In this document: positions 1 to 64,000 of the stretch, piece by piece | Layout of the letters: each line of letters begins with the position of its first letter | How positions within the stretch are numbered: position 1 is the stretch's first letter | Source of the DNA: Sphyrna mokarran | Taxonomy: Eukaryota | NCBI GenBank assembly: GCA_024679065.1 | Contig: JAGIQG010000018.1 | Location: forward strand, 12,338,001-12,402,000 | DNA length: 64,000 bases | Reading direction: 5' to 3' | Made by a program: the position numbers and the translations under genes | The notes under the pieces: model-generated | The model's database searches: none | What the model saw: the letters and a program-made list of their open reading frames with translations, nothing else | What the model was told of the DNA's origin: nothing

Positions 1-1475
1 AACTTAAAATTAAGCTTCACAATTAGATCAATAGTCATTCTTTTGTCTTAGAGGAAATATACAGGGTTACATGGGGTATACAGCACAGAAACGGCTTACT
101 CGGAGTAAGCAGTCCATGCCTGTGTTTATACAAATCAAATTTTGGCAGACTGGCAATGTAACCTTTCAAACTGGTGGTCAGTGTGCATTGCACCATTGCC
201 AAGTCTTTCATTGCTCAGACTGAAGACAGTATTCCTGATAGATATTAAAACACGCTCTCAAAAACCATGGAGTAGCTCCCCCAATTCTCACCCCATTTCC
301 TCACTTTGTGTTTCAGACCTGTGATAAAGGTTGCCACTGCATTACCTTCGTTTCTAAACTGTATTTTGTGTGTCTTCACTCACTTTGTGTATAATGAAAT
401 CCTAGCCACTTTCATTTCTCTAATTTGAAGCTTTTCAATTTAGAAAATATTTGAATTTGAGTATCTCATGTCTAAAGTAAGTGACTTCAGTTCCCTATTC
501 ACCACGGTTTTGCTCACTCAATCTGTCTCCCTTTAGAACTTCTTACTCATCTGCACCATTTGCTCTGACTCCTAACTTGGTGTTATCCTCAAACTAGGAT
601 ACAAACAAATGCCATTTGTTCATCCAAACCATTGATAAATGTGGTGAAATATTGAGTCCGCAGAACAGTTCCAGAATGTGTTTATCCACGGCTGTCTCTG
701 GTCTCAATATTACCACCTCCATCGTAACCAAAACTTACGTAGCACTACTAGCATAATAAAACATCCCATGGATCTTCAAAGAAGTGTAATCTGACAAAAT
801 ATGACACCAAGATACATGAAGATATCAGGACAGATGACACTGAACTTTAAAGAGATATTTTTAGGGGAACATCTTACATGCAGAAAGAGGCAGAAAGATT
901 TAGGAAGGAGTTTCCAGAGCTACAGTCTAGGTATTTGGACTGAAAGAATGGGGGGAAAAGAGTGTAGATTCAAAGATTGGGGAGAAACAAATGGAGGGAG
1001 GGACAGAGGTGCAACAGAAGAGTATTACAGGGGCAGTTGGGGTGAGCAGGGGAATTGAAGAGGAGGGGAATGGAGAGAAGAAGAAAAAATACTCCATCAA
1101 TGTAGGAAGTATTGAATATTTTGAAAGGTTAATGCTGAAATATCCATCTTACAAACTGGATCAAAGTGAGCCAAAGAATCAGAAAGATTAAATATTATAG
1201 CATGAAGGAATTTTTGTACAGTATTGTGCTTCTTGTGAAAAAAAACATTCCTACTAAATACCCAATTTTTTTCATTATCTGGTCACTGCGAGAGTTTGCT
1301 GTGTGCAATTTAGCTGTTATACTGTTCACAACAGTGACGGCACCTCCAAAGTACTCAACTGGCTGAGAGTACTTGGGGATATTCTGAGATCAGAAAAGAT
1401 ACTTTTTAAATGCAAGTTGTTTTTTTTCAAGAAATAGGATAACGGTGGTGGAAAATAGAAGGACTGCCATGCACA

Positions 1476-1690
1476 ACAGTCCAAAGACGTGCGAGTTGGA
1501 TTGATTGGTCATGCTAAAAATTGTCCTTTGTGTCCTGAGATGTGTAGGTTAGAGGAATTAGAAATTAGTAGATGAATGTATAAAGATAAGGATATGGGGG
1601 TAGGATCTGGGTGGGATTGTGGTTGTTGCAGACATGATGGGCCAAACAGCCTCTTTCTGTACTATGTACAGAAAGTTGGGTTTCTATGAT
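1476..1690 (+). mobile_element. HE1-type SINE, 3' half
   Basis: ACAGTCCAAAGACGTGCG...ATTGGTCATGCTAAA...GATGGGCCAAACAGCCTC matches other copies in the window. Confidence 0.75.
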
Positions 1691-2189
1691 TTCTGTGATC
1701 CATTATGGATAAAAGTCTGAGAGGTGTACAAAAATTTATTCAAAATATTTGGGCAAATGGAGTTAGAGCACATACATTTCATAAGTGTACAAGAACTACT
1801 TTTTGCCAACCAATTCAATTTTATTAAACATCCAAGATAATCAGGCTGAATGGGGTTAATCATCTGACATTAAATGACAAATCAACATGGATACGTTGTA
1901 AATGTTATATTTGTTTATAATAGCTTGTGGAACTGCAGTGCATACAGACAGGCACATTAACATGTTTCAAAGAAAGAGGTACAAAAATATATTCTAAATG
2001 AAGGAAGGGATATAATTTTCTGGATCATTCTCCAAAAGTGCACTCATTGATATTCCCCTTGCTGTGATCAATTGCTCAGTCTTCCCAACTGACACTGTAA
2101 ACTCTCAGAAGACTCAGTCCTTGGAGAAACCTTCACAATGCTTCTAATACACACCTGTTTTCCCAAGTACAAGAAAAACAAAGCAATAC

Positions 2190-2314
2190 CTCAATGAGTA
2201 CAACATCTTGATCCTCTGTCAGTTGATTCTCAATGGCCTCAACTGGTGGATCATCATCTGAGTCAGAATCATCTGTGATGGTGATGACTGGAGTATGGCG
2301 AGGGTCTCTCCATA
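2190..2314 (-). CDS. RNF216: Probable RNF216 second coding exon (VWRDPRHTPVITITDDSDSDDDPPVEAIENQLTEDQDVVLIE); gene continues beyond window start
   Basis: TTCTAG acceptor, GAG|GTATTG donor; two SIM-like hydrophobic-acidic motifs (VITITDDSD, DVVLIE) similar to recalled human PITISDSSDEE and DDDVILTE. Confidence 0.7.
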
Positions 2315-3584
2315 CTAGAACAGAAATTGGAGAATAATGACTTGGATGCAAAAAAAAATTAATTGACATTTTTTCTTACTCTCATTGTGTTGCGCATAGG
2401 TAGCAAATAATATGGTCAGGAGCCAGAGCAGCTTGATAACAAATGCAAAAGACTGGGACAGTTAGATAGCGTGGGAAACATAGCACAGATGAAGTGAAAT
2501 ATGATGCTAGGATAAAGTGTGAACAGAGCAGGAAACAATTCCTTCAGGCTGATGCAGGAGTGGATTATCTTAACACTGTCAAGCTGGTGAAGACAAAGGA
2601 TTGGTTCTGCTTAACAAACTATGTTTGCATAATTGCTTTTTATTATGGGTTACATATCCATTAGTTGCAGTGTTTCTTCTTCCAAAATAAAAGATGGTCA
2701 CATTTCAGTCAGTTTTAATTGCGGCTTGCTCAAATTTTACTGCCTTTTTCCATTAGTATTTGGGTTGTCAACTGACAACATACCCTGCCCTACTTTATGA
2801 AAGACAAGTCTATCTTCCAATTATACAAATACCTAGCTACATTCATTATACCCTGTCCACAACTTGAAAATGCAAAATGAGTGGCAGTCTTAAACGTATG
2901 TGTGCCTGCAGAATGCTTGTGCAAAGTTACACTGGCCCACTTGAATAACTATACTCTGCTATCTGGTTGGAGTGCTCTATTCTGGGCAGCTAACAGCTAA
3001 GACAAAGGACTTTGAGGAGTAGAATGCAGCTCACACCCCCTGCATGTCTCTTTTGAATAAATTTATAACTTATTGTTTTGAAAAGGGTTCCACTTATTAT
3101 GAACCAAGTCATTTAATAGCATTGGGAGAAAAAGATCAGAATGTCCCCCACGTCCCCCCCCCCCCTCCCCAAACCAACCAGGAACTGAATTACATAATCT
3201 GCACTCCTTTAATTCTGAGGCGCTTTGCGTTTTTTTTTGTCAGCTTTAAGGCTGGGGGAACTAAGCTGAGACATGTTCAATTCTGTTGCTACTGAATAAA
3301 GGACTAAGAAATAAAAATGCCATAATAAGCAATCTCACTAAGAGGCTAGCAAACTGTTGCAAAATCTCATCAGCCCAATGCACCAACATTCTTCTGGCTG
3401 GGACTGTGTCATATCAAAGACAGAATCCAAGTAGTTTTACTCTTCAATCAGTCCAGGAGACAACTTAACAAGGAGTATTTAACACAGCATTAAATGTCAA
3501 AATGAGGAAATGTTTAATTCCTAACTCCAGTTCCAACATCTAGGAGAGAATAAAAATTCACAAAGTACAATTTCTCACAAGTAT

Positions 3585-3900
3585 GGGCAGCACATTGATA
3601 AACATGCTGCCTCACAGTATCAGGGACTCGGGTTCAATTCCGACCGTGGGTGACTGTGTGAAGTTTGCACAGTCTTCTTGTGTCTATGTGGGTTTCCTCT
3701 GGGTGCTCTGATTTCCTCCCACAGTCCAAAAACATGCAGGTTAGATTGATTGGCCATGCTAAATTGTCCTTTACTGTCAGGGAGACGAGCTGAATAAATA
3801 CGTACGGTTACTGGCATAGGGCCTGGGTGGGATTGTTGTTAGTGTCGGCTCGGTACATTGAAATGCCTCCTTCTGCACAGTAGGAATTCTACAGTTCTAT
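3585..3900 (+). mobile_element. tRNA-derived SINE (HE1/V-SINE type)
   Basis: tRNA-like head with B box GGTTCAATTCC, central GGGTTTCCTCTGGGTGCTC domain, LINE-derived tail. Confidence 0.85.
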
Positions 3901-4749
3901 TAAAATATATGTTCAGCACTTATTTTAAACAACAGCTGCATTGTCATGCTTTCATCTTATAAAGAAAGCAACAACCTTAAGTGTTAAAACAAAGAAATTA
4001 CAAGATTTTAAAGCTGAACATAAGAGATTTGGCTCCCAATTAGTACCTCCTTAATATTTTCATGGCTATTCCAAGAGAAGGGAGCCAAAGTGAAAAAATT
4101 AATAAAAATTGATTCCATTCCAGAAATATTTCTGCAACATATCTTTAGCTTCCAAGCACTCAACGTTAAGTTGTTACTTTAATAATCTTCAGGGAAATAT
4201 TGTCTTACTTCAATCTCCTAATGCAATCACTCATTACAAAAATATACAAATTGTACAAATTCCAACATATTCTGATGATGGAGCATCATATGTGATCTGT
4301 TTTACAAAACATCTAAATCAATTTACACTTCTGGAGGCAAATAATCAATATGAATTTGGCAAATGCAATTGTGTACAATTTAAACTGTGAAAGAATGTAA
4401 ACCTGGATCACCCTCCCTAAAAGATGCTGGGGCAAGGATCATTTCAAAATCAATTAATAGATTTGTTAGGCAAGTATATTAAAAGTTACAGAACCAAGCA
4501 GGATAAATGGAAATGGATCAGCCATGAGCTAAATGAATGGAGAAGGGATGGATGTTCATTGCTGAAATAGTCTCCACAAGAAACTGCACAAATACAACGA
4601 ACGGAATGGTATCCATGCTGGAGAAATATTATTAATCATGTGAAAAATTATGCAAAGGCAGCTCCTGTTTACACATTACTTTTGCCATCATTCATTAACA
4701 CAGGAAAACTACATGAAATAAAACATTGCAGTGACATTGCAGTACCTAC

Positions 4750-4816
4750 CACTGTGGGAACTGCCTTGGTACATGGAAACGTTGATTACTTCCTCCTCCA
4801 CTATTTGTTCAGCCAT
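4750..4816 (-). CDS. RNF216: Probable RNF216 (TRIAD3 RBR E3 ligase) first coding exon, MAEQIVEEEVINVSMYQGSSHS(V); whole exon 4750-4862
   Basis: ATG in good context (GCG ATG G), TTTGCAG acceptor, G|GTAGGT donor, 67 coding nt; resembles recalled human N-terminus MEEGNNNEEVIHLN; phase 1 joins the next exon in frame. Confidence 0.65.
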
Positions 4817-7269
4817 CGCCGCACAATAAAGCAGAATCTAGCACTCCAAACGTTTCACATACCTGCAAATAACGGACAACATACTTTAGCCAAATGTATT
4901 GTCAACGATGAGTGTTTCAGCTTAATTGTGTCAATAATAGTTGATTACAAAACAGAAGAGAAACTGCAGTTCAAGCTACACAGCAATGAAAGATCTGCTT
5001 AAATATCTTTCATGATCTTCAACCGACAAAATCTGGAACATTAAGACTTGGCTTCAACATGGACATTAAAAGAGAAATTTCATATTTTGAAATATTTTGA
5101 TCGATATTATGAGTAAGATGTTAATGCACAATTAAGCACTGGTTATAGTGTGTATATGCTCAGAGAGATTTATTGATTCAATAGTGTATACTCGGTATGT
5201 CCAGAAACGTCTCAGTCAGTCAGCATCAGTTAATTATGCATTCGGGTCTGAATAAAAGGCTTCTTGTACTGTACACAACTTCTACATAAACACACGAGTT
5301 TTGCAAGGCTGTAACTCTATTGAGTGTTCATGTGTAGAGTTTTCAATGTACAAAAGTACAGTTTTCAATCATCGCAGATTTGGCAGCCAACCCTCAGATG
5401 CATGTTAACAATGGGCAGCCAGCGGCAGGAGATGTTATCTCAGCATTTCCACTGGTGCTCAAGGTGCATTTGATGTCACATTCTTTTGGCACCCAGAGAT
5501 TGCCGCTTTTATTCAAACAAGGAACAGTACTGAATTCAGCTCAGACTGTCCCAGACCTGCAGTCCCATGCTAACCTGGCAGCAAGTGTGGGCACAAGCCC
5601 AATTTTACACCTTTTGTGTTCCTCCCATTTTACTGGGGGTCACAATGTCGGTTGATCAATGTTCTCTATCTCTTCCTGAGGGTCTCCAATTCCTCTCCCA
5701 ATCCTGTGCTTAAATTTCTTACGTAACACCTCTCCACTTGATTTGGGACTTTCCTGGCAATCTCAGCTCCATGAGGTCAGCGGTCTCCACAAAAACTCAC
5801 CATTCCATTTTAATCTCTTCTTGACTACTTTTGTCATTCACACAATTATTCTCACCCCTCCAATGATATACTGGTTCCTGATATTGTTCTGATACTCCAC
5901 ACATTCATCTCAGCACCCAATCTCATTTGCACCCAATTGTTGTTTGTCTCTTCTTCATGTTGCCCAAGTTGCTACATAGTGGAACAAGGCAGTCTTGTGG
6001 GTTCTTCCTTTCAGGAAATGGAGGGCAGGGGGAAGAGTTCACTCGGCAAGCCCATTGGTCCATGGCCCACTGTTCAGCAACCATTGTTACAAACAAGGGC
6101 AACCAGGATATATGGTGGATGACAGAGGCTTTTAAGATAGGGTTTGTTGATAATTGAGTTTTCCGATGGTACAGTCACTACATTTCCTGCTGCTTTATAG
6201 TATTCTGTCACTGCTTTATGTCTCAGGTGCATATTTATATCTGGCTCACAATGCACTTATGCATCGCATTCTCATAACAATGCAACCATCCGGACAATTA
6301 GAGTCCAATCTAAAACATCATTTGCAAGATCAGGCCAGTGATACGCCCTGTTTAGATTACACATTCGGTATTGGGAATTTTCTTCAGAATGAATTTGTCC
6401 TCCTTCCATTCTTACACCAGCTTGCCATCAATGCCAAATTCCCTTGCTCCAGCACAGTAATGAGTTGACAAATATTAAGTTGAGCTTGAAAGTGGCTTTG
6501 TACTTGATGTTTTTGTAGAAGGACCCATTTCTGTTCATCGATTGCCATGCACAATCTGCTCTGTGGATCAGTGAGCTCAGTTGTTCTGTGTAACTGTATC
6601 TTAAACTCTCTCACATCTGAACAAATCAACCAATTTTGTCTGCTTGATCCTATACACCAACTAATAAAGCACTTATAACCCTAAATATATATTTCTGAGC
6701 TGATAAATTAAGGTTGACTCAATGTGAAAATAGCTCTAAAGAGACATTTATTAACTCAAAAATGGGGATCAATCCAAAGGCCAAGAATGAACATGCACTT
6801 GGACAAGAAAGAACTTAGCCTTCCATGAGGGTTAATTTCTAAGTCTCAATTTACAGTATAGAATCACAGATCTTAAAGCTCCCTCCGCTGTGAACACATT
6901 GCAAAAACCCATTATATGACATGTTTTGATTTGCCCAAAGCTTACAAACAAAAATGTTAATAAATGGTCAGGTTTTAGTACTGGTTATCTTGTAGGTCAT
7001 ACTTGAAAACGCACTGCACATAGAACCAGTTTTCTTGTTGTCTTTCCTTAAACTAATGTGGAGTATCCAGTGAATGTGTGCACAGGGAGAATAAAGGGAA
7101 TGATACCAAGTACATAGATGCAGTGAATTGTAACAATGTTACTCCTATTGGTTTCACAAAATGATTCAAATCAACTGACAATAGGAGAAGAAATATTACC
7201 CAAAAGTCAAAAAAAGTTTTATAAACTGATGATAAAATGCCACTGATTTTAAATGCAATACAGACACGA

Positions 7270-7855
7270 AGAATTCTTTTTAAACAATAAATTACCATGG
7301 GGCAAGGTGGGTTTAGAAATGTTTGTGCCCTTTCTCCTCTTGGCGATAAAGGGGCTTCTGGGTTTGGACACAGCTATAAAAGATATCTTGATGAGTTGCT
7401 GAGGTGTGTTCTGTAAATGGTACACACTGCTGTCACTGTCAGAGTGAGTCAATGTTTAATATACTTGATGGGATAACAATCATGCAGTCACCTCACTCTG
7501 AAAGGTGTCAAGCTTGCAGTATTCTTGGAGCTACGCTGATCCAAGCAAGTGGAGAATATTCCATCAAACATCTGACTTTCCCCTTGTAACTTATGGAAAG
7601 GTTTTGGCAAATGAATTGCTGTAAAATATCTAAATTCTGACCTGTTATTGAAACTGTGGTACTTGGACATCGTTGACCCAAAGTGGTCAAAGATGAGCTT
7701 CAGGAGGCTCTGGTAACAATTTCAGCAATCATAATGCCATTGAATGAAAAAAATGGTTAGATTCTCTCTTGCTGGAGATGGTCATTTCCTGGCATTCATG
7801 TAGTGTGAATGTTACTCATCACTTGTCAGCCAGTTCTGAGTAAGTCCAGGTTTTG
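7270..7855 (-). mobile_element. 3' fragment of CR1/L2-group LINE
   Basis: VRCLMEYSPLAWISVAPRIL motif typical of LINE ORF2 C-terminus; similar to 38860-39670. Confidence 0.65.
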
Positions 7856-9097
7856 TGGGGCCTGAGTCGAAGTTTGAAGGGTGGGGGTAGAATGCTTGCA
7901 AGCAGAGGGTGGTGGAATAATAAAAGGAATTAAACGTGATCCTTGAACTAAACTTTGATGTGTTGAAAAGTAAAATGTTATTTTGCTTTGAAAACTAAAC
8001 TAATTTATCATTTTAAATACAGACAAACAACATTTTTCAGGGGTACGTTTCCTCCTGTGAAGTTTGTCCTTTTTAGATGTTCACGCTTGCTTGCTGTGCA
8101 AAAGTGAAGGAACGTTGTGCATATCATAGTTTAACTACAAAGCCCATATAACTATTTGCTTTAAACTGTGACGGTAAAATTAGGTTCATTCTTTAAATAA
8201 CAATGTTATGAGAGACCACTGTTAACTTTCTTTGAACATGTTGGGCAGGTTTTGCTAATATTCTAGATTGACTGATATTAGAAGGAAGACTTCCAAAAAT
8301 GGTTATGGTAACCATAGGGAAGCGAGGTTATGAAGTTATACGAAGATTCAATGGATTTGTACTCCTTTGGGTAAATATCAGTCAAGGAGATGGGAATAGT
8401 GGAAAGTTGGCAAGGAAAGCTAGAGGAACCAAAAAAAAGTAAACAGCTTCTCATTCAGAAGAAACTTTAGGCAGGTTTAGGCAATGATTCCAAAAACAAA
8501 TGTTGCAGTCGTCACATCAGTTCATGTTGCAATTTTTGAGAAGCAGTTAACGTTAATGGATGTCATGAGACTAAGTGCTTAACTCCAGGATTTTAGTAAA
8601 CAAGAAAGTCTTACAGTTTAATTGCTCTCTAAAACCTAGTCAAGTTTCTATTCAACATTTAACTTAACTATAACTTAATTCAGTGTTAGTCATTGATAAA
8701 CAGCTCACTGCTATTAGCAGCTGCAGTTAGTGAATTAGAACTGCTCTCCGAGCCAGCAGTTGCAGACTTAGATGATTGGAATTTGATCCAACGTAAATAC
8801 AGGAGGTTAACAGATGCACAAATTAAGTTACACAAAGTTGAAGCTTAAAATTTACCACAATGGTATTGAGTCTGGCATTTTGGTCAGTGAGGGGAGTCAT
8901 TGCCGCAAGGCAGGAGGTGCTATTCTGGACTTTTACAAAAAGGAGTGGTCCAAGAGAAGGAACCGGAAACAGCAAGGCTAGAAACGTGAACACCACAGAG
9001 ATTAATTAGGTGAGCAAGGAGGTGATGGGTTTTCAGGTTTTATTTCTCTAAGCTTAAGCAGTAGTTAAAACTGGTGCTGGTGAGATACAAATACATT

Positions 9098-11070
9098 GTT
9101 CATCCATTGTCGTTGATAAGGACATCAACACCATTAGTCATTTTGAGGCAGATTGTGGTGTCTCCAAAGATGACTGAGCAGATCAATTTGGACACGGAAT
9201 GTCCTGGCACATATCGGACAGAATTATGTAAACACTGTAGTTGTTGTGCTGGTGGCTCTGGTCGTGCTCAGCTTGCGCTTAGATTGAGCTTCAGCAATAC
9301 AACTTGCTTTGCGAGCTTGACAGCCTTTGTGGATGAGGCAGCGCCAGGTTGGACGGTTTTGTGTCAGTGTTTCCCAGGTGGTCGTGTCTATGTCAAGCGA
9401 CTTCAGGGAGGCCATGAGTACGTTCTGAAACATTTCTTCTGCCTGCGCACCTCTCCCCTGTCATGCAAGCAAAGACAAGTCACGTGGAAATGATTGCGCT
9501 GTCTTGCATGCCTTCAACAGAGTCCATGTTTCACAGGCATACAGGAAGGTAGTGAGTACTGCGGTGCTGCAGACTCAGTTTTATTGCTGAGCTGATTCCT
9601 CAGTGTTCCCGTACAGTGGAACGCAGTCTACTAAAAGCAGAACTTGCCTATGCGATTCTACAGTTAACTTCTGTATCAACAGTCACTTGCTGCCAAGATA
9701 AGTGAACTGGTCCGCTGCTTGTAGTTTCTGCCCTTTGAATATGATTATGGTTTCTGTGTACAGTGCATGAGGAGCAGGCTCGTGCATGGCTTTGGTCTTT
9801 GTAATGTTGATGGTGAGTCCAAAGCTGCCACAAGCCATGGAAAATTTGTCCATACTGACTTGCATCTCTAGCTCTGCACTAGCATACAGGGTGCAGTAAT
9901 CAGCAAAGAGGAAGTCTCTCAGAACAGTCTCCTTCACTTTGGTGATAGCTTGAAGTCTCCTCAGGTTGAAGAGCTTTTCATCCACTCTGTACTTGAGGCT
10001 GATTCCAGCAACACTGTCCTGGAAGGCCATCACTCAGTATGGCAGGAAACATCATACTGAATAGTGTGGATGTGAGCACATAGCCACGTTTAACACCATT
10101 GGTGACTGGGAAAGCCTCCGAGGATTCTCCGCCATCCAGTCCTCTGGTCATTATGCCATCATGGAACTGGCATATCCTCTGAGTGAATTTGGGAGGGCAG
10201 TCAAACTTGGACATGATCCTCTGCAGGCCTTGTCAACATATAATGTTGACGGCTTTCACAAGGTCAACAAAGGTTGTGCAGAGCTTGTGATTCTGCTCCT
10301 GACACTTCTGAAGTTGGCACGCAGCAACAATCATGTCAATACCCCGACTTTTGCAGAAGCCACAGTGACTCTGGAAGCAGGCCCAGCTCCAGACAATTTA
10401 GCAGGATTCTTGCAAGGGCTTTTCCTGTGATGGAAAGCAACATGATTCTCGGTGGTTGTCGCATACTTGCCAATTGTCCTTCCTCTTGTAGAAGTGTACG
10501 ATAGAAGCATTTTGAAGTTCGTAAGAAATGGATCCTTGCTTCTAAGAAGACTGGAACAACTCAGTGAGCTTTTAAGTACAGGACCAGCAGCTTTATAAAT
10601 CTCTGCGGATATGGCATCTGCCTCTGGGACTTTGCCACCGGATAGCTGGCTGATAGCTTTCATGACTTTAGCTATTATTGTTGGGTCATCCATGGCGCTA
10701 TTGATATGAACCTGGGCAATCCTATTTATTGCCTCATTGTTAATAAATGACAGTCTGTTGAGGACAAAGTGTTCAACCCATCTCTGCAGGATCTGGGCCT
10801 TCTCCGTAATGAGTTGTACCATCTGTGCTCAGGAGGGGGGAACTCCCAAGAGATTGAGGTCTGTAGAGAGTGCTGAGGGCTTCACAGAACCATTTCAAGT
10901 CATTTCTGCCCTCATATTCCTGTATTTCATTTGCCTTGGTGCTCAGCCAGGCATCTGCATTTTATGCAGTTTATTCTGGACTGTCCTGCGAGCACTGGGA
11001 AAAGCATTTTTTTTTGGCAGCTGATGATGGGTTGTTCTGATAGGCCCAATGAAGACGGTGCTTTTCAACA
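9098..11070 (-). mobile_element. Decayed RTE-clade LINE (reverse transcriptase region)
   Basis: Frameshifted ORF pieces: ILQRWVEHF, AISQLSGGKVPEADAISAEIYK, FPVTNGVKRGYVL, LFNLRRLQAITKV, RDFLFADY. Confidence 0.9.
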
Positions 11071-11502
11071 AAAGTAGCCGATGGGATACAAGTATCATAC
11101 TCAATTAAAAGCATAACTCATTCATCTCCGTATTATATGGATAATTATGTTCTGATATTTTTATTTAGCTGGGCTTCACGTTTAAAACACACAAGGTGGT
11201 AGGGCAGGTGATGTGTTGCAGCTGTTGTACGTGGGTTTTAGTGGACATCCGTGTGATTCACAACAACCACATGTGTATAAACTGTCCACAGCTCAAGGAA
11301 CTTCAGCTCAAGAATTGAGAATCTGGAGTTTGAGCTTCAGACACTTCAATGTATCAGGGCAGGGAAAGGAACCTCGACATTTTGTTCCAACAGGCAGTCA
11401 CATCCAAGGGACAATGGCCATGGAGATCCAGAGGTTAAGAATGAAGGAAAATCATTGTTCCTTCATTGCATTTGTCCAACAGGTTTCATGTTCTTGCAAA
11501 AT

Positions 11503-11814
11503 GGGCGGCACAATAGCATAGTGGTTAGCACTCCTGCTTTTCAGCTCCAGGGTTCAATTCCCGGCTCAGGTCACTGTCTGTGTGGAGTTTGCTCATTCTC
11601 CTCATGTCTGCGTAGGTTTCCTCTAATTTCCTCTCAAAGACGTGCGGGTTAGGTTGATTGGCCATGCTAAAAAAATTCCCCTTAGTGTCTAGGGATGTGG
11701 AGGTTAGAGGGATTTGTGGATATAATATGTAGGGATATAGGAGTACCTGGCTGGGATTGTGTTAAGTACAGACTCGATGGGCTGAAGGCCTCTTTCTGCA
11801 CTGCAGGTTCTATG
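11503..11814 (+). mobile_element. HE1-type SINE
   Basis: GGGCGGCAC...GTGGTTAGCAC head, B box, conserved core and tail. Confidence 0.85.
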
Positions 11815-12149
11815 ATGTATGATGTATAACCTAAAATAAAAGCAAATTACTGCAGATGAAGGAACCTGAAACCAACAGGTCTGGCAGCTTCTGTAAGGAG
11901 GGAAAATAGTTGACATTTCAAGTCCAGACGAGCTTTTGTGACAGCTTTGGCAGACCTGCTGACACTATCCTAGATTTTCTCTTGATGTTCTTGCACTTCG
12001 TTTGAATGAGAGGAGGAACTAGAGGGAAAATGAGCAAACTGAATATAGCATGATGGTGCATGGAGTCATCCACGCAAGAGAAAAAGGAAAATGTAGTTTT
12101 AATAGGGGATCATATTCAAAGGGAATAGATGGTGTTCTCTGCAGCTGAG

Positions 12150-12670
12150 AGACTAAGTCATGAAGGTGACATTGCCTGCCGACCCAGTGCCAGAGTTGTG
12201 TTGGCGTTTAAACTATTTAAAATCTACATCAAAAACTTGGATGAAAGGGCCAACTCCGTTGTGATCACATTTGTTGATGACACAGAGATATGCAGGAGAG
12301 CAAGTTGTGATGAGGATACAAAGAAGCAGTCAAGATAGATAGATGAAGTGAACAAAAATTTGCCAGTTAAAGCATAATATGGAAAAACGTGAGGTTATCT
12401 CCAGGGGAAACCAAAAAGCACAGTATTATTTAAAAAATGCTGCACGAGGATTCTTGTGTATAAATCACAGAAGGCGAGCACACAGGTACTTCAAATGATT
12501 GAGAAGGAAAATGAATTGTAGGTATTTACTGCAAAATGATGGAATATAAAAGTTGGGAAGTCTTGTTACAACTGAAACTGACAAGACTTCATCAAGAATA
12601 GTGCACGACATTTTGGTTTCTTCAGGGGTATACCTGCATTAGAACAATTCAGAGAAGCTTCACTAAGCTG
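12150..12670 (+). mobile_element. CR1 LINE reverse transcriptase fragment
   Basis: LFKIYIKNLDE...ITFVDDTEIC corresponds to the degenerate CR1 FADDTK region. Confidence 0.7.
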
Positions 12671-12674
12671 CTTC

Positions 12675-14830
12675 TCTTTTGTTGTGCATGGTCATTGTCG
12701 AGCACTCTGCAGCCCGAAAGTAAATTGTCACTTACCACATGTCTTTTTAGGAGCAGAGACTACTTCAGTATCTTGAGGTGCGAATGGTGCTGAACATTGT
12801 GCAACCTGACCTTGTGATGGATGTCATTGGTGAACCAGCTTAAGGTGGTTGGGTCTAGACATTACCTTGAGGAACTTTTGCTGCTTTGTCCCAGAGCTGA
12901 GAGAACAACCACTATTACCACGTTAGACGTGCTCGCTATGACTCCATCCAATGAAGGGCTCTCTCTAATTTTGATTGACTCCAGTTTTGCAAGGGTTCCT
13001 TGATACCACATTCGTTCAAATGCTGCCTTGATGTCAAGGCCAATTACTCCGACCCCATATTGGAAGTTCAGTTCTTTGGTCCATGTTTGGACCAAGGCTT
13101 TAATGAGGTTAGCAGCAGAGTGGCCTCAGCAAAACACAAATTTAGCATCAGTGAACAGGTTATTGTGAACTAAGTGCTGCTTCATACCCCTTTCATCATT
13201 TTACTGATGATCAAGAGCAGACTGATGGAGCTCAAGTGGCCAGGTTGGATTTATCCTGCATTACATACTTCGGCAATTTTCCATAAAACTGTGTAGATGT
13301 CAGTGCTGTTGCTAATCTAAAACAGCTTAGCTAGGGGCATGACATGTTCTGGAGCACAAGACTTCATAATTATTGCTGGATTTTATAATTATTGCTGGAA
13401 TATTGTCATGAATATGGTCTTTGCAATATCCAGCACTTAGTTCACAATAACCTGTTCACTGATGCTAAATGTGTTTTGCTGAGGCCACTCTGCTGCTAAC
13501 CTCATTAAAGCCTTGGTCCAAACATGGACCAAAGAACTGAACTTCCAATATGGGGTCGGAGTAATTGGCCTTGACATCAAGGCAGCATTTGAACGAATGT
13601 GGTATCAAGGAACCCTTGCAAAACTGAAGTCAATCAAAATTAGAGAAAGCTCTTCATTGGATGGAGTCATAGCGAGCATGTCTAACGTGGTAATAGTCAT
13701 GTAGAGCAAATCGAATTGACTGAAGACTGGCACTGTGATGTTGGCCAAATAGATCAACCTTCAGGCTGAAGATTGTAGCAAATCGTTCAGCCTTATCTTT
13801 TGCACTGATTTATTGGGATTCCCATCATTTAAAATGGGGATATTTGTGCAGTCTTGTTCTCCTTTCAATTGTTTAATTATCTATCACCTTCATTACTGAT
13901 ATGGCAGAACTGCAGAGCTTAGAAATGTTTGTTGTGGGTTGTTTAGCTTCATCTGTTACCTGCTGATCACACTGTTTTGCTTGCAAGTAGCCCTGCGTTA
14001 TAGCTTCATGAGGCTGGCACCTCATTTTAAGTATGCCTGGTGCTGCTCCTGCCTTGCCAAGCTGCATTCTCTATTTGATCAGGGTTGACCCCACAGCTTA
14101 ATGCTAATGGTAGAAGTGAGAATGTGTCAGGCCATGAAATTACAGATTATGGTTAAAAACAATTCTGCTGCTGCTGACAACCCACAGTAGCTAATGAGTG
14201 CCGATTTGGAGTTGCCAGAATGAAACTATTCCATTTAACAGTAATTTTCCCACATAGCATAATGGAAAGCATCTTCAATGTGAAGACAGAACTTCATTGA
14301 CACAAGGGTTGTGCAGTGATCATGCCTACTGATCTTGTTAGGGACAGATGCATCCTGACAGGTAAATTGGTGGAAACGAAATCAAGTAGTGTTTTGCTCC
14401 TTTTGGTTCCCCACTACCTGTTGTAGACCCAGTCTAACAGGCTTATCCTCAGAATTTGGCCAACTTGGTAAGGAGTGGTGCTAAGTGGCAATTAGCAGGA
14501 TGTTATACCATGGAGACCAAAGTCAACGTTGAGGAATCACAGGCAACTCTCTCTCAACTATATACCACTATGCCAATACTTCTGGCTGGCCAAAGGGACA
14601 GGACATGTGTGAGGACAGTGACGGTGATGTCTGAAAAATCGTCTCTAAGGTATGATTCCACAAGTGTGACTATGCCAGATTGTTCTTGACTGGTCTGTAA
14701 AACAGCTCTCCATAAGACTCCAGATGTTAGTAAGGTGACCTTTGCAGGCTTGATAGGGCTAGGTGTGCCACTGCTATTTTTGATGCCTAGATCAATGCCA
14801 GGTGGTCCATCCACTTTCTTTCCTTATTAA
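12675..14830 (-). mobile_element. Decayed CR1/L2-group LINE (endonuclease-RT ORF2 remnant)
   Basis: VQTWTKELN...LDIKAAFERMWYQGTLAKL RT motif; endonuclease-like IVTLVESYL further 5'. Confidence 0.8.
13431..13697 (+). repeat. Inverted duplication of 12911-13179 inside a decayed LINE
   Basis: ORFs 12862..13095(-) and 13513..13704(+) are nearly identical; by eye about 4 substitutions and one 2-nt indel over ~269 nt. Confidence 0.93.
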
Positions 14831-16194
14831 CTAAGGAAGGCTTGATGCCATGTCACTGACAACGGTGCTACCCACTACAAACACGGATGAATCTGATGAC
14901 TGGTCGCAATAGTGTTCAATTGCTATTTTTGACAATCAGCTCAGTGGAGCTGAAAACACATCACATGATAACATCATGCAATTTGTTCCAGTGTCCTGCA
15001 CTCAGCTCACCTGCAGCTCTTTAACGTTTGTGAACAGGACCTTAAACCAGACCATGTCCAGCCGAGTTACTCAAGTTTTGCCAGAAAACAATGATGTGCA
15101 AAGTTTCTGTTTAATAGTACATCATGCATTGATCAAGCTTGCTGCCCCTGACAGGACTATTGCGATTTATTGATTAAGTAATCAAAGGGCAATTGGACCC
15201 ATCATATCTCACTGCAGAGTGCAGCTCATGTGACTGATATAAAACACAGTAATAAAACCTGGAGTAGTTTACAGTTCCGTCTGACATTTAATAGTCAGTG
15301 AGACAATTTACAATTCACATTGATGTCTGGTTCAGTTAACCTGCAACCAATGCTTTTACCTAAATAAAATATAACAACAATTCATTGTCAGTTCATTTCA
15401 AAATATAGTAAAATGATATACAAATGCAAACTCCATCATTCAACTTCCCTTATTCCATAGCGTGTACCTCATATGATGATCTTCAATGCAACAGTCAACT
15501 CCCTGCTTGACCATCTTTGCGTACAGTCAATGTCATAGAAATAGACTACAGCTCCTCAAAACTGTACCACCATTCATCCAGGGCATGGTTGATATATCTC
15601 TCAACTCCACATGTCCTTTAGCAGCCAGCACTAACTGCTTGCATATAATCCCTTTTGCTGCACTCCTTCCAGCCCCAGTGGAAACAATAACCATCTATTT
15701 CTTTTATCCTTTAGAAAATCTCAATTAAATAACCCCTTAATCTTCTTTATTCAAGAAAACATAAGCAAAGTATATGTAACCTATAATAATTTAGCTTTTA
15801 GCCCAATACTAATGCACTATTTTAATAGCAGGTCATTACTGGCAACTAAGCCTACCTTATATTCGAACATACTTCTGCCAAGATTTGCCAGCTAAATCAT
15901 CAGGATGCCAATCTGGTTTCACTTGCATGAACTGGGGCTGAGGAAATGGCTGCCACACCTCAAATGAGCGTATCAACAGACAAACTTTGAGCTCCCTGAT
16001 TCAACCACGAAGCAAATGCACACCGAATTGTAGATTTAATTCCTACAAATCAAAGTGTTCCTTCTTTTGCTACAAATCAAAGTGTTCCTTCTTAATACAT
16101 TGTTTTACAAGTGGAACATGTTCAATTTTACTGATTAATAAATTTTAAGATATAATCGAAACATGATAAAGACAGTGATACTAATTTACGCATA

Positions 16195-16890
16195 AAACAA
16201 AAAATGCCAGAAAATCTCATGATCTGACAGCATCTGTGGATAAATAATATAGCCAATATTTAAAATCCTGATGACCCTCAAAAGAGAGCTGTAGAGAAGG
16301 AAAATAGGACAAGCTGTAGGAGGGTGGGAATGGTATAGACAAAAAGATAAAAAGGGAAAATAAATGGTGATAAAAGCTAGGAATAGTTCTGATAGGGACC
16401 ATTAAGAGGTCAGAATGTGTCAACCGCAAACAAAGATGTAGAGTGAAGAAGTATGGCAGAAGGCCTAAGGGATGCAGGGGGGTGCAAAACAAGATGGAAA
16501 GTAGGATTTTAGAAGTGGACAAATAAAAATAACAAACTAATATGAATGGATTAATAAGTTGAAAAGAAGAAATAAAGTCAAGTAAAGGAAATGGAGTGGA
16601 GGTGGAGGACAGTGTTCATGCTCTGAAGTTGACGAACTCAGTGTTCAGTCCAGAAGGCTGTAAACTGCCCAAGTGGAAGATGAGCTGCTATTTCTCCAGT
16701 TTACGCTGGGCTTCATTGGAACACTGCAAAAAGCTAAAGACGGATAAGTGGGCGGAGTGGATAAGTGGGTTGTGTCTTGAAATGGCAACTCAAAAGGAAG
16801 GTCTAGGTCCTGCTTGTGGATGGACAAAAGGAGTTCAACAAAGCGGTCACCCAGTTACGTTTAGTCTCTCTGACGTAGAGCACAATTGAG
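16195..16890 (-). mobile_element. Penelope-like element 3' remnant (GIY-YIG endonuclease C-terminus)
   Basis: Minus-strand translation resembling QCSNEAQRKLEK..LIFHLGSLQPSGLNTEF followed by a pyrimidine-rich tail. Confidence 0.7.
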
Positions 16891-19800
16891 AGAGGTTGAG
16901 GCAGAACACCATGGCACAACGACAGCGCGCAGCAATTTGTCTTTTGTTTTCACTCTGGAGAAAATTCACATGCAACTGATATGCATTGATTTTACATTCA
17001 AACATTGCAATGTGTGAATTTCCTCAATCCATCAATCTAAATCCCAGTAATTCCTTTTGTTTTCCACATGACATATTCTCTGATTTTGCACCAATTCAGA
17101 GATGCAGTCAATACAACCCTCTGCAGCTCATGTTCAATTTTCCAATTCATATATAAAAGACAAAGTCACCTCAGCTCCTGGACTAACAAAACCTACTTAG
17201 ATTCACAATCACAAGATATAGAAGTTGCATAAATCAAGGGTATCTGATTGCAGCACACATATGCTTTCTACAATTTGGTCATGATTTTTGCCGCAATATT
17301 TTGTGGAATCTTGGAATGAAATCCAGTCTGTATTTGGAATGCTGCTAGCCTCAGTACAGTTCAGACTTTTCAGACACCTACTCACAAACACATCACTGAT
17401 CAGTATAATGGACAAAGAAGAGCACCAAAGGCAAGAGATTCAGGGTGTGGTACCATGCACAGCACTGCAATGCACTCGATAGCATCCTATTGCTGCTGAT
17501 ATATTTATGCGAATTTAATGTTGAAGGAACTTCAGATGTGTGTTCCTGCTGACAAATGAAAAAACAGGTGCATATTTCAAAGGAATCTCTGCTCAAATGA
17601 GACTCCAAAAAAAAACACAAATCATTACACCAATTCACTTAAGTTCGAAACTGTGCATTTTCTTTGCCAAACGTGCACACGCAACTTCAGGCCATATACA
17701 ACTTTTAACTCTATAGTCTCATTATCGTCGATACAGCCCAAATTGTCAATACTGAAAGATCATTGTTTTGTAGTTAAAATTTACTAAATCAACAAAGCAA
17801 CAACACAAACAGCCCTTTCCAAACTCCAATTACAAGAAATTCAAATTATCCATTGAAGTTCATCCATGTTTCGTAAGCTGAAATCAACAGCAAAGGCATT
17901 TTCTTACTAAAAGAAATCCGTTTGCTACATCCCAATATGATGATATTGATCTGGAACTTACTGCCCAGGACAGTAGTAGAAGTGAAAACAATTATTTCTA
18001 AAGGAAATATACATCTTGGCCTACAGGGCATGGGATGGACTGGTTTGCTCTATCGAGAGCAGATGCAGATTCAATGGGCCCGATGGTCTTCTTTCACGCC
18101 ATATATGCTGTGACTCTACGATGTATTTCCTATATGTAGAATTCAGCATTGAATTTCATTTTCAAAACTAAAAGGCAATTTTTTGAAAGTTTGCAATATA
18201 TTTTTCATATTTTATGGCTAAAACAACCAATTCCCAAAAACAAACAAGGGACATGCAATATGTAATGGAACCACGTTTTTTTCACTAGAAATTCATTAAA
18301 CTCTTTCCTTTGAGCCCAAAAAATTTCAAATGTGTAAGCAGTGTCCAAAAACTAGTAATTTATATTAGTTTAGTCAAATTTAGAGTGCAATTCTTTATTC
18401 AGTTCTTATTTTAAAACACAAGGCACTAAGCGCTCAGACATTACATTGATCATCTTACAAGAATGTGCCATTATCAGAAGCTTTCCCAGACAACCACTTA
18501 TTTCTCATTTACAAAGCTTAAATTCCAACTTTCATTTTGGATACTACAAGCTTGAAGATAAGAAAGGATACACTCAATCAGTTGTTTCTTTTCCATAAAA
18601 ATCTTTCACATTTGGTATTGAGTCCAACATCAACACTGAAAAGCCTAAAAGCAGGTCATGCCTTCTCACCATCTTTCTATTAGTTAAAAATTAAGTATCT
18701 TTATGGTAGGAAATGATTAATTTTCATCTTGTGGATGTATGTGGAGTTATAGGGACAGAGCCAGCTTTAGGCCTGTGAGATACACATTTGGAGAGTTGGT
18801 GCAGACTTGATGGGCGAAGAGGCCTCCTTCAGCACTGTAGGGATTCTATGGTTATGTTAAACAGCTATAGGAATATTTTGAGCACAGAACAGTTCGATTA
18901 GTTTCAAGTAACTGATATTCTTTGTTCCACTAATGAACACAGTAATTAAACCTAAGATACTTAGAATCAGATCTACTGAAACTCATGCAAGAATATGAGC
19001 TGGTAAAGGCATCATTACAAGTCACATGTTTGTGATCACTGGACTTGCAACTACCAAGGACTAAAAAGGCTATGTAGGAGGGCAAAAGAACGATTTGTTC
19101 CTCTGTCCAAGGACTATGAACTTAAAATTGTTTGCATTATTCTCAGAACAAAAAGGAAAGCAACAATTAAAAATTATAGAAAAAAAAATAGATGTTACAC
19201 AATTAGTTTTTATATTCATTCATGGGGTGTGGGTGTCACTGGTAATGTCAGTATTTAATACCCATATCTAATTTCCCTTGAAGTTGTGGTGAGCTGCCTT
19301 CCTGAACCTCTGAAATGCACATAGGGAAGAAGTGCCAGAATTTTGACCCAGCAATGGTGATCTCTCTTCAAATCAGCGTAATGTGTGGCCTAGAAGGAAA
19401 CTTGGAACAAGTGGGATTTCCTTGCAGGTTCTACTGGAGGTGACAGATTTGAGAGGGGCCAGCAATTAAATGGTATCTGGAAATTTCTATTTCAGTAAGA
19501 TCTTGTTTTCTTAAAAATATTATATAATAGAAAGTTGGGGCAAATCAGCTATTCAGAGGAAAAGTTAGACCAAATGGACTGGTGTATTTCAGCTATGAGA
19601 AAACTAGGGTTGTTCTCCTTAAGAAAGTGAAGGCTGACGGGAGACCTCATTGAGGTGTACACAATTATGAAGGACACAGATGGGAAGAAACTTCCCCTTA
19701 GTTGGGTGGTCAAGAACCAGGGGGCATAGATTTAAGTTAATGGGGGCAGGAACATTTAAAGGGATTTGAGGAAAACCCATCTGCTACACTACGTCCTTTA

Positions 19801-22800
19801 AGGAAGGAAATCTATCCTTATCTGGTCAATGTGATTTACTCTTAAATGCCCTCTGAAATGGCCTATAGCAAGCCACTCAGTTCAAGGGCAACAGAGTGGC
19901 AATAAATGCTGGCCCAGCTAGCAATGCCCACGTGCCATGAATTTCATTTTTTTTCCCCCAAAACTGAAAAAGCCACCAATTCTTTTCATGATCCTACAAG
20001 CACCCATTTTCTAATAGATTATTAATGAATTAAGTGGTCACCAGCAGCTCCAATTTTCACTCAAATCTTTAATCTACAAGGAACAGCACCCCTCATGTCA
20101 GTAATCACAGTAAAACCAGTATCATTATACCAATGTCTTGAAAGTACACCAAGCGTTAACAGATAAAACAGCTAATACTTCCACAAGAAACGTTTCTGAT
20201 ATTTTAAGAGAGTCATTGCATGGTTACAACTGAATGGTTAAAGCCTCCATTAAAACACCAGAGACAGGCACTTTGTATAAATACATTAATGCTGATCACA
20301 GAGACAAATTCCAAAGTCTAAATCTATCCTACAATTGAATGGAGTGGTCAACAGATGTAAACAAACATCAAGATGCATCTCATAGAACACAGTAACTTGC
20401 TATTGGCACATAGGCAATTAAATTATAATGTGCTGCAGGAATACTCAATTCCAAGTTAGCAGAGTCATAGCAACTGGCAAGAGACAACCAGAGAGAATAA
20501 AGTCGATGGGTAAACGATCAGAGAGTGGAACATTTCACTCCATTCAGCAAGACTCTAACAGCGTTGAGAGAAAAGCAATTTTGGATTTGGGAATATTAGC
20601 GGCCAATGGAAAACAAATAAGATAGAATGAGAACTCATGAGAGGCACTGTCATTAATTGACATCACGAACCACTGGAAGGAAAAAGACAAAAATTGGCAG
20701 GAGTCATGCTTCAGATCACATTTCAATACCAACAATTCATCAATGCATCAGTACAAATACTCAAGCTGCAAAGTCCTTGAACATTTTGCTACCTCGTACA
20801 TTTCTGTCCACCTTTCTCAATCTAGTTAATCACGTCAATCACAATTCCACCTGGCAGAACAGAAATGGTCCAAATCAAAGCCATAAATGAAAGCTGGCAC
20901 AATGACAATGGTACATCATCCTTCTTTGACTTCTCTGCAACCTTTGACAAAGTCAAACCAAATAGCTTCAGTCTTACATATCCAGTTGTCAGAACATCTC
21001 CATCTTATCTTCCTGTCCTGACAGCTACCTCTGGGATCCCTCAACCATCTCTCTTGGTCTCTTCTCCCTTTTACAGCAATGCAACCCCTTCCATATATAT
21101 ACTGATAATGTATATATTGCATTATTTCTCCAGCATCTCACTGTTTGATGTGGTCTTTGATGATCTCCAATTTTATTCGGGTAAACAATGACGAGGCCAA
21201 AGCCAGTGTCTTCAGCCCCACCACTAACTACATGACTTTGCCACCAAATCGGGCTGAAAGAGACTGCTCAGAATCTCCTTCACTGTCCTATTTGACAATC
21301 TAACCAAGCTTTTTTTCACCGTTCTTTGACTTAGTAACTTTTTTTTCTGATTACACCTCTTCTGTGCACTAGTTTCCAATCCTCAATTATTGCTGCTGAT
21401 GGTTGCAGCAGAAAAGTACAGGCAGTTTTGTAGCAAATGCTTTTGTTTCAAGTTGTAAGATTTTCATTGGTAACTTGAGAACAGAATAAGAGCAAGACAG
21501 TGTGACTACATACAAGGGCCATTATGCAATGATATAGGGGAAGTTGCAAATCTAGCATCTGAAACATCATCACACCTAAATATCTGGATTATTATCCAAA
21601 CAGAGGTGTTTTCTCCTCATTTTCAAACATTTACTATATGGTAACTAAAAGCATTTTACCAAGAAAGTAAATTTACACGAGATGAACAATGATTCTCGGA
21701 TGCAGAAATACAAGGCCAAGGAATTTGCCCAAAAGTACCCATGACGTGATAATTTTGCTACTTAAAATTTACACATGCCTCGGCAAGTCTATTAGCCTCA
21801 CACAAGAAAGTTGCTGATTTATATTTCATTGTAACTTATTGGAAAAATTTAGCAAGCTACCAGATCTTCCAGGCACCCACTTCCTTCCAGCAGAAAAGGT
21901 GATACAAAGCAGGACTAAATCAAACCCTTGGGCGAGAATTTTATGATCTTTCACGCCAATGAGATTTTCCCATCCCACTGCAGCAATTTGGCTTGCTGCC
22001 AAATTCTCTGCAGCAGAAGCTTGGCATGAATCGGCAGTAAGATCACACCTGCTGTCTGTCTAAGTTGCTAATAAATTGGCTTTAGGAAAAGTTCTTATAT
22101 TGGGGTGGAATCTGGAATAGCCAATAGCATCTCCATAGTGAACTGGCTTGCCTGGCCAAAACCAATTAGAAAGAGTCAGGAACCAGTGTAATTAGCATAC
22201 ATTGTTCTCTAAAACTGGATTAGCCAGTGAGCTCTGTGGGCCCTGTGTATTGCATACGTGAATAAGTTACTCCTATTCCACACTGTTTGTGAGTTAGCAC
22301 TGATAATGGACTTTCCCAAACCTTCAGATCTGCAGAATTTAAAAAGCCAGGAAGTTGTCAAATAAAAGTAGTTGCAAGTACGGCACAACAATTTAGCAAC
22401 CAAGAGTGGTTGTAACAGTATCAAAGATCCATCAGTCTATGGAAGGGTGTAGTATGGTCAATGGTGAGGACAGAATGGTTCCTATAGTTGAACACCCTCT
22501 CAACATTCCCTGTCAGGTACTTAAACATAGCTATCAAATTGCAAAGAAAAGCAAAAGATTTTACAGTAGAAATTTCCAAATGCTAAATAAATGCATTATC
22601 TGGTATGCAATATCAAACTAAGTGGACTAGCAAGTTTCAGGTTTAATCCTTCATTGCTTCTGAACTAACTTATTTCAGTTAGGGTCTACCTTAGTCTCAG
22701 ATGCACTTGCCCTATCGCGGGAGGAATCCTGGGGATTCCAATGCTGGGGACATTGTCGGTAATTCCCCAGCAAATCCTTTTGGAAAGGATGGTTGTCATC

Positions 22801-22904
22801 GGTCATGGATGAAGAGACATACATTTTTCACAGCATGGGTGTAAAAAATTGCAACTTGGCTGAAGTACCAGAAGAGTGCATAAAGAGCCATGCTCCAATG
22901 TAAC

Positions 22905-24560
22905 AGTAAGAAGCCTCGCAACACCAGATTAAAGTCCAACTGGTTTATTTGGTAGTACAAGTTACTGGTTTGCCAAGTGCTTTTCCTTCATCAGGAATCA
23001 TTGTTCATCTTATGTAAATTTACTTTCTTGGTAAAATGCTTTTAGTTACCATATAGTAAATGTTTGAAAATGAAGAGAAAACACAAACAGGGCATATAAA
23101 GACACAAAGTCAATTTACAAAATAATGGTTGGAATACGAGTCGTCACAGGAAATCAAGTCTTAAAGGTACAGACAATGTGAGTGCAGAGGGAGTTAAGCA
23201 CAGAGAGGTGAGTATTGTCTCCAGCTAGGACAGGTAGTGAGATTTTGCCCAGACAAGTCATGGCGGGGAGTTGGTTGGTTTTACACACAGTATGACATGA
23301 ACCCAAGATCCCTGTTGAGGCCATCCTCTTGTGTGCACAATTCAGTTATCAGTTTCTGCTCAGTGACTCTGCATTGTCGTGCGTCATGAAGGAAGCCTAG
23401 GAGAACATTTACCCGAAGATCAGAAACCAAATGCCTGTGACTGCTGAAGTGTCCCTGAATAGGAACAGAACACTCTTGTGATTGTTGAGCGGTGTTCATT
23501 CATCTGTTGTTGTAGTATCTGCATAATCTCCCCAATGTACTATGCATTGGGACATCCTTTCCTGCAGCGTATCAGGTAGACAACGTTAGCCCAGTTGCAA
23601 ACATACGTACAGTGTACTTGGTGGTTGGTGTTCTGACATGAAATGATGGCATCCGTGTCGATGATCCGACATCTTGCAGAGTTGCTGTGGTAAGGTTGTG
23701 TTGTGGTCACTATTCTTCTGAAGGCTGGGTAGTTTGCTAAGGACAATGGTCTGTTTGAGGGTGTGCGGTTGTTTAAAGGCAAGAAGTGGGAATATGGGGA
23801 TGGCCTTAGTGAAACGTTCGTCTTCAATAACATGTTGAAGGCTCTGCAGAATATATAGTAGCTTCTCTGCTCCAGGGAAGTACTGGACGACTTAGTGTTT
23901 GTCTTCTGAGGAGGTTGGTGCAGTTTTTCACTGTGGCGCATCAGGACTGTTGATTGATGAGTCTAGCACCATATCTTTTTCTTATGATGGCATCTTTCAG
24001 CATCTGAAGATGTCTGTTGCAATTCTCCTCATCTGAACAGATTCTATGTATACTGAGGGCTTGTCTGTACAGATGGCTTCTTAAACATGTTCAAGATGGC
24101 AGCTGGAGAAGTGCAGCACCTTGAGGTTATTTGTGGACTTGCAATACAGTGAAGTGCTGAGGTGACCGTCCTTAATGGAGATGCATGTGTCCAAAAGTGC
24201 ATCTGATTCTGGAGAGTAGTTCATGGTGAGTCTGAAGGTGGGAACTTGATATCAGCGGAGTTGGTTTAGTGATTGTTCCCATGAGTCCAAAGGAAGAAAA
24301 CGTCATCAATGTATCTACTTTATTGCATCAGCTGAAGGTCCTGTGCAGCGAAGAGGTCTTATTCAAATCTGTGCATGAAGATGTTGGCATATTGAGGTGT
24401 GAATTTGTTCACAGTGTCTGGATGAAGAACTGGTTGTTCAAGGTGAAGGTAGTGTGGTCCGGGATGAAGCGGATGACTTGTAAAATTGCATCTGGAGATT
24501 GGCACAAGTTATTCAGGTGTCTATGCGGCCTTGCAACTCTGTACAAGAACTTACGTTCAT
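22905..24560 (-). mobile_element. Penelope-like retroelement remnant (RT + GIY-YIG)
   Basis: YVCNWANVVYLIRCRKGCP, EQKLITELCTQEDGLNRDLGFMS and ILQVIRFIPDHTTFTLNNQFFIQ motifs; terminal repeat shared with 25899-26515. Confidence 0.88.
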
Positions 24561-25898
24561 GCAGCATATTGAATGTAACAAAGTCCCACGACACTTCACG
24601 ACAGTGTTATAAAGCAAAGATGGACATTGAGCCACAGACATATTAGGACAGATGGCCAAAGGTCAAAGAGGTTGGTTTTAAGGAGCATCAGAAAGGAGGA
24701 AGAGGGGTAGAGACTTTCAGGAAGGAAATCCCATATCTTAGAGCCTAGGCATCTGAAGGCACAGCAGCCAATCTTGGAGCAATTAAAAGTCAGGGATGCT
24801 CAAGATACCAGAATGAGAAAGACATATTTTTCAGCAAGGTGTGATGCTCAGATTAGAGATAGAGGGTGGCAAGATCACCAAGGAATTCAAAAATAAGAAT
24901 GAGAATTTTAAATTTGAGGATCAGAAAAGATTCTCACGAATTCTTCTATGAATTAGTTTTACAATTTTGTTTAAAGACTATAACTCGGTTCAAATTCAGA
25001 CTGAGGGCTTGGAGCACGGAATGAGGAGGACACTGCAGAAGCAATTAGAATTTGACTTTAAAGGATTTTAAAGTCCTTGCCCTCCATATAATAAATTACA
25101 ATGCAAGGCCAAAAAAAAGCAATTTTTATCATTATTGTGATCCAATCTATACACAAAGATTTAACCTATTAGGATGAAACAAGTTGGATTTGATTAGTTG
25201 AAGATAGCATTTCTATTTTGATTCCAGGTTGTCTTCTGAGGAGAGAGAATAGAACGGGCCCACATTCTCTGGAGTTCAGAACCATGAGAGAGCTTGCTAG
25301 GTTAAAATGTCAAAGCGATCTGTGGCTGGAGAATTTTGAAATAGGAGTCATATTATAATACTATCAGCCATTTTGGATTGAGATAAGGAGAAATTTCTTC
25401 AGCTAGGGGATTTATATCTTTGGAATTTGCTATGCCAGAGAGCTGTGGATGTTCAGTCATGTGTTCAACAAATATTTGGACACTAAGAATTTGGATAAAT
25501 AAGGATTGAATAGGAATATGGAAATTGGGCAGAGGTTATCTTGCTGCGCGGTAAAGTATTGCTTCTGTCAAGTTGACCAACAGCTGGAACAGCTAACTAG
25601 GAACAGTGGTTAAGGCTAGAAACACTAGATTCATTTCAGCATCTAAACATTTAACTGGCAGGGGATTGAGCTGCTATTCTGGAAGGACACGATGAAATGG
25701 AACGAAGCTCTTCAAAACCTATCTGGTAACAATGTGACGAGTGCTCTGTTCAGACAAGCAAGTTACGTGCACCAGTAAATTAGTTCAAAATATAAAATGA
25801 ATTCTTGCTTGCTGTGCCAATACAATTTTCTTATGCACATTTACACTTTAGTCCATTTTAACATTTTGCACCTATAAAAACTGCTCATTTCAAGCACA

Positions 25899-26515
25899 GT
25901 AAGAGTCTCCCAACACCAGATTAAAGTCCAACAGGTTTATTTGTTAGCAAATGCCACTGGCTTTCAGGACTCTGCTCCTTCGTCAGGTGAATGGGGAGTT
26001 CTGATCGCAAACGGGGTACATAAAGACACACACAGTTTACAGAATACTGATTAGAATGCGAGTCTTTACAGCTTATCAAGTCTTAAAGGTGCAGACAACG
26101 CGAGTGGATATAGCATTAAGCATAGGTTAAAGAGATGCGTATTGTCGCCAGACAGGACAATAAGTGAGATGTTGCAAGCACAGGCAAGTCACGGGGGTTA
26201 CAAATAGTGTGTTACACTAATGTAACATCTCACTTTTGTCCAGTCTGGAGATAATACTCATCTCTTTAACCTACGCTTAATGCTATCTCCACTCACATTG
26301 TCTGCAGCTTTAAGTCGATTATCTGTAAAGTCTCTTGTTCTAATCAGTATTTTGTAAACTGTGTGCCTTTATATTTGATCAGAACTCCGCACTCATCTGA
26401 CGAGGAGCAGAGCCCCGAAAACTAGTGACGTTTGCTACCAAATAAACCTCTTGTGAACCTCGTGTTATGAGACTCCTTACTCTGTTTACCCCAGTCCAAT
26501 GCCAGCATCTCCATA
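25899..26515. mobile_element. Palindromic non-autonomous Penelope terminal-repeat element with hammerhead-like cores
   Basis: Arms ~25899-26176 and ~26221-26481 are imperfect reverse complements; CTGACGA...GAAA in each arm. Confidence 0.8.
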
Positions 26516-26532
26516 TTATTTCAAGCACATCA

Positions 26533-26855
26533 GGACAGCATGGTGGCAGTGTGGTTAGCACTGCTGCCTCTCAGCACCAAGGACCTGGATTTGATTCCCA
26601 GCTTGGGTGATGATCTGTCTGGCGTTTGCACATGCTCCGTGTCTGCATGGGTTTCCTGCGGGTCGTCTAGTTTCCTCCCATAATCCAAAGATGTGCAGGG
26701 TTACGTTGGTTGGCCATGCTAAATTGCCCCTCAGCATCAAGGTGATTAGCAGGATAAATACGTGAGGTTACGGATTAGGACATGGGTGAGATTGTTACCA
26801 GTGCAGATTTGATTGGTCAAATGGCCTCTTTCTGCACTGGAGGGATCCTATGATT
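26533..26855 (+). mobile_element. HE1-type SINE
   Basis: Full head, core and tail ending ATGATTCTATTCT. Confidence 0.85.
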
Positions 26856-29800
26856 CTATTCTGTGATCTCAATTCAGATCACAAATCTGTCCAGATGAAT
26901 GACAATTCAGATCTGCAGTGTTACACTATTGCAAGTCCCACCAAGATATCTTCAGTGATATACTGATTTCTCCTTCCACTTTAAATGTACAAACATAAAA
27001 CACTGGATTAAAGTTAAGAGGTATGGTATTTAACATGGACACTAATGCATACCCTCAACCAGCACTCTTCAGAGCAGCACTATCATTCCTAATTCATTAC
27101 CACAAACCATTCTGTTGTATTTCTATTCATATCAATGAAATATCTGTAACCATAAATATCTCTGAGACATCAGGAAATAAGAAGTTATTCTGCAAACTGC
27201 ACAAGTGGACAGCATAGTCTGGTCCTGTACTCCCTAATTGTTCACTCGATAACTCAATGTACAGAGAAAGATAAATAACAATATTTAATACATACTGCCT
27301 CAGTCGCACGAATTAGTCTTTTTCGTTTGCATCAGAGTGAACTCTTGATCCCATTTTTCTCTTGAAGTGGGAAAGGGTTAAGTGCAAAGAAACATATCAC
27401 CAAAACCATGATATTCACTATGTAAACATTCTAACTTGCACATAAATCCAACATTTATATTATTTGAAATAAACTATTTTGGGGAAAAAAATCTCAATCA
27501 CCCATGGCCTCCTTCAATCTCTCCTTTGCCACTTTCCATGCTTTGATTCCATTTGCACAGATGAGGAGAAAGTACAGGAGATTTAATTATCTGTATCATT
27601 GCTTTGCTACGCATAAATGAGTGGCTGCGATGCCCTATATTACAACGATGGTTACTCCTTTTCATCAATTGTGAAGTATTTTTGGGACATACTGATGTTA
27701 TGAAAAGATGCAAAATATACATAAACTCATTCTTTGCTTGTGCCTTAGCCCAAGTCTGAGGTGATCCTTTAGTAATTCAGCAGAATTCAATTTGCTCTAT
27801 TTGAAAATGGCACGACTTGCCATATCCAAAGAGTTAAGCAAATAGCTTTAAATAACAGATCTATTGACAAATGGCCTGTTCCTGTCTTATTCCCCTATCT
27901 TTTCCGTTTAAATACAGAAACATAAAAATACTGGATTGAAATTGAAGTGATAGGTATATTTAATATGTTGAGATTAATGCATTATACTTTCAACTAATAT
28001 TCCCAACTCATCACCTCAAGTTATTCTGTTATTTCTCTCATCCCACCAATGAAAATTCCACAATCATGAGTATGTCTTTCCCACCAGCAAAAAATTCTAC
28101 AATTAAAGTGAGGGCAGTTTGCCACAATCAATGTGGAGCAGTAAGATAATTTCATCTGTTTGCTATTACACTGTATTGGAATACTGCTAACAGACATAAA
28201 AATAGCCTGTATTCACTTTCCCTGTTATGCTCTCACTGGCCTATTTCCCATTATTTCCAAGTGGTTCGACTGAAGTCAGGAAATTGACAAATCACCAGAC
28301 TTTCTTTTCCTCCAAATTTGCAGCTTCTACAAAAAGATTCCATTTAAAAGGCTGATATGAGCCAGCACTAAAATTCTTGATGCCAGGCATTTGAACTATA
28401 GCAATCAATCCTTTTCTTTTAAACCCACAGACAGAAATTTGGATGCATTTTATTTCCAAATTTCCAACAACACCCGCACAGTGCGCATTCCCAGTTTCTC
28501 TATTGCCACCAAGTTGTGGGTTCTGAGCATACTTGGAAATACAGCAGACAATGCACACTGCCCATTTGATTTTTTTATGCAATTCTCTTGCAATTCTTTT
28601 ATGCAATTAACTTGATTCCACTATTAAAAAACAAATCTCATTTTCACCATGTTATCACAGGGGAAAAAGCTAGGTTTCACACTCTCACTTTGCTCAAAAA
28701 CATTAAACTTCTTTATCTTGAAAAAATGTTTGGCTGCAGGGGTGGTCCCCCATTGTCCAATTTATGAAAGTGGTGTCGACAAAAGTTGTAAAGGATTTTG
28801 CTGTAGTGAAGTTAATTGAGACACAGCTGCTTAATTAGGACATTAAATTCTGTGTCAGGATTAACATGCACTGTATGTAATAAATCTGCCGTTCAGTTAA
28901 GATGGATTGACCTTTATAGGGAGTGGCTTATAGTATATTATTTTGTTTTCATTACATTCATTGCTTTTATAAGAAATGTCACAGTTTACAAATATATCAA
29001 ACAGCTCAATGCATCTCAAAGAATATCAGGTTGCACGAAGAAAACTGCAGAAATTAGGGCAATGTGTCATTGAAGCTGACCAAAGTGGTTGGAGGGGCGG
29101 GGGGGTGCTGCTTTTAGAAACAAAGTAGCCATTGTAGTTTTGTAAACAAAAGCTGTGAATAATTTGCACACCGAGATCTCACAAACAGCAAACTAAATAA
29201 ACAGGATAATCTGTTTCTGCTGATACTGGTTCAAGGAGAAATGATAGCCACGACCCTGGAAGCGGTGGCAAAGAAACCTTATAATCTGTTAATTGGATCA
29301 ACTCTTCCTTCTGCTCTTGGGGTGTGCAAAGATGATAAAGTGAATGTCAACAGCACCTTGATAATTGTCCAGGATCAGTTCAAGACCAGCATTGCTTCAG
29401 GTTGAGCAAGCACCTGCCAGAATCAGAGAAAGGGAGAACAAGTTTCTCATCATCTATCAATTTCTGAGCCAAGGCTGACAGTACAATGAGTTCACAAAAA
29501 TTCAAGTGAAGGGGTTGCAAAGACCCAAACAGTGACACACAGAAGAGGAGTGGCCTTAACACACTGAACCAGAGACTAAAGAATGATGTCAAGTGGCATA
29601 CAAGACTCAGGAAGGTCTCAATGCTTGGAAAATCATCATTGTTACAGAGTACTCTGAGGCCTCTCAAAGTGCTGATTAATATTTAGACTTTGACAGGGAG
29701 TGTCAGGAGAAAGACAGTGATGTTCGCAGCTTGTATCAAATCTTGGCAGCTCGGATTAAGATGATTGAACTGAAATGTTAACCGTTTTTCTCTCTCCACA

Positions 29801-30944
29801 GAAGCTGCCTAATCTGCTGACTACTTCTAGCATTTCTGCATTTATATTCAATCTTTTCAGAAAATTTCTATATGTAGGAACTCTGACTGATTTTTCCCCT
29901 TCCAAGCCCAAAAGTCACAACTGAATCCGGCAACCTTGCTGCCTCTGAACAAGTCAAGGATTAAACCCACGACCCTCCCATCTGCACTGCCATTTCATCA
30001 TGTAAGCCGTTCTTGTCTGGATTTTAGAACTATCAGAAATTCTTGCATGCATATTGCAGGACACAGCACAGCTCCAGTCTGGCTGTAAATTATGACTCAG
30101 AGGAGTGGCAATCACTTCCTTTAGTTCAAAAACATAACCCTTTTGCGAATCACGTAAACCGGGTGCTTGATGCAAATCAAACAGTATGTGATTCCAAGCA
30201 CCTTTCATTTATAACATGATTCTGAACAAAGCCAACAAATTATTGTGCCATGATTTGCTTTACCATCAAATTTTTCTTGCATAAAAAGTTTGCACAATTG
30301 ATTAGAAAATATGGACTCGTGAACTGTACAAATTTTACACACAAAACATTCATCAGTATTGGCAATCTATACTATTTTCCATCCTTGGACAAATACACAT
30401 CAAGGTTGAGGGAACAGGCTGGGTATATCCAAAGCTCAATGCCAATTTAGCTTTCTTTGAGGGAGAATGGGCTGCTCATTTTTAAATATGAACTGCTTTG
30501 AATATTGTCTTCTCTTGTCTGGGAACTTGGGTTCAATGCAACATTCTTTTTGGAAGCGGGGAGAGGGAGGCAGTGATGAGGAATAAACATTAACCTCACA
30601 TAACCACGTCAGCAGAGCCAGGAATACAATAGGGCCATGTGTGTCAACGTATACGGAGTCCCCTTAAGTTACAGAACAGCCTCTCTCACACTAGACACGT
30701 GTTAAAGCACAGATAACATCACAAATCAATCCACAGTTCTTGATGTTGGGAACATATTGGTAGTAGACAATGAGGTTGAAGGGGATAGAATGGCACGAGG
30801 GTGAAGGGGCGGAATATGGCGATGAGAGTGCAATGGAGTTAGGAGGGATGATGGGGATATGCCTGGTAAAGGGCAAAGGCTGTCAGGAAGGGTTGCCAGA
30901 AGAACATGAAGGGGGTTAACAGTTTTTTTTTGCAGGGGGGGAAA

Positions 30945-32010
30945 GGAACACAATCGGGCCGTGAAAGGGTTTGGGGGGGGGGTGGGGTGGGGGGGGTGTG
31001 AAGGGGCTTTGGGGGGGGGGGAACCACAGCCGGGTCGTGAAGGGGCTTTGGGGGGGGGGGGGAACCACAGCCGGGTCGTGAAGGGGCTTGGGGGGGGGGG
31101 GGGAGACACAGCCGGCCCGTGAAGGGGCTTTGGGGGGGGGGGGGGGAGACACACAGCCGGCCCGTGAAGGGGCTTTGGGGGGGCGGGAACCACAGCCGGG
31201 CGTGAAGGGGCTTTGGGGGGGGGGGGACCACAGCCGTGAAGGGGCTTTGGGGGGGGGGAGACACAGCCGGCCCGTGAAGGGGCTTTGGGGGGGGGAGACA
31301 CAGCCGGCCCGTGAAGGGGGGGGGGGGAGACACAGCCGGCCCGTGAAGGGGCTTGGGGGGGGGAGACACAGCCGGCCCGTGAAGGGGCTTTGGGGGGGGG
31401 GGGGAGACACAGCCGGCCCGTGAAGGGGCTTTGGGGGGGGGGAGACACAGCCGGCCCGTGAACTTTGAAGGGGCTGGGGGGGGGAGACACAGCCGGCCCG
31501 TGAAGGGGCTTGGGGGGGGGGAGACACAGCCGGCCCGTGAAGGGGCTTTGGGGGGGGGAGACACAGCCGGCCCGTGAAGGGGCTTTGGGGGGGGGGGGAG
31601 ACACAGCCGGCCCGTGAAGGGGCTTGGGGGGGGGGGGGGAGACACAGCCGGCCCGTGAAGGGGCTTTGGGGGGGGAGACACAGCCGGCCCGTGAAGGGGC
31701 TTGGGGGGGGGGGGGAGACACAGCCGGCCCGTGAAGGGGGGGGGGGGGGAGACACAGCCGGCCCGTGAGGAGCGGGGGGGGGAGACACAGCCGGCCCGTG
31801 AAGGGGCTTGGGGGGGGGGGGGGGGGAGAGGGGAGACACAGCCGGTCCCGTGAAGGGGCTTGGGCGGGGGGGGGAGACACAGCCGGCCCGGAAGGGGCTG
31901 GGGGGGGGGGGGGGGGGAGAGGGGAGACACAGCCGCCCGTGAAGGGGCTTGGGGGGGGGGGGAGACACAGCCGGCCCGTGAAGGGGCTTGGGGGGGGGGG
32001 AGACACAGTG
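30945..32010. repeat. G-rich minisatellite, unit about (G)nAGACACAGCCGGCCCGTGAAGGGGCTT(T), roughly 25-30 copies
   Basis: Directly visible tandem array with variable G-run length; degenerate units continue to ~32180. Confidence 0.95.
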
Positions 32011-32248
32011 AGGCCATGATAGGATTTGTGGGGCAATGAGGCGATGAAGGTGTTCGGGGGGCACAGTGAGGCTCTGCTGGCGTTTTGGGTGGAACACAGT
32101 GATGCTATGAAGGGGTTCAGGGGGGAACACAGTGCGGCTGTGAAGGGTTTGGGGCGGCACAGTGACGGTTTGGGGAGGCTGTGGGTCTCCTGTCACTGCC
32201 CCAGTGAGAGCGGGCCTAATCTTCAGACTTGTTTCTCGGGTCTCTCAC

Positions 32249-32450
32249 CAACTCTGAGTGTGGATCCGGCAGCGGCTCCTCCCTCCTTCCCGTGGTGTGC
32301 CAGTCGGCGCTGAAGGCGGTGCTGGAAGATGTTTTCTACAGTGTTGTTAGTGTGTGGAATCGCCTTCCGCAGCCTGCTCCTCCATAGCTATCCGCAGCCC
32401 AGGCCCCGAGCCTCCAAACACCGGAACTGACGCACACAACGTCACCACAG
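32249..32450 (-). other. RNF216: Probable non-coding exon 1 of RNF216 (5' end approximate)
   Basis: Only unique-sequence CpG-rich island in the window; donor TTG|GTGAGA at 32249/32248 pointing toward the coding exons. Confidence 0.6.
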
Positions 32451-32520
32451 CAGCGTCTGCCGTCAGACGCAGCGCGCGGAGGATTGTGGTGACAGCAGAT
32501 CAGGCCCCGCCCCTTTTTAC
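32415..32520 (-). promoter_or_regulatory. CpG-island housekeeping-type promoter
   Basis: ETS core CCGGAA 32421-32426, CRE-like TGACGCA 32428-32434 and ACGTCA 32439-32444, GC box GGCCCCGCCC 32503-32512, dense CpG, no obvious TATA box. Confidence 0.65.
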
Positions 32521-32524
32521 CCCA

Positions 32525-33850
32525 CCTAGCAACCAACTGCCCCCCTCCTCCTCCCAACCAACTGACCCTTTCCTTCTCCCAACCAACTGCCCCCTTCCTT
32601 CTCCCTCTCCCAACCAACTGCCCCCTTCCTTCTCCCAACCAACTGCCCCCTTTCCTTCTCCCAACCAACTGACCCTTTCCTTATCCCTCTCCAACCAACT
32701 GCCCCTTCCTCCCCCAACCAACTGCCCCCTCCTTCTCCCAACCAACTGACCCTTTCCTTCTCCCTCTCCCAACTAACTGCCCCCCCTCCTCCTCCCAACC
32801 AAACGCCCCCTCCTCCTCCCAACCAATTGCCCCCTCTCCTCCTCCCAACCAACTGCCCCCTCCTCCCCCAACCAACTGAACCCTTCCTTCTCCTTCTCCC
32901 AACCAACTGACCCTTCCTTCTCCTCTCCCAACCAACTGCCCCCCTCTCCCCCAACCAACTGACCTTTCCTTCTCCTTCTCCCAACAACTGACCCTTTCCT
33001 TCTCCCTCTCCCAACAACTGCCCCCTTCCTTCTCCCAACCAACTGCCCCTTCCTTCTCCCAACCAACTGACCCTTTCCTTCTCCCAACCAACTGACCCTT
33101 TCCTTCTCCCTCTCCCAACCAACTGCCCCCCTCCTCTGAACAACTGCCCCTTCCTTCTCCCAACCAACTGCCCCACTCCTCTGAATAACTGTCCCCTCCT
33201 CCTCCCAACCAACTGACCCTTTCCTTCTCCTTCTCCCAACCAACTGCCCCCCTCCTTCTCTCAACCAACTGACCCTTTCCTTCTCCCTCTCCCAACCAAC
33301 TGCCCCCCTCCTCTGAACAACTGTCTCCTCCTTCTCCCAACCAACTGTCCCATCCCCTGACCATGTGCCCCCTACCCTGGTTAACTGCCCCATCCCCTGA
33401 CCATGTGCCCCCCACAGTCAACTGCCCCCTCCTCTCCCAACCAACTGCCCATCCCCTGACCATGTGCCCCCTATCCCAGCCAGTTCCCCCTCCTTCTGCC
33501 AACCAACTGCCCCTGACCATCCCCTGACCATTTGGCCCCTATCACGGTCAACTGCCCCCCCACTCCCTGACTAACTGCCCCATCCTCTGCCAACTGCCCC
33601 CTCCTCCTCCTCCCCCCAACCAACTGCCCCATCCCCTGACCATGTGCCTCCTACTCTGGTCAGCTGCCCCTTCCCCTGACTAGTTGCCCCCACTCCCTGA
33701 CCAACTGCACCCTCCTCCTCCTCCTCCTAACTAACTGACCATCCCCTGACCATGTGCCCCTATCCCAGTCAACTGCCCTTCCCCTGACTAATTGCCCCCA
33801 CTCCCTGACCAACTGTCCCTTCCTCCTCCCAATCAACTGCCACATCCCCT
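32525..33850. repeat. Pyrimidine-rich satellite with core CCAACCAACTG(C/A)CCC; degenerate continuation 34350-35070
   Basis: Dozens of visible CAACTG-core units separated by C/T tracts. Confidence 0.92.
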
Positions 33851-33859
33851 GGCCAACAA

Positions 33860-34349
33860 ATTTGGCATGTCAGCTATGGCTCTCACTAATTTTTAGAAGT
33901 GTGCCACAGAAAGCATTCTTTTTGGTTGTATCACAGCGTGGTATGGCTCCTGCTCTACCCAAGGCCGCAAGGAACTACAGAAGGTCATAAATGTATTCCA
34001 ATCCATCATGCAAACTAGCCTCCCATCCATTGACTGTGTTTACACTTCCCACTACCTCAGCAAAGCACCCCAGACATATTCTCTTCTTCCAGCTTCGTTC
34101 AGGAAAAAGAAACAAAAGTCTGAGCTCACGTACCAACCGACTCAGGAACAGCTTCTTCCTTACTGCCATCGCACTTTTGAATGGACCAACCTCACATTAA
34201 GTTGATCTTTCTCTACACCCTGGTTATGACTGTAACCCTACATTCTTTCTCATTTTCTTCTCTATGAAAGTTATGTTTTCTCTACATAGTGCACAAGAAA
34301 CAATACTTTTCACTGTAAAGTAATACACGCGATAATAAATCAAATCAAA
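33860..34349 (+). mobile_element. Rex1/Babar-type LINE 3' end inserted in the satellite
   Basis: ESILFGCITAWYGSCS..RKELQKV translation, (AAATC)n tail; second copy at ~45905-46258. Confidence 0.75.
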
Positions 34350-35249
34350 GTGCCCCATCCTCTGAATAACTGCTCATGTCCTGACCAATTGCCCCAACCA
34401 CATGGCCAACAGCCTCCACATCATGGCCAACTGCTCTCTACCCCCCAAGTGACTTCCTCTTCCCTATACAATTTCCCTCCCCTCTGTCAACTGCCCCATC
34501 CCCTTACCAACAGCCCCACCTATAGTCAACTGCTCTCTACCTCATTAACTTCTCCTTCCCCACCAACCCCTACCCAATGCCTCTTCCGTCCCCCAACTGT
34601 CCCATCCCCTGACAACTGCCCCATCCCCATGGCCAACTGCTCTCTCTCTCCTCACCAACTCCCACTTTCCTGCCAACTCCCACCTAAGGCCCATCTGCCA
34701 ACCAACTGCTCTTCCCCCACCAATTGCCCCTCCCCTCCCAATTGGCACTCCTCCACAAACTATTCATCCCCCAACTAATTTCTCCCATCTCTGCATTCAC
34801 CCCAGCTTTTCCCTTCTCCTTTCCCAACCTCCAGCCCCCTACCCTTCCCCTTCACAACCCTGCTCCACTGGCCCTCTCCCACTCACTCGTCTTCACCTGC
34901 CCACTACCTCCCGCTCCACCCTCTGCCTAATGCTTCCCCCTTCCTAACCCCAGTCCCTACTCTCTTCCGCTGCTCTTCCTGTCCTGTCCCTGCCCTCCTT
35001 TTCTCCACCCCTCATCCTCTTCCTGTTGCTTTACCTCCCCCATCCATGCTCCAGCCCTTTCCCCCCTTCTTTCCAAATGCAAATATGAAATTGTTCACTT
35101 CAGCAGAACAAAAAATAACTGATGATCTGAATGGTGAGCGACTGCAGAGCTCAGAGGTGCAGAGGAATCTGGGTGTCCTGGTGCATGAATCATTAAAGGC
35201 TAGTTTATAGGTACAGCAAGTAATTAGGAAAGCTATTAGAAAGTTGCTA

Positions 35250-37530
35250 TGTACATAGTTGGATATATGCCTCTTTAAGAGTGTGGTTTAGATGACCCAG
35301 GGCATAGAGGGTGAAGTGTGCTAGGTCAGTTTTGTACTGACTGTGCTACTGTTACATTGGATAAACTGTTCTTGTTTGTTTTACACCCATTTATCTCATG
35401 GTTTCTTTATAGTCCATAATTGGACCTGGTGACGAGGCTGAGACACAGCCCACAGACTGCTTGTTACTGACAGTTTTTCAGAAGAAAAGATTTTGAGAAT
35501 GGCGTGAATTGATGAAATACTGGGATGGATTCACAGGGAAGTAGCCTGGGCATTGAGGAAAATCCTAACAGGACAAGACAGGCTGCATTCAACACATTTA
35601 GAGAAAGGTACTTGCTGGAAAATGGACCAAAGGCAGTGGTCGTGAGAGGATTTGGGCCACAGTCAATAGCCAGAATAAGAAAGGGAATTTTACACTATGA
35701 GCACTGAGATGATTGTGAGAAAGCAATTGTGAGGGGACTTGGGCTGCATTTGATAGAAAGGATGGTGAGAGTGCAGTTGCTGAAGGTGTGGCTAGCATGA
35801 AGAGCATGAAATGAGGGGACTCGAGCTTTGAGGAGCTATTGAAACGCAAGTGCCAGGAAAAGTTTCTGCCAGCAAGATGTGAAAATGGCAGATTAATTCA
35901 GAACAATGGAGCTGTTCAGTGAAGAAATGGAGAGATGGATGTTAGATACAGAACATTTTCATTCATATTTAAAAGCTAATAAAGTGGATGAAGACCTCCT
36001 GGTGGTGGTCTTTCTCAGAACCAGAGGGAGTAAGATATTTACTACACTTAGAAATTTGGTGTAGCCAGAAAAGCTTATGGAGAAAGACCTTGGGGAATTG
36101 TGTAAGGTGTGAAGAATCATTTTGCACCCAAGCCACCAGTGATGGCGGAATGTTTTCAGTTTCATGACAAGGTTCAGATGGAAGGAGAGTCCAGCACTTC
36201 ACCTGTGGCAATTTTTTAAAAAATTGGTCAGACATTGCGAATTTGGTGGGGTTTTTCAAGATGCTTTACGGGATCATTTAGCTTGTGGCCTCCGTAACGG
36301 AGCTATCTAATGAAAACATTTAATGAGAAAGGTCTTACATTTTAAATTATCCTTTGAAATAGCAACCAGGATGGAACTGGCTGCAAATGAAGGGTGTTGG
36401 TGCCTGAGCATACAAAGAAACTGAAGTGCAGAATGGCCCCAAAGAATCAACAAGCCAGACTCGTGAAGTTCAGTGCGTATATGTAAGTGGGTGGGGCATA
36501 TTGCCCGAAATTGTCGGGCGCAACTGAGAGAGGAAAAGGGGAGTCAGAGAGACAAACCCGAGGACAAAACAAAACATACATGTCGCCAGCCCAGAAGGAG
36601 ACAGGGAATTAGCTGAATCTGCAGAGGAAGCGGAAGAGCCTGAATCTACAGAATTTCAACTTAACGTCAGCCAATTGGTCCTGGGTCCTTCCCAAGATGG
36701 AAGGGAAGACAATGTGGAGATAGATACAGGGGCAGCAATGCCACCAATTGTCCATTCTGTGTAGAGATAAAACACTGCTATTGAAGCATGCCAAAATTAT
36801 TTTAGATACCTGCACAGAACAAATGGTACCACTGAAAGGATATGTAAAGGTGAACTGAGGCATCAATGTGCAGAGACTTACATAATCAAGAACAACTATC
36901 CTGCTTTGTTTGCATGCTCTTGGTTGCAGAAATTGTAATTAAATTTGGGTGCGGTGAATAGGCTGGCAGACCTGAGAACAAAACTACAAGCCATGTTCAA
37001 GGGAAGATGAAAGAGGTCAAAATTAAAATTCAGCTGAAGCTAGAGATTTGTCCAGGAGTCTGAAGGTGCATCCAGTACTGTAGGCCATCCAGCCGAAAGC
37101 AGAGGCAGACCTAGAACAGCTGGTGAACGTGGGGCACTGGAACCAATAACGATTTGCAAATGGGTCATTCCAGTTTTCAAAACGAATGGCCTGCTTCTAA
37201 TCTGTGGCAACTTCAAAGTCATTGTCAACCCAACATTGTTTGCGAACCAAGACCCATTTCTTCTCATTGAGGACCTCTTTAGTGGATTGGCAGAGGGGAA
37301 GAAATTTTCGTAGGTGATCTTGTCCTAGACCTATCTCCAAATGAGAGTCACAGCCACCTCTGATGATAGTAACGCAGTGGGATCTTTCCACGAGTAGTGT
37401 CTTCCTTTTTGCATCATATCAGCAGCAGTCCTTTTCCAGAAGGCATTGGATCAACTATTGAGTGGGTTACTGAGGGACCCAGCATGACTTGGATGATATT
37501 TTGGTGACAGGCTCCACCAAAGAGGCTTGA
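35250..37530 (+). mobile_element. Decayed Gypsy/Ty3 LTR retrotransposon (5' LTR, PBS, gag, protease, partial RT)
   Basis: PBS-like TGGTGACGAG 35427-35436; zinc knuckle GHIARNC (~36505); protease EIDTGAA (~36718); RT LICGNFKVIVNP and LDDILVTG; many stops and frameshifts. Confidence 0.88.
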
Positions 37531-37954
37531 AACATTTAAGATCCTGAAGAGTATTCACTGTGTGACGTGGAGAGGATGTTTCCTCTTGTTGGAATGTCTA
37601 TACTTGAAGTCACTGTTTAATCAGGGATCACTCACTTAAGATAGAGATGAGAATGTTTTTCTCTCAGTATTGTGACTCTCTGGAACTGTCTTCCACCTGA
37701 GGCAGCAAAAGAGAATCTTTGAATATTTTTAATGCAGAACTAGATTGATCCTTGAGTAACAAGAGGTGAAAGGTGATCAGGGTAGGCAGGAATGTGGGTT
37801 TAAAGTGACAATTAATTCATCAAAACAAAGCTGGTATAATTGGGGGAGGCAAAAAAACCGAGGATGAATCTGATTTCCACACCCTCCCCACCCCGCTGAT
37901 CTTACCACCTTGCCTTGTCGAAAGCTGGGTGGGATGGGGTCATAAGATCGCATC

Positions 37955-38400
37955 CTCAATGTTTTGGCCTCAACAACTTTCTGTGGTAGCAAATTCCATT
38001 AGCTGACCTGGGTAAATACATTTCTCCTCATCTCTGTCCTAAACGATCTATCCTGTATCCTCAGACTCTGATTTCTAATTCTGGACACATCGCCATCGGG
38101 GACATCCTTCCTGTAGGTACCCTGTCTTGTCCTGTTATAATTTTGTAGGTTCCTATAGGATCCCTCCCACCACTCATTCATCGAACCTAGAACATTACAG
38201 CGCAATACAGGCTCTTCAGCCTTCGGTGTTGCGCTGACCTATGAAATCAATCTAAAGCCCATCTAACTTACACTATTTCAATCATCCATATGTTTATCCA
38301 TAAATCCATTCTTCTAAAGTCCAGTGACTACAATCTTAACTGACTCAATCTCTCCTCATACATCAGTCCCATCATTCCAGGAATCAGTCTGATAAACCTT
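37955..38400 (-). mobile_element. CR1 LINE 3' fragments
   Basis: RIRNQSLRIQDRSFRTEMRRNVFTQ motif typical of the CR1 ORF2 end; related pieces at ~17925-18120, 19590-19770, 25235-25530, 37535-37830, 40560-40860, 63310-63545. Confidence 0.7.
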
Positions 38401-38859
38401 TTCTCTCTAGAGGCAGCAAAAAAAGGAAAAAAGTTACTAAAATACATAGCTCCAGGGTATCAAAATTTACTGAAAACCATTGAAATGTTTATTTTATACT
38501 TGCAGGAGTGCGCCATGAAATTGTGATGGAATCGATTGTGTTACTATTTTCCATGACGAATGGACCCTTTTCCTTCTCGGTAAGAACACTTCCCCGCTTC
38601 ACCTTTCTATTAGTGCAATTGTCACAAATAACTCTGTAAATTCCAATCGATAAATTTTATCTTCCTGTATATTTTCAAGCTTAAAAAAGTGATGTACAAA
38701 AAAGTTAAAGCAATTAAATATATATATTTATTATTATTTTAGTTTTACATACTTGATTGTTGTCCTTCAGTCTTTCTATTTTGGCAGAAAACTTGTCTTC
38801 CTCATACACTGACAGACCAAAGAGATCTCACAAAGTAATCTTATCAATTTTCTAGTTGA

Positions 38860-39670
38860 TAAAACCCACTGGTATGTGGCTGTCATTAGCAAGTCCAGCA
38901 TTTGTTGCTCATCCCTTGAGAACATGAGTTGCCCTTCTGAACTGCTGCAGTTCATGTGGTGTAGGTACATGCACGTTCCTGTTAGGAAAGGAGTTCCAGG
39001 ATACAGACCCAATGACAGTTAAGGAAAGACGATCAAGTTCCAACTCAGAGTGGTGTGTGGCTTGGAAGGCAACCTGCAGGTGGTGTGTTCCCATGCATCT
39101 CCTTCCCTTGTCCTTTGGGATGGTAGAGATCACAGGTTTGGAAAGTGCCATCAAAGGAGTCTTTGGGGAGTTGCTACAGTGCATCTTGCATGTGGTACAC
39201 ACTGCTGCCACTGTTAATTAATGGTGAAAGATATGAATGTTTAAGACGGTAATTGATCAAGATGGGCTTCTATGCCCTGGATAGTGTCAAGATTCTTAAG
39301 TGATGTTGGATCTGCATTCATCCAGACAAGTGAAGAATATTCCATCACACTCCTAAATTGTGCCTAAAGAGATAGTGGAGATTCAGAACGTGAGTCAGTC
39401 GCTTCAGAATTTCAGTCTCTACCCTGTAGCCACAATATTTATATAGCTGGTCCAATTAAGTGTCTGGTTAGTGGTAATTCCCAGAATATTGATGGTTTGG
39501 GAATTCAGTGACAGTAATATGAATAAATATCAAGGGAAATATTTATTCTTGTTGGAGGCAATTCTGACTGGCACTTGTGTGGCACAAATATAACTTGCTA
39601 CTATTCAGCCGAAGCCTGGAAGTTGTCCAGGTCTTGCTGCATATAGTTATGTCTTGCTTTGGTATCCAAT
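38860..39670 (-). mobile_element. 3' fragment of CR1/L2-group LINE
   Basis: AAVCTTCKMHCSNSP motif and sequence similarity to 7270-7855 and 19215-19450. Confidence 0.65.
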
Positions 39671-42600
39671 GAGTCATGAATGTACCTTGAAGAAGCATTA
39701 TTTAAAAAATATACTTACTGTATAAATATGGTACTGAACAAAATTCGAATTGACAATTTCTCTCTTTTTCCAAAACCTGCCCTTCCTTGTTCTCTGTGTC
39801 TTCTCAGTGCTATTCATTGGGTAGAGATGCATTTAATGTTTTATTTCCTCCTCCTACCACCTCTGTCGCTCTTGCGCCTCTTTCCACATGTTGCAGTCAA
39901 ACACCAACTGATCACAGAATCATAGAAGGGTGGTGCAGCTTGATAGCAGTGGCCACTGCCAGAGCAACTTTGCACAGGACCTCTGGTTTATACTGTAGTT
40001 CATTACTGACCAGTATGTATTAGAGTGGATAACACCATTGACAACCAACAGTAGAGCCTCATTCCTGCTCCATTTTAGGAAACATTGCCAGTCAATTTCA
40101 TTTTGTTTTACATATAACTTGTCATATAAACAATGGCCTTGAATTTCTGGCACCTTCACTTTGTTGATGTATGTGTTGCTAAGCCTATCTCTTGCTTCCC
40201 AATGCTTTTAGCGAGAAACCAGCCCTCCACCCTTTCAATTCGGGGGATGAGAGTCATTTGCATATCCTGCCCTGTAAATCTTAAGAAAGGAATATCCAGC
40301 TGAATTTCAGGAATTCCTCTCTCCACTCCCACTGACCACACACCATCCCCCACCCCATTCCCACCCATGCTTGACATCAGTAGGTGGTGGGGAGGGGAGC
40401 AGGTTTGTGGGTGGAAGGTTTACCCATAGCCTCCTCCAAACAGAAATTAAATGTTCAAGAGAAACTGAATATGGGCAGAATTGAGATGTAACCCTTATTC
40501 TCTGGTTAAAAATGATTTCAGCCCATTTCAATCTCAGTTTTTTCGGGGTTAGTAGCAATAGTTGTGTGACAAGTCATTGGTTAGGTAAGCATCAGCTGAA
40601 ATATTATGTCCAATTCAGAGCAACACACTTTAGGAAGGATGTCAAAGTCTTGGAGATTTACCAGGATGAAACCAGAGTTGAAGAATTTCAGTTACATGAA
40701 GAGAAACTGGGAATGTTCTCCCTAAGGCAGAGAAATTAAGGGGGCATTTAATAAAGGTATTCAAAATTATAAAGCCTTTTGATAAAGTAAATAGGAGAAA
40801 CTGTTTCCATTGAAAGTGGGAGGTTGATTGCTGAAGGACTTTGACTTTAGGTAATTGGTGCAAGCTCAAGAGTTTTAACGAAGAGTCATCCAAAGTTGAA
40901 ATGTTAGCTCTGTTGTCCCTCCATAGATGCTGTCTGACCTGCTGAGATTTTGTAGCATTTTCTGGTTTTGTTTCAGATTCCAACACTTGCAGTAATGTGC
41001 TTTCATTTTTAAAACGTAATTTGGATAAACACTTGAAGAGGAAATAAAAAACTGGGCTATGGGGAAAGAGACAGTGGGACTAATTGGATTCTGTCAAACT
41101 GGTTTGATTGTCATCCAGTGCTCCATTATTCTGAATACATTATGTGAGATTTCCCAATCAGTTTTCAGATTAAGTCCCATATCTTTAACTGCATTTCATA
41201 TTGATGTTTATATTTTTGAAATCATTCAGTTCTTATGTTGTTCATATTTAATATTTCTGTCACAAATCTCGCAATGTTCTGAGAACTCATTCAAATCTTG
41301 AAAGTTAAAATCACTTCAACCTGCCAGGAGATCATCTTTTAGAAAAATAATATTTTCAAAAATTGTAGGAAAGCAGTACATCTGTCGAGTTCAAAATAAG
41401 AAACATGTATTGGCATATATCTGTAATATGTAAAATATTAACAATAATGCTGTGATAAATTGCAGACCTTTGCATCAGATGATCACTCTATAAAATACAA
41501 TAATATTATTGGGACAAAAATGATTGAATGGTGAATAATTGCACTGTGCAAATTATTCAATAAATAATCTTCACATTGTCATCATTGTGAACATAAGTTG
41601 TCTTTTCCACTTTGGTCTTATTTTTAAAAAAATTGACATCACAATAAAGGCAGGTTATATTTCTCTTTCTCAGGTTATTGAGTTAAGGGGCATTAGAAAC
41701 TGCTTTTTATCATATTATCCCGTAATTACTTTTTATGGCGAGGAAAAGCTGTAAGATTTATAGTATCTGATTAAAGATATGTGAGCCTAGTCAGTCAATT
41801 AGTGAAACCTCTGTGTGTATTTACATTGTAGGCCTCACTGCCTCTATCCAACCATTTTATTCTGTTTGAGTCTTTAAGTTATGTTTAAGGTGGATGTCCG
41901 ATAAGTCTGTCAGACTTCCCTTCTCAAGTATTTCATTCATAAAAAGTACACCAAAGTGCGTTCATTTTTCAAAAAATCCTTTGCCAGACTCACATTCCAA
42001 AGGCACCAGTCTGCTAGAGCTGCACAAAGAAAGTTCAGCTTCCAAACTCGTGCAGCTGTAGGCAAAGGAATTGCTGCTACTTTAAGGCTGCTTTGCATTC
42101 AAATATCTGCAATTTCAGAGCATTATAAAAATCAATCTTTCTCGGATCTAATCACAAAGATATTCTGTTACAATCCTTGGACTAATGTCATAGTTAAGGT
42201 TGTTCTTCTTTCCTGGGGGATTGTTTAGAATTTTCCCAAAATTGAGGGTGAATCCATCAATTTCCTAATTTGTGATTACTCAATACTATGATGGTGGTGC
42301 CAACTTTCTAGTTCCTTCTGAACTTCAAAGACAGTTACAGGCTCTAACTCCATTATATTCTTACAGTGCTGAAAGCAAGGCTGTTTCTCCAAACTATCAA
42401 TTAATGGGCTGCTGCACTTGTTCCATCTACTTGTGAGAGGCCTTCTGGTTCTCAGACGTTCTCATCTGACAATGAATGCCTCAAAACCATGGACAGAGAT
42501 ACAATTAAAAGAGACTCCATTTTTACAATAGCATTTGCAAGTACAGGCCAGTGTTGTGTGATCAGATATCACATGAGTAAATGTCTTGTGAGTTGGCATC

Positions 42601-44177
42601 GTTGGTTTTATTTTGAAATTACTGCTATCTAATATCAGAAAACCAGTACAATTTACATAATACATAGTTGGAATTTATCAAAATATACCTCCAGCTTTGT
42701 TCCAAATGCAAAACAATCTTACAAATACTAGTGACCCATAATGCTGTCTGATTTTTGGAACAAGCTAGGCTCAAGAATTGAGAGGGCAGAGTTGGTTTGT
42801 AAGTCAGAGTTATATCTGTTCTAAAAGGCACTGTAAATTGCAATAGAAATGGTGCCGGCAGCAATATGTATCCCCTCTCAACAGTGTCAAAACTGCTTCC
42901 CAGATGTCCCCCCATCTAGCTACACAAGAAATGAAGCTAACCTTCATTTATTGTTGAGTGGAGGGCTGGGGCTGGAGCAAGCCTCTTGTTAAATTAGGAA
43001 ATCACTGACTTGCCATGACTCAAGGATCCATGGAAGGCTTATCCAATCTTTTTTGCATGGACAGCCACAAGTCCATTTTTTTCTGACTCAAGGGGTTGAT
43101 GAGCAAACTTCAGAAGAATACATGAATTTGAAAAACAAGTTGAGCATTTAGAGGAGAATCAACTTACTGAACAAAAATAAAGCAAAGTCAAAGCAATACA
43201 TTGACAATTTAAAAAATTATTAAAGATGACCATTGGATTGTGAGATGGTCAGAGTGTGTGTTTTTGGTTCATTCCCAGTGTCAGAATGCTTACTCACTCA
43301 CCCTCACCCACTATGTGAATGGGTGTGAATATCGGTTGGTTTGTGTTCAGGATGGTGTGCGAAAACTGGAGAGATTCTTATTTTTTTTTGAGTGAGTCTA
43401 AATCTGCAATCTTATGCATGAAAAAAGCCTCAAAAATTGTTCCTTGTCTGTAGGGGAGGGGCAGAGCCCAAACAGTAGCTGAGAGCAGCAGAGGGCATCA
43501 TTGAGCTGTCACTCAGCCTCAACTGCTCTCAGCCAGTATTGATACTGAAAGCAGCCTCCCACTCTCACTACCACGGGAACCCATGGCCTATTACGACTCC
43601 CCCCACCCAGTTGAACCGATTGATATCCATGAACCCCCAATACACCTGAACGACCAATCCCCATGACTCCTGCACCGCCTGGACCAATTGTCCCTGCAAG
43701 TCCCTAGCTTGCCCAGACTGACCAATCCTCCATTCCCACCCAGACCGATCTTCCTTTCTCCCCCACCACCAATCTCTCATGCAGAGTGGCAGCAGAGGGA
43801 AGGTGACTGCTGAGCCTTAGAGTGCCATTGCGCAGGAGCCCTCATTGCCAAGTGTACTAAGAGATCTCTTCCAGGATCCCCTCACCCAACACCCCTCCCC
43901 ACAGACATCGGGGCACTTCTCCACAGACATTGCCACTCCCTCACTGATTGCATCCCCTCTTCAGAGTTTTCTCTCTCGCCATGACTCCCACCCGGACCAA
44001 AGTTCCCCTTCCCCTGCTTCCTCCCTTGGAAGAATTGCTCCTTTGCCCCTCTGGCCCATGGCACTGCCCATTCCTGCCCTTGACCATCCAGGGGCTTCAG
44101 TGGCCTCTGATGCTCCTGACCAGGCCATCACATCTGATCACTGATGGAGAGGACTATACTTTTTAAAGTTAAACATT

Positions 44178-44452
44178 GATTTATTCGTCTCACAAGTCAG
44201 CTTATATAAACAACGTGATGAAGTCACTGGAAAATCTTCCAGTCGCCAAGCTGTGGAAGAATTTAGCATGGCCAATGCACCTAATCAACAAGTCTTTTGG
44301 ACTGCAGGAGGAAACTGGAGCACCTGGAGGAAATCCATGCAGACGCAGGGAGAATATGCAGACTCCGCACAGACGGTGACCCAAGCCAGGAATTGAACCC
44401 TGTCCCGAGTGCTGTGAGGCAACAGTGCTAACCACTGTGCCACCATGCAGCC
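44178..44452 (-). mobile_element. tRNA-derived SINE, alternative-tail subfamily
   Basis: Reverse complement of the same head and core; tail like 54700-54772. Confidence 0.82.
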
Positions 44453-45904
44453 TCTGAGATTCAGAAATAACCTTACCTGATGAGGTGATCGAGATAAGTG
44501 AGCCTGACAATAATCTCCAGGGCACAGAGTCAATTTTGCTGGCAAAACAGTGACGGGAAGGGGTACAAATCTGATTTTTTTGACTCGTGCCTGATCTTAC
44601 CATGTTACCTCCACCAAAAGTCAAGTGAGATGATGTTGGAAGATTACGGCTCCTCACTTGTACTCACACATGCTCAGTCACGGTCTCTGAAACTCTCTCT
44701 CACAATCACTCTAACACATACATTCACTTTCTCACACACACACAGACACACACACATAGTCACTCACCCGCACACACACCACAGCCTCTTCTGTCACTTG
44801 TCACTCTGCAGCATCTCAGTGCTTGGCCCTCAGAGTTTCTCCTTTCCCCATGACCCTGCAGTCTCTCCTTCCCTTATATCTCACGCAGCCTTTCCTTCTC
44901 CCTTGGCCCCAGCAGTCTGTCTCTTTCCCACAATGCTCCCTTACCCAAAAGTATCTTTCTCTAATGTACTCACCACCACTGATGTTTGCTGGTGTCCAAG
45001 TCCAGCCTGATTCTCTGCCACAATTGCTGCTGATCTGTTCACTAATGAAAGGAGGAACGGAACAAAGGCTGATAACTGCTCAGCTTTAAAAAAGTTTATA
45101 TTTGCACATCTATCTGCTCCATCGCCTTCTACTTCCCCAACCTCTTCCTCTGGCGCTGGTGAACTTTGGATCCCTTCTTTGCCCTACTGCATAGCAACCT
45201 CACATTCAACAGCACAGTGACACAACATGCAGCAAACAGTGGTGACCTTCAATAAAAATCTGATGATGGGCCTTGCTCACCAATCTTTCCCCAGTCTCTA
45301 CTGGTACCCGGTCTGATTTCAAGCAGGATCACTGAGATCTATCCAACCCCACATTGCTTCCATGACAAGTGTAGAATACTGTAATGTGAGGATTGCCCAT
45401 ATTTGATTCAAACTGTTCAATAGGAAAGGAATTCAATGGGCAGAATTTTCCCAATAAAGTGTCGTAAAAGTCTGAAACAGGTGTGTTCCACGTCTGTTTT
45501 TTGGACGGGTTTGGCACTGTAATTTTCCCACACTTTGTCAGTTTGGACACTGCCTGATGGGTATTTCCCGACCGTGCCCCTGACCACCTGGCCTCCAATT
45601 CCCCCAGCATAGCCTTCACATCTGGTCTTCGCTAATAGAGACAAGCAATGATTCTTGCTGAATTGATGTCATGTCAGCAAAGGCAGAAGGCTAGAAACCA
45701 CAATGCCAATAGGATTGAAATGCAGTTGATCCAATGCAACAGCTCAAAATCGGATTTTTGCTGTCACTTGTTGTGCCAATCAACTGGGGCAGTGAGCCAG
45801 TAATGTTGCACCCATTGACTTTGCATTCAGTCGGATAGATAAAGGCATTTTATTGTTTTGGAAAAACAGGAGGATTACAGTTTACAATTCATCATGCAAA
45901 TTAC

Positions 45905-46258
45905 AATCACAATCCATCATGCAAACCAACCTCCCATCCACTGAGTCTGTCTGCACTTTCTGCAGCCAACCCCACTCACCCCGAGCGTACTCTCTTCTAC
46001 CTTCTTCCATCGGAAAATAAATACAAAAGTCTCAGGTCACATACCAACTGAATCAATGACAGTTTCTCCCCTGCTGCCATCATGGACCTACTTTGCATTA
46101 AGTTGATATTTCTCTACACACTGGCTATGACTGTAACACTACGTTCTAAATCCTCTTCTTTACTTCTCTATGAACAACATGCTTTGTCATACAATGCGCA
46201 AGAAACAGTATTTCTCACTATACACTAATACATGTGACAACAATAAATCAAATCAAAG
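45905..46258 (+). mobile_element. Rex1/Babar-type LINE 3' end
   Basis: Similar to 33995-34349; ends AATAAATCAAATCAAA. Confidence 0.7.
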
Positions 46259-48959
46259 TTTATTTGGTCCATACATGGAGTCAGATCCGTATAAAGGCAG
46301 GAAAAAAGCCAGAATTTTCCAATCTCATTCGCACTGAAATTATGCTGAAGTTTACACTGGTCTGGATGCTGGTCTGGCTGCCTGCAGAATCGTGATTGCC
46401 ACCCAGAAACATGAAATATAGAAAATAAATGCAAACATAGCATGACCAACATGGGCAACAATGTGAATGCAGAAAAGGTGTTTGACTGCTTTCAGCTGTG
46501 GTGCCTCAGAACCTATTCCTTCTGCTAATCCTCTTCTTTTCCCTATTATTAGGTTGAGCATTAGGAAGGCCATTTCAGAGACCTCGACTTTGTGAATGTG
46601 TGCAGGGAATGGGTGCCTTCCCTGAAAATGTTTGTCTTTCTGAGATTGATAATAGTATTAGTTCAGTAGAACTTCAGTCTCAATAAGGAGAAAGGGTGGC
46701 TCCCAAACTCCGACAATCTCAATTATACAGATTCGGACTGCGCCTAAATTTTTGGGTGTAAATTTATACCCATTCAGAAGCACTGTAGGTCAAGGAATCT
46801 CATGCTGTCTGGTCTCCCACACAGAATAAGCTGAGCAGGATTTTGGTAAACCTAATTCAGAATCAGCACAAATAACTGTAAATGTGTTCATGGAGAAATG
46901 AAACCATTCTAACTGCTTGAGATGGACAGAAGAATTTCCTCAGGAGAAATCAGTGCAAAACTCTTGCTCTTGCATCAGTGAGGATTTACAGAAAATTTCA
47001 GGCAAAGTATATTAAAGGATCCCTAACTGAGAAATGTTCCAGGATAACATCATCCAAATTTCTTCTGCACGTACTTTTGATCCGAAGTTTCATACTTTTC
47101 TGGAATTCTGCACAATGGAGATTCTTAAATGACATTTTGAATTAATGGAATTTTTACTTTATTTTCACTGGTGTGAAATGTTTCTATTAGGCACTGGATT
47201 TATGCAGCTAAATTACATGTCTTATGCATGAATAAAAGATAGATTGGTTTCTGCACAGTGCAATGCCTCATGAACAGCTCATATATTAGTTCATATAAAT
47301 GTCAGAAATGTATAATACATCAGCAAAGGCCAGAGCTCTGGGACACTGATAAATTACTAGGTATACATTAATAAATATTTGTCTTGGTTAGATTTTCCTT
47401 CCTGCTTAGGAAACTAAAATATGATTTGTCACCATTTATTCAATAGGGATTTCTTATTTTTTAAAATTAATTCTTGGCTAGTTAGCACAAAACAATTTTA
47501 AAACATGCAAGTTCTTAGTTATTCTCCCTGGCTTCCTGAATGAACTGATTCATGACAGGGCCCATGAATGTCAGCAGTTCTCCAGAAGCTTGCTCAATTA
47601 GTCATTTCTTCGGCATGGGCCTAAGTGCCAAGTCCCTCCTGGCTGTTCCTCATGGAGGGGCATCATAACCCAGCCAAATCCTGGCTTCACATGGCATCTT
47701 AAACATTGATACTTCCTCACAGTGCCACTGGAGTAGCAAACAGAAGCAAGAATTCTGGTTGCTAAGAGACAATGCTAGCTGAATAGACTCTTGCATTGTA
47801 ACTTTTTTATGATTGTATGATATTTGCTCTTGAGGCTGATTGTATTGCCTGCACTGTTGCCTGTCTGAGCTCAGCTAATTCAGTGCAAGCTTGGGTTGGA
47901 ACCACTGTCCTTTCTAATTTGTGTGGGTTAGCACCATACTAAGCAATGCATCATCCAGAAAATAGTCTTGGAAAACATGGAGTTAATAATTCATGCCAAT
48001 AGCCTGAGGCCAAAGGCTTTGTGATAGCATGCTCCAGAAGCACTTTCAGTGTACCAAACCTGCACAAGGATGTATTGTAACATGTTCATTGACTTCTCTA
48101 TTTTATTTAAATTAGTGGGCCACATTGTGTTATTTAAAGTATTTTTATAGCATTTGGGAAAACAGTTCTGATGCTGAAAAATCGTGATTAGAAAGAAGGA
48201 CAGAATTGCATTTATATGGATGCCTTTCACAACTCAGGATATTCCAAAACTCTTTACAACCAACAAAGCACTTTTTAAAGCAGCCACTGTTGTATTGTCT
48301 CAGGTTATTTAGAAAAGATGAAGGATGATAAGTATACTAAATGGAAGATGTTATTCTAAGGCTCCAGATTATAAATAACTGGCCAGCTTGACTGGATAAT
48401 TCAAGTAAATAACACTCATCAATTGCGATGAGCAACATTGTGATTTCTGTCTATCTGTGAAACAGTCAGTAGACGTAGACACTGAAAAGTCGGGCTCCTG
48501 TGGCTGCCAAGGTAGAAAGGGACCAGGAAAAGATACAGGTTTAAAAAGTTAGAATGTGAAAGAATTCAGTCACCACAAAATCCAGTTGCATATCAGCTGC
48601 CTCTTTTAGTGCCATTTCAATACCAAGTGGCATCCATTTCACCTGCATATTCCTGATGTATGGGCTGCCATTTTGGAGAGGTTGTTTGCATGAGTGCAAG
48701 GAATGTGCACAAGAAATACACAGAATTGGTGCTAGTCATTGTGAACACTGATGTGATTCCAGTGTGACATTTTTAACATCAATGCTCCAATTAGCACCCA
48801 TTCTTAAACTCATACACACACGCAGCTAGACATGTTGTTCAATATCAGCAAGGAATGCCCAGCCATATTTAACTCATTTCAAGTCAGTTGCTTAAAAGCA
48901 AAATACTTTGAGTGCTGGAATCAGAAGTAAATCAGAAATAAAATGGAAAATTTCAGCAG

Positions 48960-50900
48960 CACCACTTCACTCATTTCACCCCTCCCTTCCTGAATCAAGC
49001 TAGCGTCTTCCTTGTCCTCACTTTTCACCCCACTAACCTTGGTAGGCAGTATGCATATGACAAGAGCCATCCTGCCACATGAAATGTCATTGGACAGCCA
49101 ATTGGACCCCATAACAGGTTTGCTTCATGGACTTTTCTGGAGTATTCAACAGAGTGTAGTACATGTTTTGCTGCCTGCCACACAGTACAGCCCTGGCCAC
49201 CAGGACTTCAACTGAGGAGGGAAAGGTTGAGGAGAAAGAAAAGAAGGATTAAGGACAAAGAAAAGGAGGAGGAAGAAAGAGGGAGGTGTCAAACAATACA
49301 TCTGACCAGGCTGTCCATGATTGGCTCATTCAATTGTGATACTAGGGAAGGCAACTCCTAATCATCAGTCACTATCAGTCCTAAATCATATGCTCCCTCT
49401 CTTATTGTCTATGACAGCATCTGCTTCACCATAATGATAAGATAAAAGCCACTGGAAAACAACCATTTCAAACCACTTTTATTCATCACGCTATCCAATA
49501 TTCTGTATAAAAGGTAATTTATCATGCTTGTGCGTTCTCTTAACGTTACATGCTTTTGCTTGTCTCCGTGCTCCTATGTAATGTAGCATGGCTGATGGAA
49601 CTCTGCTGACTGTCACAAGCAAAAGTTGAAGGTGGCCACAGAAGCCTTCCTTAAGCAGCTCTGGATCTTGAGAGCCCAGCTTCCGACTGCTCCATCTCGA
49701 CCGGGTTGAGCAAACTGGGCTAGCTGACTGACCGGTAACCACAGGCATTGGAGGAGTGAAATTGGTCTAGGTTGGTGGGGTAAGGGAAGGGGGGGTGAGA
49801 ATGCTGTAACCCTGAGAAAGGGCAGGAGGTTCATTCTCCATTGACCCACTGCCTTTCCCCAAGTTGGCACCTCAGAAATTGTAGCAATCTATTGGAAGAC
49901 AGGTGCTGGACTGCAGTGACAGTATCTCAGCTGATGGCTGTGAGTGTAAGATTGAAGAACGGCACTTCTTCATCATCAGTGTCTTTTCCCTCTTCCACTT
50001 TTTGTTGTTCCTCCACTGCAGGGCCAGTTTGCATTCCTTGGATTCTGAAAATGGAAAGGCAGGAGGGTAAGGTTGTGGTTTGCAGAGGAGAGAAAGGAAG
50101 AGGTGCATGCCTATGCTGTCTGCAGCTTGTGAGTCAAGAGAGATTGTGGGATGAGGGAACAACAGAACGTAAGGAGGAAGAATAGGTATGAGCAGACCAT
50201 CACATTTGATAGTTTCAGCTCTTTTATTTACCATGGCATCAGTTATGGCTGCAGTAATTATGAACACCATCTTCTCTATCAAGGCAAGGAATTGCAGCCA
50301 TACATTTGGTGAGGGTCTGCTTTTGCACCATCTTGTCCAATAAGTGAAAAGGATATATGTCACTGAGTGTGGTGCAATATGGGTCATATGCCTGTCATGG
50401 TTGAATTACTGGCAGTATGTGCTTGCTGAGAGGTGTGGATGTGAGGCTAGAAGCATTGTTCAATGTGCGAGGGTGAGATGAAGCTATGAATGTGGGTTAT
50501 GAATGATGGTTGTTGGAGATGGTTGGTATGTTAGTGAAGTGGAGGTGGGGAAATAACAATTGGAGCAGTTTTTGAGGCTCCTGCTTTCTTTGTAAGCATA
50601 TGTTATTTGAAGAAACATTCACTGACCTTGACCACTTATATACTGCTATTGAACTTCTTGGGGCACTGCATTCAAGGCAAAACTGCTAGCAGTGATGACT
50701 TTCTGCTCCCAGTGTCTTTGTAACGTCTGTCTCGATGGTCTCCCTTGGGATAGAGCACCTCTGTTCTCTGATCCAACGCCCGCAGCATGGCCTCTAATGC
50801 TGTGTCGGAGAACCTTGTCACGTATTTTCTGTCCTGTGTTTCATTATTCAGTGCTTTTTCAGCTTGGACCTTTTTCCCTAGCTACTGCCAGCATGTGATA
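48960..50900. mobile_element. Highly decayed PIF/Harbinger DNA transposon remnant (convergent transposase and Myb/SANT genes)
   Basis: Minus-strand 50625-50840 translates to RFSDTALEAMLRALDQRTEVLYP...QCPKKFN (Myb/SANT-like); plus-strand ~49060-49190 resembles a transposase C-terminus (SHPAT*NVIGQPIG). Confidence 0.5.
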
Positions 50901-52094
50901 CAGCCAAAATGCACTTTCTCTTTCAGAGGTGCAGACTGGCTTTAAGTAATGCAGGTCAATATGGTGATAACCTCACACAAACTTGTGGTCTCTCCTGAAG
51001 CATGCGGACAGTCAGCAGCATGTTTTAATGCTAGCTGCATGCTATGATCATGGTAATAGAAAAATTATGTGTTTCGATTTTGAAATGTCACCAGTCTTAT
51101 TGACATATCTGGCTTCCATAGTTATATGACTTTGCCATGAGGCTGCCTCGGAAGGCAGACATCTTAAGATTTGTTCAGTAAAGCCTCTCATTGAAACAAG
51201 ACACTGAAAAGGACTGTTGTCCTTACACAAGAAACATTAGTGCTGCATTAAAAGGAGAAGCCCTCCACTCATTATTTGACTTCATCTAATGTTGCCCCAA
51301 GTTTATTTAAATCAAGGAAGACCAATCCCAGCATTGCATGCTCATCATTTGTATATTCTTACATGGAGATGAAAGTTCCATATTCAAAGTCAATCCATCA
51401 GGGTTGACCTGATTGAGAGAAAGGCCAGAAAATCAATTACAAGCATGCAACATGGAAGTAGGAGTAGACCACATTATAAAACTAATGCTGACCAAACTCA
51501 TGTACATGTTGGTCTGTTTCAAGATTTGACTCATCAAACCCAGTATTTTTAGGGGATTTTCACAGTAACTTCATTGCAATATTCACGTAAGCCTACTAAT
51601 AAATAAACTAAATTGAACTACCCACTGGCTGACTCATGGTAAGACAGTGTAGTTTATTATTTTTCTTATTTACATCAAGGGACTTAGAAAATGAGTGAAG
51701 TAAGTGTGTTCCGATTGTAATCGTTCCTCAGGATGTTTGTTCCTGTCTATGCAAAATAGCACTTCAACAATTTGCATTCAGCCTCATCTCAATGAGGCAC
51801 TTTCAGTCTTCCCTATTGAAATACCAGACAGCGCATATGGGTACTGTCAAGGTATTTAAATAAGCTTACCGTTGCCCTATAAACTCATGCACCATCATTG
51901 TATGCAGTGGCTTTCAATGCAGCTTCACTAGACCTATATTATGACCCATGGCATACACAGTGCAACACATTTTATTTCCGTACCATGATCTTGTTTTAGA
52001 TGTCATCAAATGTCATCAAGAGGAATGTTTGAAAAATGATTTTAATTTCTATGAATTGAATTCCCATTGAATGAACACAAAAGACAACTGCATT

Positions 52095-52361
52095 TCGCTT
52101 ATTACTGCTCTATACATTTATTCAGGTAATTGGGGTGCATGGGTATTTACACAATCAGCCAGGTTATGCATTCAATTGCACACTCTATCCTTGACTTGAG
52201 GGAGCAAACTTCCTTTCCAACTGTCAGCATTACCAATATAGATGTTTGCTCACTTTACGCAGGATGGAAGACAATGGACATCTTCAAATTAACTCAGCAA
52301 TTTGGTAAAAGAGAGATGTTTCACTTCTGTTCTTTTCAATGGTAAATAACTCAATATTTCT
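52095..52361 (-). other. MYH16: Probable non-coding terminal (3' UTR) exon of the myosin gene with polyadenylation signal
   Basis: Donor CTG|GTAACT 24 nt after the stop (54897/54896); acceptor CCCTCCATCTTTTAG at 52362; AATAAA at 52122-52117 followed by a GT-rich tract (GTTGTCTTTTGTGTT). Confidence 0.5.
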
Positions 52362-52827
52362 CTAAAAGATGGAGGGTTTTCTGGCAGATAGCGCCTTCAT
52401 TTAATGATTGACAGCTGTCAGGGAAGACACACATAACCCTGAAAGTAAATTAAACAAGTTTAAGATTGGTGGAAATCTCTTACGTTCCTTTACTTCATAA
52501 TTCTACATATTATAACTGTAACTGTTAACTCGAATTCTACAGCCTCACTTGACCCGAGACCAGAAGATCCTGTCAGAGGTCAACAGACATTCCTATTGTC
52601 CCCACCTCGCTTGCTCTGATTCCAGAGTGGGTGGGCAATAGAATTCTGGAATTATATTTTACAGTTTTCATAGAGTTTTGAATTTTATGGAGTTTTGATC
52701 AGGATATGATGTTGCTGGATGAAAAAAAACCAAAATTCATATAGCTTCCTCCGCATTCGACCATGATAGTCAATGATACAGCAATAATGGAATTATTGAT
52801 TAATCATATCATCTTGCTTGCGTCTCC

Positions 52828-53708
52828 CAGGCTTGGATTTTCATTGCCATCTGCGCAGTGCTGGAAATTGGTTGGGAGGTGGGGCTAGCATTTAAATAGT
52901 ATTTTACATACTATTTAAATGCTACTAGTGGGCCCGGGACTCAGTTCTCTCACCCCACCAGGAATATTTCACTCCCGCAGGGATTACACTGTCTCCCCAC
53001 TTTCAGAGAACTAGTGGGATAACCCCTGGAGTGAAGGAGGATGCAATTGGGTCTCCCCCCAAGGGGTCAGGTGGCGAGGGGTGTGCCTCCTGCATATGGG
53101 CACCCTGGTTGGGGCAGCCTGTGTCCCTGGCACTGCCCAAAGGGCAAAGTGCCTATGTCCGGTGGCACCTTGATACTGGCCATGTGACCTATTGGGGGTG
53201 GGGTCTAGGGGCAATCTTTGGGGGTGGGGGTCTGCATTGGGATCCAGTCGGGGCAGGAGGGAGACCAGTGATTGGGGCAGGTTAGGTTGGGGTGGTCAGT
53301 CATTGCTGGAGGGGGTTGGGAGAATCATCACTGCTGGAGGGGCAGTTGGAGATTGGGAAGTCTGGGAAATGGGGAGAGGTTGTTTGGAGCTGGCCTGCGA
53401 ATAATCGGGGGGAACTGCGATCGGACCATGGGGAAGAGGATTGGGAAGGGAAGATTGTGGGGATCCCAGGCTGACCAGTGATCAAGCTGGCCAGCAAAGG
53501 AAAACTGAGAGTTTGGGGCCACTGTGTCGAGGCCTGCTGGTTTTAGTCTCATGAGTGGGAATAGACCTCACCCGCTGAAATATAATGATATTTACACTGG
53601 TGGCCTCTGCATTGCACAGAGCGTGGGAGATTTGAGTGTCAATCCCATTGGAACAAAAAACAGTTTCAAATTCGAAACTTAGAACTTTTTTGCGGGAATC
53701 CTGGCCCC
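52828..53708. mobile_element. Probable non-autonomous DNA transposon (MITE-like) with GC-rich interior
   Basis: Imperfect terminal inverted repeats (GGCTTGGATTTTC ... GGGAATCCTGGCCC); internal 16-bp perfect hairpin 52886-52924. Confidence 0.45.
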
Positions 53709-54508
53709 TGGTTCTTTATCCACGCAAGAAATGAATGCCCACAAAGTTCTGTGGCTTAGTCTTGATCGAGTCTGTACGTACTGTTGACCAACATGGATCT
53801 TTGAAAAGTGACTGAAAGGAGGAGCTCAGATTCCACAAATGTATCATCTCAGAGGCATTGCTGACTATTTGGGCTAACTCAATATAGAAAGAGGAGATAA
53901 TCCTCATATTCACAGCTCAGAATGCATTTCCCCAGTAATGCTTTTGGGTTTTTTCCCCCATGACTTTAACATCAATGCTTCAGCAACAATAAGAATAATT
54001 GATATGGGCTGACCATCCCCACCCAGAAGGTCACTGGATGAATGAATTACCCAGTTTGATCTCCAGTTTGTGCTCAGTTTGCTGATCTCAATCAGGATAC
54101 AACAAAGGTATTTCAAATGGCCTCAGTCACCCTTGATTGGGTTAAAGAAAAATTGGCCAGAGTCCCCAATTCAGGATTGATGTCCTGTGAAATTTGCATG
54201 CAAGTGTATGTGGGTGTCAAATAAGAACAAGATCAGATGAAGTGCTGTTGCCTGACATGATGGACTAGTCTATAGACCTGCTGATGGTCAGTTAGGAAAG
54301 TTATGGAGCATTGCTGCAACTTGAGGCTGCACACATTCAGATCATATAGGTGGAAGGCAATTGTTTGAATGAGTACTTGAAAATATATAAAGAGATCATT
54401 TCACTGCTTTGCGAGTAGGAATACAAAGAAAACAAAATGATCAACTGAAACAGATGTATAATTTGAAACAGTCACAAAATTGCAAAGAAGCTATCATCAG
54501 AGATATAA

Positions 54509-54772
54509 TTAGCACTGCTGCCTCACAACACCAGGGACCCGGTTTGATTCTGGACTTGGGTCACTATCTGTGTAGAGTCTGCACATTCTCCCATGTGTCT
54601 GCATGGGTTTCCTTTGGCTGTTCTGATTTCCTCTCACTGTGCAAAAGATGTGCTAGCTAGGTGCTAAATTCTCCCTCAGTGTACCTGAACGGGCACCAGA
54701 GTGTGGTGATTCAGGGGTTTTCATATAACTTCATTGCAGTGTTAATGTAAGCCTATTTGTGACACAAATAAA
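54509..54772 (+). mobile_element. tRNA-derived SINE, alternative-tail subfamily
   Basis: TTAGCACTGCTGCCTCAC head; tail AACTTCATTGCAGTGTTAATGTAAGCC; tail fragment also at ~51550-51610. Confidence 0.82.
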
Positions 54773-54920
54773 TCAATTTTTTTAAAAAAAATTTGATACT
54801 AGCCAGAAAAAATACTGAAGCAAATAACTAGTAAAAAAAAATCAAAAAGAAAATAATTTTTGAATGTGGGTTTTCAATCAAAAAAGTTAGAGTTACCAGC
54901 TGAGATGGAAAAGCATCCTT

Positions 54921-55112
54921 CTACTCTTCAGTGGCAGATTTGGAAGACACCTGGATGACCTCGACCGTGCTGAAGCTTTTGCTTGCAGAAACCCGGTTCC
55001 GGGTGCGAAGTTTGTTCAGTGCACATTCTGCCATGCCAGCTCTCTCTTCAGCATCATCCAGCTCGTGCACGGTTTTCCTGTATTTTGCCAGGCTCTGGTT
55101 AGCCTGTTCCTC
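54921..55112 (-). CDS. MYH16: MYH16-like last coding exon with stop ([63 protein letters not shown])
   Basis: CCACAG acceptor, TAG stop. The tail [28 protein letters not shown]...VExIQVS resembles mammalian MYH16 as recalled, rather than MYH1/2/7 tails. Confidence 0.85.
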
Positions 55113-55989
55113 CTGTGGAGATGAAAGCAAAGTAATACTGTGAAAGGGGTTGTCATCACCAGTTGTTTTCTAGCAGGAACAACTGTAACAGCCCCAGCAG
55201 CTGAAGTTGGAAAATACGCTCTCCAAATTGGTTGACATTGAGAAGAAAAACTAACTACTTAATGACTAAACGAATAACCTTTCGCAGCTGATTTACTTGT
55301 TAACTGAGAAAGTAATATGATGGAAATGGGGCTTGGTATTTGGCCAGTAGGTTGAGTCAGGATCTGTATAAAATCTTTTCTGTAAACGAACTTAGACACT
55401 GGAAATAGAAATAATATTCTAGCCTTGAAATTTCCTGGTGGGACAGGTGAGATTGGGGTGGGTGGCTGTTCTGCTGGTCTCTCATTGTAACTCGAGCAAG
55501 AAACTAGTCGATCCCCGAGGACACTTTATTCTGTGCCATTTTCTTATACTTTCTTTGCGGATCTATAAAGGAAACAAATGATGGTGAGAGTTTCTGATGT
55601 CCAAGCTCATTGCCTGCTGATGCTTTACCGTTTGCTATTTTCTTGGCAGTTTTTGTAATTGCCTTCTACTCTGAAGAGGTAGGTCCCAAATTGAGTTCAG
55701 CCCTGAAGGAGGGACAGGGATTCAACACCACATTCCTGGCCTTATTTTGAACCACATACAAGCCACCTAAGGTCATATCCCTGCTCCCAATGAAGGTAAT
55801 AGGTGCAGAGGGCAAAATTAAAAATATGGCACCAAGACAAGAAAGGGCATGCTGGAAGGGTAATCTAAAACATGGATGAAGAGAGAGATTTTATAGGTAA
55901 AAAGGGATTTCAAAAGGAATTTTCAGAGTGATTTAATTAGAATAATGGCTTTCAATACTTGGTGCCAGGATAATGTTGAGTTAACTTAC

Positions 55990-56190
55990 AGACTCCTCAA
56001 TCTGTCTCTTGTAGCTCTTCAGTTTGTTCTGCAGTTTTTCCACCAGCTCCTGCATGCGCTGATTGGTCTTATGATCTTCTTCAGTCTGGAAGATCAGCTC
56101 CTTCAGCCGCCGTTCATTCTTACGCAGATTCTTCACTGTTTCAACGTGACGTTTCTGCTCTGAGTCCAGCTCAGACTCAAGCTCCTTAAT
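55990..56190 (-). CDS. MYH16: MYH16-like rod exon, 201 nt ([67 protein letters not shown])
   Basis: TTTTAG acceptor, TCT|GTAAGT donor, open frame by hand translation; region of the myosin assembly-competence domain. Confidence 0.92.
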
Positions 56191-56322
56191 CTAAAACATG
56201 GGAAATAAATGTTAAATAAATGTGAAATTTCTTGGTTGAGAGGAGTAATGTTGACTTCCATCAGAATTCAGGATCAGCGGACCAGAAAAAAGATAAAGAT
56301 AGGATGGAACATTTGCATTTAT

Positions 56323-56616
56323 CATAGAATCCCTACAATGAAGGAGACTATTTGGGCCATTGAGTCTGCACTGACCACAATCGTACCTAAGCCCTATTCC
56401 CCTTAACCCCACATATTTACCCTGCTAATTCCTTGACATTAGGGTTAATTTATCATGACTAATCAACCTAACCAGCACTTCTTTGGACTGTGGGAAGAAA
56501 TCAGAGCACCTGGAGGAGAACGTCAAACTCCACACTGACTGTGACCTGAGGCCGGAATTGAACCTGGGTCCCTGGCGCTGAGGTAGCAGTGCTAACCACT
56601 ATGCCGCCATGCCACC
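56323..56616 (-). mobile_element. HE1-type SINE nested in an older SINE tail
   Basis: Reverse complement of head, core and tail; flanks TTGCATTTA...TTTCATGACCTCCAGATGTCCCAA resemble the interrupted tail seen at 63085-63130. Confidence 0.82.
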
Positions 56617-57177
56617 TTAAGTACAGTGTCTTTCATGACCTCCAGATGTCCCAATCTCTTTCTGATCTCTGTAAGAAACGTTACAACCAGACACGTGACA
56701 GCCATTTCTAAGGGCCAGTCAGATCAACCATTCCAACTGGCAGGTCAGCATTAACTCACTAAATATTCTGAGATGTTTTTAATCTAACACAAATCTTCCT
56801 GTACTAACATATATGTTCTAATTTAGCAATAATTTAAGTTTATCCCAGAAGACTATTAAATTCAGTTAAGGGCTAAAAATGATGGACTAGACCATGTCTC
56901 ATCCCCATTTGTGACAGATCCTATTTTGGCTGGGTTGGGTGGGAGGACACTTTTTCCTGAGATGGGTGTAGCAACTGGGAGATTTCCTGACTCAAGTTCC
57001 CCAAATCGCGAGTGAAAATCTAGGCCTCTATATTTCAATTAATAAATCAATGGACTGTGGTTTATTTCTCCCTTTGATATCTCAGGTGTTATGATGCAAT
57101 AAAATAACACTCTGAAGCTGAACTATTTTCTGTGGTAATTCAAGTCACATTCATTCCTATTTGCTTGCTCTTCTCAC

Positions 57178-57348
57178 CTTCGTCTCCAGTTTCTGGATGA
57201 TGCGTCGGCCACCTTTGAGGGCTTGTTGTTCAGCTTCTTCTAGCTTAACCTGCAGATCTTTGATTTGAATCTCAAAGTTTTTCTTTATCTTCTCCAGGTG
57301 CATGCAATGTTCCTGCTCTTGGTGCAGCTCCTCAGTCATACGGGCAGC
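57178..57348 (-). CDS. MYH16: MYH16-like rod exon, 171 nt ([24 protein letters not shown]...IQKLETK)
   Basis: AAACAG acceptor, AAG|GTGAGA donor; ORF 57157..57360. Confidence 0.92.
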
Positions 57349-57773
57349 CTGTTTAAACAAAAGAGAAAATGAAATTGATGCAATGACTTGTAAACAGCCT
57401 ACATTTTATACATATCCTGTTAGAACCAAAATTATCAATAGCTGAGAGATCTGCAGTTTAAACAGTTCAGCAATTATTCTTTAAAATCTATGTAATGAAG
57501 CAACAAGAAATTTAGATCAATATCATGATCTTTTAAAAAATTCATGATATATAATTATAAAATAACAATAATAACGGCATAGAAAATGATTTCATATTTT
57601 CATGACAATGAAAAGATGGGAGATGTCTGATTCTTGCTTGGACATAAATAAAATGTTAATTTAGTTTTACTTAGCCTAAGTAAAATTATGTCATACAAAT
57701 AATAGGTTGGTGAATGTTATCTCAGTGAACAAGAACACCTGAGTTGTGTGGTGGCCCAAGATTGTAAACTTAC

Positions 57774-57899
57774 ATCACTCATGGCCTTCTTTGCCTTCTC
57801 ATCAGCAGAACGGAACTCATGGATCAATTCTTCATGTTCGTTTGTGAGCGACTGAAGATCTCCTTCCAGCTTACGTTTGTAAGTCAGCAAAGTACTATT
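57774..57899 (-). CDS. MYH16: MYH16-like rod exon, 126 nt (NSTLLTYKRKLEGDLQ...DEKAKKAMSD)
   Basis: CCCTTCAG acceptor, GAT|GTAAGT donor; ORF 57717..58004. Confidence 0.92.
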
Positions 57900-58386
57900 C
57901 TGAAGGGGATGAAAATAGAAAGTTTGAGAGCTTAATTCATTCTGTCCAGTCTGATCAGTTAACCACTTCAAATAGACTTTCCATTCTGGTAAGATCTCTT
58001 CCATCTGCTTTACTCATCCATGTTGCTCCTGGCCCTGTGTCGATACATTATAACATTTTATAATGCAGCTTCAGGATTCATGAGCCTTAACTAGAAACTC
58101 TGATTTGCAATCTTACTACGTCCAAACAATGCTTCTATTTTCTAATTGGAACTTGAACCTTGTGGTCTAGATTTTTAAGAATAAGACTGAGACTGTTCAA
58201 AAACCTATCTCAGTTTGGATCCAGATAGACAGAATAGAAAATACATTTTGGATATAAAACCAAGCTGTCTGTAAAAATATTGTGATAATACAATGTTGAT
58301 TTGTGACTCCTTTACTTCTGCAAAATGTTTATATTTTTTAATGATCTTTCTCCAGTAGCTTGTGATTATTTACTCCTAGTAGTTAC

Positions 58387-58590
58387 CTGCACATTGAGCT
58401 CATTGTACCGTTCAGTAATTTCTACCAACTCCTGTTCTGTGAGCTTGCGAGATCGTTCACTGGATTCTAGAGTATTGCGATGTTCTTCCAGTTCTGTCTG
58501 CAGAAGGCTAATGCGCCGTTCTGACAGGTTGAACTGTTCACGCAACTCCTCATGTCTACGAGAATCCTCGTCCATTTGTGCTTGTGTATC
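58387..58590 (-). CDS. MYH16: MYH16-like rod exon, 204 nt (DTQAQMDEDSRRHEELREQ...YNELNVQ)
   Basis: CCTTCAG acceptor, CAG|GTAACT donor; ORF 58366..58653. Confidence 0.92.
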
Positions 58591-59179
58591 CTGAAGGAAC
58601 AAAAGGATCGTTCTGTCAGCAATGAGATTATTGAACATTGAATGTGTCAACATTTGCTGGCTGACTCTCAGTCAGGCAATGGTTCAATGTAAGAATTCTT
58701 TTCTGATCCCTGCATAGCCTTGCCTCACGCTATCTCTGAAACCTCTTGAATTCCAATAACTCATTGAGGTTCCTGCACTCCTCCAATTCTGGGCTCTTGC
58801 ACAATCTCAACTACCTTCACTCTATCGTTATCTGCCTGGGCCCTAAGCTTCCTTTATCTCACTGTTATCTTTAAGACCATTCTCATCTGCCACAATACCT
58901 CCTTTGCATCTCAGGGTAATTTTTTCTAATAACACATCTGTGAAGGATTTTGGAACTGTTTACTCCTTAAAGGATGATGTGTAAGTACATTCGCTTGTTG
59001 TAAGTATATTTGTAATCCTACCATAATTAAGAAACATTTATATGACTAGGCTTGTATTTATCTTATTTCAACTATTTTAGTTTTGCTTCTTACTTCCTTA
59101 ACATGAAACTACCCAACCTTTCTTGCAAGATGAGATTGCAATAATTTACAATGAAGCAAAAGGTTCAACTCATCTGTAC

Positions 59180-59372
59180 CTTGAGTTGTTGCTGGAGTTT
59201 CTTTAGGGTTTTGACCAACTCTGCATTGTTTTTGTTTGCATGTTCTAGTTGGATCTCCATCTCATTGACATCGGCTTCCATTTTCTTCTTCAGCCTCAGT
59301 GCCTCAGCACGGCCTTTGGTCTCAACCTCTAAGCTGGCCTGCAATGATTCAATGGCACGCTGGTGGTTCTTT
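59180..59372 (-). CDS. MYH16: MYH16-like rod exon, 193 nt ([46 protein letters not shown]...QQLK)
   Basis: TTTACAG acceptor, AAG|GTACAG donor; ORF 59165..59413. Confidence 0.92.
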
Positions 59373-59661
59373 CTGTAAATTAATAGGAAAAGGCACATTA
59401 GAAACCTTACCAATAGTGACCAACAGTGGTGAATGTCATGGAGATGTCTTTACCCAATAACATGCAACTTTCTTTGTTGAAAGAGAAAGTTGATTATTTA
59501 ACATTACAAAAATAAAGTATTAAGTAGATACTATTCGCAATGTTCAATTCTGATATTTCAATGCAGGGTATAATTTTTAAATCATTACAATAATATTGCT
59601 TAAATCAAAATCAGGAATACCTTTAAAAGTTGTGGAATGACAATACTATCACACTACATAC

Positions 59662-59765
59662 CTTGTGGTTTCAAATTCTTCTTCTTTCTCATGGATTCTC
59701 CGCTCAATGTCTGCCTTCACCTGTGCCAATTCCAGTTGAACGCGGACTACCTTAGCCTCCTCTGC
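59662..59765 (-). CDS. MYH16: MYH16-like rod exon, 104 nt (AEEAKVVRVQLELAQVKADIERRIHEKEEEFETTR)
   Basis: TATTTAG acceptor, AG|GTATGT donor, open frame by hand translation. Confidence 0.9.
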
Positions 59766-60737
59766 CTAAATATAAGATCAACCAAATCTTGTCAGCATGG
59801 AAAAGAAGGTTCAGCTGAGGCATAAAATAGCTATGTCTTGTTTTTATGTAGGATTTACAATGTAAGGAAAATTCTCCAGGGGTCTCACAATAGATATTGA
59901 GCCAAAAGGACAGAATCTGAGATATTGTCAACAGTTTGGCCAAAAACGTGAATTTTGAGGACATTTTGTCAGAGAAACAATTGAAGACTATTTCACCATT
60001 AATGGAGTGAAAGGGCTCGGAATGCACACAAGGCTAGAATCTCAGCAATGGAGTGTCACATAGGGATGGAAGTAATTATGGAATTTTATTTTTCTTGGTA
60101 AGACATGAGGCCAGTATCATCTAAATGTGATATAAAAGTGGACTGGGTCGTGGCATTGTGCCGTTAGCAAGATGCTGAGCTTTTGTTGTGCAAAACTCTA
60201 CATTTACAGTTTTCTATCACTGCATTTAGCCATTGCATCTCAGTATCAACAGTCCTTTGATGTGACAATCCAGCTAAGGGTGACAGCCTAGTTTTCCCAT
60301 TTATTCCCCTCACCCATAAACTGGCCATATAAGTGCATTTACATCACAAGCTTCGCATCAATGTTACTTGTGAAAGCACCTGAAGTAACTCCCAATTTAA
60401 TTGGATTGAGACTGTCTCTGTTACGGGTTCTTACTCCATGTTGTTCTGATGTCAAGTCTAGGTTTGATCTGCACTTTCACTATTGCTGTAATATCATGAA
60501 AGAGTAAAACAACTTGGTAAGTTGTATAAGCGTACCTATTGAATTTTACATGCTCATGATTCAGAATGAACTGCATAACGTATGTACTTTGTCTAGTGCA
60601 TGCAGCAGACATACAAATGTTTGGGACAGTTCCCAAGCTTATACTGTGGTGCTAATGCTTCATGCAATACTAGTCACATTTTTATTCTGACTAAAACATT
60701 TGTTTTGAATGACATTCACTGAATCAGATTTCAGTAC

Positions 60738-60874
60738 CTCCAGTGAACTTTCAGCCTCTTCCAGAGCTATCTGCAGTTCATCCCTTTGAACTTCCAGCTT
60801 TTTCTTCAATTTCTGCAGCTCGTGCACATTCTTTCCACCCTCAGTAAGCTGGTCCACCAATTCTTTAATCTCAT
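60738..60874 (-). CDS. MYH16: MYH16-like rod exon, 137 nt ([28 protein letters not shown]...EEAESSLE)
   Basis: CTTCAG acceptor, GAG|GTACTG donor; phase 1 start matches the upstream exon. Confidence 0.9.
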
Positions 60875-61007
60875 CTGAAGATTCATAGAACATTGCATCG
60901 TGAAATGGGTGATTGTTTACATCAAAACATTTGAAGCTAGACTTCTGAAAAGTAATATATCCATTGTTCACAAGGCAAACAATGTTACTTTCCATATTTG
61001 CTGAGGC

Positions 61008-61075
61008 GCTGAGGCACTGAGGCCGAAGAAGAAAATGGAAGCTGATGTCAATGAGATGGAGATCCAACTGGAACA
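61008..61075 (+). repeat. Inverted 68-nt copy of myosin exon sequence 59241-59308
   Basis: Manual alignment: 65/68 identical to the reverse complement of 59241-59308. Confidence 0.95.
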
Positions 61076-62104
61076 ATGTTATTTGGGAAAGAGGCCAAAT
61101 AACATACTTTAAGTGGACTGGCCTTTGAGCACAATGGGCTGATTGGCCCCCTTCTGTGTAAAATGTTATTGGCGATCATGTAAGATGGGTGACAGCAAAT
61201 TGGCAGCCTGTTTTCCATCTCTCTCCATTTTTATTTCCAGTGAAATCAATGGAGATGACAATTCACCAAGACACAGTGTACAATTGCACAACATTCAAGT
61301 TGCCCCATGACAATGTGTGATTCGATTGCGAGGTGGCACACCAGCATTGTAGCATTATGAACCTTTGGCACAGTTATGGGATCACTTCATACATTTCTTC
61401 ATAAAAGTGAAACATATGATAGATTTGCCATTAATACTGTGAAGTAAATCCTTCATTACGTTTGAGACTCCTTGTTGTAATACTTTCTAATATACCAAGA
61501 CCTTTGGTACAGTATTGTTTATGGTTCTGTCAATAATAGAGTAACTGCCTAAAATAGCGTCTGTAACTCACTGCATTACAGTGTGACAGACAGAATGAAA
61601 ATATAGCAAAATCAAAATACTTTAATAACAAAATTGAAAATTGAAATAGCTATGTTTCAGTTTGATGTAATAACTGATTTCTGCATTAAATCTCACTGTT
61701 TGAGGTAGTCAAGCGGTCTCAGAATTGAATTGCAAGTGGAAAATCTGGTGGTCAAAATGGATTGAGAAATAAATGGCTTGAGCAGCTTTTTAGCAATGAA
61801 CTGAAGATTAACAGATTCTACTTAAGATACAAGGGAGAAGCTTTTTATGAATTCCACATTTGCAGCGTGCCAATCCTGCTAAATAAAGTGAACTAGCTTT
61901 GTGAAATTGATTGTACCTGTACGTCTGCATGTAATCCTCTACAGTCAGGTATGTGTGTGCTTGCATGTGTGTTTTGTGGTAGTTCTGCTTCATCTGTGTT
62001 GAGTAATAAGACACCCAAGATACCTTTGTAATATGAAAGAGGATTAAAATACCAACTGGTTGTTCTGTTACAAAAATGTTTTATGATGAATGTCAAATTC
62101 CCAC

Positions 62105-62321
62105 CTTGTAGATTCTTATTGTCCTTCTTCACAACCTCAAGCTGCTCAATAATCTCTTCATAGACAGTTTTAAGTTTGAAGACTTCTGTCACATGGCACC
62201 TGCACTCCTTCTGTGAGTTGTCAAGTTCAACCTGCAATTCTTCATATTTTTGCTGCCATTCTGACATCATTTTATCGAAGGAGCGTTGCTTTTTATCCAA
62301 AATAGCTGCAGCAGCATTTGC
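62105..62321 (-). CDS. MYH16: MYH16-like rod exon, 217 nt ([30 protein letters not shown]...KKDNKNLQ)
   Basis: TTCTAG acceptor, G|GTGGGA donor; overlaps ORF 61893..62300; LDKKQRxFDK motif. Confidence 0.9.
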
Positions 62322-62795
62322 CTAGAAACAGTTAGAAGCGCAGGCATTAACTGTATTCCATACAAAAATAATCTTGCAGAGATCATGCCTGTATTTTGTT
62401 TGGTTTAAATCTTCTTGGGATTTCTGTGAGCGCAGTGGAGGATATATAAAGAGGATTGTAACTTGTTGGGTAAGTATTTTGAATGAGTGAACCAGGCATT
62501 GAATGCAGCACTGCTGTTAGGATTGCCAGCTCTGATTGAGAACATTCCTGAAGGTTTCATCACATGACCTCACAAACTTATTTAATTTTTCTTCAGTATT
62601 TTAAAAATGAAAAATATTGGCAATTTTTAAAACTGCCACTACACTTTATCTTGCTGGTTACTTGCAACAGTTCTAATGATTAATTATTTTATTCCTGTAT
62701 GGTATCGGAAGTTTGGGAATGCTCGCTGATCTGTGCTTATAATATTAGAAAAAAATCACTCTTATTTGCATTCGCAGTTTCTTTCTAAGTTGTAC

Positions 62796-62928
62796 CTTTT
62801 CCAGTTCAATGGTCAAATCTTCCACCTCTCCAGTAAGTCTCTGTTTAGATTTTTCTAGACTAGCTGCTCGGGCCTGTGCAGCCTCAGCTGCTTCTTCAGC
62901 CTCTTGTAGTCTGGCAGCCAGCTTCCTC
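62796..62928 (-). CDS. MYH16: MYH16-like rod exon, 133 nt ([44 protein letters not shown])
   Basis: TTTACAG acceptor, AAG|GTACAA donor, open frame, myosin heptad sequence; missed by the ORF track. Confidence 0.9.
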
Positions 62929-63084
62929 CTGTAAATGAAAAAGCATCATAACAGAAGATGTGTCATTCAAGGAGAAGTCAAGCAGCACGAAGGTTGAGAT
63001 GTTTGCATTACATCGCTATCTGGGAGGTTCATGTTATTAAGACACCAATGTCTCCAAGCCTCAAAAAAGAGTACTTTAATAGGT

Positions 63085-63310
63085 TTGCATTTATATAGCA
63101 TCTTGCTTAACCTTAGAATGTCCCAAAAAGTTCTGCAGCCAGTAACACATTCATAGTCACTATTTTACTCAAGGAAATGTGGCAGCCAATTTGCACACAG
63201 CAATATCCCACAGAAAGCAAGGTGATAATGACTAGATAATCTGTTTAGGTGTTGGTTAACAGATGACTATTAACCGGAGCATTAGGGTGAACTCCATTGC
63301 TCTTTATAAC
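63085..63310 (-). mobile_element. DeuSINE/SacSINE1-like ancient SINE 3' part
   Basis: TTGCATTTATATAGC...GTCCCAAA...GCAGCCAATTTGCACACAGCAA; related fragments at ~1265-1420, 27500-27735, 29110-29260, 48200-48300. Confidence 0.55.
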
Positions 63311-63920
63311 TGAGGTGCAAAGAAATTTCTTCCACCAAGGGATTGTGAATCATTGGAATTCTCTGAGTGCTATGATATTCAGTCCGTGAGTATATTCAAT
63401 AATGAGATTGCGAGATTTTTGGGCACTTTGGAAATCAATGGATTTGAGGATAAGGCTGGAAAGTGGATGTTCGTGTAGATTAGTTAATGTAGAAGTTCAG
63501 CCATGGATAGTTCATATGGCCAAATGGTTCACTCCTCCTCCTATTGTGTATACTTTTATTTAACTGACAACATGTTCAATTAACTGCCTGATCACTTACG
63601 AAGAAAAATAAAGAACAGAAAATGCTCCTCAGCAGGTCAGGCAATATCTGTGGAGAGAAGCAGAATTAATGAACAGAATTCTCCAACCCTTTCTGCCAGT
63701 GAGCTCTTCTGTTCCCACTAAAATTGACCCCCTCACTCCAAGTTCTTTCAAACAGGGGCATGGGAAGGAATAGAAATCACGATTGACTTTGGTGGGACTT
63801 TGATGGAAAGTCCCACTGGCAGTTGCTGGCGAGTCTCCTCCAGCACAGGAAAACCTGCTCAGGGGAGTTGGAGAATTCCATCCAGTATTTTAGATCGATG
63901 ACTGTTGTCTGCTCACTTAC

Positions 63921-64000
63921 TTTGTCTCTTCCAATTCTTCGGTTTTCTGAATGGCATCAGTTTCATATTTGGTCCTCCATGTTGTCACCTCACTGTTTAG
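63921..64000 (-). CDS. MYH16: Myosin heavy chain (MYH16-like) rod exon, truncated by window edge (LNSEVTTWRTKYETDAIQKTEELEETK)
   Basis: Hand translation gives the hallmark sarcomeric myosin rod motif WRTKYETDAIQxTEELEE; donor AA|GTAAGT at 63920; phase 2 matches the next exon. Confidence 0.9.

What the first reader, a model, noticed from the sequence alone, without database searches (positions are those of the whole stretch)
59241..61081. Myosin intron carries an inverted, near-perfect copy of one of the gene's own downstream coding exons (possible built-in antisense/editing-guide element)
Seen: 61008-61075 (+) reads GCTGAGGCACTGAGGCCGAAGAAGAAAATGGAAGCTGATGTCAATGAGATGGAGATCCAACTGGAACA. This is 65/68 identical to the sense sequence of the minus-strand exon at 59241-59308 ([22 protein letters not shown]). 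In the pre-mRNA it is therefore antisense, lies ~134 nt upstream of the 60874 acceptor, and can pair with the exon ~1.7 kb downstream, enclosing the 137-nt and 104-nt exons. The three differences give one G-U wobble (59292/61024) and two A-C mismatches; one puts the exonic A at 59246, in a UAG context, opposite C. Established: long exon-intron duplexes act as ADAR editing-complementary sequences, A-C mismatches in UAG context are preferred ADAR sites, and flanking inverted repeats promote exon skipping or back-splicing. Inference: this could guide A-to-I editing (CUA>CUI is synonymous, but neighbouring Lys/Glu/Met/Asn codons could be recoded), produce a 241-nt circRNA, or cause frameshifting skipping coupled to NMD. 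It could equally be a neutral repair scar.
Basis: partly seen in the sequence, partly recalled or inferred. Interest (0 to 1): 0.78.

Follow-up and report, generated by a model that had tools for sequence, protein, structure and literature searches.

The report
Backwards exon copy in shark myosin
A shark myosin gene of the jaw-muscle type carries in one intron a 68-base backwards copy of one of its own exons that four related species lack; it is likely an ordinary DNA-copying scar, predicted to pair with the exon in the RNA, and nothing yet shows that it edits or re-splices the message.

Summary
In detail: 61008-61075 is a 65/68 inverted copy of exon bases 59241-59308 in an intact shark MYH16 gene. 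It is lineage-restricted: 4 of 4 related-species DNA runs have a contig crossing the site without it, with 17 other letters in its place. The 84-nt insert has template-switch marks: an 8-nt slip unit and an 11-nt fold-back from the right flank. The highlighted A-C mismatch arose later, by a synonymous change in the exon; relatives and the copy keep the old base. Such local inverted copies are common here: 11 in 1.864 Mb, all 0.36-1.70 kb apart, matching the human 'Inverted Dup' class. The duplex is predicted to form, but the residues that editing would make are almost never seen in 120 relatives, and skipping frameshifts. No RNA was examined. One lead: the fresh insert held a strong acceptor-like site whose AG one of its two mutations removed. 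The scan has reported like cases on other DNA. Verdict: ordinary scar, low interest.

The parts
59241..59308 (-). Donor stretch inside MYH16 coding exon 59372-59180 ([22 protein letters not shown]); 59246 is a derived synonymous G>A (CTG>CTA)
   Evidence: 4 of 4 relatives read the other base at 59246
61008..61075 (+). Inverted copy of the donor; antisense to the exon in the pre-mRNA; two changes of its own (61024, 61043)
   Evidence: absent in 4 of 4 relatives
61000..61007 (+). Extra 8-nt unit repeating the start of the copy (likely polymerase slippage in the donor's short tandem unit); 60999-61007 matches donor 59301-59309 inverted
61076..61083 (+). Filler at the right junction; 61076-61086 is the exact reverse complement of 61095-61105 (fold-back from the right flank)
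   Evidence: (I19); 0.0001 of 20000 random places have such an 11-mer
61095..61105 (+). Right-flank template of the fold-back filler
   Evidence: its state in relatives is not visible in the cut tables
60978..60999 (+). Left flank. 60988-60999 is old sequence (present in relatives); 60978-60987 is a 10-nt direct repeat of 61072-61081, but relatives have other letters at 60983-60986
   Evidence: direct 10-mers within 110 nt occur at 0.02 of random places, so this is weak
60875..62104 (-). Host intron, 1230 nt, with a rather weak real acceptor (6.0 bits, 8th weakest of 40)
60738..60874 (-). 137-nt exon inside the predicted loop
59662..59765 (-). 104-nt exon inside the predicted loop
61016..61050 (-). 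Predicted cryptic acceptor made by the antisense copy (pyrimidine tract, AG at 61018-61017, branch-like motifs 32 and 36 nt upstream); use would add 142 nt and shift the frame. A stronger AG at 61024-61023 was removed by the change at 61024
   Evidence: home-made matrix from the gene's 40 acceptors; prediction only

Best explanation
The element is a lineage-restricted inverted copy of 68 bases of a MYH16 exon, likely made by one germline template-switch or break-repair event and likely persisting as a near-neutral scar. Shown: 17 letters of old intron were replaced by an 84-nt insert built of three templated pieces (slip unit, exon copy, fold-back from the right flank); the 1.7 kb between the arms kept its orientation; afterwards the copy changed at two places and the exon at one synonymous place. 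Inferred: a stalled or broken nascent end folded back on the right flank, jumped about 1.7 kb to the opposite-sense template at the exon, slipped once in a short tandem unit and rejoined the left flank (direction and polymerase cannot be told). In the pre-mRNA the arms would pair if the host intron is still unspliced when the exon is made, so a low level of editing or mis-splicing is possible, but as a side effect, not a selected function.
For: Empty site in 4 of 4 related-species runs, each by a contig across the site (tables 5, 5c, 8). Junction marks fit snap-back SD-MMEJ (PMC2943611, passages) and multi-template MMB-TI germline events (PMC8421209, passages). 11 unique inverted pairs (>=40 nt, >=88%) in 1.864 Mb, all with gaps of 0.36-1.70 kb and none beyond 2 kb; 3 of 3 background pairs tested have no other copy found in the genome; extrapolation about 15,000 per genome (7,100-27,400), so about 150-220 with exon donors if coding DNA is 1-1.5% (assumed). 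Same size and distance as human 'Inverted Dup' variants (PMC4617611, passages). 2 changes in 68 nt against 1.7-2.3 expected for neutral DNA as old as the split. No compensatory change among 3 differences.
Against: No RNA was examined, so neutrality is inferred, not shown. The decay test has almost no power (2 events; 95% range 0.4-10.6%) and the age is not known independently. The four relatives share many differences from this genome and may be one clade, so they may count as one comparison; no farther outgroup or second individual was laid. The duplex is very stable on paper, and non-Alu inverted pairs of 220-297 bp do cause skipping in Tbxt (PMC10901737, passages). One of the copy's two changes removes the AG of a strong acceptor-like site, which would fit selection acting on the insert.
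Confidence: 0.8

Rival explanations
1. Same origin, but the duplex has a measurable side effect in jaw muscle: a few percent of transcripts are edited in the exon, skip the 137+104-nt exons (frameshift, likely decay), form a 241-nt circle, or use the cryptic acceptor at 61016. Tolerated, not selected for.
For: Predicted near-perfect duplex of about 68 bp; hyper-editing is abundant in a cartilaginous fish brain (PMC5625713 Table 1); inverted pairs of any sequence can cause skipping; cryptic site scores 7.2 against 6.0 for the real acceptor.
Against: Hyper-editing is rare in coding regions in all species tested. One arm lies inside an exon, unlike the intron-intron pairs of the Tbxt case. Decoy AGs of 7.2 bits or more occur 1.76 times per kb of this gene's introns, and 11 of 40 introns have a stronger decoy within 200 nt of the real acceptor. 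The gene is intact.
Confidence: 0.14
2. A selected editing guide or splicing switch: the insert was kept because it recodes or tunes MYH16 in this lineage.
For: Long exon-intron duplex with an A-C mismatch in UAG; the insert has lasted long enough for three substitutions.
Against: Absent in 4 of 4 relatives; the UAG site is synonymous and made by a later exon change; in 15 of the 16 codons where one A>G changes the residue, no product is seen in any of the 120 best relatives, and in the 16th it is seen once (these hits were chosen for likeness, which inflates conservation); no compensation; the class is common.
Confidence: 0.03
3. An RNA-templated patch or retrotransposon by-product: a piece of MYH16 transcript was reverse-transcribed into a break, with the 10-nt direct repeat as target-site duplication.
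For: 10-nt direct repeat 60978-60987 / 61072-61081; class 2 TSIPs are short RNA-derived patches with microdeletion (PMC5110952, passages). The copy lies within one exon, so no splice junction can tell RNA from DNA.
Against: No poly(A); 17 letters were lost rather than duplicated; 12 old bases lie between the left repeat and the insert, and relatives differ inside the left repeat; TSIP donors are described as distant, while all 11 inverted pairs here are under 2 kb apart and mostly non-exonic; MYH16 is mainly a jaw-muscle gene (PMC6402096, passages), so germline RNA is unlikely.
Confidence: 0.025
4. Assembly or library artefact.
Against: The copy carries the relatives' base at the place matching 59246, which this genome's exon lacks; X1 holds 1.00 of the sampled words; no N in the window.
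Confidence: 0.005

Closest known systems
'Inverted Dup' structural variants, 1000 Genomes phase 3 (Sudmant et al. 2015, PMC4617611; passages read)
   Same: Duplicated stretch under 1 kb, inverted, inserted within 5 kb of its source, not tied to retrotransposition; here 68 nt at 1.7 kb.
   Different: Those are human polymorphisms; this one has three substitutions, is in a shark, and its donor is a coding exon. Whether it is fixed was not tested.
MMBIR-type templated insertions (MMB-TI, complex class; PMC8421209) and snap-back SD-MMEJ (PMC2943611); passages read
   Same: Inverted copy of a nearby template, several template pieces in one insert, replacement of a few old bases, short fold-back repeat at the junction.
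   Different: The MMB-TI search there used templates within 100 bp; the main template here is 1.7 kb away. Junction microhomology is short and ambiguous (1 nt on the left by the plainest parse). The polymerase cannot be named.
Editing-complementary sequences for ADAR recoding (GRIA2 type; listings only; defining features recalled)
   Same: Intronic sequence complementary to a coding exon of the same pre-mRNA, with an A-C mismatch.
   Different: Known ones are conserved, imperfect and site-selective and most lie in the intron next to the edited exon (recalled); this is lineage-restricted, near-perfect, three introns upstream, and its mismatch site is synonymous. No editing shown.
Inverted-pair exon skipping in TBXT (Xia et al. 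2024, PMC10901737; passages read)
   Same: Lineage-specific insertion that makes an inverted pair around exons; effect needs no special sequence.
   Different: There both arms are intronic and 220-297 bp, and skipping was shown; here one arm is exonic, 68 bp, skipping shifts the frame and nothing is shown.
Class 2 templated sequence insertion polymorphisms (PMC5110952; passages read)
   Same: Short patch without poly(A), with microdeletion at the site, donor intact.
   Different: Donor is local, not distant; an RNA intermediate is not indicated.

Membership tests
Local inverted duplication ('Inverted Dup') | Copy under 1 kb, inverted, within 5 kb of the source | tested here: met
   68 nt, 1699 nt apart
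Local inverted duplication ('Inverted Dup') | An allele or relative without the copy exists, source intact, spacer not inverted | tested here: met
   4 of 4 relatives lack it; X3, X4, X12 contigs are collinear over 59150-60982
Local inverted duplication ('Inverted Dup') | Not a transposon or retro-copy | tested here: met
   3 matches in the genome, none a repeat family; no poly(A); no repeat cover in the spacer
MMB-TI / SD-MMEJ scar | Several templated pieces and a short inverted or direct repeat from the flank at the junction | tested here: met
   8-nt slip unit, 11-nt fold-back
MMB-TI / SD-MMEJ scar | Microhomology at the switch points | tested here: inconclusive
   1 nt on the left by the plainest parse, 3-4 nt under other parses; relatives about 5% diverged blur the junction
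MMB-TI / SD-MMEJ scar | Dependence on a given polymerase or pathway | not testable with these tools
   a past germline event
ADAR editing-complementary sequence | Forms a duplex with the exon in the pre-mRNA | tested here: met
   prediction only: mean pair probability 0.97; timing against splicing unknown
ADAR editing-complementary sequence | A-to-I editing seen in the paired exon and dependent on the element | not tested
   no RNA run was laid; one RNA run with share 0.14 is listed
ADAR editing-complementary sequence | Conserved across species, with pairing kept or compensated | tested here: not met
   absent in 4 of 4 relatives; 0 of 3 differences compensated
circRNA / skipping-inducing inverted pair | Both arms in introns flanking the looped exons | tested here: not met
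   one arm lies 64 nt inside exon 59372-59180
circRNA / skipping-inducing inverted pair | Back-splice or skip reads | not tested
   no RNA run was laid
MYH16 (masticatory myosin) host gene | Best matches are myosin-16; frame intact | tested here: met
   exon 100% identical to two shark myosin-16-like proteins; 41 exons give 1921 residues to the first stop, 1843 identical to the 1926-aa P0001

The most novel reading that the evidence does not exclude
A regulatory duplex caught at birth: a repair accident gave one shark lineage a 68-bp exon-intron helix in its jaw myosin pre-mRNA; selection first removed the harmful splice acceptor that the antisense copy brought with it (change at 61024), and the remaining helix now edits or mis-splices a measurable share of MYH16 transcripts. 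With some 150-220 such exon-donor copies expected per genome, local inverted duplication would be a steady source of new editing guides and splice switches.
Probability: 0.1. Interest if true: 0.6.

Novelty: new member of a known kind. Interest (0 to 1): 0.2.

Why it matters
As it stands it is a tidy, dated example of a common mutation class, with an empty site in relatives that lets the event be read almost base by base. It would matter if RNA showed an effect: it would be a natural test of whether a 68-bp exon-intron helix across three introns forms before splicing, and of how new editing guides arise. The tight 0.4-1.7 kb spacing of all 11 inverted pairs is a useful clue to the copying mechanism in this genome.

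Tried and rejected
Paralog as donor: rejected, next best genomic match is 84% over 50 nt. Transposon end or terminal inverted repeat: rejected, one arm is a coding exon and no family is found. Inversion with duplicated breakpoints: rejected, spacer is collinear in relatives and its exons read in order. Target-site duplication: first suspected from the 10-nt direct repeat, dropped after one search showed 60988-60999 to be old flank and 17 letters lost. The 'designed' A-C mismatch: rejected. The open frame 61175-60663 that runs into the 137-nt exon: an in-frame 126-nt extension needs the AG at 61002-61001, which scores 0.9 bits (above only 2 of 40 real acceptors); judged chance. States of 59273 and 59292 in relatives: not among the 40 rows shown, 92 rows not shown, so assigning both changes to the copy rests on Leu/Met only at that codon in 120 proteins and, for 59273, on the CpG context and that absence. 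Paper searches: 'MYH16'+'RNA editing' 0 papers; 'shark'+'MYH16'+'jaw' 10 papers, 8 listed, none about this element by title; a search for low editing in muscle gave 4 listings that I did not read, so that point is not used. Supplements of the papers were not opened; those of PMC4617611 may hold the size and distance data of the class.

Full report
Observation. The inverted repeat is as described: arms 59241-59308 and 61008-61075, 65 of 68 identical, 1699 nt apart. It is the only inverted pair longer than 36 nt among 21 listed in 54000-64000. The three differences, read on the exon sense, are CTG>CCG (59292/61024), GCC>GCT at a CpG (59273/61043) and CTA/CTG (59246/61070); in the pre-mRNA they give one U-G and two A-C appositions.

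Host gene. The donor exon's 64 residues are 100% identical to two shark myosin-16-like proteins, and most of the best 120 of 815 hits are named myosin-16 or the like. The gene spans window 54924 to 123819 (into the neighbouring stretches), 41 exons and 40 introns with GT or GC donors, 1921 residues to the first stop (a few junctions of this automatic fit may be off). MYH16 is mainly a jaw-muscle myosin and is reported in sharks (PMC6402096, passages). Of 41 exon pieces searched against 1.064 Mb, only this one has a clear extra copy; one other 31-nt hit at E 0.009 lies 460 kb away. In the whole genome the element has 3 matches of 3 candidates: itself, the donor (96%) and an 84% paralog.

Relatives. 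Of 24 runs listed I laid 4, from organisms B, C, D and E. They differ from this genome at about 5% of places over 59150-60982 (88, 94 and 98 of 1833 in X4, X12, X3). All 4 have a contig that joins 60982 to 61084 with 32 letters between, in place of 101. By eye, 12 of those match window 60988-60999 (one change in X4), 3 stand for 60983-60987, and 17 are intron letters unlike the exon, which the insert replaced. So the insert is 61000-61083, 84 nt. All 4 also read the other base at 59246, so their exon codon is CTG, as in the intronic copy. The copy thus preserves the older state and the exon changed G>A later. Limits: the four share many differences from this genome and may be one clade; no farther outgroup, second individual or RNA run was laid. 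Polarity (gain here, not loss there) is inferred from the replaced letters and from the copy's closeness to the exon.

Junctions. On the left an extra 8-nt unit repeats the start of the copy, and 60999-61007 matches the donor end, as from slippage in the donor's short tandem unit. On the right, 61076-61086 is the exact reverse complement of 61095-61105; at 20000 random places in the window this happens at a rate of 0.0001. A 10-nt direct repeat (60978-60987, 61072-61081) is weaker (0.02 at random places), and relatives differ inside its left copy. Snap-back synthesis giving inverted repeats at junctions is described in PMC2943611 (passages), and multi-template germline insertions in PMC8421209 (passages). 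Which strand moved and which polymerase acted is not determined.

How common. In 1.864 Mb of this genome (1.064 Mb around the window, 200 kb from each of four other contigs), 11 inverted pairs of at least 40 nt and 88% identity have arms with no other match in the sample; all 11 have gaps of 360-1699 nt, none beyond 2 kb; 13 direct pairs are more spread. With other cut-offs the counts are 15 (14 under 2 kb) and 7 (all under 2 kb). Three of the 10 background pairs were searched genome-wide and none had a further copy of the arm (the search can miss common words). Leaving out this element, 5.4 per Mb extrapolates to about 15,000 (7,100-27,400), and to about 150-220 with exon donors if coding DNA is 1-1.5% (my assumption) and donors are random. 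Sudmant et al. report that most human inversion calls were inverted duplications, nearly all under 1 kb and within 5 kb of the source (PMC4617611, passages). Earlier notes of this scan describe like cases in other genomes and in this one; I used them as leads to two papers.

Decay. The copy has 2 changes in 68 nt (2.9%, range 0.4-10.6%); neutral DNA as old as the split would have 1.7-2.3. This shows no constraint but has little power. None of the 3 differences is compensated.

RNA consequences, predicted only. Duplex energy is -127 kcal/mol at 37 C against about -11 and -8 for the arms folded alone; in a 1971-nt fold at 25 C the mean arm-to-arm pair probability is 0.97. It can form only while the 1230-nt host intron is unspliced. 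Of 26 adenosines in the exonic arm, 20 would recode. In 15 of the 16 codons concerned no single-edit product occurs in the 120 best relatives; in one it occurs once (biased to conserved hits). Skipping 241 or 434 nt shifts the frame (arithmetic). Hyper-editing is plentiful in elephant shark brain but rare in coding regions (PMC5625713, passages). Inverted pairs of 220-297 bp with both arms in introns cause skipping in Tbxt (PMC10901737, passages), so an effect is possible in principle.

The antisense of a purine-rich exon is a pyrimidine tract with AGs. With a matrix built from the gene's 40 acceptors, the site as first copied scores 10.8 bits (above 32 of 40 real acceptors; 12 of 3824 decoy AGs reach it), 148 nt upstream of a real acceptor of 6.0 bits. 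The change at 61024 removed that AG. The next AG (first exonic base 61016) scores 7.2, a level reached by 1.76 decoys per kb, and 11 of 40 introns have a stronger decoy within 200 nt of the real site. That one of two changes hits this AG has a chance of about 6% (2 of 68 places, two draws), noticed after the fact: suggestive of selection against a harmful acceptor, not evidence of a function. The branch-point pattern used is recalled.

Verdict. A real, lineage-restricted local inverted duplication, new member of a known class, most likely near-neutral (0.8); a tolerated side effect on editing or splicing 0.14; a selected guide 0.03. No paper joining MYH16 and RNA editing was found in the held library. 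Interest 0.2.

Noticed in passing
G000:C749:12428769-12428865 and 12430083-12430179 (L006:6769-8179), beyond the window: A second unique inverted pair in the same MYH16 gene, 97 nt, 98% identical, both arms intronic, brackets a 119-nt exon (skipping would shift the frame). This is closer to the Tbxt-type anatomy than the element given.
   Followed up: partly
window 21606-21708 and 22983-23084: Another inverted pair, 103 nt, 93%, 1274 nt apart, arms without other copy found in the genome.
   Followed up: partly
1.864 Mb sample of G000: All 11 unique inverted pairs have gaps of 0.36-1.70 kb, four of them 1.17-1.27 kb; none between 2 kb and the sample size. The narrow range may reflect the copying mechanism; blast extension could hide pairs with very short gaps.
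   Followed up: partly
window 12911-13179 / 13431-13697 and 25892-26487: A 269-nt 98% inverted pair within repeat DNA, and a roughly 600-nt imperfect palindrome (77%).
   Followed up: no
window 30930-32010, 32520-33855, 34386-34735: Degenerate tandem arrays seen as off-diagonal self matches.
   Followed up: no
window 83018 region of the gene (beyond the window, contig C749 about 12421018): One of the 40 fitted MYH16 introns starts with GC rather than GT.
   Followed up: no
window 61178-61250: A repeat-family fragment begins about 100 nt right of the insert; many unrelated contigs of relatives pile on it.
   Followed up: no
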